Shown here: in pieces, positions 1 to 64,000 of the stretch | How positions within the stretch are numbered: the first letter of the stretch is position 1 | Layout: the number at the start of each line of letters is the position of its first letter | Source of the DNA: a bacterium | Lineage (GTDB): Bacteria; Patescibacteriota; Minisyncoccia; 1-14-0-10-42-19 | Direction: 5' to 3' | DNA length: 64,000 bases | Assembly (NCBI GenBank): GCA_030690215.1 | Contig: JAUYHD010000004.1 | Coordinates: 31,090 to 95,089, forward strand | Translations under genes and position numbers: made by a program | Notes under the pieces: model-generated | The model's input: only the letters and a program-made list of their open reading frames with translations | Database searches by the model: none | Told to the model about the DNA's origin: nothing

Positions 1-3000
1 ATTTGGCGCATAATCACTTCAACGTGCTTTTCGTTAATAGATGCCCCTTGAAGAGTGTAAATCTTGCTTATTTCATTCAAAATATATCTTTGCGCCGTTG
101 TCTTGCCCGCAAGATTAAACAATTCGCGAATATCAATTGGCCCGTCCGAAATCGCACTACCCGGTATTACTTCGCTCCCCTTCTCTACAACTAAAAGGCG
201 CCCGAACGGAACAATAAATTCCCGCGTTTCTTCTTTTTTCTCGCCTTCAGCTTTCCCTTTTGCCGATTTCCCTTTTTCTTCGCTATTAATAAGCACGTTT
301 ACTTTTTTATCGCGGCCATCGCTTACAATATCCATAACAGTCCCCGAAACATCAGAAATAATCGCAGGATTGCGGGGGGTACGGATTTCAAAGATTTCTT
401 CTACGCGCGGGAGACCTAGCGTGATATCTCCTGCCGCAACAATGCCTCCGGTATGAAACGTACGCATAGTAAGCTGGGTCCCCGGTTCCCCAATTGCTTG
501 CGCGGCAACAATACCTACCGCCTGTCCAATCTTCACCGGAACGTTTGTCCCCAAATCATGCCCATAGCACATACTGCATAGGCCCCGGAGCGCCTTGCAA
601 GAAATCGGCGAACGAAGAAAAACTTCGGTAACGTCAGCGTTATCCCCAATATCATCGGCATCATCAGAAGAAATGATATGGCCTTTTTTGAAAAGAACTT
701 TTTCATTTTTATCTTTAAGATCTTGCGCGAGCACCCTCCCAAAAATACGCTGCGAAAAATGCTTCCCATATTCTTCCGTTTCTCCGCGGCGAGCCGAAAA
801 ACCCTTATCATCCCCACAATCTTCTCCTCGAACAATGATGTCCTGTGCGACATCAACCAAGCGGCGCGTTAAATACCCCGCAGCTGCAGTCTTAAGAGCT
901 GTGTCAGCGGTTCCCTTTCGTGCGCCATGAGTAGAAATGAAATACTCAAGCACAGTAAGCCCCTCCTTGTAATTTGAGGTGATAGGAAATTCAATAATGC
1001 GTCCTGCGGGATTGCGAACAAGACCTCGCATACCGGTCATCTGAGCCACCTGCGCCCAATTACCACGCGCAGCGGAAGACACCATGCTATGCACAGAACC
1101 AAATTCGTTTAATGCGGAAGGAACATATTCATCAACTTTCTGTTTCGCGCCCGTCCATATTTCAATAACTCTGCGGTACCGTTCTTCTTCGGTAAGAAGC
1201 CCTTCGGTATACGCATCGCTAATTTTTTTTGCTTCTTCCTCGGCTTCGCGCACAATTTCCCTTTTTTCTCCCGGAGACAAAAAATCATCCATACCCATAC
1301 TCATACCTGAACGCGTAGCATATTCAAATCCGAATGTTTTAATTTTATCAAGAATCGGGGCCGATGCATCAGTACCGTAACGCTCAATAATACGAGAAAC
1401 GATTTTTGTGACGTCTTTTCGTCCCAACTCCTTATTTATATATTCAAAATCAGATGGAAGCGTACTGTTAAACAAAAGCCGTCCGACGCTTGTTTCAAGA
1501 ATTTTCCCCGGTATCTTCTGGTATTCGCGGTATTTTTCGGTGTCGGTAACACGTACGTTAACTTTCGCCTGAAAATCAACCGCGCCCATATCATAAGCAA
1601 GAATCGCTTCATTTGGAGTAGCAAATATACTTCCTTCGCCGGGTGCTCCCTGACGCAATTTAGTAAGCCAATAACAGCCCAACACCATGTCTTGGCGCGG
1701 AGTTGTGATAGGAGATCCTGTACCGGGCTTTGTGAGATTGCGAACAGATGCCAAGATTTCGCGCGCTTCGCGCTGGGCGTCTTCTGTCAGCGGCACGTGG
1801 ACCGCCATTTGGTCGCCATCAAAGTCCGCATTGAACGCCTCGCATACGAGCGGATGCACCTGAATCGCATTCCCTTCAACCATAATGGGTTGGAATGCTT
1901 GAATACCAAGACGATGCAGGGTTGGCGCGCGGTTCAATAAGACATATTTTCCCTTGATTACTTTTTCAAGCGCTGCCCATACATCAGACGTTGCCTCGTC
2001 AATCAAACGATTCGCTCCGCGGATATTATGCGCAAAACCCTCTTCAATCAGATAAGAAATTACAAACGGACGAAATAGTTCCAATGTCATGTGTTTCGGC
2101 AATCCGCACTGATGAAGCTTCAACTCCGGGCCCACCACGATAACCGAACGGCCCGAATAATCAACGCGCTTCCCCAAAAGATTCTGGCGGAATCTCCCCT
2201 GCTTTCCTTTTAAGATATCAGCAAGAGATTTAAGCGGACGCTTTTGCGCCTGTGATACGGCGGCTTGCTGGCCCGATCTACGAATTGAATTATCAATCAG
2301 GGCATCAACTGCCTCTTGGAGCATCCGTTTTTCGTTCCGAACAATTACTTCAGGCGCGTGCAAATCAAGCAATCGCTTAAGACGATTATTTCGATTAATG
2401 ACGCGGCGATACAAATCATTTACGTCAGATGTGGCATTCCTCCCCCCATCAAGCTGGACCATTGGGCGCAAATCAGGAGGAATCACCGGAAGCATACTTA
2501 GAAACATCCATTCAGGGCGCGTATGCGACCGAATAAGCGCTTTTATAAGGCTTAATCGCTTAAGCGATTTTCGCTGCGCCTGCGCTGATACGCTTTCTAC
2601 TTCTTCTTCAAGCATATCGCGGAGAACATCCAAATCAATATGAGAACAAATATCATGAAGCGCCTCAGCCCCAATGCCTGCCTGGAACACATCGCCGTAC
2701 CGCAAACTTAAATGATGAAATTCCGCTTCAGAAAGAACATGGCGTTCCTGGATGCTCGCGAGCTCCCCTCGCGCGCTGTCCAATGCTTCTTTTAATGCGC
2801 TCTGTTCTTTTTTAGTCGTTGCCTGTTTTGATTTCATTTTAAATTCCCGCTCAAGTTCGGCAGCAACTTCTGCTCGTTTTTCTTCGTTGACACGCGTAAT
2901 AATGTAACTTGCGAAATAAATAACACGCTCAAGATCAGATACCGAAAGATCAAGCAACAAGCCTATGCGGGAAGGAACCCCGCGCACAAACCAAATATGC

Positions 3001-3308
3001 GTTACCGGAACGGCAAGCTGAATGTGCCCCATCCGCTCCCGGCGGACAACAGCCCGCGTCACCTCAACACCGCATTTGTCACAAATAATCCCCTTATAAC
3101 GAATACGACGGTATTTGCCGCAATAACATTCGTAATCCTTTTCCGGACCGAAAATACGCTCATCAAAAAGGCCGTCCTTTTCGGGACGCTGCGTACGATA
3201 ATTTATAGTCTCGGGTTTTGTTACTTCTCCATATGACCATGACTTAATCCGATCGGGAGAAGCGATCCGAAGAATAATAGAATTAAAATCTGTTACTTTT
3301 GTTTCCAT
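1..3308 (-). CDS. rpoC: DNA-directed RNA polymerase subunit beta' (RpoC). Partial: the C-terminus runs off the window start.
   Basis: Reverse translation from the ATG at 3306-3308 gives [29 protein letters not shown]..., the zinc finger [23 protein letters not shown], and the catalytic NADFDGDQM motif. The frame stays open to position 1. It is missing from the supplied ORF track only because no stop codon lies inside the window. Confidence 0.92.
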
Positions 3309-3446
3309 GCCAAATTATAAAAAATTTATGAATAACAATGAAATAAATTTTGTCTTAATTTGCGCCCATTCAACTACTCGCTCGCGCTCGCAGGAATGGG
3401 CGGGGGTTTGGCGTTTGCTCGTGCCGTGCACTCGCAAGCCAATTCC

Positions 3447-6400
3447 TTAACTTTTCGCTTTTTCTCTTTCCTCTTGAGAAAGCTGCTGGCGTTCGCGCGC
3501 AAGGCGTCGCTCTTCAATGGCTTCGGTAAGATCCACTCCCTTTAATTCAACATCAAGCGCAAGACCTTTTAATTCATTAATCAATACATGAAATGATGTC
3601 GGCAAATTCGGCGTTTTAAATTCCTCCCCGCGAACAATAGAATCGTACGCTGCCGCGCGTCCAAGCACATCATCGGATTTTATGGTGAGCATCTCCTGCA
3701 AAAGATATGCTGCTCCATATCCTTCAAGCGCCCAGACTTCCATCTCTCCAAATCGCTGGCCTCCCCCCTGGGCTTTCCCCCCGAGAGGTTGCTGTGTAAT
3801 GAGCGAATACGGTCCGATGGAACGCATATGAATCTTGTCTTCCACCATGTGAATCAATTTCATCATATAAATTTGGCCTACGGTTACAAGATGGTCAAAT
3901 TTTTCACCGGTGCGCCCATCATAGAGCTCTACTTTCCCCTCTCGCGGCAAACCGGCTTTTTCCAATTCTGATTTAATTTCTTCCACAGTTGCGCCTTGGA
4001 ACGGAGGCACAAGCGCTTGGTACCCCAGCCGTTCGGCAGCCCATCCCAAATGAGTTTCAAGGATCTGCCCGATATTCATACGGCTTACCACACCGAGAGG
4101 ATTTAAAATCATATCAACGGGAGTGCCATCCTCCAAATACGGCATATCTTCTACCGGGAGTATTTTTGAAATAACCCCTTTGTTTCCATGGCGTCCCGCA
4201 AGCTTGTCTCCTACAGAAATTTTTCTGAGTTGCGCAATTTCTATTTGAATTAATTTAATAACTCCCGTATCAAGCTTGTCTCCCCGATCGCGAGAAAACA
4301 CCTTAACGCCTACCACCCGCCCCTGCTTCCCATGCGACATGCGAAGCGAGGTGTCGCGCACATCACGCGCTTTTTCCCCAAAAATAGCCCGAAGCAATCG
4401 TTCTTCCGAAGTAAGCTCCGCTTCTCCTTTCGGAGTAATTTTCCCTACAAGAATGTCGCCCGATCGAACCTCAGCACCAATTCGCACAACGCCATCTTCA
4501 TCTAAATCTTTCAATTTATCCTCCCCGACATTCGGAATGTCATACGTCGTAACTTCCGGACCAAGCTTTGTATCGCGTACGGGGATAGAAAAATCTTCAA
4601 TATGCACCGACGTAAAAATGTCTTCGTGCATCAGCTTTTCAGAAATAACGATTGCGTCTTCGTAATTAGCGCCTCCCCATGATACAAACGCAACCTTAAT
4701 ATTTTGACCCAATGCTACCTGCCCGTCTTGTGACGAAGATACATCTGCGAGAATATCGTCCTTCTTTACTTTATCGCCGGGGCTGACAAGCGGCCGTTGA
4801 GTAATAACCGTGTATTCATTTGAACGAAGATAATTCAATAACGGATATGTCGTGTCTTTTCGCTTTTCATTGCGGATGACAATCTTTTTTGCATCGGCAA
4901 ATTTTACGGTCCCTGCCTCCTCTGCCAAAATTAACCGGCCGGAATCGCGTGCTGCTTTTTCCTCAAAACCCGTCCCAACATACGGCACCTGTGCCTTTAC
5001 GCATGGGACTGCCTGGCGTTGCATGTTCGCGCCCATCATGACACGGTTTGCGTCATCATGCTCCAAAAACGGAATAAGAGACGTTGCGATGCTGAATGCC
5101 TGAAAGGGCGCTACATCAATCAAATCAACTTCTTCCACAGAGACAACCCCCGCTTGGCCCTTGGCGCGCGCCGGGACTTTCTCTTGAAGTATTTTTCCGT
5201 TTTCATCATACGAAATGGTTGATGGAGCAATATTTTCTTCAAGTTCTTGAAAAGCGGTAAGATACGTTATTTCATCGGTAATTATGCCGTTTACAACTTT
5301 TCTGTACGGAGTTTCAAGGATGCCAAAATCATTCACGCGGGCGAAACTCGCCAAATGCAACACAAGACCAATGTTCGGACCTTCCGGTGTTTGGATGGGA
5401 CAAATCCGGCCATAATGTGAGGGGTGGGCGTCACGAACTTCAAACCCGGCGCGCTCGCGTGTTAATCCTCCTTGCCCCAATGCTGAAACGCGGCGAAGAT
5501 GTTCCAGCTCGGCCAAGATATTGTCCTGATCCATGAATTGTGAAAGCTGGTTTGTTGTAAAGAATTCTTTAAGCACTGCCATAATCGGACGGGAATTGAT
5601 AAGCTGGGCCGGCGTCATTGTATAAATATCAAGCGTACTCATGCGATCTTGTATGATGCGCTTCATCCGCGTAAATCCAACACGCAAACGCTGCTGCAGC
5701 AATTCTCCGACACCGCGGATACGGCGATTGCCCAAATGGTCAATATCATCGGGTGAGGCGTGAGGTGTATTATTAAAATCAATAATGCGGCGAATAACCT
5801 CAACAAGATCTTCCTTTCTCAAAGTGCGGCTTGCTTCTTCAATCTTATCCAGTGGAAATCCGAGCCGTTCGTTAATCTTATAGCGTCCGACAACCGAAAG
5901 GTCATATCGTTCAGGAGAAAACATACCCTCAAGAAGTTCTCGCGCGTTGTCAATGGTTGCGAATTCTCCGGGTCGGATACGTTTGTAAATTTCCACATAT
6001 GCCTCATCCACCGTTGAGGTTGGGTCCCGGTCAAGCGTTTCTTCCATAAATGACACAGAACCCTTGTCTGCCCCATGAAATGCGTCTTTAATTGATTCGT
6101 CAGTTTCAAAACCAAAAATGCGCAAAAGCGCCGATACCGGTATCTTTCGCTTACGGTCAATGCGAACGTATAATGTATTGTCTGACCCTGTTTCAATCTC
6201 AATCCATGCCCCCCGGGAAGGAATGATTTTCGCGCCGAAAAATTTCTTTCCGCGAAGCACATTTGCCGTAAAATACACGCCAAAAGAGCGCGCAATCTGA
6301 GAAACGATTACACGCTCCACCCCATTTACAATAAACGTACCGCGGGATGTCATGAGCGGTATATCAGCAAGAAAAATTTCCTGCTCCTTTGATTCTTTTG

Positions 6401-6698
6401 TTATTTTGTTTCGGAGGCGAACCTTCGCGCGTAACGATGCTTCATACGAAAGATTGTGCGCTTTCGCAAAATATTCGTCGTGTTTCGGCTCTTCATCAAT
6501 GCTGTAACCAACAAACTCAAGCTCTAAATCTTTTTCTGCGTAATCTTTAATGGGCGAAAAATCTTTAAACAAATCATGAAGCCCGCGACTAAGAAGCCAT
6601 TTAAATGAATTAAGTTGAACAGAAACAAGGTTTGGGAGGGGGGCGAGATCTGCTCGACGCTTTGAAAAATACTTTTTTGGCAGCGTGCTTTTTTTCAT
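3447..6698 (-). CDS. rpoB: DNA-directed RNA polymerase subunit beta (RpoB)
   Basis: A 1083-aa ORF with typical RpoB blocks (GRYKINERLG, NRRIRGVGELL, MQRQAVP, ANMQRQAVPCVKAQVPYVGTG). It lies immediately upstream of rpoC on the same strand. Confidence 0.97.
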   Translation of the reverse strand: MKKSTLPKKYFSKRRADLAPLPNLVSVQLNSFKWLLSRGLHDLFKDFSPIKDYAEKDLELEFVGYSIDEEPKHDEYFAKAHNLSYEASLRAKVRLRNKITKESKEQEIFLADIPLMTSRGTFIVNGVERVIVSQIARSFGVYFTANVLRGKKFFGAKIIPSRGAWIEIETGSDNTLYVRIDRKRKIPVSALLRIFGFETDESIKDAFHGADKGSVSFMEETLDRDPTSTVDEAYVEIYKRIRPGEFATIDNARELLEGMFSPERYDLSVVGRYKINERLGFPLDKIEEASRTLRKEDLVEVIRRIIDFNNTPHASPDDIDHLGNRRIRGVGELLQQRLRVGFTRMKRIIQDRMSTLDIYTMTPAQLINSRPIMAVLKEFFTTNQLSQFMDQDNILAELEHLRRVSALGQGGLTRERAGFEVRDAHPSHYGRICPIQTPEGPNIGLVLHLASFARVNDFGILETPYRKVVNGIITDEITYLTAFQELEENIAPSTISYDENGKILQEKVPARAKGQAGVVSVEEVDLIDVAPFQAFSIATSLIPFLEHDDANRVMMGANMQRQAVPCVKAQVPYVGTGFEEKAARDSGRLILAEEAGTVKFADAKKIVIRNEKRKDTTYPLLNYLRSNEYTVITQRPLVSPGDKVKKDDILADVSSSQDGQVALGQNIKVAFVSWGGANYEDAIVISEKLMHEDIFTSVHIEDFSIPVRDTKLGPEVTTYDIPNVGEDKLKDLDEDGVVRIGAEVRSGDILVGKITPKGEAELTSEERLLRAIFGEKARDVRDTSLRMSHGKQGRVVGVKVFSRDRGDKLDTGVIKLIQIEIAQLRKISVGDKLAGRHGNKGVISKILPVEDMPYLEDGTPVDMILNPLGVVSRMNIGQILETHLGWAAERLGYQALVPPFQGATVEEIKSELEKAGLPREGKVELYDGRTGEKFDHLVTVGQIYMMKLIHMVEDKIHMRSIGPYSLITQQPLGGKAQGGGQRFGEMEVWALEGYGAAYLLQEMLTIKSDDVLGRAAAYDSIVRGEEFKTPNLPTSFHVLINELKGLALDVELKGVDLTEAIEERRLARERQQLSQEEREKAKS

Positions 6699-6732
6699 AA
6701 AAAGAAGAATTTTGATTATATGAAAACAAAAT

Positions 6733-6781
6733 AAAGCAAAAACAACTGTTCCCCTGTTTAGAAGGGGCTTTTTTGCTTTAT
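6733..6781 (-). terminator. Long stem-loop ('aaagcaaaaa...gcccct tctaaac aggggaac...tttttgcttt') followed by a U-rich tract on the minus-strand transcript. Either the terminator of the upstream FtsW-like gene or a leader attenuator in front of rpoB.
   Basis: An inverted repeat is visible in the sequence. It lies between the candidate promoter (6819-6848) and the rpoB start. By analogy, an attenuator is known upstream of rpoB in E. coli. Confidence 0.4.
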
Positions 6782-6818
6782 TCTCTATTTATTTAGGTGT
6801 ATTTCAGCACCTTGGTTC

Positions 6819-6848
6819 CAGTATAATCAAGTGAGTTTATTTGTCAAC
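6819..6848 (-). promoter_or_regulatory. Candidate sigma70-like promoter for rpoBC on the minus strand (TTGACA-16nt-TATACT)
   Basis: The reverse complement of 6819-6848 reads gTTGACAaataaactcacttgatTATACTgg. It sits about 120 nt upstream of the rpoB start. Confidence 0.4.
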
Positions 6849-7041
6849 CCCGTTAGAAATCTGGCCTGTGGATACAGAGAGTAAAGAAAATTTGATCTAT
6901 GTATTATGAAAATCCACCTTTGTGCGTACAAAAAAAATTTGAGCACAAATTTTTCTGTCCAAGACTTTCCGCCAGAGGCGGATCTGCCTCAGGCACGACT
7001 AACGAGGTCAAGACAAGCTGTGGATAATGCGCTATTTTTAT

Positions 7042-8145
7042 TTATGACACATCAATCTCATCCCCCACCACCTGCATTCTCCTGCTCTGTTTCATGTTCA
7101 TCCATATACCAAGACCCAAAAAAAGCATGAGCAAATGGGACCCGCCATAGCTCACAAAAGAAAGAGGAAGTCCGGTAATCGGCAAAAGACCTATATTCAT
7201 GCCCACATGAACAATAAAATGACTCATGATAATCAAAGAAAAACCAATTGAAAAAAGGCGGACAAAATTATCAGAACTTGTGCGGGCGGGTATGAGTAAA
7301 CGCCGAACAAGCATTACAAAAAAAAGAATAAGCAGTAAGGCGCCCGCAAACCCCCATTCCTCCGCAAACGCCGCAAAGATAAAATCGGTTTCGTGTTCAG
7401 GAAGAAACTTTAGCCGAGACTGTGTCCCATATCCCACCCCTTGACCAAAAAGCTGGCCTGACCCTACTGCTATTTGTGTCTGTACCATGTGATACCCAGC
7501 ACCTTGAGGGTCTATATAGGGATTTACAAACGTCGTAATACGATTTTTTTGGTACGGCGCAAGAACAAATACCCATACGGTAACAAACGCAAGAATGGCA
7601 ATCCCAAGCACAAGCGCTACATAACGAAGTGAAATGCCGGAGCTCATAACCATGCCAAACCATACAATAAAAAAAATAATCGCGGAACCAAAATCGGGCT
7701 GTAAGAGCACCAATACTGCGGGGATCGCCGCATATAATCCAGATATAAAAATATGCTTGAATCGCGCAATGTCAATGTGGCGTCGGGAAAAATATTTCGC
7801 AAGCAATAACACCACTATGAGTTTCATAAACTCTGATGGCTGGATAGAAAAAAGAGGGAACCGAAACCAGCTCGTTTCGTTTGCAAGAAAAAGCGCTGCC
7901 AAAAACAAAAGACCTGCCCCATAAAATACCATAAGAAAACCGCTTGAATAAAAAAAGCGCCAGTCAACCTGGGCGAGTCCGATAAATGCCGCAATTCCTA
8001 CCGCAATCCATATGATTTGCCGCCAAAAGAAGTAATCATCTCCAGCCCCTCCTCCAAATGATTTCATCGTAAAAAGCCCCACAAGAAGCAAGGGTGCAAT
8101 AATCAAAAAAAGAGACCAATCAATTGAGCGAAATGTCCGCATCAT
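7042..8145 (-). CDS. FtsW/RodA/SpoVE (SEDS) family cell-wall polymerase
   Basis: A 367-aa polytopic membrane protein. It has the family-typical 'FIFAAFAEEWGFAGALLLILFF' block and a C-terminal 'PLSFVSYGGSHLL' block. Confidence 0.85.
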   Translation of the reverse strand: MMRTFRSIDWSLFLIIAPLLLVGLFTMKSFGGGAGDDYFFWRQIIWIAVGIAAFIGLAQVDWRFFYSSGFLMVFYGAGLLFLAALFLANETSWFRFPLFSIQPSEFMKLIVVLLLAKYFSRRHIDIARFKHIFISGLYAAIPAVLVLLQPDFGSAIIFFIVWFGMVMSSGISLRYVALVLGIAILAFVTVWVFVLAPYQKNRITTFVNPYIDPQGAGYHMVQTQIAVGSGQLFGQGVGYGTQSRLKFLPEHETDFIFAAFAEEWGFAGALLLILFFVMLVRRLLIPARTSSDNFVRLFSIGFSLIIMSHFIVHVGMNIGLLPITGLPLSFVSYGGSHLLMLFLGLGIWMNMKQSRRMQVVGDEIDVS

Positions 8146-8147
8146 GC

Positions 8148-8924
8148 TTAAATTTCGGAATGTAAAAACTTTTGAGGAATCTTCCGAATAAACGTTTGAA
8201 TGGTTTTGGGCTCTTGCTCAAACAGAAACGGCCACGTAAAACTAATGTCGCGTGACGATTCCGCCTGAATCGATTCAACGCGCGTTTTGCTCACCGCAAA
8301 CGCATTTCCATTTTCATCCAAAAGCGCGACTGCGGTTTCTATCTGTTCTGCCGGCAAAAAATTACCGTTTCGGAGCGTTATATCAAGACGCCCCGTCGGG
8401 AATTGGGTCATCCGAAAATTAAATGCGGTAACCTGCGGCTTCTCCTCTTCTATTCGCTCCCAAGGGATTCTTTCAAACTCTATACTCGCTTGTACCGGCA
8501 CCCTGTTTGCCGTCTGAATATTTGATTCAAATATCATGAATCGTTCTTGAGGATTAATGAATGTTGTGCCGCCACGAAGCGCTACAAGCACATTTTTATC
8601 ATCATGTAATTTTATCTGATAGTGAACGATTGGAGCTCCCGCAAACAAATTAGGGTTTTCAACAAGAACCGCGACATCATAATGTGACGGGATTACTTCA
8701 AAAACACGATTCCACAGCACAACGACATTCTTAATGTCCCCCAAACACCCCTTTTCGCACGGTCCTCCGCAATCGATTCCCTCCTCCTCCTGATTTTGGA
8801 TCCTATCAAAACAGGTCGGCGCCGGCTGGAAAAAGAATATCAAAAGAAACACAATGAGAAAAATAATTGTGCTAAAAATGCCAAAATAGGTCAATTGTCG
8901 CTGTGCGCGCCAAGATAATGCCAT
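8148..8924 (-). CDS. Hypothetical membrane-anchored protein with a Cys-rich segment (CFDRIQNQEEEGIDCGGPCEKGC). Likely co-transcribed with the SEDS gene.
   Basis: A 258-aa ORF with an N-terminal TM helix. There is a 2-nt gap to the downstream SEDS gene on the same strand. No recognisable domain. Confidence 0.55.
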   Translation of the reverse strand: MALSWRAQRQLTYFGIFSTIIFLIVFLLIFFFQPAPTCFDRIQNQEEEGIDCGGPCEKGCLGDIKNVVVLWNRVFEVIPSHYDVAVLVENPNLFAGAPIVHYQIKLHDDKNVLVALRGGTTFINPQERFMIFESNIQTANRVPVQASIEFERIPWERIEEEKPQVTAFNFRMTQFPTGRLDITLRNGNFLPAEQIETAVALLDENGNAFAVSKTRVESIQAESSRDISFTWPFLFEQEPKTIQTFIRKIPQKFLHSEI

Positions 8925-9151
8925 AGTTTTCGAAAATTTAGAGTTTCAACGAAACGAATATATTTTCGTTAAAACTATGAGCATCCCGCATATTTTTTGC
9001 CATTATTATGTTTATTTTATGGATAAAACCATTATTGAATATGTCTCACATTACGCGTGTCCCGAATAGGGACACCCCTGACGGGCGAAGCGTAATGCCG
9101 TATATTGCATCGCAAAAAATGTGCTGGGAGTACCCTAATCTATAGTATAAA

Positions 9152-9192
9152 AAGAAAAAACCCGCAATACAACTTTACGCTGTAGGCGGGTT
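9152..9192 (-). terminator. Rho-independent terminator ('aaacccgcctacagcgtaaagttgtattgcgggtttttt' on the minus strand)
   Basis: A GC stem plus a U-run immediately downstream of the 9203..9514 ORF. Confidence 0.55.
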
Positions 9193-9202
9193 TGGAGCTT
9201 AT

Positions 9203-9514
9203 TTATTTATCTTTTTCGGATGCCATTTTTTTAAATACCTCTATTATTTCTGGGGTCGGAGATGTTCTACAGAGCTCCAAAGCAACCATCATGCCTTCTT
9301 CGGCATTCGCCACATCTTCCCAAAAATCCTCTTTGGATAAGACGTAATTTTCTGAAATAAGCGCAAGCTCGTCGCCTACCTCATAGCTAAACAAAAATGA
9401 ACCAAGCTCTTCGGACCTTTCTTTGATGTCTATCAAATCCTCAACATCCTGCGGTGTCTCTGCTTTTAGCAATATCCGTATAGCACCGTCTATCTTATCA
9501 ATCTGCGCCTTCAC
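9203..9514 (-). CDS. Hypothetical acidic protein (103 aa)
   Basis: An ORF followed by a terminator. No known motif. Confidence 0.45.
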   Translation of the reverse strand: MKAQIDKIDGAIRILLKAETPQDVEDLIDIKERSEELGSFLFSYEVGDELALISENYVLSKEDFWEDVANAEEGMMVALELCRTSPTPEIIEVFKKMASEKDK

Positions 9515-9572
9515 TCTTATCTCCCCTTTTTTATTTTTGCTTTTTTGTTCATCGTCGACCCATCCTGTATTT

Positions 9573-9839
9573 TTATTTTAAATCCCCTGAAAGAATCGCT
9601 ATTATCAAGAGCAATGCTGTAAACCCGCCGAGCCCCAAGAAAATATACCCCACTATCCCCAATATTAATTCTGATCGTCGCTCTGCTGTTCCCATATCTT
9701 TGATTGCCATATGGCGTATTTTCTGTGTCTCTTCCAAAATTCTTAATTTTTCGTCAGCAGGCAAATCAGACTTTATTAATTTGTCCTGTTGCTTGTATGA
9801 ATTCTTTAAATACTCCCCCAGATGGTCTTTAAACAACAT
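9573..9839 (-). CDS. Hypothetical small protein with a C-terminal TM helix (88 aa)
   Basis: ORF only. Contains the hydrophobic segment GIVGYIFLGLGGFTALLLIIAILSG. Confidence 0.4.
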   Translation of the reverse strand: MLFKDHLGEYLKNSYKQQDKLIKSDLPADEKLRILEETQKIRHMAIKDMGTAERRSELILGIVGYIFLGLGGFTALLLIIAILSGDLK

Positions 9840-9904
9840 CGCTCTTCTCCCTTTTACTTTTTATTTTTAAATCCAAAACAAGAATAGCACTATAAAGTGC
9901 TATT

Positions 9905-10060
9905 CGTCAACCCCGTAAGACAATATCGCATAATGCATTCTTATAAGTCATTATACAAAGTAGTCTATGAGGAAAAACAAGACAATCCAATAAAATTTGA
10001 GCCCCCAGCGGCGAACGCATAACTTATAATGCGATATTGCTCTACGGGGTCAATGATTCA
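9905..10060. repeat. MITE-like element: imperfect inverted repeats of about 28 bp ('accccgtaagacaatatcgcataatgc' / 'ttataatgcgatattgctctacggggt') flanking about 100 bp
   Basis: Inverted repeats seen directly. The termini share the 'ccccgtaaga' motif with the dispersed repeat family. Confidence 0.45.
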
Positions 10061-10073
10061 TGTATTAAAAACT

Positions 10074-10250
10074 GACGGCTACCTACTCTCCCCTTGCGAG
10101 TACCACCCGCCTTCTCCGCCAGCTGGCGGATTCGGCGAGGCAAAGTCAGCTCAATCGAGTTTCACTTCCGTGCCTGCCCCGTAGCTCCCGCTTCAGCGGG
10201 ATGGTTCGGGGTTCGGAATGTTACCGATTTGCCTGCGAGTAACATGAGCA
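10074..10250 (-). ncRNA. Degenerate 5S-like copy carrying two insertions of about 45 nt each (pseudo-5S or 5S-derived RNA)
   Basis: It shares the 27-nt block 'ctacctactctccccttgcgagtacca' and the 'tttcacttc...gttcggaatg' blocks with the adjacent 5S gene. The complementary terminal helix I cannot be formed. Confidence 0.4.
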
Positions 10251-10299
10251 GACGCAAATCGCAATCCCGTATTAAAATTTAAAAAATAAGTACTTAAGA

Positions 10300-10402
10300 C
10301 CGGCGACTACCTACTCTCCCCTTGCGAGTACCATCGGCACTACCGCGTTTTACTTCTTTGTTCGGAATGGAAAAAGGTAGTTCCACGGCGTTAAGTCACC
10401 GG
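10300..10402 (-). rRNA. rrf: 5S ribosomal RNA (short form)
   Basis: The reverse complement aligns along its length with E. coli 5S (…CTACTCTCGC…TACCATCGGCGCTACGGCGTTTCACTTC…GTTCGG…). The terminal helix is ccggtgac/gtcgccgg. It lies just downstream of the 23S gene. Confidence 0.75.
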
Positions 10403-10865
10403 ACTTAAATCCTTATTTATTTTTTTAAATTTTAATTGCGGGAGGAACGGGTGGTGCTCCGCCTTCATTAAAACTCCGGCGAGACAAGCACGACGACAAG
10501 CCACCAGATTACAGCACACGACTACACAACAACAGGTATTTACCCCGCCTTAATTTTGCTCTTTATTACTTCATTTCTTTATTAAAAAGAAAGAGCGTTA
10601 TATTGCCGGCAATGCGCTTCGTCCATACGGGGTGTGCTATCCGCACACGCGCATTGCAAAACAATACAAAGCAAAATTAAAGCGGGGTCTCAATTCCGCC
10701 ATGCCATTCTCTATTTCCTAAAGGAACGGCGGAATTGGATAACCATCACATATTTCAGCGGGATTGACCACTTAGTACAGCTCGGCTTAACTCCTCACAG
10801 AGCGTACACCTGCTGCCTATCAACCTCGTCATCTCCGAGGGGTCTTAATGATTCCTAATCTTGAG

Positions 10866-10903
<38 letters not shown>

Positions 10904-10992
10904 TCCCGACATAGCTACCCAGCGATGCTCTTGGCAGAACAGCTGGTACACCAGAGGTCAGTTCTCTTCGGTCCTCTCGTCACATTCTCCCC

Positions 10993-11805
10993 TATTTCTA
11001 GGAGTGCAGACTATATCTTCACCTTTCTTTAATAAAAAGTTAAGGTGTTGGCGTATTACAAACATAAGCCTGTTTCTTTTGAAAGAAACTTTCCGGCATT
11101 ATGAAAGTCCGCTCCGACATAAAGTCAGAGACAAGTCGTTACGGGGTCAGACCTAAAATTTTATGCAATTCGCTTCTTGTTTTTTTCTTTTTGGTAACGT
11201 AATTTTGACTTTGAATAACCAAAATCAGATCAACAAGTTTTGTCAATTGCCTTTTCGTTAGCTTTTGGAACTTTGTGTTGGATAACACTTCACACGCTTG
11301 TAAGAGCGCGCGTGTTTGAGGTTTTTTAAAACGAATATACGGCAACAAACTTTTAAGAATATTTCTTATCTGTTTATAACCATTTATTCGCAGCTCAGTC
11401 ATTCCATCATTTCTGTCAGAAATATAACCGATACCCAAGACTTCTTTTATCCAATATAAAGTCTTTTTATGCCTAGCATCTTGATAAAAACAAATTGTAG
11501 TCATAAAACGAATCCCTCGTTTGCTATCGCTTCGCTTTTTGAGCTGAAGCATAAGACTCCCATCTCCATCAAGAAAACCAGCAATATACGCGAACTTAAT
11601 TTTAGATCGACTTCCCACGATATTATCTTACTCTATTTCTGGTCCTCAAGCGAATAGTAATATCAAAGACCGTATGATATTACTTTTCATCGAACCGAGA
11701 AACATGAATGAAGATTCCACCGTTATTAGCCACTTTTTCATCACACATTTCTGCGTGAAGTAGCAAGGCCCCAAAAGGGCTTACTAGAAGAAACTCCTCT
11801 CAAGA
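10993..11805 (-). mobile_element. Putative group I intron in the 23S domain V/VI region carrying a LAGLIDADG homing endonuclease gene
   Basis: About 810 bp replace roughly 35 nt of conserved sequence between the exon blocks '...ggtcctctcgtcac' and 'gcagtagataggagaccaacctgtctcacg'. Confidence 0.65.
11139..11618 (-). CDS. LAGLIDADG homing endonuclease (single-motif, I-CreI-like size)
   Basis: A 159-aa ORF with the motif YIAGFLDGDGSLMLQ, lying inside the 23S insertion. Confidence 0.85.
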   Translation of the reverse strand: MGSRSKIKFAYIAGFLDGDGSLMLQLKKRSDSKRGIRFMTTICFYQDARHKKTLYWIKEVLGIGYISDRNDGMTELRINGYKQIRNILKSLLPYIRFKKPQTRALLQACEVLSNTKFQKLTKRQLTKLVDLILVIQSQNYVTKKKKTRSELHKILGLTP

Positions 11806-11835
11806 ATCAACGCCTGCAGTAGATAGGAGACCAAC

Positions 11836-12208
11836 CTGTCTCACGCATGTTTTGCTTCGTAAACCCGCTGGCCTGCGCAGAATATACGCAGAATCACGCA
11901 GACACGAAACATTCCCGCTATTACTAGCGGCATTGGACTATATCTTCATCCCACTTGTGCTGGGAGGCTAACATGTAGTCTCTACAGGGTCATAAGAAAA
12001 TATAAATGAATTTTTCTTAGACTTCCCTCGGTATTGTCCTTATGAAAGGATTTTACCGATATAAGTTAGCTTCTCGCTCAAAAATTACTCTTTGAGGCCG
12101 CCGTGATTGAGGTTGTTTCCTATCTTTATTTCATAGACGAAAAATATGTCGTTGGATTCAAACAGTCGATGAGCCAATCAGTAGTTCAAGATCGTAATGC
12201 GCGATTAG
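11836..12208 (-). mobile_element. Putative ORF-less intron in 23S between ...CTGTCTCACG and ACGGTCTGAACCCAGCTCGCG
   Basis: A 375-bp insertion splits the contiguous conserved sequence GAGACAGTTCGG.../...ACGTTCTAAACCCAGCTCGCG, which is uninterrupted in E. coli. Confidence 0.55.
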
Positions 12209-12241
12209 CGCATCAACGGTCTGAACCCAGCTCGCGTGCCA

Positions 12242-12320
<79 letters not shown>

Positions 12321-12917
12321 GCTTCGTCGATATGGACTCTTGGAAGCGACCAGCCTGTTATCCCCGGAGTAGCTTTTATCCGTTAATCTTCCGCGGCGTC
12401 TAGTGCCCACGGTCGGTTCACTATGTTCTGCTTTCGCATCTCTTTTTATACATGAAAGCATAAAAAGTTCCGAAATATTCGGAAGTTTGACATGTCCGTC
12501 TTACAGTTAAGCCAGCTTATGCCATTGCGCTATCGGCGCGATTTCCATCCGCACCTAGCTGACCTTGATAAACACCTCCGTTACTTTTTAGGAGGTAAGC
12601 GCCCCACTTAAACTGCCCACCAGATACTGTTCCCGTGCGTTTTTGCCGCAAAGGTTAGAGTCTAAAAATGAAAAGATGGGTATTTCACTGTTGGCTCCAT
12701 GCCGCCCAAGAGCAACACTTCAAAGCCTCCCCACTATGCTACGCATTACATTCTTAGAGCCAATATCAAGTTGCAGTAAAGCTTCCGGGGTCTTTTCGTC
12801 TAACTGCAGGTAACCGGCATCTTCACCGGTATTGTATTTTCACCGGGCTACTCCCCGAGACAGTCCCCCAGTCGTTACGCCTTTCGTGCACGTCGGAACT
12901 TACCCGACAAGGAAATA

Positions 12918-12953
<36 letters not shown>

Positions 12954-14299
12954 GACGAGGGCTTCGGTCGGTCAGCATCCCGCTAAAAGCGGGACACCAC
13001 CAACGTTAACCTTCTCGCATTGGTCAGGCGTCACCCTCTATACATCCTCTTACGAGTTCGCAGAGAGCTGTGTTTTTGTTAAACAGTCGCCAGGGGTACT
13101 TTCGCTGCGTCCCGCTTTCCACACGATAAAAACCGTATGGTTAACGGGAAACTCTTATTGCTAACTTACGAGTGCTTTTTTGCCGAGTTCCTTGGGGAGC
13201 ACTCACCCGTTCGCCTTAGTCTTCTCGACCTGCTCACCTGTGTCGGTTTGCGGTACGGTTTCCATATACTTAACCCTAGAAGTTTTTCTTGGAAGGCTCT
13301 TCAAAAGAATTTTCTTCCGAAACGAAAGAATTTCTGCATTGCGCGAGATTTGCCTTGCGGCCGCTTTCCGGATTTGCCGGGAAAGCATCTCTGTACAACA
13401 CAAACGCGAATCCAATAACGCGCTCTTTTTTATGTCCTCCGTCCCTCCATTGGAAATATACGGAAGTCACGGAATATTAACCGTGTGTCCATCAACTGCG
13501 CCTTTCGGCATCGCCTTAGGACCGACTCACCCTTGGCTGATCACCATTGCCAAGGAAACCTTGAGCTTTCGGCGTGCAGGGCTCTCACCTGCATTGCGGT
13601 TACTTGTGCCAACATTCTCGCTTCCCAACGCTCCACCACTTCTCACGAAGCAGCTTCACTGCATTAGGAATGTTCTCCTACCGCGTTATGCAAAAGCATA
13701 ACACCCTCACCTTCGGTACTCTGCTTGAGTCCCGATTATTTTCGGCGCAATATCTCTTGACGAGTGAGCTGTTACGCACTCTTTAAAGGATGGCTGCTTC
13801 TAAGCCAACCTCCTCGCTGTCTGAGAAATTTCACCACCTTGAAAACACTTAGCAGAGATTTAGGGACCTTAGATTGAGATCAGGGCTGTTTCCCTTTTGA
13901 CCGATGGAGCTTCGCCCCCATAGTCTAACTGCCCTTACAATACGTTCGGTATTCGGAGTTTGGTTGGAAAGCCGAGCTTTCGCCCTATGCATCCCATCCA
14001 GTAGCTCTACCCCCGAACGATAATAAAGACGCTAACCCAAAAGTTATTTCGGAGAAAACCAGCTATTCCCACGTTCGATTAGCTTTTCACTCCGACCCAC
14101 AGCTCATCCGATGACGTTGTACGATCAACCGGTTCGGACCTCCTTCCGCCTTTCGGCGAAATTCATCCTGGCCATGGGTAGCTCACGTGGCTTCGGGTCT
14201 TTTGCATGTTGCCTTTATTCTTCGCCAATTCACTCGCGTTAAAACGAGTGAATTGGAAAGAATGATGCGCGCTGTTAACACTCGGTTTCCCTTTGCCTC

Positions 14300-14860
14300 C
14301 CCCCGCTCTTTTGGCACTATTCCAGTAAACTATTTTGAATACGCTTCTTAAGATGCCCGATTACCGCTCCGTGATGTTTTAGTTTTTCTTCACGAAGCAA
14401 TGCATCTTTTTTACTAAGATACGATTCGTAATAAATAAGTTTGAATGGAGCGTAATGTTTTGTTGATCTATTTTCTCCTTGATTGTGTTCTTTCAATCTT
14501 CTCCGAAGATCATTCGTACTCCCCACATAGAAAAAATTTTTATTTTTACTTTTAAGAAAATAAACATAATACATAATCAATAATTATACCAACAAAATAA
14601 TAACGCCAAAAGAGCGGGGTTAGACGAGCAGCATGCAAAAACTCGTTGGCTCATTCTTCAATAGGCACCCGGTCACTCGTACCTCGCTCTCGCTCGGCAC
14701 TTCGTAATTTTCAATTTTTAATTTCTAATTTTTAAACATTTGAAAATTGGAACATTAAACATTGAATAAAAATTGAGAATTGAAAATTAAAAATTTTGTG
14801 CTGAACAAAAGTGAGGCACAAGCTCCCAGTCCTTGTAAGTATATGGTTTCAGGTACTATT
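14300..14860 (-). mobile_element. Intron-like insertion in the 23S 5' half carrying a GIY-YIG endonuclease gene plus an AT-rich low-complexity tail
   Basis: 23S-conserved sequence resumes on both sides (about 14290 and about 14870, CTCACGGTACTAGTTCACTATCGGTC). The insert contains the ORF 14317..14580 and 'aattgaaaatt' repeats. Confidence 0.5.
14317..14580 (-). CDS. GIY-YIG nuclease (catalytic domain only, 87 aa)
   Basis: Motifs YYVYFLKS...FYVGSTNDLRRRLKEHN, matching the GIY/YIG/Arg/Glu pattern. Confidence 0.85.
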   Translation of the reverse strand: MIMYYVYFLKSKNKNFFYVGSTNDLRRRLKEHNQGENRSTKHYAPFKLIYYESYLSKKDALLREEKLKHHGAVIGHLKKRIQNSLLE

Positions 14861-14880
14861 TCATCGCCCTCATCGGGCTG

Positions 14881-14920
<40 letters not shown>

Positions 14921-15299
14921 TTGAAGCGTATTTAGCCTTGGGAGCTAGTGCTCCCGGCTTCCCCCGAGGCATTCGTTCCTCGAGGTACTCAAGAGTACAT
15001 TCCGAGAGACAGAGATGATTTTCGTGTACGGGGCTATTACCCTCTTTGGCCCGCCTTTCCAGACGAGTTCTACTAACCAAATCTCTTCTTGTAAATCTCT
15101 CCTGAGAGTAAACTCTCAATGAATGTATCTTTCAACCCCCCTCGACTCGATGCTACGCACCTCGCTCGGGGTAAACCCATCTTTTAAAAAACGAAGATTG
15201 GGCTTGCCCTGAGTGAGATTCGCAGAATCGAATCGAAGGGTTTGGGCTCTTCCCGTTTCGCTCGCCGCTACTAAGGGAATGGACCACATCTCGCTTCGC

Positions 15300-15670
15300 T
15301 CGAGTGGAATTCCCAATTTTCAAGCACCAATTTCAAAACAAATCCCAATGACCAAAATCCAAAACAAGGGTTTTTGAAAATTGAAACATTAAAAATTGAT
15401 TGCCCGCCCAAAGGGCGAGGTCTCGCCTAAGGCGGAAAAATTAGAAATTAAAAATTGGAAATTCCGCGCCGAACAAAGTGAGAAGCAGCATTGTTTTCTT
15501 TTCCTCTAGGTACTGAGATGTTTCACTTCCCTAGGTGCGCTCCGCGCTCTGCACGGAAACCCAAATTTCCAAGCACCAACCCCCAAACAATGCAAAAATT
15601 CAAATGACCAAAACGGATTTGGAATTTGAAATTTAGAATTTGTTTGGAATTTGGATTTTGTAATTTAGGA
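15300..15670 (-). repeat. Two related AT-rich expansion inserts in the 23S 5' domain ('cc(a/c)aatttccaagcaccaa...caaatgaccaaaa' copies at about 15318 and about 15558, plus 'aattgaaa/aatttgga' low-complexity runs)
   Basis: Direct repeat and low-complexity sequence lying between conserved 23S blocks. Confidence 0.5.
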
Positions 15671-16106
15671 TTTCCGTGCAAAGCACGGTCTCCGTGGTTT
15701 ACACGGAGGGGTTTCCCCATTCGGACATCTCCGGATCAAAGGTTGCTAGTCACCTCCCCGAAGCTTATCGCAGACACGCCACGTCCTTCATCGCCACTTC
15801 AAGCCAAGGCATCCGCCATATACTCTTATTCCCGCTGAAATATACAATGATTATAAATGCTATAATCACCTGTTGTTTATATTCTATTGTAAATTTGCTC
15901 ACCTTTACTGCCGGCATCTGTTTAATAAAAAAATGATAAACAGGTGTCGGGAGTAAAAATATTGTGTACCCTCCTCCGCACTTCTCCGCTAAAGCTCCGA
16001 AGTGCTTCGGGCGGGTTATTTTTCGCAACTACGCTTCGCGTAGGCAAAAAATGAATAATCGCGCCGCAAGCAGTGCGATATCTCACGCTATGCTTGCAGC
16101 TTTGCG

Positions 16107-16311
16107 ATTATTCCACCCAGCTCATAAATCTTAACCGGGGTCTTTTTGTAATATGATTCCATTTTTTTAACATTAATGAAATCAGGAAAGACATAAGATC
16201 TATGAGCTGGGTTTATTATCTGCAAACCGCATTCATTCCCACCGCCCGCTTCGCCGAAGCGAAAGCGAGACGAGCAAGCGACGGGGTATTCTGCGGGCAG
16301 ATAATAAAAAA
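16107..16311. repeat. Repeat family D, copy 1: hairpin element 'ttattccacccagctcat...atgagctgggtttattatctgcaaaccgc...gcgggcagataataa'
   Basis: A second copy is at 59260..59417, with compensatory changes in stem 1. Confidence 0.5.
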
Positions 16312-16695
16312 TCCGCTTCTTTTGAGCGGAGTTCATACAACCAAATACAGGCGTGATTACAAACTAGGACTCGTCGCCCCCGCTTTCTAAAAATGATATG
16401 TTGATAGTGTGTAACATCGTATTGTTTTCCTAGTATAGCAGGTCTGTTTTGGCTGTCAAACCCCGTTTGGCTAAATCGAAAGCTGTATCTACGTCTGACG
16501 GATACTATATCTGGTTAAGGAAACAATGGTCCGTTATGTGAGTCGTCGAAATTCGCTGGTAGATACAACAAGGAAGACGGTTCGATTTTGCCTAACGGGG
16601 TCAAATCTTTCAACTAAATCCAAAACAAGCCCGACTACCCACCATTGCACATGGGGCTTTCCGACAGGAAAACCCCATAGAACAATAGCGATTAG

Positions 16696-17385
16696 CTATT
16701 TCCGGCTATTGGAAATATCTGATCCGAGCTTTGCTAGAAACCGCGAAGCTGTTTCTTTCCCGCCAAGACCGAACGAAAGACCAAGGGCGATAGAAAGAGC
16801 CGCAATAAACCCGGTAAAAAGGGTTTGGACAAAAGGTCCCGCAATGCCGAGTTGGTACATTGCCGCAAGAAATGCAAAAATCCAGATTGACCATTTACTG
16901 ATCCCCCCAAGAAGATCTGCGGACGGAAGGTGCGCGGCTCTCGCAGACCCGACAACAATTCGGCGCATTGCATCAGCAACCACTGCCGCAATAACTAGGA
17001 TAAATGCCGCAACAATAACATTCGGCAGATATGAGACAACATCGCGCAAGAAAAGATTTATCTGATCAAGTCCTAACACGTCAACTGCCGCGATAAGGAA
17101 TACGATAATGAAAAACCATTTTACAAGCCCTCCAATAAATCCCCCTACGTCAAGTTTAAATCCCGCGCGCGTAATCGGTTCTTCAAAGCCAAGATTTTCA
17201 AAAATCTTGTTTACTTTGAGCATAGCGAAGATTTGCGCAACAATTTTGCCCAAAGAAACGGCAATAAGCCACCCGAGGACAAAAATGATAAAAGCAACGA
17301 TAAATTTTGGGATAAATTCTACGACACCAGTCCAAAGATTTTGGAATGATCCATATAGAATGTCCCCAAATGTTTCAAAAACCAT
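16696..17385 (-). CDS. Polytopic membrane protein with two copies of an MscS-N-terminus-like 'TM helix' repeat
   Basis: A 229-aa ORF with an internal repeat (FIPKFIVAFIIFVLGWLIAVSLGKIV / VSYLPNVIVAAFILVIAAVVADAMRRIV). The function is inferred only loosely. Confidence 0.5.
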   Translation of the reverse strand: MVFETFGDILYGSFQNLWTGVVEFIPKFIVAFIIFVLGWLIAVSLGKIVAQIFAMLKVNKIFENLGFEEPITRAGFKLDVGGFIGGLVKWFFIIVFLIAAVDVLGLDQINLFLRDVVSYLPNVIVAAFILVIAAVVADAMRRIVVGSARAAHLPSADLLGGISKWSIWIFAFLAAMYQLGIAGPFVQTLFTGFIAALSIALGLSFGLGGKETASRFLAKLGSDISNSRK

Positions 17386-17626
17386 ATGTTAAAAAATAAA
17401 ATAAAAGCTAATTCTAATGAGAACATAAAAAAAATAACCTTAAAGACCAAAATCAAATTCTCGACCTTTTGGCCTAAAAAGGGTCCTTTTTCAGAAGACT
17501 CCTTATATTATAGCACATGTTAGAGGTCTTTTCATGGGCATTTCGGTTCTTGTGGATAACATTTTATTACAAATCTAAATAAAAACCCCGTTTAAACAGG
17601 GCCTTCTTTTTCTTTATTTTTTGCTC

Positions 17627-17962
17627 TTATTTTTTATATAATGTTCTTTCTTCTATAGGAATGCCAATCTTTCCATAATGCTCAATGCTATATTGCATGC
17701 CTTTTGAAATACCATGGTCGATATATACAACTATCAAATCCGCACATACTCCCCATGCTTGCCCCGCATGAATGCCCATCATCCGCTCTTCCGGGATAAG
17801 ATCGTTTAAAATGCCTTCCTGGGTATAAAAAAGATGGCTCGCAAACGGTGCTTCTCCCCTGCTTATACAGTCATGCGCACACGCACGCGCATATTGGACA
17901 TTCTGCTCTTCACTGCGCTTTTCATCACCTTTAAACGGACTTTCTATGATTACTCGCCTCAT
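17627..17962 (-). CDS. Hypothetical protein (111 aa)
   Basis: ORF only. No confident motif. Confidence 0.45.
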   Translation of the reverse strand: MRRVIIESPFKGDEKRSEEQNVQYARACAHDCISRGEAPFASHLFYTQEGILNDLIPEERMMGIHAGQAWGVCADLIVVYIDHGISKGMQYSIEHYGKIGIPIEERTLYKK

Positions 17963-17988
17963 TATTTCTCCTTTTAAAGATCGGGATA

Positions 17989-18062
17989 TGCGCGCGCCTG
18001 GACTCGAACCAGGGACCTTTGCAATGTGAATGCAACGCTCTAACCAGCTGAGCTACGCGCGC
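17989..18062 (-). tRNA. tRNA-Val (anticodon CAC)
   Basis: The reverse complement GCGCGCGTAGCTCAGCTGGTTAGAGCGTTGCATTCACATTGCAAAGGTCCCTGGTTCGAGTCCAGGCGCGCGCA folds as a cloverleaf. The anticodon loop is TTCACAT. No CCA is encoded. Confidence 0.9.
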
Positions 18063-18065
18063 CTA

Positions 18066-18692
18066 TTAGAGACCTAATTTATCGTATATTTTTTCGTGAG
18101 GATAATCAAAAATATTGCGAATGAATTTATCATACATGCCTACCCGGTATAAAAATTCTTTTGAGTTGAGTGTGGCATAGTTCAATTCCTTGCCCACCCT
18201 TGCTTCAATTGAACGCATGATACGCTCAAGTTTTGTCTTTTTTATATTGTCTCCAACAATCAATAGGTCAACGCGCGAATCACTCCCCTCTTCGGCATCA
18301 AGAAAAAATCCGGTAAGCACGACTAATTTTATATTTCCCGTGCTCCGAACCTTCCGCAATAGCTGATCGCGCGGAATGGGGGCTGCATTTAAGAGAAGAT
18401 TTTTTAAAGGACGCAAAAATGGAAATAACGGGTTTAGCTGCCATCCTTGTATCTTTTTCTTTTTCGTACGACGCCTTTTTTTTGAACGAATAACGATCTC
18501 CGACTCCCGAACGCCCTTCACGATACATCCTATTTTTTTAAGCAAATTAATCTCGTAGCGCGCCTTCTTTGCAGACACATTGCTTCGGTCTCCTATGTCA
18601 GATACATCAAACACCTTTCCGGGATTCAGCAAAAAAAGCCGCAATATTTTTACCAGCGGCTCAGACGAAAAAAGTTCTGCGAGTATATCCAT
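18066..18692 (-). CDS. Hypothetical protein with an N-terminal winged-helix-like region and a basic linker
   Basis: A 208-aa ORF. The N-terminus VKILRLFLLNPGKVFDVSDIGDRSNVSAKKARYEINLLKKIG resembles a wHTH. It sits directly downstream of rplL. Confidence 0.5.
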   Translation of the reverse strand: MDILAELFSSEPLVKILRLFLLNPGKVFDVSDIGDRSNVSAKKARYEINLLKKIGCIVKGVRESEIVIRSKKRRRTKKKKIQGWQLNPLFPFLRPLKNLLLNAAPIPRDQLLRKVRSTGNIKLVVLTGFFLDAEEGSDSRVDLLIVGDNIKKTKLERIMRSIEARVGKELNYATLNSKEFLYRVGMYDKFIRNIFDYPHEKIYDKLGL

Positions 18693-18699
18693 ACCTATT

Positions 18700-18782
18700 T
18701 AGTTAACTAGTTTGCTAGTAACTAGTCAACTAGAAAATCCCGCGACGATCGCGGGATTAAACTAGTAAACTATTTCAATTCA
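18700..18782. promoter_or_regulatory. CTAG-rich repeat cluster (5 copies of AACTAGT-like motifs) enclosing a hairpin 'atcccgcgacgatcgcgggat' (18737..18757). This hairpin is the likely rplL terminator.
   Basis: Counted directly. A mirror cluster lies at 19800..19878. Confidence 0.5.
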
Positions 18783-19180
18783 ACTTGTCCTCCTGCTGCC
18801 TCAATCTTCTTTTTGAGTTCTTCTGCTTCCGCCTTTGGCATCCCCTCCTTCAAAGGTTTGGGAGCCGCATCAACCAAATCTTTTGCTTCCTTCAAGCCGA
18901 GCCCGAGCACCTCCCGGACTACCTTAATAACCTGAATCTTCTGATCACCTCCTGATTTCAATTCAACGGTAAATGCGCTTTTTTCTTCGGCTCCTCCTGC
19001 ATCCCCTCCTGCCGCGGGAGCTGCCATCATCATACCCATAGGCATCGCCGCCGAAACGCCGAATTTATCCTCAAGCACTTTTACTAATTCCGATAAATCA
19101 AGAACGGTCATTTTTTCTATTGTCTCTACAATGTCTTTGAACTTTGCAGGAACAACAATGTCTTTTTTTTCTTCGCTCAT
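18770..19180 (-). CDS. rplL: 50S ribosomal protein L7/L12
   Basis: A 136-aa ORF with an Ala/Gly hinge and a C-terminal ...[29 protein letters not shown]...AGGQVELK. Confidence 0.95.
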
Positions 19181-19210
19181 AACTAATAACTTAATAACTA
19201 ATAACTTAAT

Positions 19211-19795
19211 TTATGTTCGACTCTTTTGCATATTTGTTAATACTCCAATAAACCCTTGCAACGGTCCATTGATAACCCGAACAAAACCTCCGAGGGGGGA
19301 TACAATACCCCCTACCACCTGCCCCAACAGTACTTCTCGCGGTGGGATGGACGCAAGCATCTTAACGGTTTCTACTCCCACATACCCCTTTTCGTATACC
19401 CCTCCGAGTATCTGCAATCCCTCGGTTTTTTTTGCGAAATCAACGAGAATTTTTACTGCCTCTACCGGCTCGCTCTCTTTTCCGCCCGAGGCGGATCCGC
19501 CTTTTGCGCCAGAGGACGCATCCGTTCCTTTGGCGGAGGCGGAAAAAAATAAAGCGACCTCCCCCTCAAAGCCGGACATTTCGCCGGAAAAGCCAAAACC
19601 ATCAAGTACGCGCTTAACCAGTCGTTTTTTTGCCACCTTAAGAGTAGCGCCCACCCCGCGAAGCTCGTTTCGAAGCGTAGACATACCCGCAACCGATACA
19701 CCGTGAAAATTTATGAACACAATCATGTCTGCCTTCTCAGACAAAGCGTGAACCTCCTTAATTATTGATTCCTTTTTTTGTTTTGTAATTGCCAT
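19211..19795 (-). CDS. rplJ: 50S ribosomal protein L10
   Basis: A 194-aa ORF immediately upstream of rplL. The N-terminus MAITKQKKESIIKEVHALSEKADMIVF is L10-like. Confidence 0.92.
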   Translation of the reverse strand: MAITKQKKESIIKEVHALSEKADMIVFINFHGVSVAGMSTLRNELRGVGATLKVAKKRLVKRVLDGFGFSGEMSGFEGEVALFFSASAKGTDASSGAKGGSASGGKESEPVEAVKILVDFAKKTEGLQILGGVYEKGYVGVETVKMLASIPPREVLLGQVVGGIVSPLGGFVRVINGPLQGFIGVLTNMQKSRT

Positions 19796-19799
19796 CTTT

Positions 19800-19878
19800 T
19801 CAGTTTTCTAGTTTCGTCCGCTCCCCGAACTTCTAGTTTTCTAGTTTCTAACTAGCAAACTAATGAACTAGGAAACTA
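19800..19878. promoter_or_regulatory. Second CTAG-rich repeat cluster (5 CTAG in about 80 bp: tctagtt x3, aactagc, aactagg) in the rplJ 5' leader
   Basis: Counted directly. Confidence 0.45.
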
Positions 19879-20154
19879 TATATTTTAACCAAATAAAAAC
19901 CGCAGCCGTAAGCCGCGGAACTCAAAACCCGCATATACACAATGCGAATCTTATGCCTTGGAGGGTCTTACAGCCCGGTTATCCAACCGGGTGCTTTCGC
20001 ATATGCCTGCCCTCTGTCTACGGCTATACAATCCAGTATAATCATCAAAGTAAACCTGTCAAGATTTATTTTTCATTCCACAAATTCTTGACAAACATAT
20101 ATCTGCATGTTAAAAGTAAATAAAATTCATCTTTAACAAAAAGGAGGCAGATAG

Positions 20155-21009
20155 GTGCCGATCAAGTCAGTATATGTTATTTCCCCTGTTCATAACAGAG
20201 AAGATACGTTGAATGCTTTTTTAATCGGTGGCGATCCTGATATCACGCCGTTAAAAGAAATGAGAGATTTTTTGGAAGAAAAGTGGATTACGTTTAAGAC
20301 AATCCTCGTAAACGACGCTTCAACCGATGAAACATTCGAAATAATAGATGATTTATGGCACAAAACAATTTGGATAAAACCTATCCACAAAAATAAGAAC
20401 GAGATGGTGGCGAAAGCACTTCTTGATGGGTACACCGAAGCAATTCGCCTTGCTCCTTTGGAGTACCGCTATAACCATCCATATAAGAAAAACGAAGTTT
20501 TATTCGTGCGGCTAGATTCTGATCTGGAACATAATCCGAAACATATTCTTGAATTAATAGAAGTAGTAAACAATGGTGCTGATGGCGCAATTCATCAATT
20601 ACGATACCGCCCCGAAGATCAGACCGAGATTGATTATTGGTTTGACGGGTCGCAAGGAACATTCCAGGGAAATGTTATACTCGGGAAAGGCGAATCATTA
20701 CTGCATAATTGCCCCGGTTACACTGCATACCGCATGGATGCCATGGAAAAAATGCTCCCGCTTTATCAAAAATATTTTAAACTCTATAAAGAGGAGTATG
20801 GGGTTGAGCCGACATGGGGCGGAGATATGGCGCTATTTTTTATCGCAAAAAATATTCTTAGGCTCACCATAGCAACAGATCTCGTTGCCGATTCCACACG
20901 GCAATCGCCCGGCAGAACGATAGACAAAGTGCTCCAGCAAATACAGCGAAATACAGCACACCTTCTTCTTATGAGAAAAATCCAAACGGGAAAAATAAAA
21001 TTCCTATAA
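20155..21009 (+). CDS. Family 2 glycosyltransferase (GT-A fold)
   Basis: GTG start 7 nt after the RBS aaaggagg. Motifs VISPVHNRED, VNDASTDET and the DXD-like RLDSDLEH. Confidence 0.75.
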   Translation: MPIKSVYVISPVHNREDTLNAFLIGGDPDITPLKEMRDFLEEKWITFKTILVNDASTDETFEIIDDLWHKTIWIKPIHKNKNEMVAKALLDGYTEAIRLAPLEYRYNHPYKKNEVLFVRLDSDLEHNPKHILELIEVVNNGADGAIHQLRYRPEDQTEIDYWFDGSQGTFQGNVILGKGESLLHNCPGYTAYRMDAMEKMLPLYQKYFKLYKEEYGVEPTWGGDMALFFIAKNILRLTIATDLVADSTRQSPGRTIDKVLQQIQRNTAHLLLMRKIQTGKIKFL

Positions 21010-21015
21010 AACCAA

Positions 21016-21047
21016 AAAGGACAGCTTCGGCTGTCCTTTCTTTTTTA
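21016..21047. terminator. Bidirectional rho-independent terminator 'aaaggacagcttcggctgtccttt' followed by a T-run
   Basis: A perfect hairpin between the convergent GT2 and Nudix genes. Confidence 0.7.
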
Positions 21048-21629
21048 TAGTAATCCTCTTTTTTCAAGCACCGGCAATACATTTAAAATCTTGATGTCTA
21101 CCAAAAAACCGGAATGAGATGTGGCGCAAAAATCAACAAGCGCATCTAACGGTATGGTCATAACTTCTATGTCTTCGGCATCTTCCAACATCGGCTCTCC
21201 GACTTTTTCTACATTGTCGGCAAAAAAAACTATCATCTCGTCACTTACCAATCCTGAATTAAACGGGCCTTCAAGAATTCTCGTAACGCCATTCTTTGCT
21301 TCGTATCCGGTTTCTTCGCGCAATTCTCTTTGAATAACTTCTTCTGGTGTCTCTCCGTCTTTATCCATAAGCCCGGCGGGAAGTTCCACTATATATTGAT
21401 TCATAGGAACTCTAAATGTTTTTTCAAGAAGCACTTTTTTATTTTTTGTGAGGGCAAAAATCGCAACTATTTTTCCGAATGTTTTTCTTCTGACCGTCTC
21501 CCATACGCATGCCTTCCCTGTTTTACCGATAAAATGAATTTTTGAAACTTGTATAAAAGAACCGTCAAACACTATTTCTTCTCTTTGTATCTTCATACAG
21601 ACCTCCTTCCTAATAGTTAATGGTAGCAA
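21045..21629 (-). CDS. NUDIX hydrolase
   Basis: Nudix box GLMDKDGETPEEVIQRELREETGY. The true start is probably the internal MKIQREE. Confidence 0.8.
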   Translation of the reverse strand: MLPLTIRKEVCMKIQREEIVFDGSFIQVSKIHFIGKTGKACVWETVRRKTFGKIVAIFALTKNKKVLLEKTFRVPMNQYIVELPAGLMDKDGETPEEVIQRELREETGYEAKNGVTRILEGPFNSGLVSDEMIVFFADNVEKVGEPMLEDAEDIEVMTIPLDALVDFCATSHSGFLVDIKILNVLPVLEKRGLL

Positions 21630-21666
21630 TTATTAAACACCGAGTGTTTAATAATTTTAGATAATT

Positions 21667-22371
21667 TCAGTGAAGTAATTGGTATGCCGTGACAATAGCG
21701 GCAGTCTCGGACCTAAGCGTTAATTTCCCGAGAGAAATGACTAAATGACCTGCCTTTTGAGCTGTTTCTATCTCCTGCTTGTTCCATCCGCCCTCAGGGC
21801 CTACAAAGAGCGCTACAAAGGGCTTTGAGGGGTATGAGACAACCCGTTCAGCAGAAATATGAAGCGCCGGGAAAAACGACTGAAGCCCTCTTTTAGACGC
21901 ATATAGCACCGCCTCATGAAAAAGCATCATCGGCCGAAGTTTTGGAATAACGCTTCGTCCTGACTGTTCTGCCGCCTCTCTAATAATTTTTTCGGCCCGT
22001 TCCTGGTTAAAGCTTTTTTTTACGGAACGCTCCGTTAAAATAGGAACAAATTCGGTTACTCCGACCTCTACCCCCTTCTCAAGAACCCATTCAAATTTAT
22101 CTTTTTTAATAAGAGATTGGAACAATACAAGTTTTCGTTTTGGCTCCCGGTTTGGTATCGTACACTGCGTAATATGAACCACGCATCCTCGTCGCGAAAT
22201 ATCTTGAATGTTTGCCGTACAATCATATCCGGAACCATCAAAAAGAACAATTTCATCTCCTTCCCGCATACGAAGAACCGAGGAAATCTGATGAGCAATT
22301 TCGCGCGAACATTCTATGAGGGCATCTTTTTCTAATTTTTGATTTACAAAAAATCGATGAGGGTGGGACAT
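21667..22371 (-). CDS. rsmE: 16S rRNA (uracil1498-N3)-methyltransferase RsmE
   Basis: A 234-aa ORF. The N-terminus HRFFV, ...FVGPEGGW..., ...ISLGKLTLRSETA and the C-terminal motifs are typical of RsmE. Confidence 0.8.
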   Translation of the reverse strand: MSHPHRFFVNQKLEKDALIECSREIAHQISSVLRMREGDEIVLFDGSGYDCTANIQDISRRGCVVHITQCTIPNREPKRKLVLFQSLIKKDKFEWVLEKGVEVGVTEFVPILTERSVKKSFNQERAEKIIREAAEQSGRSVIPKLRPMMLFHEAVLYASKRGLQSFFPALHISAERVVSYPSKPFVALFVGPEGGWNKQEIETAQKAGHLVISLGKLTLRSETAAIVTAYQLLH

Positions 22372-22384
22372 ATCTTCTTATTGT

Positions 22385-22415
22385 AAACAAAAAAGCGGCT
22401 TCTTCAAGCCGCTCT
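22385..22415 (-). terminator. Rho-independent terminator (agcggcttgaagaagccgct + UUUUU on the minus strand)
   Basis: A hairpin plus T-run downstream of the 22421..23041 gene. Confidence 0.6.
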
Positions 22416-22420
22416 ACTTT

Positions 22421-23041
22421 TCATGCTATTGCGTCATCTGAAATGCCTACGCCATTTTTTATTGCCATCCAAAGACGCTGCAATTTGCCGTCAAAATCCG
22501 TGCTGTTATCAATCACAATATGATTAGGGTGTCCCTTCCAGGCATCCAGCGTGCGTCTGTCTTGCTTTCGCGCCTCCTCAAGCGTTTTTTCTACCCGCGC
22601 TTCATTGTCCAGATTATAATGCTCCTCTGCGCCATGCGCGGTGCTCACAAGATGACACACAATATCATATCGCGCATTATCAATCGCGATACTTTCTTGG
22701 CGCAATTGTTGTATAAGTGAATCGTATTCATGTATCGCCATATATGCTCTGCCGTCCCTGATGCCCCTGTCACACAAAAGGGCCTTCTGCGCATTTTTAA
22801 AGCGACTTAGGAATGCCCGGCATTGTTCTTCTTTTGCGATCTGCAAGCGCATAATATGCTCTTGAAAATCCAGCCAATCCACATGAGATAATTGTTCACG
22901 CACACCTGCAAAGAATAATTCTGTTGCCGTCTCCGAAATAGTCAGCACTCCAAAATCATGTTTTCGCAGTTGCGCTGCAACAAATGGAAGCGCGGATGTT
23001 TTCCCGCCGCATGGACCACCGGTCAACACAATCGTATACAT
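22421..23041 (-). CDS. P-loop NTPase (AAA_28-like predicted ATPase/kinase)
   Basis: Walker A LTGGPCGGKTS at the N-terminus. 206 aa. Confidence 0.6.
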   Translation of the reverse strand: MYTIVLTGGPCGGKTSALPFVAAQLRKHDFGVLTISETATELFFAGVREQLSHVDWLDFQEHIMRLQIAKEEQCRAFLSRFKNAQKALLCDRGIRDGRAYMAIHEYDSLIQQLRQESIAIDNARYDIVCHLVSTAHGAEEHYNLDNEARVEKTLEEARKQDRRTLDAWKGHPNHIVIDNSTDFDGKLQRLWMAIKNGVGISDDAIA

Positions 23042-23060
23042 GTCGCCCCCTCTTATTTTT

Positions 23061-23822
23061 TTATTTTTTTCCTCCGGAAACGCCTGCCTGTCCGGTAGGC
23101 AGGAATCCGCCTTTTGCGGAAAAGATCCTCGGGCATATTTCTCTCACATAACACCATTCGCATTCCGGTCGAGGGAACGCATGAACGCCCCTATTGTATT
23201 CAACCATTGTGTAATTTATCCATATCCAATCTTTTTTTGAAAATAACTTCATCAAGTCTCGTTCTATTTTATTGGGGTCGTTTTCTTTTGTAAAGCCAAA
23301 GCGTTGCGATACCTGGCGCACGTGCGTATCCACCGCAATGCCCTCGGCACGATGATAGACATGATTGAGCACAATATTCGCGGTTTTACGCGCAACGCCG
23401 GGGAGGCGCGTCAACTCTTCAATCGTCTTTGGCAATTTCCCATGAAAATCTTTTTCCAGCATTCGCGCAGACCCGATAATATTTTTCGCCTTTTGGCGGA
23501 AAAATCCGAGCGAATGTATCTCTTTTTGGAATATGGATAGATCGGCAGAAGCAAAATCATGCACCGTTTTGTATTTTGTAAATAATCCCCTCTCCTGCGT
23601 CACCTCATTTACCTTTTTATCCGTTGCCTGCGCTGAAAGCATTGTAGCTGCAAGCATCTGCATGGGTGTCTTGTACATCAAAACACTCCTTGTTCGCGGA
23701 TATGCTTTATGCAAACAAAAAAGCAGGGCCCTTGCCCTTTTTTTGCGCACTTCAAACGAGTCGTTTGCCCATTCTTGAAAAGAATGGGCGGCATGAATAT
23801 TTTTTTTCAACATAATACTCAC
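23061..23822 (-). CDS. nth: Endonuclease III (HhH-GPD DNA glycosylase)
   Basis: Helix-hairpin-helix LTRLPGVARKTANIVL, catalytic-region VDTHVRQV, and a C-terminal Cys cluster CEWCYVREIC. Confidence 0.82.
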   Translation of the reverse strand: MSIMLKKNIHAAHSFQEWANDSFEVRKKRARALLFCLHKAYPRTRSVLMYKTPMQMLAATMLSAQATDKKVNEVTQERGLFTKYKTVHDFASADLSIFQKEIHSLGFFRQKAKNIIGSARMLEKDFHGKLPKTIEELTRLPGVARKTANIVLNHVYHRAEGIAVDTHVRQVSQRFGFTKENDPNKIERDLMKLFSKKDWIWINYTMVEYNRGVHAFPRPECEWCYVREICPRIFSAKGGFLPTGQAGVSGGKK

Positions 23823-23954
23823 AGCTTTTCCCCCGTTAGGCTACATCGAAACATCGTACTTGTTTTATCAAAAACAATATTCCGATTATTGCCTTCACAT
23901 GTATGTTAACGATAATCCTTTATACTACCCCGTACGATGAAGATATAAAACATT

Positions 23955-23994
23955 CGATGTTGCCATACGGGGCATACCCCGTATGGCAACATCG
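23955..23994. repeat. Near-perfect 18-bp-arm palindrome 'cgatgttgccatacgggg cata ccccgtatggcaacatcg'. It is the core of dispersed repeat family B.
   Basis: Seen directly. Related copies are at 24100, 24460, 24765, 25775-26095, 41395-41475 and 41595, with short variants elsewhere. Confidence 0.8.
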
Positions 23995-24074
23995 AAAAAC
24001 GTCTTCCTTGCTGCATCTACTCGCATAATCTTAGAATTATACACAAAAAACCAATATTTCTTTGCTAATTTGTA

Positions 24075-24353
24075 TTATTCCGTAAGACGTAAAGGTTTTG
24101 CTTTCGATGTTGCCATACGGGGTTCCACAAGAAAGTCGGGTATTTCTATTATCTTATTGGGCTTGCGTACACCCCTGCGAAGGCGAATCTTTGAGGGTGA
24201 AATATTAAAATAAACTGCAAGCGCGTCTAGTACCGCTCTGTTTGCTTTGCCCCCTTCCGCTTTTTCTTTTACATACACATCAAAAGAATCATTTTTCTTT
24301 TGAATAATCGCGTCTTTCGGCGACCGGGTATGGGCTTTCACTTTTACAAGCAT
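24075..24353 (-). CDS. DUF167 (YggU) family protein
   Basis: MLVKVKAHTRSPKD...FDVYVKEKAEGGKANRAVLDALAVYFNISPSKIRL matches the YggU pattern. The C-terminus probably reads into a repeat copy. Confidence 0.55.
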   Translation of the reverse strand: MLVKVKAHTRSPKDAIIQKKNDSFDVYVKEKAEGGKANRAVLDALAVYFNISPSKIRLRRGVRKPNKIIEIPDFLVEPRMATSKAKPLRLTE

Positions 24354-24475
24354 ACCTAACCAAAAAATCGACTGCTCGCAAAAAGCACGATAAGCCCGAC
24401 AATGATGACCAGAGCAAATCTGCTAATATATGACCACAATGAACCTTTATTGTTACCTTGGGGAGGCATACCCCG

Positions 24476-24772
24476 TTAGGCTAAATCAAATGAAGAAGAC
24501 CAATACTCCCGCAGGCGATTCCTCAAAAATCTGCGTCCTGCAGTAGATTTGAGATAACGCTCACGCTGCATGGCGTCTTCTTGATTTGTACAAGCCTCAA
24601 GATAAATGATAATAAATGGTAGTCTCATTTTTGTTGAAAAGTTATACCCCCGTTTGTGCTCTTCTAATCGTTTTTTAATATTCTTTGTATATCCTACATA
24701 CATATTGCCGTCCTTTTTGCTCCGCAATACGTATGTCCAGAAGAGCACATTTGATTTTGCCATACGGGGCAT
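24476..24772 (-). CDS. GIY-YIG nuclease (catalytic domain only)
   Basis: WTYVLRSKKDGNMYVGYTKNIKKRLEEHKRG. Family-B repeat copies flank it on both sides. Confidence 0.8.
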   Translation of the reverse strand: MPRMAKSNVLFWTYVLRSKKDGNMYVGYTKNIKKRLEEHKRGYNFSTKMRLPFIIIYLEACTNQEDAMQRERYLKSTAGRRFLRNRLREYWSSSFDLA

Positions 24773-24805
24773 ATATCTATTATACTACGCGAACTCTTTT
24801 TATAT

Positions 24806-24830
24806 AAAAAATCCCGCTTTAAGCGGGGTT
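24806..24830. terminator. Bidirectional terminator hairpin 'cccgctttaagcgggg' with T-runs on both sides
   Basis: Seen directly between the GIY-YIG gene and the TPR gene. Confidence 0.55.
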
Positions 24831-24832
24831 TT

Positions 24833-25501
24833 TTATATGGCATCAAGCATTGACTGCAGAACCGCTGAAATCGTAGGGTGGTTCGTTATTGCTCCTTGCA
24901 ATAATTCACGCGCGCTTGCTTTATCTCCCAAAATATCTACATACAGCTCAACTGCCGCTGCGTAATATTGGGGATTTGTCGGCGCTTTCTCTATTGCCTT
25001 GAGTATATACTCCTCCCCTTTTTGGTTGTCGTGGAAGTGATATATATATAAATTGGAAAGATTATTGAATACACGAGCATCATCCGGCTGAATAAACGCA
25101 ACATAGCTCCAAATCTCCTCTGCTCCCTTGTAGTCTTCAATTAGTTTGCGGTACGTTCCTAGTTCCAACCAATGATCTACGAGCGCAGAATCGCTTTTTA
25201 GAGTGTCTATCAATTCCGCTATTTTTTGCTTTGCCTGCGTTGCAGATTCAGAATTCATCCCCTCGGGGATAACAACCGGCCGATCAAGATCAGGAATTGG
25301 AACCGAATCTATGCTATTTGAGACATCGGCGGGCACGACAACGGCATCTATGCCGTTGTCTTTGTTTTCGTTTTTACCATCTTCTGTAGAAGAGGGGCTG
25401 TTGGCATTGTATAGGAACATAACACCCCCAAACAGAAAAAGAACCAAAAAACCAATAATGTATATTTTGTATTTTTGCATACCCTTGTTAAAAATTTCCA
25501 A
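24833..25501 (-). CDS. Membrane-anchored TPR-repeat protein
   Basis: An N-terminal TM helix. The C-terminal half carries TPR-like repeats (…AEEIWSYVAFIQPDDARVFNNLSNLYIY…EEYILKAIEKAPTNPQYYAAAVELY…). Confidence 0.55.
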   Translation of the reverse strand: MEIFNKGMQKYKIYIIGFLVLFLFGGVMFLYNANSPSSTEDGKNENKDNGIDAVVVPADVSNSIDSVPIPDLDRPVVIPEGMNSESATQAKQKIAELIDTLKSDSALVDHWLELGTYRKLIEDYKGAEEIWSYVAFIQPDDARVFNNLSNLYIYHFHDNQKGEEYILKAIEKAPTNPQYYAAAVELYVDILGDKASARELLQGAITNHPTISAVLQSMLDAI

Positions 25502-25774
25502 TTTTAAATTTCCAATTTTTATTCAATGACATAATTCCAAAATTTTTAAATAGTGTAAGAAATTGAATCATTAAACATTGATTATTCTTCGATTTTGCTC
25601 AGAATCTTAAAATCTTGAGCTTGCCGAAAGAAAAATTCAAAATTAAGAATTAAAAATTAAACACTACTGATACTATTTCGTATTATCCCGAAATACATAA
25701 AGATTTTGCTTTTCTGCCGGAGGCAGATCTGCTCGCCTCGTTTTCGCCTTGGCGAAGCGGGCCTTCGGCATGAC

Positions 25775-26095
25775 GATGTTGCCATACGGGGCATACCCCG
25801 TTAGGCTACATCGAAAAACGTCTTCCTCGCAAAACCGCCGAATATATTTCGATGTTTACCTTTTATTGTACTTTTACTAATAATACTTTGTGTTATTCCC
25901 GTAAGACGCAAAGGTTTTGCTTTCGATGTTGCCATACGGGGCATACCCCGTTAGGCTACATCGAAAAACGTCTTCCTCGCAAAACCGCCGAATATATTTC
26001 GATGTTTACCTTTTATTGTACTTTTACTAATAATACTTTGTGTTATTCCCGTAAGACGTAAAGGTTTTGCTTTCGATGTTGCCATACGGGGCATA
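25775..26095. repeat. Tandem array: a 150-bp unit present 2.1 times (one mismatch between units). Each unit contains a family-B palindromic core.
   Basis: Unit starts are at 25775, 25925 and 26075. The repeated translation (FTFYCTFTNNTLCYSRKT x2) is visible in the ORF track. Confidence 0.85.
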
Positions 26096-26277
26096 TCTAC
26101 AATTTGTATCACAGGTTCTTTTTTATTTCAACCCCGACCTTGAGAATCCTTAATGCTCTCAGAGAACTGCACTATAAGGATTCTCAAGAGCGGGGCAATG
26201 CAAAAGCCCCGTGTTTCCACGGGGCTTTTGGAGCCGTCTCTTCGCTCACGAGGAGCAAAGGACCACAAGAGGCTCTA

Positions 26278-29200
26278 TTAGTTAGAAGACGTCAATGTCT
26301 CAAAGGACATGTTCGTCGTCGGCAAACCGGGTACAAGATAACCGTTCGTAAAGTCAAGATCGGTAAGCGCAATTGACGTTGTCGTAGAATTCGGTGACCA
26401 GATAAGGTCATCATTCGTGTCAGTGTCAATAAATGTCGCGCTTGCCATAGCGATCTTGTCTGTTGCGTTTATGTTTTCATCCGGGTGAGGGGTAGCGGTT
26501 GGATATGCCGCATCTCCCATCAATCGTACTTCAAACGATTCTTCGCCAGAGCTTGTCTCAACGCCATACACGTCTGCTGCAAAGCGGAACCATCGTGTTT
26601 CCCCTGAAGGAATCTTGTACGTGGTTGTCGCTGTGCCACAGGTTGTCTTGTTGAAGTTTACGTTAATGTCAGTGTTGTCAAGACCAATCACGCTTACGTT
26701 ATCCGTTGCCTCAACTGCTGCTGTCTTGTCGGAAGACTTAAACATACCCCCAAAGAGAAGAATAGCATCAGTTGGGTACGCGCAATTCTCGGCATTCAAC
26801 AGACCTGTCGTTGAAAACGACGTGTCGGGTGAGGCAAAACTGGAGTCAGTAAATGCGTACACCGAATATCCAGATGTTGACGCATTTGCAAGGTTCCCGG
26901 TTGAAGATGACAGCTGGAATGTAAACTTGTACAACTGTACGTCGTTACCAACCGCCGTTACCTTGAATTTGTAGATTGTTCGGTCAGAACCAGTCTGCAT
27001 AGTTCGTTCTGAAGTTGACAAGTCAATCTTTGCAAATGACGGGTACGACTTCATGATACGAACACCGGTAATGGTTGTGTCGCTGCCTGTTGGCGAGATG
27101 TTTGATCCTGATCCCACGCCAACACCATAGTTTCCTCCGCTCAAACCAAGCGCACCGGCATCCCACTGCACTTGGAGAAAGTCACCGGATGCTACGAGCG
27201 GACCTGACACAGTAATGCCACCAATATCACCTTTAACAGTCATAGTCTTTGAGCTGTCTTTCGGCACTCGGAATGCGCCTGAAGCAATTACTGAAGATGT
27301 CGCGAAATCTCCGTTTGCTCCGAATGTCGCATCCGCTAGCCATGTTGAGCCATCGTACAAGCTGACTTTTTGGCCTATCAAATCAATCGGTGAGTTCGTT
27401 GCAACAGCAGAAAGCTCGAAGTTTACGCGGCGAATGTCAATGTCTTCAAACGATGCCGAAAACTTAAGTTTCGCAAGCGTTACGCCTGTTGTTCCTGACT
27501 GAACAATGCTGTATCCCGGCGTTGAATCATCAGTAACGGTATATGTCCCGCCTGTTTGAACAGTCATTGTTTGGCCGACGACACCTGTCCCATCGCCTGA
27601 ACCATTTTCAGTAACAGTTGCTGACTGCCCTGAAGTCACTCCAGTCGGCGTAGGAGATGAAGCAGTGCTGTATCCCCATCGGAATCCTGTGTTCGCAGCT
27701 GCACCGGTTGAAATATTACACTTTAATCCTATCGTCTTTACTGTCCCTTTCGGAACAATCAAACCGCTGCCCAAGAACGTAAATGACGTTGAAGATCCAA
27801 CCGCGCTTGGGTCTACTCCATCAGACACGATTGTCGCGCCGTCATAGAGCTTACATGCAGTCAAGTTAGTTGCTGTTCCTCCCACCGGTGTTCCATATTC
27901 AAGCGGAAGTGAAGCAAACCGAATGTCGTCCCCAGAATTTGTAGCGTCAAGTTCATAATTCGCGAAAAGAAAATCACTTGTGCCTGCTACAACATTCTGC
28001 GCGAGCGGTACGCTTGAAACGCTGATTGTTACTGCCGCCGCTTTAAGCGTCATTGTGTTTCCGCTGATTGCCGATGATGGAGACGGTGTAATAGATACTG
28101 ATGTCGTCTGTCCGGTTACTGTCGTCCACTGGGTGCTTGGGGTTGTGGATGCGTGTACCGTGTCATTGTTGTCAAAGTCACTTCCATATTTACCCTTCAA
28201 TGTGTACGTTTTCTTCCCAACAGGGAATATGATTGTTTCGGTGAAAGTAACCGTACCATACGAACCGCTTACCACTACTCCGTCTGCGGGACCTGCCAAC
28301 ACTACGCCGTCATCGCGAACAAGCGAAATGTTTGTAAGGTCTGCAGGATCACCTGTTCCGGTAGTTCCAAGACCAAAGATGATCTGCGCTACCGATATTT
28401 CTTCACCCTTTATTTCTACGTTGAACCCACCAATTGCCTGGTCAGGAACGTTTTCTGCAACGTTTTGTGACTGAACAGCTGATGAATTTTCTACCGTAAG
28501 AGTTCCGGTATCAATAGTAACTTGGTAGCCATCAAACCATGGGTTTGTATCCTCATGGAACGCGCCATCGTCAGTGCCTGAAGCGTCAGTGCCATTTGGA
28601 GGCGAGATATTGTATCCGAATGTCTTTCCGTAGAACGTTACGTCTGTCCTGCGGAAGATATCAAAGTCAATCGTCCTGCTTGATCCGTCTACAATATCGC
28701 CTTTCACAGAAACTTCCGTTGAAAATCCTTTTGCAATAGAAACGCCTGCTCCAAACGACGCGCTGTAGTATTTGCCGTCATCAGAAACCTTCGCGTCATA
28801 CGCTGTGCCGTCTACTACAATTTTTACGTTCGCCAAGTCTGATGAAGCCGCCGAACCTGACTGGTTAAAGCGGATGTTCTTCAAAAGAAGATCTTCTGCC
28901 GAACCTGCGGTAAATTTAACCGATGTGAATGTGTATGCTGTTTCACCTACCTTCTTGTTTACGCTTGAACCCGGGTCCAATGGACCAATCGCGTTCGTAA
29001 CGCTACCAATAGTGAGTGAATTGTTTGCGGTGTGGATTGCTCCCTTAATAGGAAGTGACCCCTCTAATGTTGCAGTACCCTTCAACGCAATTGCGGTTAC
29101 CGCCAAAATAGGCGCTTCTCCTACATTTGCTGAAAGACTCGCAGCCATGTCACCTCCAACGGTGACTGTCTTTGTTGTTCCTGCCTTAATTGTGAAGTCT

Positions 29201-29961
29201 TCGGTAAGGGTTGCCTGGTGAAGCGAGTTCAATGATTTGGAAAGCCCGATTCGGGTTCCATCGCTATCAATCAAGACAACACCTGAAAATGCGGAGTCTG
29301 CACCCAATCCCTGTCGTTCAACAGTGACTGAATCAACGATTACATCGCTTGCTCCCGCGCTTAATGTAATAACCGTGAATGGAACTCCTTGTGCGTTCTT
29401 TACCGCCAAAGAATCTGCCGGCTGGGTGCCCGCGGCAACCAATAAGCTACCAGCTGATACCGGCGTAGTTGGTGTGGTTGGCGTAGTTGGTGTCCCAAAC
29501 AATGCATTTAATTTAGCTCGCGTTCCCGCTCCTACAAATCCTGTAGGCGCGCTAAGTCCCAATGGAGTCAACACTTCAGAAGCATATTTGTTCTGGAAGC
29601 AGTTGGCCGCATCACGCGTGATAGGACCAAAGTATCCTGTGTAAGATCCGAAAGTGAAGCATCCTTCCAAGTCCAGCGCTTGCTGGAGGGCTTTTACTTC
29701 ATCGCTGGTCATTCCCATTGAAAGGTTCGTATTGAACACATGGGAAAATCCCGATGAGCCTCCCGACAAACCTGAAAGCTGTGTTTGCAATGTTGCAATC
29801 TGCGCTAACAGTGCTTGGATTTGTGCTTGAAGGTCAGCAACTGTTTGCGCTTGAGCTGCTACCGGAATCAAATATCCGATACCCCCAAGCCACAAAGCAG
29901 TTGTTACACTGAGAACGGTGGAAGCAATTTTTGCTTTCATCGTCCCTTTAAAGCTACTCAT
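26278..29961 (-). CDS. Giant secreted cell-surface protein with a PG_binding_1 (peptidoglycan-binding) domain and a long Thr/Ser/Gly-rich beta-rich region
   Basis: A 1227-aa ORF. It has a signal peptide/TM at the N-terminus, a coiled QAQIQALLAQIATLQTQL segment, the PG-binding-like motif MTSDEVKALQQALDLEGCF...YFGPITRDA, and a TPTTPTTPTTP linker. Confidence 0.75.
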   Translation of the reverse strand: MSSFKGTMKAKIASTVLSVTTALWLGGIGYLIPVAAQAQTVADLQAQIQALLAQIATLQTQLSGLSGGSSGFSHVFNTNLSMGMTSDEVKALQQALDLEGCFTFGSYTGYFGPITRDAANCFQNKYASEVLTPLGLSAPTGFVGAGTRAKLNALFGTPTTPTTPTTPVSAGSLLVAAGTQPADSLAVKNAQGVPFTVITLSAGASDVIVDSVTVERQGLGADSAFSGVVLIDSDGTRIGLSKSLNSLHQATLTEDFTIKAGTTKTVTVGGDMAASLSANVGEAPILAVTAIALKGTATLEGSLPIKGAIHTANNSLTIGSVTNAIGPLDPGSSVNKKVGETAYTFTSVKFTAGSAEDLLLKNIRFNQSGSAASSDLANVKIVVDGTAYDAKVSDDGKYYSASFGAGVSIAKGFSTEVSVKGDIVDGSSRTIDFDIFRRTDVTFYGKTFGYNISPPNGTDASGTDDGAFHEDTNPWFDGYQVTIDTGTLTVENSSAVQSQNVAENVPDQAIGGFNVEIKGEEISVAQIIFGLGTTGTGDPADLTNISLVRDDGVVLAGPADGVVVSGSYGTVTFTETIIFPVGKKTYTLKGKYGSDFDNNDTVHASTTPSTQWTTVTGQTTSVSITPSPSSAISGNTMTLKAAAVTISVSSVPLAQNVVAGTSDFLFANYELDATNSGDDIRFASLPLEYGTPVGGTATNLTACKLYDGATIVSDGVDPSAVGSSTSFTFLGSGLIVPKGTVKTIGLKCNISTGAAANTGFRWGYSTASSPTPTGVTSGQSATVTENGSGDGTGVVGQTMTVQTGGTYTVTDDSTPGYSIVQSGTTGVTLAKLKFSASFEDIDIRRVNFELSAVATNSPIDLIGQKVSLYDGSTWLADATFGANGDFATSSVIASGAFRVPKDSSKTMTVKGDIGGITVSGPLVASGDFLQVQWDAGALGLSGGNYGVGVGSGSNISPTGSDTTITGVRIMKSYPSFAKIDLSTSERTMQTGSDRTIYKFKVTAVGNDVQLYKFTFQLSSSTGNLANASTSGYSVYAFTDSSFASPDTSFSTTGLLNAENCAYPTDAILLFGGMFKSSDKTAAVEATDNVSVIGLDNTDINVNFNKTTCGTATTTYKIPSGETRWFRFAADVYGVETSSGEESFEVRLMGDAAYPTATPHPDENINATDKIAMASATFIDTDTNDDLIWSPNSTTTSIALTDLDFTNGYLVPGLPTTNMSFETLTSSN

Positions 29962-30919
29962 ATGTGATAATGAATGGCTCTTTTTTTCTCCCGCTCTTTA
30001 CCCACCTTTCATCGTAGATAACATATATTCTATCGGAATACCGATACATACGATGCTATCTATACGCAAAGACAAACAAAGAGCGGGATTCAAAAAGAGT
30101 TTTGAGAAAGATAGACATGGTTCCGACAAATTGACCACATAATAACTTTCTCTGATGTTCAAAAATTAATAATTCTCAAATTTTAAATCTGCGTACTGCG
30201 AGGAGCAAAGCCATTAAGAAAAATTCTCATCGACCTGGCCTACCGGCATACATAATATGTATATATTGCATACGCCAAGTAACTCCTCCTTTTTCTTTAG
30301 ACATAACAATTAACCGAAACAGAACTATTTCACACAATCATCCGTACTGCCGTTTATATAAAACTGTTAATGTCCTTCCCTAGATTCTTTGAAGGGAAAT
30401 TTACTTTCCCTTTCCTATGCGTCGCGCCAAACGCGATGAACAGGGTAAGGAAAAATAATCGTACTACTTTCTAATTTCTAACCTCTAAACAAATCCTATG
30501 TCGTATCTTATATCTTCTTTTTTCATAAAAAAATTCTTGTGTTAATTGTAAAAAATAATTCGTACATACAGATACAGGAAACCAGCCAGTAAAATGGCCT
30601 TGATAAAAAATTTTTACACTCTATCTACATACATACACACGTGCACTCTTCACTTCGGTCATTCTCCCTTATATTCATTATAATTAGAGCAAAAAATGCT
30701 TGCAAAATGGTTCTGTGGATAACTTAAATGCGCATTTTTCGTCCTATCCAAATCTTGCTATAATCCTTGTTTCTCCAGTAAAAATCGTTATTTCTCGCTT
30801 CCTTAAATCATAAAGCAAGAAAGAATACTCGGTCAACAAATAAGCGCCCCAGAACAACAATAATATAATCTGTCAACTGCGAGCCTGTCAGAAAAAGGAC
30901 CATAAAGTATATAATTCTT

Positions 30920-31765
30920 TTAGTCAACCGTTAGCGCGTATCTCCGCCACCGCTTATCTCCATGTTTTTTGACCACGCCGTCTCCTGCGAGCGAAATAAG
31001 ATCCCGCTGTATGGTTTTTCCGCTTATTCCGGCAAAATATGCCGCCACATCACCCGCGCTCACCTCCCCCCGTTCACGGATAATAGAGACAATTTTTTCT
31101 TTTCTGCCACTATCGCCGCCAACAGAAACATATTCATGATTTTCTTTTTCACTCTGGCGAGCATTGTTTGTTTTTGGTTTACCGTAGGACGAAGAATCGC
31201 TATGGTCTTTATTTACAGATTGAGAAAAATATTGTGTACTGCTATTGTTTTCGTTTTTTTTCTGGAAAATGTCTTTAAGATTATCTTCATTATTTCGTTT
31301 TGGCAAAAAAGAGTCTTTTTCTTTTTTCTGTTTGTCTAATTCGGCATTATTGTCTTTTAGAATTTCCTCCAAGGACCTCATGGACAATTGTTTCGCAGAT
31401 TCTGGCAACAATTCATCTTTTTTGTCTTTTATAAAATTAAAAAGCGCGCTGTATTCTTTACTTAATACCTCAAAATTTGTCCGAGAGATAAACGTACCCA
31501 AAGAAGCAAGTCCAAGCGCGTGCGTCATATGAGGAATTATTTTTTCTATCCTGTCAATATATTTTATCCGGTCATAGACACCTGCATCCTCAATTTTTAA
31601 AAACATCTCAAAAATAAGCAGCCCCTCTTCCCGCAAATACCATTTTAATGGCTCTCGATCAGGGAAAATATCGGTAATTCTATAAAGCGCTTCCGTAATT
31701 TTCTGAGCGTGATTGCGCATATACGCGCAATAAATATTTGAATTATGAGAAGAGAAATTTAACAT
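30920..31765 (-). CDS. Hypothetical protein with a C-terminal DeoR-like winged-helix DNA-binding domain
   Basis: The C-terminus IVSIIRERGEVSAGDVAAYFAGISGKTIQRDLISLAGDGVVKKHG is HTH-like. 281 aa. Confidence 0.5.
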   Translation of the reverse strand: MLNFSSHNSNIYCAYMRNHAQKITEALYRITDIFPDREPLKWYLREEGLLIFEMFLKIEDAGVYDRIKYIDRIEKIIPHMTHALGLASLGTFISRTNFEVLSKEYSALFNFIKDKKDELLPESAKQLSMRSLEEILKDNNAELDKQKKEKDSFLPKRNNEDNLKDIFQKKNENNSSTQYFSQSVNKDHSDSSSYGKPKTNNARQSEKENHEYVSVGGDSGRKEKIVSIIRERGEVSAGDVAAYFAGISGKTIQRDLISLAGDGVVKKHGDKRWRRYALTVD

Positions 31766-31876
31766 AGTTATAAAATAGAAGAGACCATCAAGTTACTTAA
31801 TATTAAATAATACACTATGCATTCGCCCATGAAAACAAAGAACATTATCTGCTCTCATAGAGCATTGGGGATATTG

Positions 31877-32012
31877 TTTTGCCCCGCACCAGAAAGCCCC
31901 GAACGCAAGCTTGAGAGATGACCAGTATAAAACGCGCTTTCGGTGTGGGGTTTCGCGCAACAAAAGATCGAAAGAACTGATGCTACGAGCGTAAGCTTGA
32001 GGAGCGCTTCAC
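31877..32012. repeat. Repeat family C, copy 1 (a structured element of about 135 bp: ccccgcaccagaaagc...gctttcggtgtgggg plus internal cgNaagcttgag direct repeats)
   Basis: A second copy is at 44599..44889, interrupted by an insertion of about 160 bp. Confidence 0.5.
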
Positions 32013-32117
32013 ATAATAGCTTATAAAAACGATCAACGGAGTATCAGCCAACAAAGTCCATGTTTTAATGGACATATCAGACATTATAAAAGACAATAAA
32101 TCTATCGGACAAAGAGA

Positions 32118-33320
32118 CTACGCACTATTTCTTGTGTCTTTTATGCCTATGACACGAAGTGTTTCTTCTACGGTAGTAACCCCGCGCGAAACTTTTTTCA
32201 TCATTGCGTCCCATAAACTCTTTGACCCCTTCTGTCGGAGAATGGTTCCTAATTGAGAAATGTTTTTCCCCTCCATGATATACGATTTTATATCTTCATC
32301 AAAAGCAACTACCTCAAAAACGCCCTCTCTGCCCAGATATCCGCTGTTCTCGCATGCGTTGCACCCCCTTCCTTTCTTCAAGGAAATCCCGGAAAACGAA
32401 TCTCCAAAAATACGCTTCTCAAAGTCGTTCAATACATAGGGCTCTTTGCATTTCTCGCATATTTTTCTCACCAGCCTTCCTGATACAACACCTATAAGAA
32501 CGTGGGAGATGACAGAACGAGGTATCCCCATCTCCAGAAACCGAATTATAATCCCAGGAACATCAAATGTATGAAATGTAGAAAACACGAGAATGCCCGA
32601 AAGAGCAGCCTGAAAAGACAACTGCACCGTCTCTGTATCCCGCAGTTCTCCAAGCATTATAACATCAGGATCTTGGCGTAATACAGCTCGGAGCGCTTTT
32701 GGAAATGTCACCCCTATACTTTCTTTTACTTGAAGCTGTCTGATAGTGTCCATTTGAAACTCTATAGGGTCTTCAATAGTCACTATATTATTCCTAGGAG
32801 TATTTATTGCTTTGAGAATAGAATATAAAAGGGTTGTTTTCCCCGCCCCGGTCGGTCCCGTAATTAAACTCATGCCATACGGGAAAACAATCATTCTTTT
32901 TACATCTTCTATCTGGTCAAATTCAAAACCTAAACCTACCAAATCCATCATGGCGTCCTTTCTGTCCAAAAGACGCAGCACAACCGCCTCTCCAAATGTT
33001 GTGGGGAACGTTGAGACGCGGAGATTATAGATTTTCCCCCCCTCGCCATATATCTCAAAATGGCCGTCTTGCGGAAAACGTTTTTCCATTATTTCCATGC
33101 CCGCAAGAACTTTAATGCGCGAAACAATCTCGTCCTTCCCGTCTTTCTCAAACACCTCTGCCGGATGCAAAAAACCGTCTATGCGAAAACGGACGCCGAA
33201 AGAATCTCGCGCCGGCTCAAAATGAATATCGCTTGCGCGAAGCGTAATTGCTCGCCGTAATAATGAGTCAACAAGATCGGTTACGTTTTTATATTGGCTT
33301 CCTTTTGGTTCTTCGGCCAT
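32118..33320 (-). CDS. Type II/IV secretion system ATPase (GspE/PilB family)
   Basis: Walker A ITGPTGAGKTT. Also the Asp box, Walker B and His box (...DPDVIMLGELRD...FSTFHT...) and a tetracysteine motif CEKCK...CNACE. Confidence 0.85.
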   Translation of the reverse strand: MAEEPKGSQYKNVTDLVDSLLRRAITLRASDIHFEPARDSFGVRFRIDGFLHPAEVFEKDGKDEIVSRIKVLAGMEIMEKRFPQDGHFEIYGEGGKIYNLRVSTFPTTFGEAVVLRLLDRKDAMMDLVGLGFEFDQIEDVKRMIVFPYGMSLITGPTGAGKTTLLYSILKAINTPRNNIVTIEDPIEFQMDTIRQLQVKESIGVTFPKALRAVLRQDPDVIMLGELRDTETVQLSFQAALSGILVFSTFHTFDVPGIIIRFLEMGIPRSVISHVLIGVVSGRLVRKICEKCKEPYVLNDFEKRIFGDSFSGISLKKGRGCNACENSGYLGREGVFEVVAFDEDIKSYIMEGKNISQLGTILRQKGSKSLWDAMMKKVSRGVTTVEETLRVIGIKDTRNSA

Positions 33321-33360
33321 GTATGTAGTATATCACCCTCCCCGCTCTCATACACTAACA

Positions 33361-34023
33361 CTAACTGGGCGCGTGATTTTTTATTTTTCTACGAAGCGCG
33401 TATAAACTCGCCCCGGTGATACCCAGCATAAGCCCCAACACAACAATAAAATAAAATGGATTGCCCGATATAAATGCATCGCTTAGATACACAAGGGTTG
33501 TCGCGGCGAATATTTCATAGAGCAATGTTGCAACGAGATATTTTGCAAAATGATACCGTACCATGCCTAACGCGTATCCTCCAATTTCTGAAGGAATCGC
33601 AAACCGAAAAAGCAAAACGAGCCCAAATTCGGCTTTCCCGGAAATCCGGTGTCTATAATAATTAATATGCTGCATTGTCTTTGTGCGAGAAAAAAATGGC
33701 GCGCCAAATATCCCGCCAATGGCATACACGCCCATACCCCCAATAAGCCACCCGCATACAAGCAACACAATTGTAAATGTTTCACCCCACACCGGAATAA
33801 CTAACGGCACCAACGGGGCGCTTGAAAACGGCGAGATGACAACAGCAACCACCGCAAGCCCGATAAACACCAACACTGCCAACACAGGGCTTTTTTCAAT
33901 ATGCTCCCCCACAAATCCCTGGGCTATCGCGAATACATCCTGTAAAAAGCCCGAAGACCAAAACAAAACCCCAATACAGAGAAGTAATAACGCTACCAAT
34001 ACGTGCTTTTTCTCAAAAATCAT
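33361..34023 (-). CDS. DedA/VTT-domain-like membrane protein
   Basis: A 220-aa polytopic membrane protein. ...RFAIPSEIGGYALGMVRY... resembles the DedA core. Tentative. Confidence 0.45.
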   Translation of the reverse strand: MIFEKKHVLVALLLLCIGVLFWSSGFLQDVFAIAQGFVGEHIEKSPVLAVLVFIGLAVVAVVISPFSSAPLVPLVIPVWGETFTIVLLVCGWLIGGMGVYAIGGIFGAPFFSRTKTMQHINYYRHRISGKAEFGLVLLFRFAIPSEIGGYALGMVRYHFAKYLVATLLYEIFAATTLVYLSDAFISGNPFYFIVVLGLMLGITGASLYALRRKIKNHAPS

Positions 34024-34156
34024 AAAAAATAGTAGACATGCTTAATTGGAAAATAGATCTGGCCATATGCCCCAAGACCCTAAAAAGCCCTCGAGAAACT
34101 TGACTTTATTCTCATAATAGTATACAATAACCCGCATATAAAAGCAGGTCAAGTTC

Positions 34157-37100
34157 TTGCGTAGTGTTCTCCGCATATTACAATCTAATTTTATCAATTA
34201 CATGCGTACTATTACTAAAAATATGAGATATGTTATGTTTTTTGCAGGTTTTATGGGAATAGCTGTGTTTTTGGCGTTTTCGCCATCAACGAGCCATGCG
34301 ATCAGCTTTCCTTCATGCTCTCTTTCCCCCCAGCAAGATAGGATTATTGTTCAGTTCAACCCTATCACAAAACTCTGGGCAAATGAGCAATACAAAATGG
34401 GGGGGCCGTTTTCGGCATCAATTCCCGCGGGAGAATACAAAATAACAGCAATGTCCTTTGACGACCACTTGGAACGGTCACATCAAAACCAGCCGAATGA
34501 GCAGTGGTTTATGATTCTTAAGAACAACAACAGCACTGTTGCTCAAACGGGTTCTACGAATGATTTGCCGGACAACGCGGATGTGCGCGTAGACGTTGTA
34601 AATATCTCACTCGTTATACCGCAATCGGTTACATCAATCATCACGTTTCATACGATGTACCCCAACAGCAATCCAAACAGTATTTACCCAATATGCGCCG
34701 CATTTGATAGGATACACCAGCCGGAACCCCCTACCGTAGATATTAAAGCAAACGGAAGTGATGGACCGATTACTATCGGATTCAACTCAAGCGCAACAGT
34801 AAGCTGGACATCGTCTAATGCATCAAGCTGTACTGCGTCAGGCGCATGGTCAGGATCAAAAAGCCTTTCAGGTTCTCAATCAACCGGAAATCTTACCGGA
34901 TCAAAAACATACACCATAACATGTACGGGATCCGACGGCAGTGACTCTGATAGCGTAACAATAAACGTACAACCACCCGCATCTCCAACAGTAGACATTA
35001 AAGCAAACGGAAGTGATGGCCCTGTAACAATCGGATTTAATTCCAGCTCAAATCTTACCTGGACCTCTTCTGACGCATCAAGCTGTACCGCGTCAGGAGC
35101 ATGGTCAGGATCAAAAAGCCTTTCAGGTTCTCAATCAACCGGAAATCTTACCGGGTCAAAAACATACGTTATAACATGTACGGGACAGGGTGGAAGCGAT
35201 TCGGATAGCGTGACGGTGACTGTGCAGTCGCAAAATCTTCCGACAGTAGACATCACCGCAACCCCATCATCAATCATACAGGGGGATACGTCATCGTTGG
35301 GATGGACATCCTCAAACGCAGATTCATGTTTCGCAACAAACGGATGGAGCGGAACAAAATCGCTTTCAGGCAATCAAGCAGTTTCGCCGCAAAACACCGC
35401 AACCTACACAATCACCTGTTCTAATGGTGCAGGCCAGGCATCAGACAGCGTAACAATTACCGTAAGCGTACCTCAATCGCTTCCGACAGTTGCTATTTCC
35501 GCAAACCCAAATCAGGTAGCGCAGGGAAACCCAAGCGTCCTTACATGGACATCTGCAAATGCAGACACATGCACCGCATCAGGTGCATCCGACTGGAATG
35601 GTTCGCGCAATATATTCGGAAATCAGGTAGTCTCTCTTTTTAATACAACAACCTACACGATTACCTGCTCCAACAGCACAGGACAAGCATCAGACAGCGT
35701 AACTGTTTCGGTCCAATCAATCACCCCCTCTGCCGACATTAAAGCGAATGGGAGCGACACATCTATCACTATTTCGCCCAACAGTTCAGCGACTATCAGC
35801 TGGACATCAAGCAATGCCGCAAGCTGTTCTATTTCACCTACCGGCTGGTTTGGGACATCGGGATCGCAATCAACGAGTAATCTCACCAACTCAATTACAT
35901 ACACAATAAATTGTAGCGGAGTGACAGGAGGCACGGCATCAGACAGTGTAACTGTGAACATCCAAGACAACCTCCCAACGGTGGATATTTCCGCGAATCC
36001 GGGATTTATAACCCAAGGAAATTCAACGGTGCTCACCTGGACTTCTTCAAACGCAGATTCATGTTTTGCAACAAACGGATGGAGCGGAACAAAATCGCTT
36101 TCCGGGAACCAATCAACATTCCTCACGCAGACAACCACATATACAATCACTTGTTACAATAACGCGGGGCAAGCAACAGACAGCGTAACTGTTTCGGTAC
36201 AAGCAATAACGCCTACGGTAGATATTACCGCCGCCCCTATAACAATAAACCGCGGCGAAAGCACTGTGCTTGTATGGAGCTCCGCAAACGCGGACTCATG
36301 TTTTGCAACAAACGGATGGAGCGGTTCTAAATCGCGCTCAGGATCAGAAGTAACGGCACCGCAATTTGATACCACATACACAGTCACCTGTGCTAAAGGA
36401 GGACAAAGCGTTTCGGATTCAGTTACGGTTTTTGTAAACGCGAACCAACCACCCATTACAGGAACATTCAATGTTGCCTGTTCCGTAAGCAGCCCGACAA
36501 TTACCCTAGGCGACAGCGTTTCTTTTGTCGCAGGGTATGCCGGAGGTGTTGCCCCCGTTACATTTCAGTGGAGCGGAGATGTCACCGGATTTACGCAAAG
36601 CCGTGTCACAAACTTTAGCACAACAGGAACAAAATTTGCGACAGTAACGGTAACCGACGCGCAGGGACGAAACAATTCCGCAAACTGTTCTGTACAGGTA
36701 GTCCCCGCGACGGTGGTAAGTGCTGCGCCTCCGCAACCTCCGACAGTTATCACAGCGACAACGAACACGCAACCGACGTCTTGTTGCTGTTGCAATGGAG
36801 TGCCAACGCAAATCCAATATGACTCAAATGGAAATCCAATTACCGTTGCGTCAGATACTCAAGACCGGTCAATGCTCGCTTCATTATTCACTACGCAAAG
36901 CGGAAATCCATCAACGCTCTTATACATGCTCTTGTTCCTATTGATTGTTCTCGCGATTATCGCCATGGTTCGCTATCTCTTCGTAGATAAGCCGGTAAGA
37001 CGGTACGAATATGGATATCGTCAAGAACAATATCCATACGAACGAAAGGGGTATGGATACCAAAACGGGAACTCCAACGGATATGCAAACGGATATGCCA

Positions 37101-37219
37101 GCGACGACGAACGATTCGAACCAAAAAAGCGCCAGCCCCAGCCATACAACGAAAACGAACGGTTTGAGCCGAAACGAAACGGATACCCGCGTCCTACATA
37201 TACCGAACAGTCCCGCTAA
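34157..37219 (+). CDS. Giant cell-surface protein: signal peptide, about nine tandem Ig-like repeats of about 100 aa, and a C-terminal TM anchor with a Tyr/Gly/Asn-rich cytoplasmic tail
   Basis: A 1020-aa ORF. The unit PTVDIKANGSDGPITIGFNSSATVSWTSSNASSCTASGAWSGSKSLSGSQSTGNLTGSKTYTITCTG..SDSDSVT is repeated with variation (DNA repeats at about 34740-36470). There is a CCCC motif just before the TM helix LLYMLLFLLIVLAIIAMV. Confidence 0.8.
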   Translation: MRSVLRILQSNFINYMRTITKNMRYVMFFAGFMGIAVFLAFSPSTSHAISFPSCSLSPQQDRIIVQFNPITKLWANEQYKMGGPFSASIPAGEYKITAMSFDDHLERSHQNQPNEQWFMILKNNNSTVAQTGSTNDLPDNADVRVDVVNISLVIPQSVTSIITFHTMYPNSNPNSIYPICAAFDRIHQPEPPTVDIKANGSDGPITIGFNSSATVSWTSSNASSCTASGAWSGSKSLSGSQSTGNLTGSKTYTITCTGSDGSDSDSVTINVQPPASPTVDIKANGSDGPVTIGFNSSSNLTWTSSDASSCTASGAWSGSKSLSGSQSTGNLTGSKTYVITCTGQGGSDSDSVTVTVQSQNLPTVDITATPSSIIQGDTSSLGWTSSNADSCFATNGWSGTKSLSGNQAVSPQNTATYTITCSNGAGQASDSVTITVSVPQSLPTVAISANPNQVAQGNPSVLTWTSANADTCTASGASDWNGSRNIFGNQVVSLFNTTTYTITCSNSTGQASDSVTVSVQSITPSADIKANGSDTSITISPNSSATISWTSSNAASCSISPTGWFGTSGSQSTSNLTNSITYTINCSGVTGGTASDSVTVNIQDNLPTVDISANPGFITQGNSTVLTWTSSNADSCFATNGWSGTKSLSGNQSTFLTQTTTYTITCYNNAGQATDSVTVSVQAITPTVDITAAPITINRGESTVLVWSSANADSCFATNGWSGSKSRSGSEVTAPQFDTTYTVTCAKGGQSVSDSVTVFVNANQPPITGTFNVACSVSSPTITLGDSVSFVAGYAGGVAPVTFQWSGDVTGFTQSRVTNFSTTGTKFATVTVTDAQGRNNSANCSVQVVPATVVSAAPPQPPTVITATTNTQPTSCCCCNGVPTQIQYDSNGNPITVASDTQDRSMLASLFTTQSGNPSTLLYMLLFLLIVLAIIAMVRYLFVDKPVRRYEYGYRQEQYPYERKGYGYQNGNSNGYANGYASDDERFEPKKRQPQPYNENERFEPKRNGYPRPTYTEQSR

Positions 37220-37282
37220 TCGCGACTCTCTTAAATGAAATCACCACACTCTCGAGTGTGGTGATTTTGTGTAAAAAAGAAA

Positions 37283-37543
37283 TTACAAACCTTCGCCGAA
37301 TTTTTTCTCAAATCGTTCTCTCACCCCTTCTTTGTCTTTCTTGGTAAGATAAGGATCTTTGTCCAAACTTTTCAAAATGCTTTTCGCCTCTTTTTTATCA
37401 ATACCTTTTTGCGCGCCCTCTTCATGCAGCGCCTGATTCGTGTATGCCCTCACCCTGTCTCGCTTAGATTTATTCATGCCTTCTCCCATCAAGGGAGACA
37501 TTATCTTTTTTTGAAACTCTGATTCGTGCATTTTTTCCCCCAT
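37283..37543 (-). CDS. Hypothetical small Lys/Glu-rich protein (86 aa)
   Basis: ORF only. Confidence 0.35.
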   Translation of the reverse strand: MGEKMHESEFQKKIMSPLMGEGMNKSKRDRVRAYTNQALHEEGAQKGIDKKEAKSILKSLDKDPYLTKKDKEGVRERFEKKFGEGL

Positions 37544-37634
37544 AAAATAAGAAAGTTAATTTAATAATAATTATATACAGCAACCTCTTTTTAGAATAAC
37601 ATAAGTATGTTTTAATAAAAATAACGACCTGTAT

Positions 37635-38105
37635 GTGCCAGGAGGCAGACCATTGAAAGAACCGCGCACAAAGAAGAAGGGGTGCCGCAAAACAAAGCGT
37701 GAGCGGCAAGAGCAAAAAAAGAGACTCCAACGAAACAGAGAACAGCAAGAAATATATGATGCGTCGCGCGAAGCGAACCGAACATTTAAAAAATACGGCG
37801 ATTATGCTGAATGGATAGTGGGGCGCGCGCTTGCAACGCTGCAAGAAGAAAAACGCATCGCCTGGTACAAAAAAAATGACAGAGAAGGCATTGATTACGA
37901 TATCGGTCTTACCGAAACAACAACCGTATACCTCCAGGTAAAAAGCAGCGAAAAAAGCTGCAAAGACCACCAAAAAAAACACCGGGATATCCCGTGCGTA
38001 TCATCAGACCGAAGAACCAGAAAAAAAGACGAAGATAACGAAGCACTGCAAAAACGCCTCGTGAAAGAGGCAAAAAAAGACATCGTCCGCATTTTCAAAC
38101 TCTAA
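37635..38105 (+). CDS. Hypothetical highly basic protein. The likely true start is the TTG at 37653, which follows a ccaggagg RBS.
   Basis: ORF with an SD-like sequence. Lys/Arg-rich N- and C-termini. Confidence 0.4.
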   Translation: MPGGRPLKEPRTKKKGCRKTKRERQEQKKRLQRNREQQEIYDASREANRTFKKYGDYAEWIVGRALATLQEEKRIAWYKKNDREGIDYDIGLTETTTVYLQVKSSEKSCKDHQKKHRDIPCVSSDRRTRKKDEDNEALQKRLVKEAKKDIVRIFKL

Positions 38106-38146
38106 AAAAATACCGTCCTCGGCATAACCGGGACGGTTTTTTGTTT

Positions 38147-39310
38147 CTATTCAGAAAGAAAGCGGGCAAGAACGGTTTTCTGCATCTCGGAACTTCCCTC
38201 ATACAATGTGGAATTAAGAATGCCAATCGTGCGCTCAACTGCCGTCAGGTCATTCGTTATACAAGAACCGCCAAACACCCTGCATGCGCGCACCGCAACA
38301 TCAAGCGCACGCTCCGTTGCAACTAATTTTGTGACAGAAGCAGGAATAGTAATCCGCTTGCCGGCTTTTTTCATGCGCATCGCAATGCGCGACGCTTCAT
38401 CAATCGCCGCCCACGAAGATAACAATTCCGCATACCACGCAGCAAATGAAAATTGAAGCGCTTGATTTTCCCATATTTTTTTCCCGAACTGTTCTCGGTC
38501 TTTTGCTTCCTCTAACGCTTCATCAAAAATAGAAGCAGCCATTCCTATCGCCTGCGCCGCTATATTAATACGCCCATTATCAAGCGTCGCCATCGCAATA
38601 GAAAATCCCTTATGGATTCCCCCCAACAAAGAATCTTCCAGCATGCTTACATTATCAAAAAACACGCTACAAAAATCAGACGATTTTAAACTGCGCTTCT
38701 CTGTTTTCTTCACAACCAAAGATCCGCTCTGTTTTGCCTCTTGGAGGTCAACAATAAATGCGGAAATATCGTGCTTGCCTTCTCCGGTACGCGCAAACAC
38801 AATCCCAACAGAAGCAAGTAGGGCATTTGTTATAAATCTTTTTTCACCCTTGAGCACCCACCCACCGTCTTTTTTGGTCGCGCGAGTTTCGAGAGAAGCC
38901 GCATCCGATCCTGCGCCTGGCTCAGTAAGCATAAAACAGCCGAATATATCTCCGGAAGCAATACGCGGAAGATATTTCTTCTTTTGGGCTCGGGTACCCG
39001 CATAGATAATGGGAAAGGCGGCAAGCGAAGAATTTGCCGTCCAAATCAGATGAAGACCGCCGGAAATATAGGCAAGTTCGCGGGCGATTACAGACAACTG
39101 CCGCATGGAACACCCTGCCCCGCCGTACCGCTTCGGTATCGAACACCCGAACAAAAATATCTTTGCCATTTCTTGAACCATTTTTGTCGGGAAAGAAGCA
39201 TTCTTATCGCATTCAAGGATTTCTTCATGCATATCTTTCCCCATCTTTCTGATAACTTCTATGAATCCTAGCGTTACATCATCATATCGATATGCATCAA
39301 ACCATTCCAT
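38147..39310 (-). CDS. Acyl-CoA dehydrogenase
   Basis: A 387-aa ORF. It has ...FMLTEPGAGSDA..., GxKxFITN, and the catalytic-Glu block STLYEGSSEMQKTVLARFL (YEGT/S-E-I/M-Q). Confidence 0.85.
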   Translation of the reverse strand: MEWFDAYRYDDVTLGFIEVIRKMGKDMHEEILECDKNASFPTKMVQEMAKIFLFGCSIPKRYGGAGCSMRQLSVIARELAYISGGLHLIWTANSSLAAFPIIYAGTRAQKKKYLPRIASGDIFGCFMLTEPGAGSDAASLETRATKKDGGWVLKGEKRFITNALLASVGIVFARTGEGKHDISAFIVDLQEAKQSGSLVVKKTEKRSLKSSDFCSVFFDNVSMLEDSLLGGIHKGFSIAMATLDNGRINIAAQAIGMAASIFDEALEEAKDREQFGKKIWENQALQFSFAAWYAELLSSWAAIDEASRIAMRMKKAGKRITIPASVTKLVATERALDVAVRACRVFGGSCITNDLTAVERTIGILNSTLYEGSSEMQKTVLARFLSE

Positions 39311-39424
39311 TGTGCGTTCTCCTTCTCGTTTTCAAATCTGTGCATACGGTAACACGCTTTATCAAAAAAGAAAAGCGTTCCGATTGACCGAAACGCCCTT
39401 ATACTATCTTCATTATTTCAAAAA

Positions 39425-39547
39425 TCAATTGTGCATCATCGCCCCGACGGCAAAAAGGATAAGAGCTGCTAATAATGCCTTCCCTGCGATACGCAGCACA
39501 TCCGCTTCGGTCATATTCTCCACAATTTCGTTTACTTTTTTGAACAT
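39425..39547 (-). CDS. Candidate 40-aa single-pass membrane peptide (MFKKVNEIVENMTEADVLRIAGKALLAALILFAVGAMMHN)
   Basis: A strong RBS (ggaggtagg) lies 5 nt upstream of the ATG. Below the ORF-track size cutoff. Confidence 0.35.
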   Translation of the reverse strand: MFKKVNEIVENMTEADVLRIAGKALLAALILFAVGAMMHN

Positions 39548-39621
39548 ACCTACCTCCTTTTTTTATTAGATTATATATGATTTTTTCTGAATACGCAACC
39601 CGTCTGGCGTATTCACGCCTT

Positions 39622-39659
39622 AAAACATTCTAACATTCTGCAGAATGTTAGAATGTTTT
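39622..39659. promoter_or_regulatory. 38-bp perfect palindrome 'aaaacattctaacattct gc agaatgttagaatgtttt' (candidate bidirectional terminator or operator)
   Basis: Seen directly. A related split inverted repeat is at 57036..57094. Confidence 0.6.
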
Positions 39660-39694
39660 AATCCCACCCTCCATGACAACGTTTATTATTTTTT

Positions 39695-40474
39695 CTATTG
39701 GCGCAAGCCGTATCCTTTCCGAAAAAGAATATAGACCGCAAAACTCAAAAAAATAATGAGAGAAAAAATAATACCAAAACCCAAAAGAGCGCTTGCTTCA
39801 TGCACGCCAATCATGGAGTAACGGACTCCATCTATAAAATAGAAAAAGGGGTTGAGGCGTACAACGGTTTGCAGAAATGGCGGGAGCATGGTGATAGAAT
39901 TAAAAACCCCGCCCAAAAAGCTTAATGGCGTAATCACAAAAACCGTCCAGATGTTAAGGTGCTCAAAATTATCGGCCCATACCGATACCAAAAGCCCCAG
40001 CAGAGAAAAGACAACGGAAACAGAAAGAAGATAAAAAATAAATAACCCGAAATGCGCTATATTCGCCGCGTTAAAAAACACGGCAATCAAAAAAACGCCA
40101 AGCCCCACCAAAACGCCCCGCGCAATGCCGCTCACCACACATCCGATAATCATTTCAACGTGGGAAAAGGGGGTGATAAGAATTTCTTCAATACTTCGGG
40201 TAAACCGCTGGATATAGAGCGAGAATGATGTCTGGGAAAACGCCGACGAAATAACGCTCATCATAAGAATGCCGGGTAATACAAAATCTATGTAGGGCGC
40301 ACCTGCAATCGTATCTATTCTGCCCCCGACAATAAAACCAAAAACAAAAATATATAACAGCGCTGAAATCCACGGAGCAAGAAGCGCTTGGACTGCGACG
40401 CGAAAAAAGCGCTCAACTTCGCGCCACACGAGCATATACATGCCGACCCAATTAACGCGCATGCGGTGTTTCAT
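39695..40474 (-). CDS. ABC-2 type transporter permease
   Basis: A 259-aa ORF with six TM segments, overlapping the upstream ATPase gene by 23 nt. Confidence 0.8.
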   Translation of the reverse strand: MKHRMRVNWVGMYMLVWREVERFFRVAVQALLAPWISALLYIFVFGFIVGGRIDTIAGAPYIDFVLPGILMMSVISSAFSQTSFSLYIQRFTRSIEEILITPFSHVEMIIGCVVSGIARGVLVGLGVFLIAVFFNAANIAHFGLFIFYLLSVSVVFSLLGLLVSVWADNFEHLNIWTVFVITPLSFLGGVFNSITMLPPFLQTVVRLNPFFYFIDGVRYSMIGVHEASALLGFGIIFSLIIFLSFAVYILFRKGYGLRQ

Positions 40475-41198
40475 CGTGATGATTGGTTAATTCAAGATAT
40501 TTTTCTTCCAATGTTTTCCCGCCATCAAGAAAATCTTTCTTGTCCCCTATCGCGATTATTTTTCCTCCATGAATAATTCCGATGCGGCCGCATAATTTTT
40601 CTACCTCCTCCAAATAATGCGAGGTGAGCAAAATAGTTTTTCCGGCTTCATTTAAATCTTTTAAATACCGCCATATCTCCCGGCGGAGCTCTACATCAAC
40701 GCCCGCCGTAGGTTCATCTAAAATAAGCAATTTTGGATCATGCACCAAAGCGCGGCCCATCATAACACGGCGCTTAAGCCCGCCTGAAAGCGTTCGGAAC
40801 TGTTTTTCGGCATGTTCTTGCAATTCAAATGTATGAATGATGTGGGCGACTCTTTTTTTGCGTTCATCGGCGCGAAGCCCATAATACCCCGCCATATATT
40901 CAAAAATGTGGCGGACTTTCATAAATGGATCAACTGTGAATTCCTGCGGCGAAAGGCCTATCTGCATGCGCGCTTCCCGATACTGCGTCCGTACATCATA
41001 TCCGAATACTGAAATCTCCCCCTCTTCAAAACGCGCAATGCCCGTGACGCACTGAATGGTGGTTGTTTTGCCCGCGCCATTCGGCCCTAAAAAGCCGAAA
41101 AATTCGCCTTCTTGTATAGACAAAGAAACATCTTCCACAGCGCGAATATGCTTATAGTGTTTCTTTAAATTGCGAATACTAAGCGCGTCTTGTTTCAT
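40452..41198 (-). CDS. ABC transporter ATP-binding protein
   Basis: Walker A GPNGAGKTT, signature LSGGLKRR, Walker B LLILDEPT. Confidence 0.9.
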   Translation of the reverse strand: MKQDALSIRNLKKHYKHIRAVEDVSLSIQEGEFFGFLGPNGAGKTTTIQCVTGIARFEEGEISVFGYDVRTQYREARMQIGLSPQEFTVDPFMKVRHIFEYMAGYYGLRADERKKRVAHIIHTFELQEHAEKQFRTLSGGLKRRVMMGRALVHDPKLLILDEPTAGVDVELRREIWRYLKDLNEAGKTILLTSHYLEEVEKLCGRIGIIHGGKIIAIGDKKDFLDGGKTLEEKYLELTNHHDETPHAR

Positions 41199-41204
41199 AC
41201 CCCG

Positions 41205-41620
41205 TTAAAAATTTCCAATTTTAAATTTCAAATTTTTCCGCCAGAGGCGGATCTGCCTCAGGCAGATAATCAATGCTGTAATAAATTAATTCCTAAAAAA
41301 TAAGGTCGTTTTATTCATTAAAAAATTAAAAATTGAATAAAAATTAAAAATTAATAATTAAAAATTAAACACTACTGATACTATTTCGTATTACCCCGTA
41401 AGACGTAAAGGTTTTGCTTTTCCGCCGAAGACGGATCTGCCTCAGGCACGACTAACGGGGCATACCCCGTTAGGCACTATCGCATGGTAAGCCATGCGTT
41501 CGCCGTTTATTATTCGTATCATAGGATTCGTTTTTCATTTATATATATATGGGGTGTATACCAATGACTTACAAGAACGCATTATGCGAGAGTGCCATAC
41601 GGGGCATATCCAAATATACT
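41205..41620. repeat. Cluster of dispersed-repeat copies (two family-A hairpins 'ccgccagaggcggatctgcctcaggca', family-B 'cccgtaagacgtaaaggttttgcttt...ccatacgggg', and AT-rich 'aattaaaaatt' runs)
   Basis: The sequence is identical to segments at 6955-6998, 25560-25830 and 24078-24125. Confidence 0.7.
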
Positions 41621-41677
41621 ATCAAAAAAAGAACAGCCCGTAGAGGGCTGTTCTTATATGTAAAAATATCCGCGTAA

Positions 41678-41899
41678 TTACATTGATGCTGACCCTCCCT
41701 TCCCTGCGCAATGCAAGCAATCTTTCTTATGGCTGATAACAAGATACACTGCCGAGATACCAACAAGAATATAAATAATTTTAGAGATCATGACATCCGA
41801 TCCTCCAAAAATAGTTCCGATTTCCCAGTTAAAAATGGCAAACACAAGCCAATTAAGTCCCCCCACAATAACAAGCAAAAATGCTATTTTGTGCAACAT
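41678..41899 (-). CDS. DUF378 family small membrane protein
   Basis: IAFLLVIVGGLNWLVFAIFNWEIGTIFGG...IIYILVGISAVY matches the DUF378 pattern. Confidence 0.6.
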   Translation of the reverse strand: MLHKIAFLLVIVGGLNWLVFAIFNWEIGTIFGGSDVMISKIIYILVGISAVYLVISHKKDCLHCAGKGGSASM

Positions 41900-42007
41900 G
41901 CAAATCTTTCAATTAAAACCTGACGACCTTTGCAATCGTATATAATCTATCCCTCTAGTATACCAGGCGTGTACACACCCGAGCTACATTGCTGTGAACA
42001 TGGCTCA

Positions 42008-42511
42008 CTATCGTTTGATAGCGAGCATCTCTACCGTAAAAATAAGCGTTGCATTGGGAGGAATTGCGCCCGGAATACCGCGCTCGCCGTATGCAAGTTC
42101 GGGCGGTATGGTAAGTTTGCGCACCTCTCCCACCTTCATGCCTAAAACTCCCGCATCCCAGCCCGGAATAACTTCGCCTGCCCCTAAAACAAAATTGAAT
42201 GGGGTGCCGCGGTCAACGCTTGAATCAAACTTCGTATCGTCTTGGAGCCATCCCGTATAATGAACCGTTACCACGTCCCCTTTTTGTGCGCCATTTCCGG
42301 AGCCCTCTTGGATAATAGCAATCTGCATCTCTACTTCTTTTGCTCCTTCGGAAGAAGCGGGCGTTGAATCATTTTTATTTTCTTCTGGCATGGCATTTTC
42401 TTGTGTGTCGGCTGAAGGCGCGGGCTGATTAAGAGAATTTTTTGCTATATACATGCCTCCGCCAAGCAACAAAACAACAATAATAATCGCATACGACCAC
42501 TTATTATTCAT
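42008..42511 (-). CDS. FKBP-type peptidyl-prolyl cis-trans isomerase, membrane-anchored
   Basis: [22 protein letters not shown]...[36 protein letters not shown]. Confidence 0.85.
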
Positions 42512-42615
42512 ACGGCTTTACGAAAAATAACATATAAAGTAATTATAACAATTAACCTTTTTCCTATTATACAATGGCATATGAAAGGTACCAAACCCCA
42601 AGGCAAGCCCTGGAC

Positions 42616-42722
42616 CCGCCCAAAAAACGCATACGTTTTTTGGGCCGTTCCGCCGCAAGCGGCGGGGTTTTCACCTTTGCTGCCTGCGTCGCTCAGAAAT
42701 GAATGTGCTTGCACATTCATTT
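42616..42722 (+). promoter_or_regulatory. Three consecutive perfect hairpins (gcccaaaaaacg/cgttttttgggc, ccgccgcaagcggcgg, gaaatgaatgtgc/gcacattcatttc) in the divergent region upstream of the desaturase gene
   Basis: Seen directly. The overlapping 90-aa ORF (42508..42780) is probably spurious. Confidence 0.5.
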
Positions 42723-42847
42723 CGTTCGCTATCCTCGGCAGATAAAAAAATACGAACCCGAAACACAAACATGGCTTCACAAAACAAGCAATCTACGGTA
42801 TGATACATACCAATCGGCTATTTAAAAAATGAATATCGGAGACGACA

Positions 42848-43924
42848 ATGAACAAAATTACTTTTGCAAAAGCGACGACATTTAGCGAAGAACTTCAAAA
42901 AAATGTAGAGGAATATTTCAAAACAACCGGAGAAAAAAAGAGGGATAACCCTCTTATGTTTTTCAAAGCAGCGCTCATGTTTGCTTGGTGTGGGGCAGCA
43001 TATTATCTGCTCATTTTTACTACCAACACCTGGGTAGAAGCAATCGGTTATACCCTATTTCTCTCATTTGCGGTATTAGGAATTGGGCTTAATGTCCAGC
43101 ATGACGGAAACCATGGGGCATTCTCAAAAAGGAAATGGGTCAACTACATCATGGGATATAGCCTTGATATTATAGGAGGCAGTTCGTTTTTTTGGCGCAA
43201 AAAACATAATATAGCCCACCACACATACACAAATATCCAGGGCGCAGATGATGACATAGACCTCGGGATATTTGCCCGCATGGCGCCCGAACAACCCTGG
43301 CGACGTTTTCATAGATTCCAGCATATTTATCTCTGGTTTCTCTATGGGCTTATGTTCTTCAGATGGCATTTTGACTTCGAGGCTTTCCGGAAAAGCCTCT
43401 TTCCCCCAAAAGACGGACCGCAACCCGGCACATGGGATAGAATTACGTTCTTAGGAGGGAAAATTATATTTTTTAATTTAGCATTCATCATTCCTATGCT
43501 CTATCACCCATGGTGGGGAGTGCTTGTATGCTACGCCTTTGGCATATTCAGCATCAGCGCTGTGACTGCAATTGTATTTTCTCTCGCTCATACTATGGAT
43601 GAAACAGAATTTCCCCTGCCGAATCCCCAAACACTGCATATACCAAGCGAATGGATGAAACATCAACTACAGACAACAGTAAACTTTTCACCAAACAATC
43701 CGCTTTTGACATTTTATTTGGGCGGGCTCAATTATCAGGTAGAACACCATCTTTTTACCAGAATCTCTCATATTCATTACCCAAAGCTCGCACCCATCGT
43801 ACAAGAAACATGCAAAAAATTTGGCATTCACTACCGCGTCAATACAACCCTATGGGGCGCGATACAATCGCATTATCAATTCCTCAAAAAAATGGGACAG
43901 CCCCACATGCAACCAATCGCATAA
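42848..43924 (+). CDS. Membrane fatty-acid desaturase with three His boxes (HDGNHG, HNIAHH, QVEHHLF)
   Basis: A 358-aa ORF. It has the His-box pattern of diiron membrane desaturases. Confidence 0.8.
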   Translation: MNKITFAKATTFSEELQKNVEEYFKTTGEKKRDNPLMFFKAALMFAWCGAAYYLLIFTTNTWVEAIGYTLFLSFAVLGIGLNVQHDGNHGAFSKRKWVNYIMGYSLDIIGGSSFFWRKKHNIAHHTYTNIQGADDDIDLGIFARMAPEQPWRRFHRFQHIYLWFLYGLMFFRWHFDFEAFRKSLFPPKDGPQPGTWDRITFLGGKIIFFNLAFIIPMLYHPWWGVLVCYAFGIFSISAVTAIVFSLAHTMDETEFPLPNPQTLHIPSEWMKHQLQTTVNFSPNNPLLTFYLGGLNYQVEHHLFTRISHIHYPKLAPIVQETCKKFGIHYRVNTTLWGAIQSHYQFLKKMGQPHMQPIA

Positions 43925-44113
43925 AAATATGTTTATCAAATACCTCGCGCGCTCGCGGGGTTTTATTTTTTATACGCATATACAAAAGACTGAGGTCGTG
44001 TATAATCATAATTAATGGCGTAACTTGGTGAGATGTGCGGGTGCGTCCCAAAGCCCCCATCCTCATAAAAGTTTGCTAGGGTCATACATTATTAATCAAC
44101 ACATACAATCAAA

Positions 44114-44296
44114 GTGGCTTACGATGACAGGAGCGGCCCCCCTACGGACCGCAAAATGTATCAGGGCGATTGGAAGTGTTCAAACTGCGGAGCTGAAATA
44201 AAAGAACTCCCGTTTGAGCCGGATCCTGCACGCATGGATAAACTCCAATGCAAGGAGTGCTACCGACAAACCCGTCCCCCAAAACGCCGATACTAA
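44114..44296 (+). CDS. Small zinc-ribbon protein (CSNCG...CKEC), 60 aa
   Basis: A CxxC-x19-CxxC arrangement. The start is uncertain (GTG, or the internal ATG). Confidence 0.4.
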   Translation: MAYDDRSGPPTDRKMYQGDWKCSNCGAEIKELPFEPDPARMDKLQCKECYRQTRPPKRRY

Positions 44297-44374
44297 AAGA
44301 CACAAAAAAGCCCGCATTCCTGCGGGTTTTTTTGTATCCAAAAGAAAAATCTGTTTGCCCCCACACCTGTTTTC

Positions 44375-44611
44375 TTACAAGATACTTGTCATGATCCTTC
44401 GTTTGAGTTGAGCGAGCGCATTACCATCTTTTTTTAACGAGTGCTCTCGATGTCTCGCATCTTCCTCTGAAAAATACGCTTCATAATATCGCAACTCAAA
44501 CGGAGCATGTGATTTTGTTGAACGCACCTGCCCCTTGTTGTGTTCTTCAAACCTTCGTCTCAAGTCGCTTGTTGAACCCACATACAGATTCTTATCCATT
44601 TTGCCCCGCAC
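44375..44611 (-). CDS. GIY-YIG nuclease (catalytic domain only). The likely start is the ATG at 44597-44599.
   Basis: NLYVGSTSDLRRRFEEHNKG. The 5' end abuts repeat family C, copy 2. Confidence 0.8.
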   Translation of the reverse strand: MRGKMDKNLYVGSTSDLRRRFEEHNKGQVRSTKSHAPFELRYYEAYFSEEDARHREHSLKKDGNALAQLKRRIMTSIL

Positions 44612-44889
44612 CAGAAAGCCCCGAGCGTAAGCTCAAGGGATGAACCCCGTTAGAAGTCTTGGGGGCAGAAAAATTTGTACTCAAATTTTTCTTTTACGCA
44701 CAAAGATGGATTTTCTCATAACACATAAACCAACCCCCCCCCCTCTCTCTCTTTTTTTTGTCCTTTGTGAGGATATGCCAGACTTCTAGCGGGGTGAATG
44801 GTATAAAACGGGCTTTCGGTGCGGGATTTCGCGCAACGAAAGCTCGAAGGGGTTGATACCCCGAGCGTAAGCTTCGGGGAGCGCTTCAC
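44599..44889. repeat. Repeat family C, copy 2, carrying a nested insertion of about 160 bp (about 44648-44808). The insertion contains a 'ccccgttagaagtc' family-B-like motif and a C/CT homopolymer tract.
   Basis: Aligned by eye to 31877..32012. Confidence 0.5.
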
Positions 44890-44955
44890 TTTTCAAGATA
44901 TAGACATAGAACATACAAACATCATAGCCGACTTGAGACGCATAAGAAAACAGGT

Positions 44956-45459
44956 GTGGGGGTTTGCTATACTAATTACAATACCATGAGAAAAATGATT
45001 ATACAAAAAACACCCTATTCTCTTACGATAAAACGAGGCAGAACGGGGTTGGGCTTATTCACAAACAACAGCATCAGAAAAGGCAGATTTGTAATTGAAT
45101 ACGGAGGCGACCTCCTGCCGACCAAAGAAGCAGACAGACGCGGCGGCAAATTTCTCTTCAAAATAAATAAAGATTGGGCAGTAGACGGAAAGTCGCGCAA
45201 AAATATTGCGCGCTATATGAATCATTCCTGCCGTCCAAACTGCGAAGACAAAATAAAAAAGAAAAGAAAAAGAATTTTTATATATTCCAAAAAAAACATC
45301 CGAGCCGGAGAAGAACTCTCATTTGACTACGGCAAAGAATATTTTGATGAATATATTAAACCGAAGGGATGCAAATGCATCACATGCCTAGAAAAAAAGA
45401 CGCGTAATACCCGTCACTACCATATCAAGGCCAACCGCTCCTATAAAAAATCCGCTTAA
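44956..45459 (+). CDS. SET-domain protein (putative protein-lysine methyltransferase) with a post-SET CxC motif
   Basis: NHSCRPNC, GEELSFDYG, CKCITC. Confidence 0.75.
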   Translation: MGVCYTNYNTMRKMIIQKTPYSLTIKRGRTGLGLFTNNSIRKGRFVIEYGGDLLPTKEADRRGGKFLFKINKDWAVDGKSRKNIARYMNHSCRPNCEDKIKKKRKRIFIYSKKNIRAGEELSFDYGKEYFDEYIKPKGCKCITCLEKKTRNTRHYHIKANRSYKKSA

Positions 45460-45999
45460 GCGCAAAAATATTCCCATTACTTTATCAAACGCGACCTTCA
45501 ACTTTTTAGAAAACATCTGCCGAAACATCAGCAACACAAAAATACAGATATAGTTAATACCGAGAATCATTGAAAGTATAGAGAGGCTTTCGGACGCGTT
45601 AAATTCGGACCCTATCAAAATACTTACTGAAATAGTCCCCGCCCCCACAAAAAAAGGGAGGGCTATTTCGGATGCAAGATCATCCAAGCTTTCTTTCATC
45701 CCCAAAAGAGCGAGACGCCCCTGCACAACGAACAAGAACGCTTGAGAAAAAATAATAATGCCTCCAAAAATCCGGAATGATTCAAAGTGGATTCTAAAAA
45801 CTTCTTCAAACAGAAATGTCCCCGAAAGCGAGAAAATGAAAAAAATAGCAAGAGAGATCAGAGACGCTTTCAACAGAACAACCAAAAAATCCTTTCGCGA
45901 AAGCGCAGACATGACCGGCTGAAGATACAAAAAAAGCGCAAATGGATTGAGGAGCGCAAGAAATGCAAGAATATAGGCGACGGCGGGAGAAGAGAACAT
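45388..45999 (-). CDS. MarC family (UPF0056) integral membrane protein
   Basis: A 203-aa ORF with six TM segments, LNPF near the N-terminus and FFVGAGTIS. It overlaps the convergent SET gene by 72 nt. Confidence 0.65.
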   Translation of the reverse strand: MFSSPAVAYILAFLALLNPFALFLYLQPVMSALSRKDFLVVLLKASLISLAIFFIFSLSGTFLFEEVFRIHFESFRIFGGIIIFSQAFLFVVQGRLALLGMKESLDDLASEIALPFFVGAGTISVSILIGSEFNASESLSILSMILGINYICIFVLLMFRQMFSKKLKVAFDKVMGIFLRLSGFFIGAVGLDMVVTGITRLFF

Positions 46000-46002
46000 G
46001 TC

Positions 46003-47307
46003 CTAAAAATCACGCAGATACCCCCAATTATGGAGCTTGTCGCTATCCTCAAACCATCTGTCCGCGATATCTTTGCGGTAATACATATTCGGCATCATGA
46101 TGTTTTTTATCCTCTTGTACGCCTGCGCTTTCGCCTGCTTCATTGTTTGCCCCGTCCCAACAACAATCAACACGACACCCGAAGTACCGGTGATAACCCA
46201 TTCGCCGTTTACTTCTTTTACGTCTTCAATGTGAATCCCGTCACGTTGCGGTTTTTTAAAAAAGATAACCGCATCCTTGGAGTTAATTTCAAATGTTTTG
46301 ACATCCCGATAAAACGGGAATGGCGGGACCACAAGACGAACGCCCACTTGAAACCCGCTTCGCGTACGGAGTTTTATCTGTTCGCCTGCCGCCAACTGAT
46401 ATAAAAATTCTCCAATGGGATTGAGCATGCCCTCCTGCTGAATGCTGATTGTAGGATAGCCGAAACGCGACGTAAACTCCAAAGGATAAATGCCATTTGC
46501 ATTCACAATGCAATTTAAATCAATGTAGCCGACATACCCCTCCTCTGCGAGCTTCCCTTCCATTTTTTTAAGCGTATTATTGAACACATTATTCGGCGCG
46601 CTCCAAAACATACTGGTTCCCATCTCGCCTGTAGACGGGCCTATATCCCCGGGAAACAATTTTTTGTGCTCAAAATTGACGTTAATCGGATATACAAATT
46701 CTTTCCCGTTGAAAAATGCCCCCACCCCAACCTCAACCCCCACCACGCGCTTTTGGAGCAAAAACAATTTTATTTTTTTTGAGAGTGATTTTTTGTATGC
46801 CAGAAGAAGCTGAATGACATCTTTGCCGTCTTCTTCCTCTCCCACAAACAAAAGCTGTTTTATATTCTGCGCGTCCAAGCTTGATTTAATGACATACCGG
46901 CCGGGATTATTTTTTACATATTCAATAGATTCATCAAACGAAGAAAAATTTTGATATGGCAAAATAAGCACCCCTGCCTTTTTGAGTTCCTCTTGGCCAA
47001 ATGAACGGTCATCCTCCAGCATATCGGTATAGGCAGTCCCCCCAACCACAAGCTTGCCGTCTTTACGAAGCCTCTGCGCCTTTTTCCCATGGCCCAGCAC
47101 ATCGTCAAACACAATAACGTCGGCCCATTCAACATCTTTTTGCCAATCATCTGTTTTTGCGATAAAGCCGTCGCCAATATCTTTTTCGGTGGAAGATTCA
47201 ATGAAATAGCGGACATCGTGCCCTTCACGCGCCACCTGCCAAGCGATATCCGTAATAAGACCCTCTATGGACACAAAAAGAAATTTTTTCTTTTCTATCA
47301 TATTCAT
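46003..47307 (-). CDS. PurD-like ATP-grasp ligase (phosphoribosylamine--glycine ligase homologue)
   Basis: 434 aa. NFEHKKLFPGDIGPSTGEMG corresponds to the PurD DHKR...GDxGPNTGGMG block, and the length and N-domain pattern are PurD-like. The canonical GGREHA motif is not obvious. Confidence 0.6.
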   Translation of the reverse strand: MNMIEKKKFLFVSIEGLITDIAWQVAREGHDVRYFIESSTEKDIGDGFIAKTDDWQKDVEWADVIVFDDVLGHGKKAQRLRKDGKLVVGGTAYTDMLEDDRSFGQEELKKAGVLILPYQNFSSFDESIEYVKNNPGRYVIKSSLDAQNIKQLLFVGEEEDGKDVIQLLLAYKKSLSKKIKLFLLQKRVVGVEVGVGAFFNGKEFVYPINVNFEHKKLFPGDIGPSTGEMGTSMFWSAPNNVFNNTLKKMEGKLAEEGYVGYIDLNCIVNANGIYPLEFTSRFGYPTISIQQEGMLNPIGEFLYQLAAGEQIKLRTRSGFQVGVRLVVPPFPFYRDVKTFEINSKDAVIFFKKPQRDGIHIEDVKEVNGEWVITGTSGVVLIVVGTGQTMKQAKAQAYKRIKNIMMPNMYYRKDIADRWFEDSDKLHNWGYLRDF

Positions 47308-47408
47308 ATGTTTATCCTACACCTCTATTCAAAAAAATAAAAAGTGTGAATAAGTTTTTTATATAAAAAAACGTCCGGCGATACGCCAGACGTACTATGT
47401 ATGTTGTA

Positions 47409-48323
47409 TTATGTGCTTGCTGTTTTTGGCAACTGCACTATGTTTACATAATCCAAGCCCCTGATAATCCAGTAGATTGGATCTTTTTCGTGCCATCGAA
47501 CGCCTCCGAAATTCGCATTACCCGGCCTCTGATGATGATTGTTATGATAACTTTCTCCCAACATGAGAAAATCAAATGGCAAAAAATTCCGCGACGTATC
47601 GGGGGTGTCAAAATTTCGATAGCCGACAAGATGCGCGAACCAATTAACAATCGCTCCATGAATCGGCCCCATGGCGCATGTAAAAGCCCAAAACGGCAAA
47701 ATATACAGCCATTCAAGAGGAGGAGTTATGTACGGAAACCACCCTAAAGAAATAAGAGGGTATGGGGATACGATTACATAGAAAATAAAATACGCAATGC
47801 CCCATGCGAGCCGCATATAATATGACTCGGCGAATGCGTCAAAAGCATCCCAGGTGGGCAAATTTTTCTTAAATCTCTCTTCTACGGGGAATGATCCTTT
47901 CCCGATACCGCTGTATGCTTCCCGCGTTCTCGACATCATAGAAATAATATCATTATCATATCGGGGCGAATGAACGTCCTTTTCTGTATCCGCATACGCG
48001 TGATGTATGCGATGCAATATTCCATATGTTTTTGGGCTTAAATAGGAAGAACCCATAGTAAGCCACGAGAATATGAAAAAAAATTTCTCCCATCTTGGAG
48101 TCATCTTAAACTGGCTATGAGCGGCGTATCTGTGATTAAAAAAGGATTGCGAGAACAGCGAAAGAAACCAAAAACAGAAAAAGTAAAAAACAATCCACCA
48201 CATGGTTCCATCTCCTTTTTGTAAATGAGCTCTATGCGAAAAATCAAATCGTTGTTTGATACTAATGCTAACAATCGCCCGCCGCACTGTCAACGAATCG
48301 CGCGCTTCTTCTTTACTCCACAA
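47409..48323 (-). CDS. Acyl-CoA (delta-9-type) membrane desaturase with His boxes HRYAAH, HRIHHAY, HNNHHQ
   Basis: A 304-aa ORF. The three-box pattern is typical of the stearoyl-CoA desaturase family. Confidence 0.75.
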   Translation of the reverse strand: MWSKEEARDSLTVRRAIVSISIKQRFDFSHRAHLQKGDGTMWWIVFYFFCFWFLSLFSQSFFNHRYAAHSQFKMTPRWEKFFFIFSWLTMGSSYLSPKTYGILHRIHHAYADTEKDVHSPRYDNDIISMMSRTREAYSGIGKGSFPVEERFKKNLPTWDAFDAFAESYYMRLAWGIAYFIFYVIVSPYPLISLGWFPYITPPLEWLYILPFWAFTCAMGPIHGAIVNWFAHLVGYRNFDTPDTSRNFLPFDFLMLGESYHNNHHQRPGNANFGGVRWHEKDPIYWIIRGLDYVNIVQLPKTAST

Positions 48324-48365
48324 AAAAACCGCTGATGCGCAAACGCAATCAGCGGTAGTTTGGTT

Positions 48366-49019
48366 TTAATGAATTATCGTGCCGAGAGGAATCTTCCGCA
48401 CCGAATCAGCTACCGTGCCCAGAATTTCGTTTTCTATATCCAGAAGCGCTTCGTCGTGTGCAACCCAAAAGCCCTCAAACGCCAACACAACAACATCCAT
48501 AGGAACAGAAATCGTAAGAATATTTTTTTCTATATTCTCATAGCATTGACGAATCGTCTGTTCCCATTTTTCGTTGGCAAACTCCATGAACAAACCCTTA
48601 TTCATTGAAAAAAGAATGAATAAAAATACGGCTATCGGCATTGAATATGAAACATCGCCCCGCTCGGCATCGTCTACAATCGTTTGGTTCATAACATCAA
48701 GGTATTCAATAAAGCCGGCTGTATGTTTTCTTCCGAGTTTCTCAAGCTCTTCGGTCCATTGCCCCTGATCAAGCAATCCGCCCCATACGGTAACCCCAAA
48801 AATATGCGGGATTGCTTCAACATCAGAAATGCGCTGGTCATCAATTTCTCCGCAAAAAACGGCTCCTCCGTCCTGTACTACATACGAGGGCACATCTGCC
48901 ATATATTGAAAACCTATCTCTTTTAGCTGTTCTGCTACTGCCCGAAAATATGTCGCATCGGAACGTATAATCAAAAGCCTTTTTGCGTTTTTGTTTTCTT
49001 CAGTTGCCATACGGAACAC
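48366..49019 (-). CDS. Hypothetical protein (217 aa), co-operonic with the desaturase and the SET gene
   Basis: ORF only. It overlaps the upstream SET gene by 20 nt. Confidence 0.45.
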   Translation of the reverse strand: MFRMATEENKNAKRLLIIRSDATYFRAVAEQLKEIGFQYMADVPSYVVQDGGAVFCGEIDDQRISDVEAIPHIFGVTVWGGLLDQGQWTEELEKLGRKHTAGFIEYLDVMNQTIVDDAERGDVSYSMPIAVFLFILFSMNKGLFMEFANEKWEQTIRQCYENIEKNILTISVPMDVVVLAFEGFWVAHDEALLDIENEILGTVADSVRKIPLGTIIH

Positions 49020-49407
49020 TCTCCTCCCCTAATGTTTTATAATCGACTGTCAATTCCTCGCCCGCATTGATATCACGCTGTGCGAAGTAATTGTATTGCT
49101 CATCATGATATATGTTCGGGGTGTCCGAATGGTTCAAATACCATCCTATGCACATCTTGTGAAAATCATGAGGCACCCAAAAGCCATCTTCATCCCTCAC
49201 CCCATATTTTTCAATAAGAGCTTTTTCTTCCTCATATTCTATATCGGAAAATTTTATAAAATCAGCATCTTCATTATCAAATAATCCCAGAAAAGAACCG
49301 GCGGGGATATCAAGTGCTGCGAAAACTCCAACACCCTGGATGAAAGATTGTCCTAGCACAAAATAAATAGTGCGCTCTCCTTTCTTTCTAGTAGCAAAAC
49401 TTGCCAT
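49000..49407 (-). CDS. SET-domain protein no. 2 (136 aa). The start is reassigned to the ATG at 49405-49407, which follows a gggaggagag RBS.
   Basis: GVGVFAALDIPAGSF..., NHSDTPN, AGEELTVDY. The track ORF extends to 49620, but the internal ATG has a strong SD. Using it removes a 78-nt divergent overlap. Confidence 0.7.
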   Translation of the reverse strand: MASFATRKKGERTIYFVLGQSFIQGVGVFAALDIPAGSFLGLFDNEDADFIKFSDIEYEEEKALIEKYGVRDEDGFWVPHDFHKMCIGWYLNHSDTPNIYHDEQYNYFAQRDINAGEELTVDYKTLGEESVPYGN

Positions 49408-49542
49408 TTTTACTCTCCTCCCTCTCTTTATTGTTAATTCTTTAGAGAAAATATCATTTTTTGTGTGGTTTGTCAATTGTATTAGTGGGCAAACCATGGT
49501 AAAAATGAGAGAATATTCTTTAAAAATATACGGAGGCAATAA

Positions 49543-50898
49543 ATGCTTAAAGATGAACGGCTGGATTCTTTGGCAAAACACGGCGCGAATGTCGCGCAAT
49601 TTGCGAGCTTTGACCCCCAAGGCAATATACGATTTGCCCGGGTGCGAGAACTTCCAAAAATAAAAACGGAAGATCTGAAAAAAGTAATATCTTTTGTGCT
49701 GGAACGCGGATGCGGTTCCGCAAACATACGTACATTCCTTCCCGAAAAACCCGATGGCAATCCATTTGAGTACGGGCTTACCAACAGCGAAGAAATTGCC
49801 GCAAAAATACGCGCCTATGCGTCACAGGGGTACTACACCATTCTTAACGAAACGATAGATATACATGACGGCGGGCTTTCAGGGGTGCTGTTCGGCAAAA
49901 TCATGGAAGGAGCGCCAAAAGATACCCCTCGCTGTGTGGAAAAGCCCGGATGCATGCTTCTCCCCCGCTCCATTGGATTCCAACTTATCAACGCAATATA
50001 CGGATTTCATTTCCATACCCCGTACGGCGAACATTGCAGAATTGAATTTTCCGTACATCCCGCACCCACAGGCCATCTCCGAGACAACCAAATTATTTGG
50101 CAAGTGGACGAATATGAGGATAGGGCGACCCCGCAAACAACCCCCCAAATCTTATGGCCGAATAAATACAGTGAATTTATCGGCGATAAAACATTTGGTC
50201 TCCTGATTGCATATCTCTTGGGATTTCCTGTGCCATTTACACGCGTATTTGCACGGGGAGTTCCCATGTTTAATTTCGGGGCAGAAATAGGCAAAAAGGA
50301 ACCGGTATGGGTCCGCACAGCGCCGCGCATACAAACACCCGGACGATTCAAAACAAAACGCGGGTGGCTCGATCCGTTTGAGATTATGCAAAAAGACGAC
50401 CCCGACAACAAAGACATAGCCGCAATACTTATCCAAGACGGGCTTTCTGCGGAATATTCCGGATCTGCAATAACCGACTACGCGGGCAATATAATAGTTG
50501 AGGGATGCAAGGGATATGGCGATAATTTTATGCTTGGCACAATCGCTCCGGACAAGCTTCCGCAAGAAGTTCTGGGGGGCATCACATTCATCTACGGCCG
50601 GCTCAAAGAAATTCTAAATGACATTAGATTTGAATGGGTATACGACGGAAGAAGAATCTGGGTTGTCCAGCTTCATACCGGAAAATCAGAAACCTCGGAA
50701 AATGTCGTATATCCGGGTGTACCAAAGCAATGGATTGATTTTGATCCGAAAGACGGATTGGAAGTTCTCCGCGAAATGGCGAAAGAAGTGGAAGGAAAAA
50801 ATATAGGCATCGTCGTACGGGGCCATGTGGGCATCACTTCACATGTTGGCGATATTCTCCGGAGAGCGAAGATTCCTTCATATATAGACAAACGATAA
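49543..50898 (+). CDS. Hypothetical 451-aa protein, possibly a PEP-utilising-enzyme-like phosphotransferase (PPDK_N-like N-terminus plus a swivel-domain-like C-terminus). It lacks a PEP/pyruvate TIM-barrel domain.
   Basis: An RBS (acggagg) precedes the ATG. The N-terminal LAKHGANVAQF resembles the PPDK_N GGKGANL motif. The C-terminal GIVVRGHVGITSHVGDILRRAKIPS resembles the PEP-utilisers mobile-domain TSH signature. Weak, by-eye similarity. Confidence 0.4.
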   Translation: MLKDERLDSLAKHGANVAQFASFDPQGNIRFARVRELPKIKTEDLKKVISFVLERGCGSANIRTFLPEKPDGNPFEYGLTNSEEIAAKIRAYASQGYYTILNETIDIHDGGLSGVLFGKIMEGAPKDTPRCVEKPGCMLLPRSIGFQLINAIYGFHFHTPYGEHCRIEFSVHPAPTGHLRDNQIIWQVDEYEDRATPQTTPQILWPNKYSEFIGDKTFGLLIAYLLGFPVPFTRVFARGVPMFNFGAEIGKKEPVWVRTAPRIQTPGRFKTKRGWLDPFEIMQKDDPDNKDIAAILIQDGLSAEYSGSAITDYAGNIIVEGCKGYGDNFMLGTIAPDKLPQEVLGGITFIYGRLKEILNDIRFEWVYDGRRIWVVQLHTGKSETSENVVYPGVPKQWIDFDPKDGLEVLREMAKEVEGKNIGIVVRGHVGITSHVGDILRRAKIPSYIDKR

Positions 50899-50959
50899 AA
50901 AAACGAAACAAAAAAAATAAACGGCACACACTGTGCCGTTTTTCTTTTTAGACATACAT

Positions 50960-51610
50960 TCATTTTTGGAACTTTGGGAAAAATCTTCCTACGCGCTTCA
51001 TATAGTCGCTGTATTCGCTCCCAAATCGTAATACAAGGTTTGCTTCTTCTTTTTTCGTACGAATAACGAGCAACAAAAACACAGCCATCCCCGAAAGAAA
51101 AACAAACCAATTCCCTAAAGCAAGAGAATTCGCGATAAAAAGTGAGCAAAGCACTACATAAAATGGATGACGAACCCAGCGATACGGACCACTTGAGATA
51201 AATGTATGTTCGTTCCGTATTACGACCGTATCGGTTAGATTTTTACCGAGATGCCGGAATGTCCATATCCACAAAACTCCCGCACATACTCCTAATGCCA
51301 CGCCAGTCCAACGAAGCCACAATGGCAACGCGACAGCAGACCATTGCATGAACTCAGGGCTAATCAAAAAAACAATAACTCCGCCCATGCTAAGAAGCCC
51401 GCCCAAGCGAATACCTATAAGTATAAACAGTCCCTCTTGCATGCGATCTAGCTTTTCTTTTGTTTTTGAACGAACTCGATAATACCCCGCCCACGGCACT
51501 ACTATCAAAAAACCGACAATCATTACTGCCCGGATTATAGTATCTTGATCCATTCCCCTATTATCCCCAAGATAAGAAAAAATGGAAGCCAAAAAGAAAA
51601 ATCCCGGCAT
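50960..51610 (-). CDS. Isoprenylcysteine carboxyl methyltransferase (ICMT/PEMT) family membrane methyltransferase
   Basis: FISSGPYRWVRHPFYVV and a C-terminal ...EE..L...FG..Y..Y pattern. Confidence 0.7.
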   Translation of the reverse strand: MPGFFFLASIFSYLGDNRGMDQDTIIRAVMIVGFLIVVPWAGYYRVRSKTKEKLDRMQEGLFILIGIRLGGLLSMGGVIVFLISPEFMQWSAVALPLWLRWTGVALGVCAGVLWIWTFRHLGKNLTDTVVIRNEHTFISSGPYRWVRHPFYVVLCSLFIANSLALGNWFVFLSGMAVFLLLVIRTKKEEANLVLRFGSEYSDYMKRVGRFFPKFQK

Positions 51611-51637
51611 GCCGGGATTTTTCTCAAACTGATTTTT

Positions 51638-51961
51638 TTAGTATCGGTTTCTGCCACCTCCAAAACCTCCGCCGTGGCCGCCGCGATTAAAGCCGCCTCC
51701 TTGCGGGCGCTCTTCTTGCGGGCGAGCTTCGTTAACGACTATTTTTCGTCCATCAAGCTCTTTGCCATTGAACATTTCAATCGCTTTTTGAGCTTCCTCT
51801 TCCGAAGACATTTCCACAAAACCGAAACCCTTTGAACGACCGGACATTTTGTCCATGATCACGGTCGCTGTTTCAACGGTTCCTGCCTTTGAAAATTCTT
51901 CTTTCAAAGTATCGTCAACGGTACTGTAGGACAAACTTCCTACATACAATTTTTTTGCCAT
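51638..51961 (-). CDS. RRM-type RNA-binding protein with a Gly-rich tail
   Basis: MAKKLYVGSLSYS (RNP2), KGFGFVEM (RNP1), GGGFNRGGHGGGFGGG. The start is reassigned to the internal ATG at 51959-51961. Confidence 0.8.
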   Translation of the reverse strand: MAKKLYVGSLSYSTVDDTLKEEFSKAGTVETATVIMDKMSGRSKGFGFVEMSSEEEAQKAIEMFNGKELDGRKIVVNEARPQEERPQGGGFNRGGHGGGFGGGRNRY

Positions 51962-52158
51962 TGATAGTGTATTTATGCTTTTAATTTTTGTAAGCCGACC
52001 TCCATTTGTATCTTTCAGCTTACATAAAATATAAGGAAAGGAAAACAAAACGTAGTACTTACTTATCCAACCATATTAGACTATTGCGTCTAAAAAGTCA
52101 AGCTCCGTCCGGTAAGGAGCCTAGGAAGCTTATATTTGGCCGATTCTAATCAAAAATT

Positions 52159-52266
52159 GATATCAAATACGTATCCAATATACGCTGGTCCATATCATAA
52201 AAATACTTTCCCTCCGAATGCAGTTTTTCTGCTAAATCCCGCCCCACAAAACGCCAATGCCAGGGT
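52159..52266. repeat. 108-bp perfect direct repeat, copy 1. It duplicates the 3' end of the M15 peptidase gene. An imperfect match of about 17 bp extends to the left.
   Basis: Identical to 53550..53657. Confidence 0.9.
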
Positions 52267-52277
52267 CCGGGAAAATT

Positions 52278-52826
52278 TTATTTTTCTTTCTGCTCGTTTC
52301 CTTTTTCTATTTCAGAGAGAATCTCTCTTGTTACCTCCGCCTCCGTTTTACCTTCTTGTTTTGCGTATATTCGTATTGTTTGTTCTGCCTTTCTTTTTCT
52401 AAGCTCTTTTTTCCATTGTTCTAATTTTTCTGGAGTGTCTGGTTTTTCTGTCTCTTCTATAAGATCAAATATAAGCTCCAAATCTGTTTTTATATTTTCT
52501 TTTGGGTACGATTCTTTTTTTCTTCCGTCCAGCTCTTCTTTTTTATGTTTTATCCACTCAGACACTTTCTCTGCTTGAGGACTATGTAAAAAATTATAGG
52601 CAGTTTCGATGCCTTTTTTTATCCCCTCGGGGGTTATGTTTATCTCAATTTTCTTTTTATTTAAATCAAAAGAGAGTTTTGTGGGCGACCCCTCTGCTTT
52701 GATTTTTGCTGATACGTCAAATCCTTTTATATTTTTTGCAACTTCAAAAAGGGAGCCGCCTCTCTCCTTTTTATTTTTTTCTTCTTCTCGCTCTTGCGAG
52801 CGTGTTTCGGAAGATTCAAATGTCAT
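52278..52826 (-). CDS. Hypothetical Lys/Glu-rich protein (182 aa)
   Basis: ORF inside the repeat-bracketed insert. Confidence 0.4.
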   Translation of the reverse strand: MTFESSETRSQEREEEKNKKERGGSLFEVAKNIKGFDVSAKIKAEGSPTKLSFDLNKKKIEINITPEGIKKGIETAYNFLHSPQAEKVSEWIKHKKEELDGRKKESYPKENIKTDLELIFDLIEETEKPDTPEKLEQWKKELRKRKAEQTIRIYAKQEGKTEAEVTREILSEIEKGNEQKEK

Positions 52827-52905
52827 AATTGTTTTTTTATACCCTCATTTTATTATAAATAATAAAAAAAAACAAGGACGTATCAATACCCGATACGCCC
52901 CCGAA

Positions 52906-53421
52906 TTAGAGTCTGCCAAGGGTCTTCATTGCTTCTCTCGCATCCTCTTTTGTTACCCCTGACGATTGATTTTCTTTTTGTTTTTGGGGTAGATTTGAAC
53001 AAAGCCACAAAAAAAGACCTACACTCCCAAAGAAAAAGGCGGCCTTCGCTACAAATATACCGTATGATTCCGTAGAAATTTTTAGCGTTTTGGGATGTGG
53101 AAAATTTTTAGATATAGTATCGCTTGCCAGTAGTTCATTTGTCCTTTCGCGAATTTCCCTCTCTATCTTATTTTTAAAGAAGCTTGCTGTGAACGGCAAA
53201 TGAATACTTAATTCTACCTGTGACGAGCTTACAACAATTGTCCCATCAATAGAATGGCCTTTTACCAAAAAGCGGAAATTCCCAATATTTCCTGCCCATT
53301 TTTCTTCTCCATCAGTGATTTTATCCCGAGAGTATTTTTTCATATGCGCAGAAAATCCCTTCAAGCGTTTCAGTGCCTCTTCTTCTGACAGACCGTGCGG
53401 AAGAGTAATGTTTAATTCCAT
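52906..53421 (-). CDS. Hypothetical protein with a PHA_gran_rgn-like N-terminal domain and a C-terminal TM helix
   Basis: MELNITLPHGLSEEEALKRLKGF...ELSIHLPFTASFFKNKIEREIRERTNELL resembles the polyhydroxyalkanoic-acid-system family pattern. Tentative. Confidence 0.4.
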   Translation of the reverse strand: MELNITLPHGLSEEEALKRLKGFSAHMKKYSRDKITDGEEKWAGNIGNFRFLVKGHSIDGTIVVSSSQVELSIHLPFTASFFKNKIEREIRERTNELLASDTISKNFPHPKTLKISTESYGIFVAKAAFFFGSVGLFLWLCSNLPQKQKENQSSGVTKEDAREAMKTLGRL

Positions 53422-53536
53422 TTTTGGATTCCTCCTTTTTACGATTTTTTAAGTTGCTGATTTCGCCTCACATAATATCACAAAAAATGAAGGAAACCAA
53501 CCCCGCCCCCAAATCCTGCCTATACCTCAACTGATT

Positions 53537-54418
53537 CTAGTCAAAGAAAGATATCAAATACGTATCCAATATACGCTGGTCCATATCATAAAAATACTTT
53601 CCCTCCGAATGCAGTTTTTCTGCTAAATCCCGCCCCACAAAACGCCAATGCCAGGGTTCAAAACGATAATAATCGTTGTTGTCCGGGTATGAAAGAACAA
53701 AGCCGTACCTATAGGCGTGTTGCAGGAGCCACGCGTATGCAGGAACACCTTCAAACGAATAAAAATCGGCTCCTGTAGCCCCTGTAGTAAAATCAATTGC
53801 CGTACCCAACTGATGCTCTGAATATCCCTGATCTGCCGAAAATTGGCTTGCTCCCGTACCGTACACGACAGAATAACTAGATTTTAATAGTGCCTGTTCC
53901 CCAAAAGATCGGAACGCCGAGATTATCTTGATATCAATACCTGCGCTTTCGGCATCTTCTAAAAGATTTTTTACATATGGAAAAACTTTTTCGTGTACAA
54001 ATAATGTTTTTTCGCCATTGTAGACATGGCGCGGGTCAATTGCGGCAAGCTCTTCGGGCACATAATTCTCGTTCAAAAAATAAATCTTTGAATATTTTTT
54101 GAGGAGCTCCGAATCAAGCGTCTGTAATTTTTCAAACACGCCGACCATGCTCTGGATGGTGCTTATCTGCGACGTCAAATCATCCATTCTCTTTTTTTCG
54201 GCATAATAATTCTGCTCAAACATATCCCGCTCAAGAAGAGCGTCTCCAAGCTTTTTTGATGTTTCTTCAAGAGCTTTTTCAGAAAACAAAATACGCTCTT
54301 CTAAAAATAACGCGTGCTTTTTTAAATCATAGTTTTGATACCCTCCATACGCAATAACGCCCGCGAAAAGAGCGCACAAAAAAACAAAACCATACAATTT
54401 AAGATGCTGTAATTTCAT
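53537..54418 (-). CDS. D-alanyl-D-alanine carboxypeptidase (VanY / peptidase M15B) with an N-terminal membrane anchor and a coiled region
   Basis: SAFRSFGEQ, SEHQLGTAIDF, EPWHWR. Confidence 0.8.
   Translation of the reverse strand: MKLQHLKLYGFVFLCALFAGVIAYGGYQNYDLKKHALFLEERILFSEKALEETSKKLGDALLERDMFEQNYYAEKKRMDDLTSQISTIQSMVGVFEKLQTLDSELLKKYSKIYFLNENYVPEELAAIDPRHVYNGEKTLFVHEKVFPYVKNLLEDAESAGIDIKIISAFRSFGEQALLKSSYSVVYGTGASQFSADQGYSEHQLGTAIDFTTGATGADFYSFEGVPAYAWLLQHAYRYGFVLSYPDNNDYYRFEPWHWRFVGRDLAEKLHSEGKYFYDMDQRILDTYLISFFD
53550..53657. repeat. 108-bp perfect direct repeat, copy 2, lying within the last about 36 codons of the M15 gene
   Basis: Identical to 52159..52266. Confidence 0.9.
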
Positions 54419-54530
54419 TAAAATAAGTATAGCACGCTAGCCCATTCTCATATTATTGCATTCAATTTTATAAAATAAAAAAAGCGGATTGCTATATATA
54501 GCACCGCTTTTTCATACATATAATCAATAT

Positions 54531-54887
54531 TTATGAATGTTGCTTATCTGGGACAGCCCGAACCCGTAACTCAACTTCATCCTCATCAAACCTTAAAAAA
54601 GTCCCGCAACTAGGACAAGGGAATCGGAATTGATATCCCTCAACGACGCCATGCGCATCAGAAATAATCCCCTGACTAATTTGAATTTCTTTTCCCACAT
54701 TATCTAAATAAAAATTGCTGCCGCATTCATGACATTGCACTGTAATATAATGCGAAGCATTTTCAGCACACTTGCCCATACCTTCGTAAAGAATTGCATT
54801 AACCCTCTTTGGAACCCTTGACTTTGCCATCTTATCTTCTCGCATGTTTGTTAATACCTCCCTTTTTATTTGAAAACAAAATAGCAC
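54531..54887 (-). CDS. Hypothetical zinc-ribbon protein (CHEC...CPSC)
   Basis: ORF only. The likely start is the internal MAKSRVPK. Confidence 0.4.
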   Translation of the reverse strand: MLFCFQIKREVLTNMREDKMAKSRVPKRVNAILYEGMGKCAENASHYITVQCHECGSNFYLDNVGKEIQISQGIISDAHGVVEGYQFRFPCPSCGTFLRFDEDEVELRVRAVPDKQHS

Positions 54888-54990
54888 CCTTCGTGCTATT
54901 TGTCAATAAATAAATCATTAAAACAAAAACCGCCCTGGATATTTCGAAGGGCGGTTTTTGTTTTAATGATGTTTGGTTTTATATTCGTAC

Positions 54991-56883
54991 TTATTTGCAG
55001 AGCCCATTCGTTGGGGTCAAGCCGTCCCATGCCAGTCCCTCGGCGACTACATTGGTAACCGCGGTTGCATAGCATCCTGACGGTGCGTTTTTGAGCTCAA
55101 ACGTTACGGTACCGGCAGTTCCGGTAGTCCCTGTGCCATTCCAAGATGTTCCCGAGTCGTGGTTTAAGGTAATTGAAACCGAAGCGTTCATCACGGGATT
55201 TCCAAGGTTGTCTACAACTAGAGCGGTAACCGAAAGGTGTTTGTCTGAATTCTTTCCTCCTGAAGTAGCGTAGCTAATAGAATCAACACTGGCCGTACTC
55301 GCTTCAATCGGCGCCGGTCCTACAGAGAATGCGACCGAACCGCTTCCAGAAACACCTCTTGTGTCAGTAACGGTTGTCTCAACCGTGTATGTGCCGTCCG
55401 CAAGGCCCGAGATGTCAAAACTTCCCGTATAGGTCCCGAGAGTCTCGGTTTCGCTAAAAGTTATATTTGTAGAAGTACTATTGAGTATAGTAGCAAACGC
55501 CAACGCGTCAAGACCGGTTATGGCACTACCGTTTTCATCAGTAACTGCGGCAGTAAAAATTGCAGTGGTGTCTGTACCGCTTACATAACTGGTCTTGTCT
55601 GTCCCCAAAACAACAGTAACTGCCGGATCGGGAGGCTCAACCGGTCCAATTGCCGCAACTGCCGCGGCCGCGCTTACAAGACCCCAGCCATATTTGTTGT
55701 CCCTCCCAGTATCACCCAAATCTTCGGCAGTATCATTCAGAACTTGGCGCACTTCATCGTTAATAAATCCATTGCCGTTGGCATCGCTAATGCCTGCCGC
55801 TATAACTAACGCCGCCACTCCTGCTACATGAGGAGACGCCATCGAAGTGCCGCTACCTTCCTTATACCAGTCGCCGTTCAAAGTGAACGGCTGTGGGTTA
55901 TGCGGGCTGTCGCCGTCATTCCAAGAGGAAAGGACGGATACGCCCGGAGCGGATAGCTCAACCGCGGGACCAGTGCTTGACCAGCTTGGCCGTGTATTGT
56001 TTCCGTTGGTTGCCGCCACCGCGACAACGGATTCATACTTTGCAGGATAAATGACGCTATCGTTATTGCCTCCCGGATTGCCGGAGTTCCCGGCAGCTGC
56101 GATATGAAGAATGCCTGCGGCCGCTGAATTGTCAAAAGCCGCCTTTACGGTACTGCCGGGGTCTGACCCGCTCCCGTAACTATTGTTCGTTACTTGAATA
56201 TCGTTATCTACCGCCCACTGGAGTGCCGCAATAACATTACTGAATGAGCCGACGCCGGAGTCGTCTAACACTCGCAAAGAATAAAGCGCGCAACCCGAAG
56301 CTACGCCGACTACGCCCAAATCATTATCTTCTGCGCAGGCAGTTCCTGCAACATGCGTGCCGTGTCCGTAAACATCAGCTGGGTCGCCGTCATTTTCAAC
56401 GAAATCCTCACCGCCAGCATAAACGCCATCCAAATCCTGATGAAAATAATCAATACCAGAATCAATAATGGCTACCTTTACTCCCGTTCCGATATTACCG
56501 CTGTCGTGAACTGTTCCGGAGCCGATTCTTTTTACACCCCACGTATTATCCAATTCCGCGTCAATTGCATACACTGTCCCGTCCGCCTCAACATAAGCAA
56601 CTCGGGGATTCTTTAAAAGTCCCTTAACCGCCAATTCGGGCATGCTAGCCGCGATGGCCGGCACAAGATGATAACTATGAGAAATTTCGCCGCCAAAAGC
56701 GCGCACAAGCGCCTGTTCAGAGGCGCCCGGTGTTTGGGCAAACCCGATAAACACATTAACTCTTGAAGAAGCATGAGCGGTTTGCGAGGTAAGAGAACTT
56801 GCCCCAGCCACTCCCGCCAAAAGAGCTACGACCGCGAATACTGCTACCGACTTACTTATTTTTGTTTGTATGTTCATAATCAT
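54991..56883 (-). CDS. Secreted subtilisin-like serine protease (peptidase S8) with C-terminal beta-rich domains
   Basis: Signal peptide present. Asp, His and Ser motifs VAIIDSGIDYFHQDL, HGTHVAGT, GTSMASPHVAGVAALV. Confidence 0.85.
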   Translation of the reverse strand: MIMNIQTKISKSVAVFAVVALLAGVAGASSLTSQTAHASSRVNVFIGFAQTPGASEQALVRAFGGEISHSYHLVPAIAASMPELAVKGLLKNPRVAYVEADGTVYAIDAELDNTWGVKRIGSGTVHDSGNIGTGVKVAIIDSGIDYFHQDLDGVYAGGEDFVENDGDPADVYGHGTHVAGTACAEDNDLGVVGVASGCALYSLRVLDDSGVGSFSNVIAALQWAVDNDIQVTNNSYGSGSDPGSTVKAAFDNSAAAGILHIAAAGNSGNPGGNNDSVIYPAKYESVVAVAATNGNNTRPSWSSTGPAVELSAPGVSVLSSWNDGDSPHNPQPFTLNGDWYKEGSGTSMASPHVAGVAALVIAAGISDANGNGFINDEVRQVLNDTAEDLGDTGRDNKYGWGLVSAAAAVAAIGPVEPPDPAVTVVLGTDKTSYVSGTDTTAIFTAAVTDENGSAITGLDALAFATILNSTSTNITFSETETLGTYTGSFDISGLADGTYTVETTVTDTRGVSGSGSVAFSVGPAPIEASTASVDSISYATSGGKNSDKHLSVTALVVDNLGNPVMNASVSITLNHDSGTSWNGTGTTGTAGTVTFELKNAPSGCYATAVTNVVAEGLAWDGLTPTNGLCK

Positions 56884-57035
56884 TTTTTTAAATTATTTTA
56901 ATAATTTTATTATTTAATAATAATTTTAACTTTAAAAAGTGTTGGAATCAATAATTTTCATAAGACCATAATTATAGCAAACTTTTTAACAAAAAGCAAC
57001 CCCTTGCCTGCCCGCCTCTGAAGAGACATATCCAC

Positions 57036-57094
57036 AACATTCTAACATTCTACCCCTCAACTGTGTTCGGGATAAATAGAATGTTAGAATGTTG
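57036..57094. promoter_or_regulatory. Split inverted repeat: 'aacattctaacattct' - 27 bp - 'agaatgttagaatgtt'
   Basis: Same arms as the palindrome at 39622..39659. Confidence 0.55.
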
Positions 57095-57135
57095 GAGGAT
57101 TTTGTAAACCCAAGTTGCAACTCTAAAAACCAATG

Positions 57136-57207
57136 CTCTGGCGGCAGGGATCGAACCTGCGACCATCTCCTTAACAGGGAGCCGCTCTACCGCTGAGCTA
57201 CGCCAGA
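57136..57207 (-). tRNA. tRNA-Asn (anticodon GTT)
   Basis: The reverse complement TCTGGCGTAGCTCAGCGGTAGAGCGGCTCCCTGTTAAGGAGATGGTCGCAGGTTCGATCCCTGCCGCCAGAG folds as a cloverleaf. The anticodon loop is CTGTTAA. Confidence 0.85.
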
Positions 57208-57411
57208 ACATTGATTTTTAAACAACGGACAAAAAACAGTGCCTATTGCTCTCGTCCTCCACCGCAAAACCACCTGTCTGCCATGCCTTCGGCATGTAAA
57301 CCGACGGACGGGGCTATGGAATGTAAAACACAATATAGACAGAATATCACGCAAAAATATTCCTTTCAAGAAAAATCCCCCACTCGCGTTTGACGCGAAT
57401 GGGGGTCTATA

Positions 57412-58299
57412 TTATTTCATTATTTCAGAAAAATTGGGCATAATGCCCGCGAGCTTCAAAGCACGAATCCAGCGGGTCATTCCTATCCCGCCACCCGAAC
57501 GAACAAGCGGATTTTTTTCTACCATTTTTAAAAATGCATTCAATTCTTTCATTACCGCCTCTTCTGAAAATTCAGCAAACATTCTCGCGGCGTATTCCCC
57601 ATTGCTAATGTTAAGAAAGCGATCTCTCATCTCTCCGACATTGCAACTTCTTTGCGCAGAACCAACTGTTTCAACGCCATACACTAACACATCAATTTTC
57701 CTTGATACATCCATATCCCTCCACATATTCCAAAATGGATTGGAGTATTCCGGAAAATATTCTGAAAATACAACGGGGCCAAATTCTTTCCCCATCATTC
57801 GTTCATGCTCATCTGTTAATTCTTGCGTATTATAACGCTCTGCCATATCAAGATATCGCACATGAATATAATTTTCTTTTGAACCGAAGCCTACAAATTC
57901 AAGCAATCTTTCTTCCAAGGCTCGTAAATCGTTAATATCTCCATGCATCTCAAATTCAAACATAGGAAATATCAAATTGTGCCTTCCTTTTTTCGGCCGC
58001 GCTTCTCTCCGATAACTCGTGGTTGTACAAAATACTCCCCTTCTTACGTTTGGGTTCGTCAAAAGCTCCCATTCTAAATGCATCTGATTTGTTTGATGAA
58101 GAGCCCACACCTTTCCTAAAATCCAAAATGCCATGATGCTTTCCGGGACCTCACATGCAGAAAGATTATACAGATTGTGATCGTAATACCCTTTGTAAAA
58201 ACCTTCTCTCCTAAAGAATTCGGTCAGTTGCGCTTCTGCAAAATCCCACTCTTGGACAGGAATACGATCAATATATTCGCTTGCTTCAAATGGATTCAT
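57412..58299 (-). CDS. AsnRS-like catalytic-core paralogue lacking the anticodon-binding domain (archaeal-type asparagine synthetase A / aspartate-ammonia ligase)
   Basis: A class II aaRS motif-2-like block YRREARPKKGRHNLIFPMFEFEMHG and a motif-3-like block SGGGIGMTRWIRAL. The 295-aa length matches archaeal AsnA. Confidence 0.65.
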   Translation of the reverse strand: MNPFEASEYIDRIPVQEWDFAEAQLTEFFRREGFYKGYYDHNLYNLSACEVPESIMAFWILGKVWALHQTNQMHLEWELLTNPNVRRGVFCTTTSYRREARPKKGRHNLIFPMFEFEMHGDINDLRALEERLLEFVGFGSKENYIHVRYLDMAERYNTQELTDEHERMMGKEFGPVVFSEYFPEYSNPFWNMWRDMDVSRKIDVLVYGVETVGSAQRSCNVGEMRDRFLNISNGEYAARMFAEFSEEAVMKELNAFLKMVEKNPLVRSGGGIGMTRWIRALKLAGIMPNFSEIMK

Positions 58300-58402
58300 T
58301 GCGCCCTCCTTTTACTATGAATTTTTCAACGAACACAAATTGATACCACTCTACCACAAATCCTTCTTTTTGCAACCCTACTCCGTTTTTTGCTTTGCAA
58401 AA

Positions 58403-58684
58403 CTACGAACGGGCAAGGATCTTTTTTATATATCCTTCGCGCCCCAATAATCGTGCCTTGATACTGCTCCCGCGATTATACCCTCCTATCTTGCCGTCAG
58501 AACGGATGACTCTGTGGCATGGGACCGCGGGATTATAATTTTTGTTCAGAATATTTCCTACTGCGCGATATGCTTTCGGGTTTCCTGCGCGGCGCGCAAC
58601 TTTTATATAGGTAAGCGTTTTTCCTTTTGGGATGTTCGCGACAACGCTATACACTTTTTCTGAAAATGTTTTCATGAATATCAC
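58403..58684 (-). CDS. Methylated-DNA--protein-cysteine methyltransferase (MGMT) DNA-binding/active-site domain protein
   Basis: The PCHRV active-site motif followed by GKIGGY. 93 aa. Confidence 0.7.
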   Translation of the reverse strand: MIFMKTFSEKVYSVVANIPKGKTLTYIKVARRAGNPKAYRAVGNILNKNYNPAVPCHRVIRSDGKIGGYNRGSSIKARLLGREGYIKKILARS

Positions 58685-59175
58685 AAAAGGATAAAAAGGG
58701 ACAACGCGATAAAAATGCCCTGTATGCTAAACCCAATAAACGGGCGCGGCTCATAGGCCGTATGCACCCACTTGTGGAATCTATGGATAAACGGCATCGG
58801 GCCTTTTGGGAAAAACCAGAACATTGGCTGGAGTATGTCGGGCAGTACTGCGCCAAGCACAATCGCCCCAAAAGGAACTAAGCCCACTATGCTTATTTCC
58901 GGCCGTATAATAAAAAATAAGATGCCCGCTCCAACCGCTCCATCAATAAATATTTTTAGCACATCGCCAAATAAGCGTTCACGATGTATACCAAGAAATT
59001 TTGCTGTTTTCCCCTGGCCCTCACGGATAACAGCATCAAGCTTATAATCGCGATGCGGGATTATATCTAATAGATAATGTGACGCCAACGCGCCGACAAA
59101 CAACAGTACTGGGTGTAGACCCAACAAAGGTTTTGTAAGTACAGCAGCTCCTAGTACATGTGTAGTTAAAATCAT
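58681..59175 (-). CDS. Membrane protein, possibly a YdjM/DUF457-like membrane-bound hydrolase
   Basis: The N-terminus MILTTHVLGAAV plus a His-rich DIIPHRD. Tentative. Confidence 0.4.
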   Translation of the reverse strand: MILTTHVLGAAVLTKPLLGLHPVLLFVGALASHYLLDIIPHRDYKLDAVIREGQGKTAKFLGIHRERLFGDVLKIFIDGAVGAGILFFIIRPEISIVGLVPFGAIVLGAVLPDILQPMFWFFPKGPMPFIHRFHKWVHTAYEPRPFIGFSIQGIFIALSLFILL

Positions 59176-59259
59176 ATACAGGCATTGTACCCTTGTTATG
59201 TAAAAATAAATAACCGCACTACTTGCAGTGCGGTATCTGCGCTGGTTGCAGTCTTGCGG

Positions 59260-59417
59260 TTATTCCACCCAGCACATAACTCAAATATAGAGACTCACAC
59301 TGAAATCTTGTGCGTATGTTCCATGGTTATCAAAGCAATAAGGTAATATCCTAAAAGTTATGTGCTGGGTTTATTATCTGCAAACCGCGCAGTAGTGCGG
59401 GCAGATAATAATAAAAA
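59260..59417. repeat. Repeat family D, copy 2 ('ttattccacccagcacataac...gttatgtgctgggtttattatctgcaaaccgc...gcgggcagataataa')
   Basis: Matches 16107..16311. Stem 1 is maintained by compensatory substitutions. Confidence 0.5.
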
Positions 59418-59455
59418 GGCCGCTTTTGTTTCCAAAAAAACGGCCTTTCGTATAT

Positions 59456-61066
59456 TTATATATACATTAAATCGTCATATTCCTTGAGCATTCGGTCTGC
59501 GGTCCATTTCTGTTCTGCCTCTTTCATCTCCAAAAATGCCTTATTGTTCCACCGAAATTGATCACCAAACGAAGGAAAAATTTCTTCGTCAAAACATTTC
59601 CGTAATTCACCGGCGTCATGCGCGTCTTGATCCGAATCATGCACGCCATTGGAGCCGAATAAAAATGCATGTTCCGGATTTGCTTCAAGCATCCAGCCGT
59701 CTGGCGTTGAACAATTTATCGCGCCAACCATCGCGGCAGACATTCCCGATGTCCCGCATGCTTCATAGGGCGCGCGAGGGGTATTCAGCCACACGTCAGC
59801 TCCCGCTTTTAATATCTTGTTCATCTCCATGGTAAACCCAGGCAACATTACAAGATGAGGCAGGGATTTGCTTTGGGAATAAATATAATTCCACGCATGA
59901 ATCATAGCTTTGTCATCCGGATGAGGCTTGCCTGCATAAATCACCTGGAAACGCCCGGAAACAAGATGATTTTTCAGCCATTCAAAATCATCAAAAAGCA
60001 GTTTTGGCCTTTTGTATTCTGCAAAACGCCTTGCCCACACTACTATCATGCTTTCTTTCTCTAAAGAAACGCCGGACATATCTCTTACATAATCAATAAG
60101 ATATTTCCTATGCGTTCTTTTTTGGTGCATAAGTTCGTGGGGTGTGCGCGCGTTTCTGAACTCTTTGTACTGCCAAAAATCCTGGGATGTGCCGTTCGTA
60201 ATTGAAATCATTGGTCGTTGCCGTCTCTCGTCCACAAACCTGCCTACCAATTCGCGTGCCTTTTTTAAATGTTTTTTTGAAACCGCGTTTGTCTGCCCCG
60301 CAAGATAGACACCCACGCCCGTCATGTTAAACTCCTCGCTGTCCCCGCCTATCTCCTCAAGTATTCCCTTGTCGTACCCGCCCAAATACGCAACCCGATC
60401 TATAGGATAACGAGGATTGCCCGCGTCAACCGGCGTGTGTGTAGTAAAACGAACCTGGCTACGTACCATCTTAAGCGAATTGCGTCTTCCTTCTTTTTCA
60501 TATGCATGCAAAAGCTCAACCGCCGTGAACACACAGTGCGATTCGTTGATATGGAATATAACATCTAAGCCCAAATAATCTATAAGCGCGACGGTTGCTT
60601 TTCCTATAAGAAGCGACTGGCATATTTTTCTGTCCAAATTGGCACCTCTCGCATAACTCCCGCCATATAAATGCAATGTATTTAATCGCGCAAGATCATT
60701 ATTTTCCGGAATATCGGCATCAAAGAAAAATATTTCAGGAAAACCAAATGTTCCGTGAGGAAGCCTATGTACCAATACCTGCACGGGTGATCCGCAGAGC
60801 TCAATTGTCAAATAAATTCCCGTGTTTTCCAGAATGCCCGGATAATATCGCGGAGTATACGAAATTGTCATGCCGGATCCGTCTACTCCCTGATCGTAAT
60901 ATCCTTCGCGGGGCAAAATAGCAAACCCAACCATATCCAATTCTTTTTTATACGCGGCAGTAAGAATAGCCCTGCTAAATTCTCCAAGCCCCCCTGTTCC
61001 GGTATGAAGCTCTGAAGAAATAAAAACTTCCGGTGTTACAAATGCTATCGTTTTCTTTCTTTTCAT
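59456..61066 (-). CDS. Alpha-glucan (glycogen/maltodextrin) phosphorylase-family protein, short archaeal-type. Ser sits at the position expected for the PLP-binding Lys.
   Basis: The N-terminus IAFVTPEVFISSELHTGTGGLGEF, ARRFAEYKRPKLLF, and EACGTSGMSAAMVGAINCSTPDGW. The family motif as recalled is EASGTS(N/G)MK. Confidence 0.7.
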   Translation of the reverse strand: MKRKKTIAFVTPEVFISSELHTGTGGLGEFSRAILTAAYKKELDMVGFAILPREGYYDQGVDGSGMTISYTPRYYPGILENTGIYLTIELCGSPVQVLVHRLPHGTFGFPEIFFFDADIPENNDLARLNTLHLYGGSYARGANLDRKICQSLLIGKATVALIDYLGLDVIFHINESHCVFTAVELLHAYEKEGRRNSLKMVRSQVRFTTHTPVDAGNPRYPIDRVAYLGGYDKGILEEIGGDSEEFNMTGVGVYLAGQTNAVSKKHLKKARELVGRFVDERRQRPMISITNGTSQDFWQYKEFRNARTPHELMHQKRTHRKYLIDYVRDMSGVSLEKESMIVVWARRFAEYKRPKLLFDDFEWLKNHLVSGRFQVIYAGKPHPDDKAMIHAWNYIYSQSKSLPHLVMLPGFTMEMNKILKAGADVWLNTPRAPYEACGTSGMSAAMVGAINCSTPDGWMLEANPEHAFLFGSNGVHDSDQDAHDAGELRKCFDEEIFPSFGDQFRWNNKAFLEMKEAEQKWTADRMLKEYDDLMYI

Positions 61067-61247
61067 TGCATTCCCCCCTTTCTTTTTTTGTCATCTGTGT
61101 AGTTTTCAAACAACTCAAAACATGCAAATTATACTACAAAAACAAATCAAAGTCAATTTTTTACGCGACCTCCGCCCTATACAACTTGCCACAAAACAAT
61201 AAAGGTATACAATTGAATGAAACGCACTTTACCAAAGGAGGGTTTGC

Positions 61248-61712
61248 ATGAACAAAATATTGCTTCGCAAAATATGGTCATTCGGCGCATATTGGGCATC
61301 ACTCATGCTTATTTTTATCCTTGTTTTTTCAGGAATAAAGATAGTTATCCACTTTATGTCTCCGGGGTATCAATTTTCACGCTTTTGGACATTGGATATC
61401 ATCGGCATAGCAATGATTTTTACCTTATCTATCAGCGTCTGGACAGCAAAAAGGATAGCAAACGCGAAAGAAGCTCTCAACAAAATCTGGGACTTCGGCT
61501 TATCATGGGCATCAATAATGTTGATTGTAAGCGTGATTTTTTTTGGGACACACATAGTTCAATCCTGGTTTGACCCCAAGTATTTATTTTCGGAATACTG
61601 GGCAATGGATATTATCGGGGCAACAATGCTTGCCGCAATAATTCTTAGTATGTGGTTTTCGGGGCTGGCAAAATTCTTATTTCGTCCAGCGCAACATACA
61701 AAAAAGCAGTAA
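61248..61712 (+). CDS. Hypothetical membrane protein with an internal duplication
   Basis: RKIWSFGAYWASLMLIFILVFSGIKIV... and NKIWDFGLSWASIMLIVSVIFFGTHIV... are repeated. Confidence 0.5.
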   Translation: MNKILLRKIWSFGAYWASLMLIFILVFSGIKIVIHFMSPGYQFSRFWTLDIIGIAMIFTLSISVWTAKRIANAKEALNKIWDFGLSWASIMLIVSVIFFGTHIVQSWFDPKYLFSEYWAMDIIGATMLAAIILSMWFSGLAKFLFRPAQHTKKQ

Positions 61713-61789
61713 ACCCGCAAAAAGAACTCCAATACGTACTCAAAAAACTCAAGTAAAATCCCCTCCTTCTAGAAGGAGGGGATTATTTT

Positions 61790-62272
61790 TTATTCGTAAT
61801 TCTCTTGCAGTAAAGAAATTTTTCCTGCGCGAAGCTCTTCGCGCAATTTCATCCAGATTTTCCCAAGATAGTTTGAGCCATCTTTATGCGCGCCCCATCC
61901 CCAAAAATCATCGCGATGAGAATCCTCAACTATTATCCTGTCGCCCGTTTCAAGCAACTTCTTTTGAATATAATAATATTGCGACAGCTTTGCGCGAACA
62001 ATCTCTTCCATTACACCCAATTTTATAAGAGACCAATACCCCCTCACCTTGTCTTTATGCACTACTGTTGCAAGCTTGTAGGCGTCATGCGCTGACCGAG
62101 CATTTTTTATTTTATTTCTGATTTCTTCATCTTCAAATTTAGTTGCCTGGTAGGCGTGTTCCGAAGTTTTCCAAATTTCTCCACACCACCTTACTTCAAA
62201 AGACGCGAAATTTGAAAAAATATACCACTCATATTCATAAAACAATGCATGTGTACTATTTTCTTTGCCCAC
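61790..62272 (-). CDS. NADAR (YbiA-like, DUF1768) domain protein
   Basis: FYEYEWYIFSNFASFEVRWCGEIWKTSEHAYQATKF and a C-terminal LGKIWMKLR. Confidence 0.8.
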   Translation of the reverse strand: MGKENSTHALFYEYEWYIFSNFASFEVRWCGEIWKTSEHAYQATKFEDEEIRNKIKNARSAHDAYKLATVVHKDKVRGYWSLIKLGVMEEIVRAKLSQYYYIQKKLLETGDRIIVEDSHRDDFWGWGAHKDGSNYLGKIWMKLREELRAGKISLLQENYE

Positions 62273-62356
62273 TTAGATCTCCTTCGAATTTTTAATCTCA
62301 AACAAAAATAGCACGCTTCGTGCTATTTATCAAAGGAGGTTATTTTGCTCCGGCAC

Positions 62357-62563
62357 TTAAAATCCCCCGGTTGTAACCGCATTCAACGAGGAAAGAAAAG
62401 CCGGAATTGCAAACAATAAACCGATGAGGGGCAACACAAATACCACCACGGTAACAATCATTGTTACCAAAAAATACTTTCTCGTTTTTTCTACGGAAAT
62501 ATAAACCGCGTTTATTTTCTCATCCAGAGCGTTTAATTTTTCTTGCAATGCTGTGTCATCCAT
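62357..62563 (-). CDS. Hypothetical small membrane protein (68 aa)
   Basis: ORF only. A single TM segment. Confidence 0.3.
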   Translation of the reverse strand: MDDTALQEKLNALDEKINAVYISVEKTRKYFLVTMIVTVVVFVLPLIGLLFAIPAFLSSLNAVTTGGF

Positions 62564-62893
62564 GTCCTTTGATTATAAATCTTATTAGCAATGCCGACAA
62601 TAAAATGAAAACCGTATGGCGAACCATACGGCTTATAAGCAAAATGTCATGCTTTACTTTTTTTGTACTGTGCTTCTCCCTTGCTAAACACTTTATCTTG
62701 ACAGTGAGCTTATTACCAGGAACAAACTTATATTTACCACATTTAAGACATTCGACATAAAACCTTTCGTCCCCATCACTCGCATAATCTCCGCCAAACT
62801 CACCGCAACGAACATCTTCTGGTTCAGCTTCTAAGCTTGATTTACAATTAGGGCATTTAAACGCCCACCACTTTTTTTCCTCAAGTATTTTCA
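62556..62893 (-). CDS. Hypothetical zinc-ribbon protein (CPNC...CLKC). The start is reassigned to the ATG that follows an aaggagg RBS.
   Basis: MKILEEKKWWAFKCPNCKSS...YVECLKCGKYKF. The SD is 8 nt upstream. Confidence 0.45.
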
Positions 62894-62973
62894 TGCCATA
62901 ACCTCCTTTTTTCATCTTTAAATCCAAGAACAAAATAGCATATTTTATGATATTTGTAAAGCTAAACAGACAA

Positions 62974-63531
62974 CTATATACTTGTCCATCCCTTCCCTTG
63001 CGCATTTTCCCTTCCAGTTTCAGATAATGGTTTAGCTTTCCCCTTGATTTCATCTGCTTCCTCTGGAGTGAATCCTACAATTTTTACATCTTTAACTACT
63101 TCGGGAGGAAGTATAAACTCAGAACCTTTGGCAGCCCCGCTTTTCGCTATATACTTCTCCAATTCTTCTTCAGGAACATCTATATACGAAAGCGCCCCGC
63201 TATAATGACGCAAAAAGGGCAGTGCGATGCCCTCTAATGAGTTTGTGTATGAAGGATTGTGACCAACTTCGTCTTGTCTGTTGCCACGCCAAAGTCTAAC
63301 GTATCCATCTTGTAAATCAGGAAGGTTTTCTCTAATGGTATCGGCCAGTTCAACCAAAGCACGCATTCTAGGACTATCCTCGTAGGTTTGTCCATCGCTT
63401 AGTATTTTCCCAGACTCATTGATAAAAATTTTGTGTGCTGCTGAGCGTTCATTATAAATTTTTGCCAGTTCTGGGTTATTATCCAGTAGTTCTTGTATCG
63501 GAGATTCCTGTACTTGTTCGAAGTTTTCCAT
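62974..63531 (-). CDS. Hypothetical protein (185 aa)
   Basis: ORF only. It contains YVRLWRGNRQDE and several acidic motifs. No confident family assignment. Confidence 0.45.
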   Translation of the reverse strand: MENFEQVQESPIQELLDNNPELAKIYNERSAAHKIFINESGKILSDGQTYEDSPRMRALVELADTIRENLPDLQDGYVRLWRGNRQDEVGHNPSYTNSLEGIALPFLRHYSGALSYIDVPEEELEKYIAKSGAAKGSEFILPPEVVKDVKIVGFTPEEADEIKGKAKPLSETGRENAQGKGWTSI

Positions 63532-63719
63532 ATTTATTTTTATATCGTTTGGCGGGTCCCGTCAAACGGGACTCGTCAAACTTGGGGTAAAACCCCGTTT
63601 GACGGGGTGCCTGATGGGAATCCTTCTCCTCCGTCGCTCGCAACGTCCCGCTTAAAGCGGGACAGGCTCGCTCCTCCTCCAAAGCTCGGGGTCCTTCGTC
63701 CCGACAAAAAAACAAGTAT

Positions 63720-63992
63720 TTAGCGATGTTTGTATTTTACTTTCTCAAAACAATCTTCGAGTTGGACCTTCAACTCTTCTCTGCCCTTACCTCCCTTTAG
63801 AAACTTTTCCCGACGCTTAGCGTCGATAGAACTTATATAAGTTTCGTAGTATAAAAGTTTAAGCGGCCTTCGATATTTTGTTGCAATAACGTAACCCAAA
63901 TTATGTTTTTTAATCCTCGCTTTTAAATCGGGGGTGGAACCGATATAAAGCTGGCCGTCCTTTTCGCTCAAAAGTATATAGACATAATACAT
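63720..63992 (-). CDS. GIY-YIG nuclease (catalytic domain only)
   Basis: MYYVYILLSEKDGQLYIGSTPDLKARIKKHN. Confidence 0.8.
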   Translation of the reverse strand: MYYVYILLSEKDGQLYIGSTPDLKARIKKHNLGYVIATKYRRPLKLLYYETYISSIDAKRREKFLKGGKGREELKVQLEDCFEKVKYKHR

Positions 63993-64000
63993 ATTTTTTT

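Follow-up and report, generated by a model that had tools for sequence, protein, structure and literature searches.

A short-form alpha-glucan phosphorylase from Patescibacteria with serine in the column of the cofactor lysine

Pyridoxal phosphate (PLP) has long been taught as indispensable for every alpha-glucan phosphorylase. The gene described here lies in a stretch of 64,000 nucleotides (the window), and its first-pass annotation reported a serine at the position expected for the PLP-binding lysine. Three readings of this residue were offered, namely a pseudo-enzyme, a different cofactor arrangement and a sequencing error. The locus raises the question of whether the serine is genuine and, if so, whether a phosphorylase that carries it can still be an enzyme.

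The gene product and its genomic setting

The coding sequence (59456..61066, on the minus strand like all the features described below) starts with ATG and has an intact reading frame across 536 residues. Profile searches gave 279.1 bits against TIGR02094 (cut-off 191.7) and 53.3 bits against PF00343 (cut-off 27), the TIGR02094 score being the lowest among seven family members compared (279 vs. 331-628 bits). The AF2 model (pLDDT 95.9, pTM 0.94) and its Foldseek comparison support a GT-B phosphorylase fold. The best PDB match is the Segatella copri glycogen phosphorylase (20yr/9l6i, query-normalised TM-score of 0.89), followed by the E. coli, human, rabbit and plant phosphorylases, and all of the top 50 PDB matches listed are glycogen, starch or maltodextrin phosphorylases. 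The homologues have lengths of 513-592 residues, placing the protein in the short-form class (~520-570 residues) that is devoid of the N-terminal extension. From the reading frame, the profile scores, the model and the structural matches, the product was assigned to the lysine-less subgroup of the short-form alpha-glucan family phosphorylases (GT35, GP1/TIGR02094). The S. copri enzyme, a canonical GP1 member, shares only 22% identity with the query and differs from it in having 852 residues, extra N-terminal and helical domains, a pentameric assembly and PLP on Lys609 (PMC12912991).

A sigma-70-like promoter (TTGACT-17-TATAAT, 11/12 matches, 61128..61156), a ribosome-binding site downstream of it (AGGGGGG, ~61073-61080) and an intrinsic-terminator-like hairpin that begins 7 bases past the stop codon (59414..59449) are predicted from consensus matches only. 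The gene belongs to a patescibacterial genome near Candidatus Niyogibacteria, and a Niyogibacteria contig shows conserved synteny with it. Pfam scans of the 20 open reading frames of the window found no glycogen genes, the neighbours being a subtilase, a class II aaRS-like protein, MGMT, NADAR, VanY, RpoB, FtsW, GT2 and others. Likewise, no flanking glycogen genes were found in the loci of four other Patescibacteria, Chryseobacterium and Akkermansia, and the contexts of P0002, P0028, P0075, P0119, P0107, P0103, P0196, Chryseobacterium L008 and Akkermansia L035 were uninformative. The only glycogen-cluster locus among those examined is that of P0193, a Thr-type member from a marine Bacteroidota, which adjoins a GT5 synthase and an isoamylase-like gene.

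Serine in the column of the Schiff-base lysine

The EASGTxxMK-type cofactor/phosphate loop of the query, E435-A-C-G-T-S-G-M-S443 (59738..59764), has a serine in place of the lysine, and residues 435-449 read EACGTSGMSAAMVGA. Three alignments match Ser443 (codon TCT, 59738..59740) with the lysine that binds PLP as a Schiff base (rabbit Lys680, S. copri Lys609). In phmmer alignments it stands opposite Lys609 of 9l6i (EASGTSGEK), the residue that carries PLP (PNAS 2026, PMC12912991), and in the same column against PDB 4l22 (EASGTGNMK); MAFFT alignments of 121 to 385 homologues gave the same result. The alignment check proposed in the first-pass annotation thus confirmed the column, and its position for the codon (59740-59745) was offset by a few bases from the actual 59740..59738. 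A neighbouring lysine belonging in the PLP site had also been considered there, but in the phmmer and MAFFT alignments no lysine near Ser443 could slide into the column; the lysine that covaries with the loss is Lys420, 23 residues upstream, which the first-pass annotation had not noticed. The query lacks the Schiff-base PLP lysine of the GT35 family, and the view that canonical cofactor chemistry does not apply to it was borne out.

An error in sequencing or assembly, or a gene that has recently become a pseudogene, has nothing in its favour beyond the unexpected residue itself and is practically inconceivable. TCT differs from AAA or AAG at 3/3 codon positions, so that a single miscalled base cannot account for Ser443. 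The full-length frame is intact and is flanked by the predicted promoter and terminator. A Logan assembly separate from this one contains an identical protein, relatives at 89%, 72% and 64% identity have the same motif as the query, and the motif recurs in hundreds of homologues.

Nor is the serine peculiar to this gene. The lysine is absent from 223 of 371 aligned relatives, in which it is replaced by Ser (131), Thr (73), Gly (12), Ala (5), Cys (1) or Asn (1). These lysine-less sequences come from Patescibacteria, Bacteroidota, Akkermansia, Melainabacteria and Campylobacterota. Serine occupies the column in 100/121 homologues of the first match set, and a residue other than lysine in 66 of the best 80 genome loci (Bacteroidota, Akkermansia, Gastranaerophilales and Campylobacterales). 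On the tree, the query belongs to a clade of 102 Patescibacteria members, mostly with Ser, whose sister group of 84 members comprises Bacteroidota, Verrucomicrobia, Melainabacteria and Campylobacterota; lysine-type short forms make up the outgroup. Two lysine-type groups of Patescibacteria are nested among the Ser-type sequences. Judged from the alignments, Ser443 replaces the Schiff-base lysine as in the great majority of the query's subclade.

Members of this subgroup usually have Ser or Thr there, as has already been published; a subgroup that normally carries Ser was the very finding that the first-pass annotation had named as speaking against its own reading. A lysine-less subclade of GP1 clade VIII (~550 residues) is described in the accessible part of a recent phylogeny (Nat Commun 2026;17:5756, PMC13324651), according to which the lysine was lost where clade VIII divides and the replacements are Thr, Gly or Ala. 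The query is of the same length class and of the same TIGR02094-type sequence, and the taxa named in that part (Flavobacteriia, Chitinophagia, Cytophagia, Akkermansia and Gastranaerophilales) were recovered here in the genome loci. Our tree places the mostly-Ser clade of Patescibacteria as sister to those taxa. Neither Patescibacteria nor the coupled change of Lys420 and Ser416 described below is mentioned in the accessible part of PMC13324651. Likewise, the accessible parts of the literature searched contained no mention of patescibacterial Ser-type members, and nothing on lysine-less enzymes was found in the portion of a Chem Rev 2024 review (PMC11046441) that was available. The query is thus a further member of a published lysine-less phosphorylase subgroup and adds no new principle.

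Conserved catalytic residues and a coupled change on the preceding helix

The loss of the lysine is not accompanied by a decay of the rest of the active site. The GGLG substrate/phosphate loop (G25-G-L-G28, 60983..60994), the catalytic histidine (H177), the R-R...Y-K-R site and the E-A-S/C-G-T loop are all present in the query. G25 and G26 are invariant, and L27 and G28 are at least 97% conserved. The phosphate-binding motif R346-R-F-A-E-Y-K-R353 (60008..60031; residues 345-358 read ARRFAEYKRPKLLF) aligns with rabbit K568, R569, Y573, K574 and R575, and its R346, R347 and K352 correspond to R507, R508 and K513 of the S. copri enzyme, the roles of which are given in PMC12912991. Among 214 lysine-less sequences, R347 and K352 are invariant and Y351 and R353 have one exception each; E435, A436 and T439 show little or no variation, whether the set is lysine-less or lysine-type. 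Overall, E13, G25-G28, H177, H210, N291, R346/R347, Y351, K352, R353, K380, E435 and T439 are equally conserved in the two types. As far as the sequence and the predicted model can tell, the fold, the family membership and all the glucosyl- and phosphate-binding residues of the query are intact.

Comparison of the alignment columns points to a second lysine. Lys420 (codon AAA, 59807..59809) lies on helix 413-422 of the AF2 model, and Asn416 (codon AAC, 59819..59821) is one helical turn ahead of it. Lysine is found at column 420 in 221/223 lysine-less sequences vs. 0/148 lysine-type sequences. Lys443 and Lys420 are mutually exclusive, with both present in 0/371 sequences and neither in 2/371. 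Column 416 is Ser in 93% of the lysine-less sequences and Ala or Gly in 127/148 of the lysine-type ones; Asn416 is confined to the small subclade of the query. The query carries the signature derived in this analysis (Lys at 420, Ser or Asn at 416). The S. copri enzyme differs from it, with Val in the first of these columns (by hand alignment) and Ala in the second. A Fisher test on the 420/443 table gives p of about 1e-103 but ignores shared ancestry; what counts is how often the change arose independently on the tree, at least twice and probably three times. Columns 416, 420 and 443 are the only ones that split the two types in all three contrasts (the outgroup and the two nested lysine-type groups of Patescibacteria), which comprise at least two independent events. 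Thus, within these alignments, loss of the lysine is strictly coupled to the gain of Lys420 and of Ser (Asn in the query) at 416 on the preceding helix. In addition, nine residues kept in at least 85% of the lysine-type GP1 enzymes (D33, K36, E151, H294, G343, F344, A381, G388 and W459) give way to others in the lysine-less clade. By hand alignment, we take columns 420 and 416 to be rabbit Ile657 and Ala653. The literature search returned nothing usable on contacts of these two rabbit residues with PLP, and the accessible parts of the literature held no mention of the coupled lysine swap.

One explanation of the swap is that PLP is still the cofactor but is attached to Lys420, on the adjacent helix, instead of residue 443, and that the chemistry is canonical. 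The mutual exclusivity of the two lysines, together with a swap that reversed at least once in Patescibacteria, is the pattern expected if one essential amino group moves. The residues that bind the 5'-phosphate are still conserved, as is the tyrosine equivalent to rabbit Tyr648 (96% of the lysine-less set), which would also fit a retained aromatic ligand. The cofactor would be available, since the genome of a relative encodes PLP enzymes. However, the replacement of the nine lysine-type residues and the change of Ala or Gly to Ser at 416 indicate that the pocket is remodelled rather than preserved. Moreover, the enzyme MmGP of Methanococcus maripaludis, known here from its published description, was found free of PLP by four methods. 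A relocated Schiff base is therefore rather unlikely.

A probable phosphorylase mechanism without PLP

MmGP (UniProt Q6LXX5; bioRxiv 10.1101/2024.09.29.615707; FEBS J 2025;292:5818) has Thr in place of the lysine and phosphorolyses glycogen. UV, fluorescence, a cyanohydrin assay and mass spectrometry showed no PLP, and its authors proposed a mechanism with two phosphates (bioRxiv 10.1101/2024.09.29.615707). Like the query, MmGP is short (~60 kDa as purified with its tag), is devoid of the N-terminal regulatory extension, has the GGLG and EASGT motifs and has a small hydroxyl residue (Thr, or Ser in some Methanococcales) instead of the Schiff-base lysine. The two proteins differ in origin, archaeal vs. 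patescibacterial, and in the residue itself, Thr vs. Ser. The best 80 loci of the genome scan were bacterial only; the representative search and the cluster look-ups returned no archaeal names, and MmGP was absent from the top matches. MmGP may serve as a mechanistic model for the query by analogy, the two being compared through the published description. The pyridoxal pocket of MmGP is said to be filled by Phe26, whose probable equivalent in the query is Glu29. At column 29, the tentative equivalent of Phe26, Phe or Tyr is found in 103/116 non-Patescibacteria members, whereas the Patescibacteria have mainly Val (46), Tyr (15), Phe (13) or Thr (12); Phe30 and Phe15 of the query lie nearby.

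The same enzyme bears on the possibility of a dead pseudo-enzyme that would only bind alpha-glucans or have a regulatory role. A lysine regarded as essential is missing, the query subclade deviates at further conserved positions (Y23G, Y411F, S416N and N447V), and the window offers no glycogen-gene context. However, the 214 lysine-less sequences, from several phyla, conserve the residues for catalysis and phosphate binding as strictly as the lysine-type ones do, and MmGP is active with the same lysine loss. P0154, which has neither lysine (EGCGSSGMG), does look to be decaying, and the query is unlike it. The pseudo-enzyme reading of the first-pass annotation is therefore very unlikely, and of its three readings only the different cofactor arrangement stands.

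Another reading of the vacated cofactor pocket is modelled on the GT5 ADP-glucose glycogen synthase (GlgA): a nucleotide sugar or other phosphorylated donor would be bound there, by a GT5-like transferase instead of a phosphorylase. GlgA resembles the query in its GT-B fold, its R...K phosphate-binding pair, its E-x-C/S-G loop and a weak HMM similarity, but uses a nucleotide sugar. The query scores 32.5 bits against TIGR02095 (GlgA), below the cut-off of 328, many homologues match PF08323, and ADP-glucose strongly inhibits MmGP (IC50 of 0.045 mM), competitively with phosphate (bioRxiv 10.1101/2024.09.29.615707). However, the lysine-type short forms fit the GlgA models better (47-61 bits) than the lysine-less ones, which points to shared GT-B ancestry; the synthase-like reading was rejected on this ground, and nothing indicates a shift to synthase chemistry. 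The structural matches listed are phosphorylases throughout and MmGP does phosphorolyse glycogen, so that we give a transferase of this kind scant credence.

From sequence and by analogy with MmGP, we consider it likely that the query is a functional short-form (~540 residues) alpha-1,4-glucan phosphorylase of the lysine-less subclade of GP1 clade VIII, probably independent of PLP, which would use two phosphates and fill its pocket with Lys420 and residue 416. Like the Lys-to-Thr enzyme of M. maripaludis, it would be without covalent PLP. The anion site for the 5'-phosphate of the cofactor would be retained (R346, T439, S440 and the N-terminus of helix 439-445), and a second, free orthophosphate in this site would exchange protons with the substrate phosphate as its acid-base partner. 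The pyridoxal pocket would be filled by the side chains of Lys420, residue 416 and other changes of the lysine-less clade, and Lys420 may provide the charge that holds the free phosphate. Acting on glycogen or maltodextrin, the enzyme would release glucose-1-phosphate.

There is an older parallel to the free anion. Parrish, Uhing and Graves are said to have reported in Biochemistry in 1977 that pyridoxal-reconstituted rabbit phosphorylase is activated by free phosphite or phosphate and that an anion bound non-covalently where the 5'-phosphate normally sits can take over its catalytic role, although our literature search found nothing usable on the phosphite-activated enzyme. This substitution of an anion for the cofactor phosphate is what the two-phosphate model requires. 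However, the reconstituted rabbit enzyme keeps the ring, whereas in the query side chains would replace it.

A more tentative proposal treats columns 416, 420 and 443 as a cofactor module that can be switched. In lysine-less phosphorylases, Lys420, with the help of Ser/Asn416 and Ser/Thr443, might stand in for the pyridoxal ring through its amino group and hold a free orthophosphate or other anion, which would perform the acid-base function of the PLP 5'-phosphate. This module might have flipped both ways, including the reversions to Lys443 in Patescibacteria, which come with a two-residue deletion.

The view that PLP is indispensable fell only recently (2024-2026), to a single archaeal enzyme and a single phylogeny. 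Within the samples examined, the lysine-less state is the usual one for the short form in Patescibacteria, Bacteroidota and Akkermansia, and automatic annotation labels such proteins 'alpha-glucan family phosphorylase' without comment. The Patescibacteria have a branch that is mainly of the Ser type, with some members, such as P0100 from Giovannonibacteria, back to lysine. The new lysine one helix away is a testable clue to the PLP-free mechanism, and the module, if true, would be the first residue-level account of how a phosphorylase dispenses with PLP.

Family, fold and genomic setting

The ORF at 59456..61066 (minus strand) starts with ATG and encodes 536 residues, with ARRFAEYKRPKLLF at residues 345-358 and EACGTSGMSAAMVGA at residues 435-449; residue and column numbers follow this protein, the query. 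GP1 sequences with and without the PLP Schiff-base lysine in column 443 are termed lysine-type and lysine-less. The query scores 279 bits against TIGR02094 'alpha-glucan family phosphorylase' (curated threshold 191.7) and 53 bits against Pfam PF00343 (threshold 27). Its AlphaFold2 model, built from 117 homologues, has a pLDDT of 95.9 and a pTM of 0.94. A structure search with the model listed phosphorylases of glycogen, starch or maltodextrin for each of its top 50 matches among solved structures, the best being the Segatella copri glycogen phosphorylase 9l6i (TM-score of 0.89 over the query). The glucosyl- and substrate-phosphate-binding residues E13, G25-G28, H177, R346/R347, Y351, K352, R353, K380 and E435-T439 are present, and the PLP lysine is the sole residue missing from the active-site set. 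Among seven members compared, the TIGR02094 scores step down from lysine-type short forms (580-628 bits) through Bacteroidota/Akkermansia lysine-less (436), Patescibacteria lysine-less (388) and Patescibacteria lysine-type (331) sequences to the query, the lowest. The NCBI model names all seven 'alpha-glucan family phosphorylase' and does not flag the missing cofactor lysine. Weak matches to a GlgA model could suggest a nucleotide-sugar transferase, but they reach 47-61 bits in lysine-type relatives against 32-40 bits in lysine-less ones, indicating common GT-B ancestry rather than synthase function and leaving a transferase highly improbable.

Consensus matches comprise a near-consensus promoter (TTGACT-17-TATAAT) for the gene, a G-rich ribosome-binding site upstream of it and a predicted hairpin terminator 7 bases past the stop codon; on these signals the gene is predicted to be a self-standing transcription unit. 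The unit is flanked by a NADAR-domain protein (61790-62272, minus strand) and a stand-alone 93-residue MGMT DNA-binding domain (58403-58684, minus strand), both unrelated to glucan metabolism. The closest named relative, from a Candidatus Niyogibacteria genome (72% identity), shares the downstream order of membrane protein, MGMT, class II aaRS-like protein and VanY. The 295-residue protein at 57412-58299 (minus strand), whose position beside the phosphorylase is conserved in that relative, lacks an anticodon-binding domain and has nothing but the catalytic core of a class II aminoacyl-tRNA synthetase (tRNA-synt_2); it may be a paralogue of the AsnA or EpmA type. Elsewhere in the window, ORFs of 1227 residues (26278-29961, minus strand) and 1020 residues (34157-37219, plus strand) have no Pfam match at E <= 1e-4. 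The genomic context of the family members examined is mostly silent on function, and a glycogen gene cluster was seen among these loci in marine Bacteroidota only. This cluster, on two TARA contigs (L089/L090, genes 3260-9614), comprises a GT5-type glycogen synthase, a 343-residue unknown protein and an isoamylase-like gene, immediately followed by a Thr-type lysine-less phosphorylase. The Niyogibacteria contig PFCO01000003 (L082) encodes two PLP enzymes, Cys_Met_Meta_PP and Beta_elim_lyase (5281-7985), 2-5 kb upstream of the orthologous phosphorylase gene. This lineage thus uses PLP, and absence of the cofactor does not explain the loss of the lysine.

Serine in the lysine column

A phmmer search against the PDB aligned the query loop E435-ACGTSGM-S443 to E601-ASGTSGE-K609 of 9l6i, in which Lys609 carries PLP (PNAS 2026, PMC12912991), and also to EASGTGNMK of the Streptococcus mutans enzyme 4l22, confirming the serine at the PLP-lysine position noted in the first-pass annotation. 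The TCT codon reported there is also correct, although its range was off by a few bases; the codon lies at 59740..59738 (minus strand). It mismatches both lysine codons at 3/3 positions, and a Logan assembly contig encodes a protein identical to the query; the chance of a sequencing error is negligible.

The serine had been taken as an anomaly, which the homologues do not support. The query and its 120 best database matches (~540 residues, mostly Patescibacteria/Parcubacteria) have S 100, G 9, K 5, T 5, C 1 and A 1 in this column. The best 80 loci of a one-genome-per-species scan, all of the same length class (~540 residues), have T 46, S 18, K 14 and A 2. Thr is the predominant residue in Chryseobacterium, Hymenobacter, Pedobacter, Mucilaginibacter and Chitinophagaceae, and Ser in Akkermansia, Gastranaerophilales/Vampirovibrio and Campylobacterales. 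The 14 loci with Lys are of mixed origin and comprise several metagenome-assembled genomes of Bacteroidota together with Gorillibacterium, Dethiobacter, Planctomycetaceae, Holophagaceae and actinobacterial genomes. Once a further round of homologue searching and a profile search run exhaustively against 1.84 billion representatives (11,632 matches, 1,671 at E <= 1e-30) had been added, 371 sequences were usable; 148 of them have the lysine and 223 lack it (S 131, T 73, G 12, A 5, C 1, N 1). By these counts Ser443 is not unusual for its subgroup. The loss of the lysine had also raised the possibility of a pseudo-enzyme. However, the catalytic residues are equally conserved in the lysine-less and lysine-type sets, indicating purifying selection on the active site and making this reading very unlikely.

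Such enzymes have a precedent. Methanococcales phosphorylases have Thr, sometimes Ser, at the lysine position, and the recombinant Methanococcus maripaludis enzyme (MmGP, UniProt Q6LXX5) phosphorolyses glycogen and proved free of PLP in absorbance and fluorescence measurements, a cyanohydrin assay and mass spectrometry (bioRxiv 10.1101/2024.09.29.615707, later FEBS J 2025). Its authors proposed that a second orthophosphate replaces the cofactor 5'-phosphate and that Phe26 fills the pyridoxal pocket. This precedent favours the different cofactor arrangement that the first-pass annotation had listed. In a Nat Commun 2026 paper (PMC13324651), these enzymes form 'GP1 clade VIII' (~550 residues), with Thr, Gly or Ala for the lysine in one of two subclades, composed of Bacteroidota with Melainabacteria, Archaea and Verrucomicrobia. 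The same split appears in our neighbour-joining tree, which in addition contains a 102-member, mostly Ser-type Patescibacteria clade as sister to the Bacteroidota-type clade, with the query inside among Niyogibacteria-like relatives. The query is an ordinary member of this recently recognised subgroup; as the subgroup is already published and Ser is normal there, it is not a new type of phosphorylase.

Coupled changes around the former cofactor site

Column-by-column comparison of the two types, including long GP1 enzymes of 700-1,400 residues, showed that the Lys420 column (in MNKILK420AGADVW on model helix 413-422, 23 residues before Ser443) separates them as well as the lysine column itself. 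Lys420 occurs in 221 of the 223 lysine-less sequences and in 0 of the 148 lysine-type ones (V 78, T 40, I 10, others 20). The two exceptions are the homologues P0024 (Arg) and P0154 (Gln); the latter has neither lysine (Gly443), its loop has degenerated to EGCGSSGMG, and it may be a copy in decay that stems from a Giovannonibacteria-like lysine-type group. One helical turn before, column 416 is Ser 208, Asn 10, Met 4 and Gly 1 in lysine-less sequences and mainly Ala (88) or Gly (39) in the 148 lysine-type ones. Naive statistics on the 420/443 coupling are inflated by shared ancestry. Two small Patescibacteria groups with Lys443 (P0079/P0100/P0101/P0145-147 and P0097/P0160) are nested among Ser-type sequences on the tree; in both, column 420 has Gln, Ser or Asn in place of Lys, column 416 has Met or Cys in place of Ser, and two residues are deleted directly after the lysine (GMKA--NG / GMKG--NG). 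From their sequences, both look like reversions to a PLP-type site. In the outgroup contrast and the two nested-group contrasts, columns 416, 420 and 443 alone discriminate in 3/3. The shared deletion means that the nested groups may be one, so the claim is for two independent transitions or more. Aligned by hand, column 420 matches rabbit Ile657 and a Val of 9l6i, and column 416 matches rabbit Ala653 and an Ala of 9l6i. Their helix follows the strand ending in rabbit Tyr648 and is adjacent to the lysine-bearing helix, and Rossmann-fold geometry suggests that both columns may line the pyridoxal pocket. The parts of the literature on lysine-less phosphorylases that were available contain no mention of a lysine swap at column 420.

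The strict either/or pattern of Lys443 and Lys420 would naturally be read as a relocated Schiff-base lysine, with PLP on Lys420. However, MmGP, by analogy, argues against this, as does the remodelled pocket, and such a relocation is unlikely. The lysine-less clade has substitutions at nine positions that are at least 85% conserved in lysine-type GP1 enzymes: D33 of GGLGxLxGD is replaced by Ser, K36 by Arg, E151 by variable residues, H294 by Asn, Asp or Ser, G343 by Val, F344 by Trp, A381 of GKAHP by Pro, G388 by Met or Ala, and W459 by Ile or Met. K316 and N393, among others, are newly conserved. The lysine-less pocket thus looks rebuilt rather than preserved for an unchanged ligand.

The query and its nearest relatives (P0001-P0004) also deviate from residues conserved in at least 85% of lysine-less sequences (Y23G, G32R, Y411F, S416N and N447V; column 411 is rabbit Tyr648). 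This subclade has a three-residue insertion at 278-280, and the query has Phe in place of Ala15 and Glu in column 29. Together, these changes represent a second wave of remodelling near the former cofactor site. Given Y23G, Y411F, S416N and N447V and the lowest family score of the seven, activity is less certain for the query than for typical members.

Proposed mechanism

The phosphorylase scaffold and phosphate site are intact, the Schiff-base lysine is gone and the change at Lys420 and residue 416 is coupled to its loss. By analogy with MmGP, the query is probably an alpha-glucan phosphorylase that would work without PLP. R346, T439, S440 and the N-terminus of the helix, all of them conserved, form the anion site for the cofactor phosphate; free orthophosphate would bind there and, as in the MmGP proposal, pass a proton on to the substrate phosphate. 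The place of the pyridoxal ring would be taken by Lys420, residue 416 and Ser443, and the charge of Lys420 may retain the anion. Pyridoxal-reconstituted phosphorylase is reportedly activated by free phosphite, a classic result that makes such second-phosphate chemistry feasible. To the lysine-less phosphorylases already described, the present work adds their extension to Patescibacteria and the coupling of columns 416, 420 and 443.
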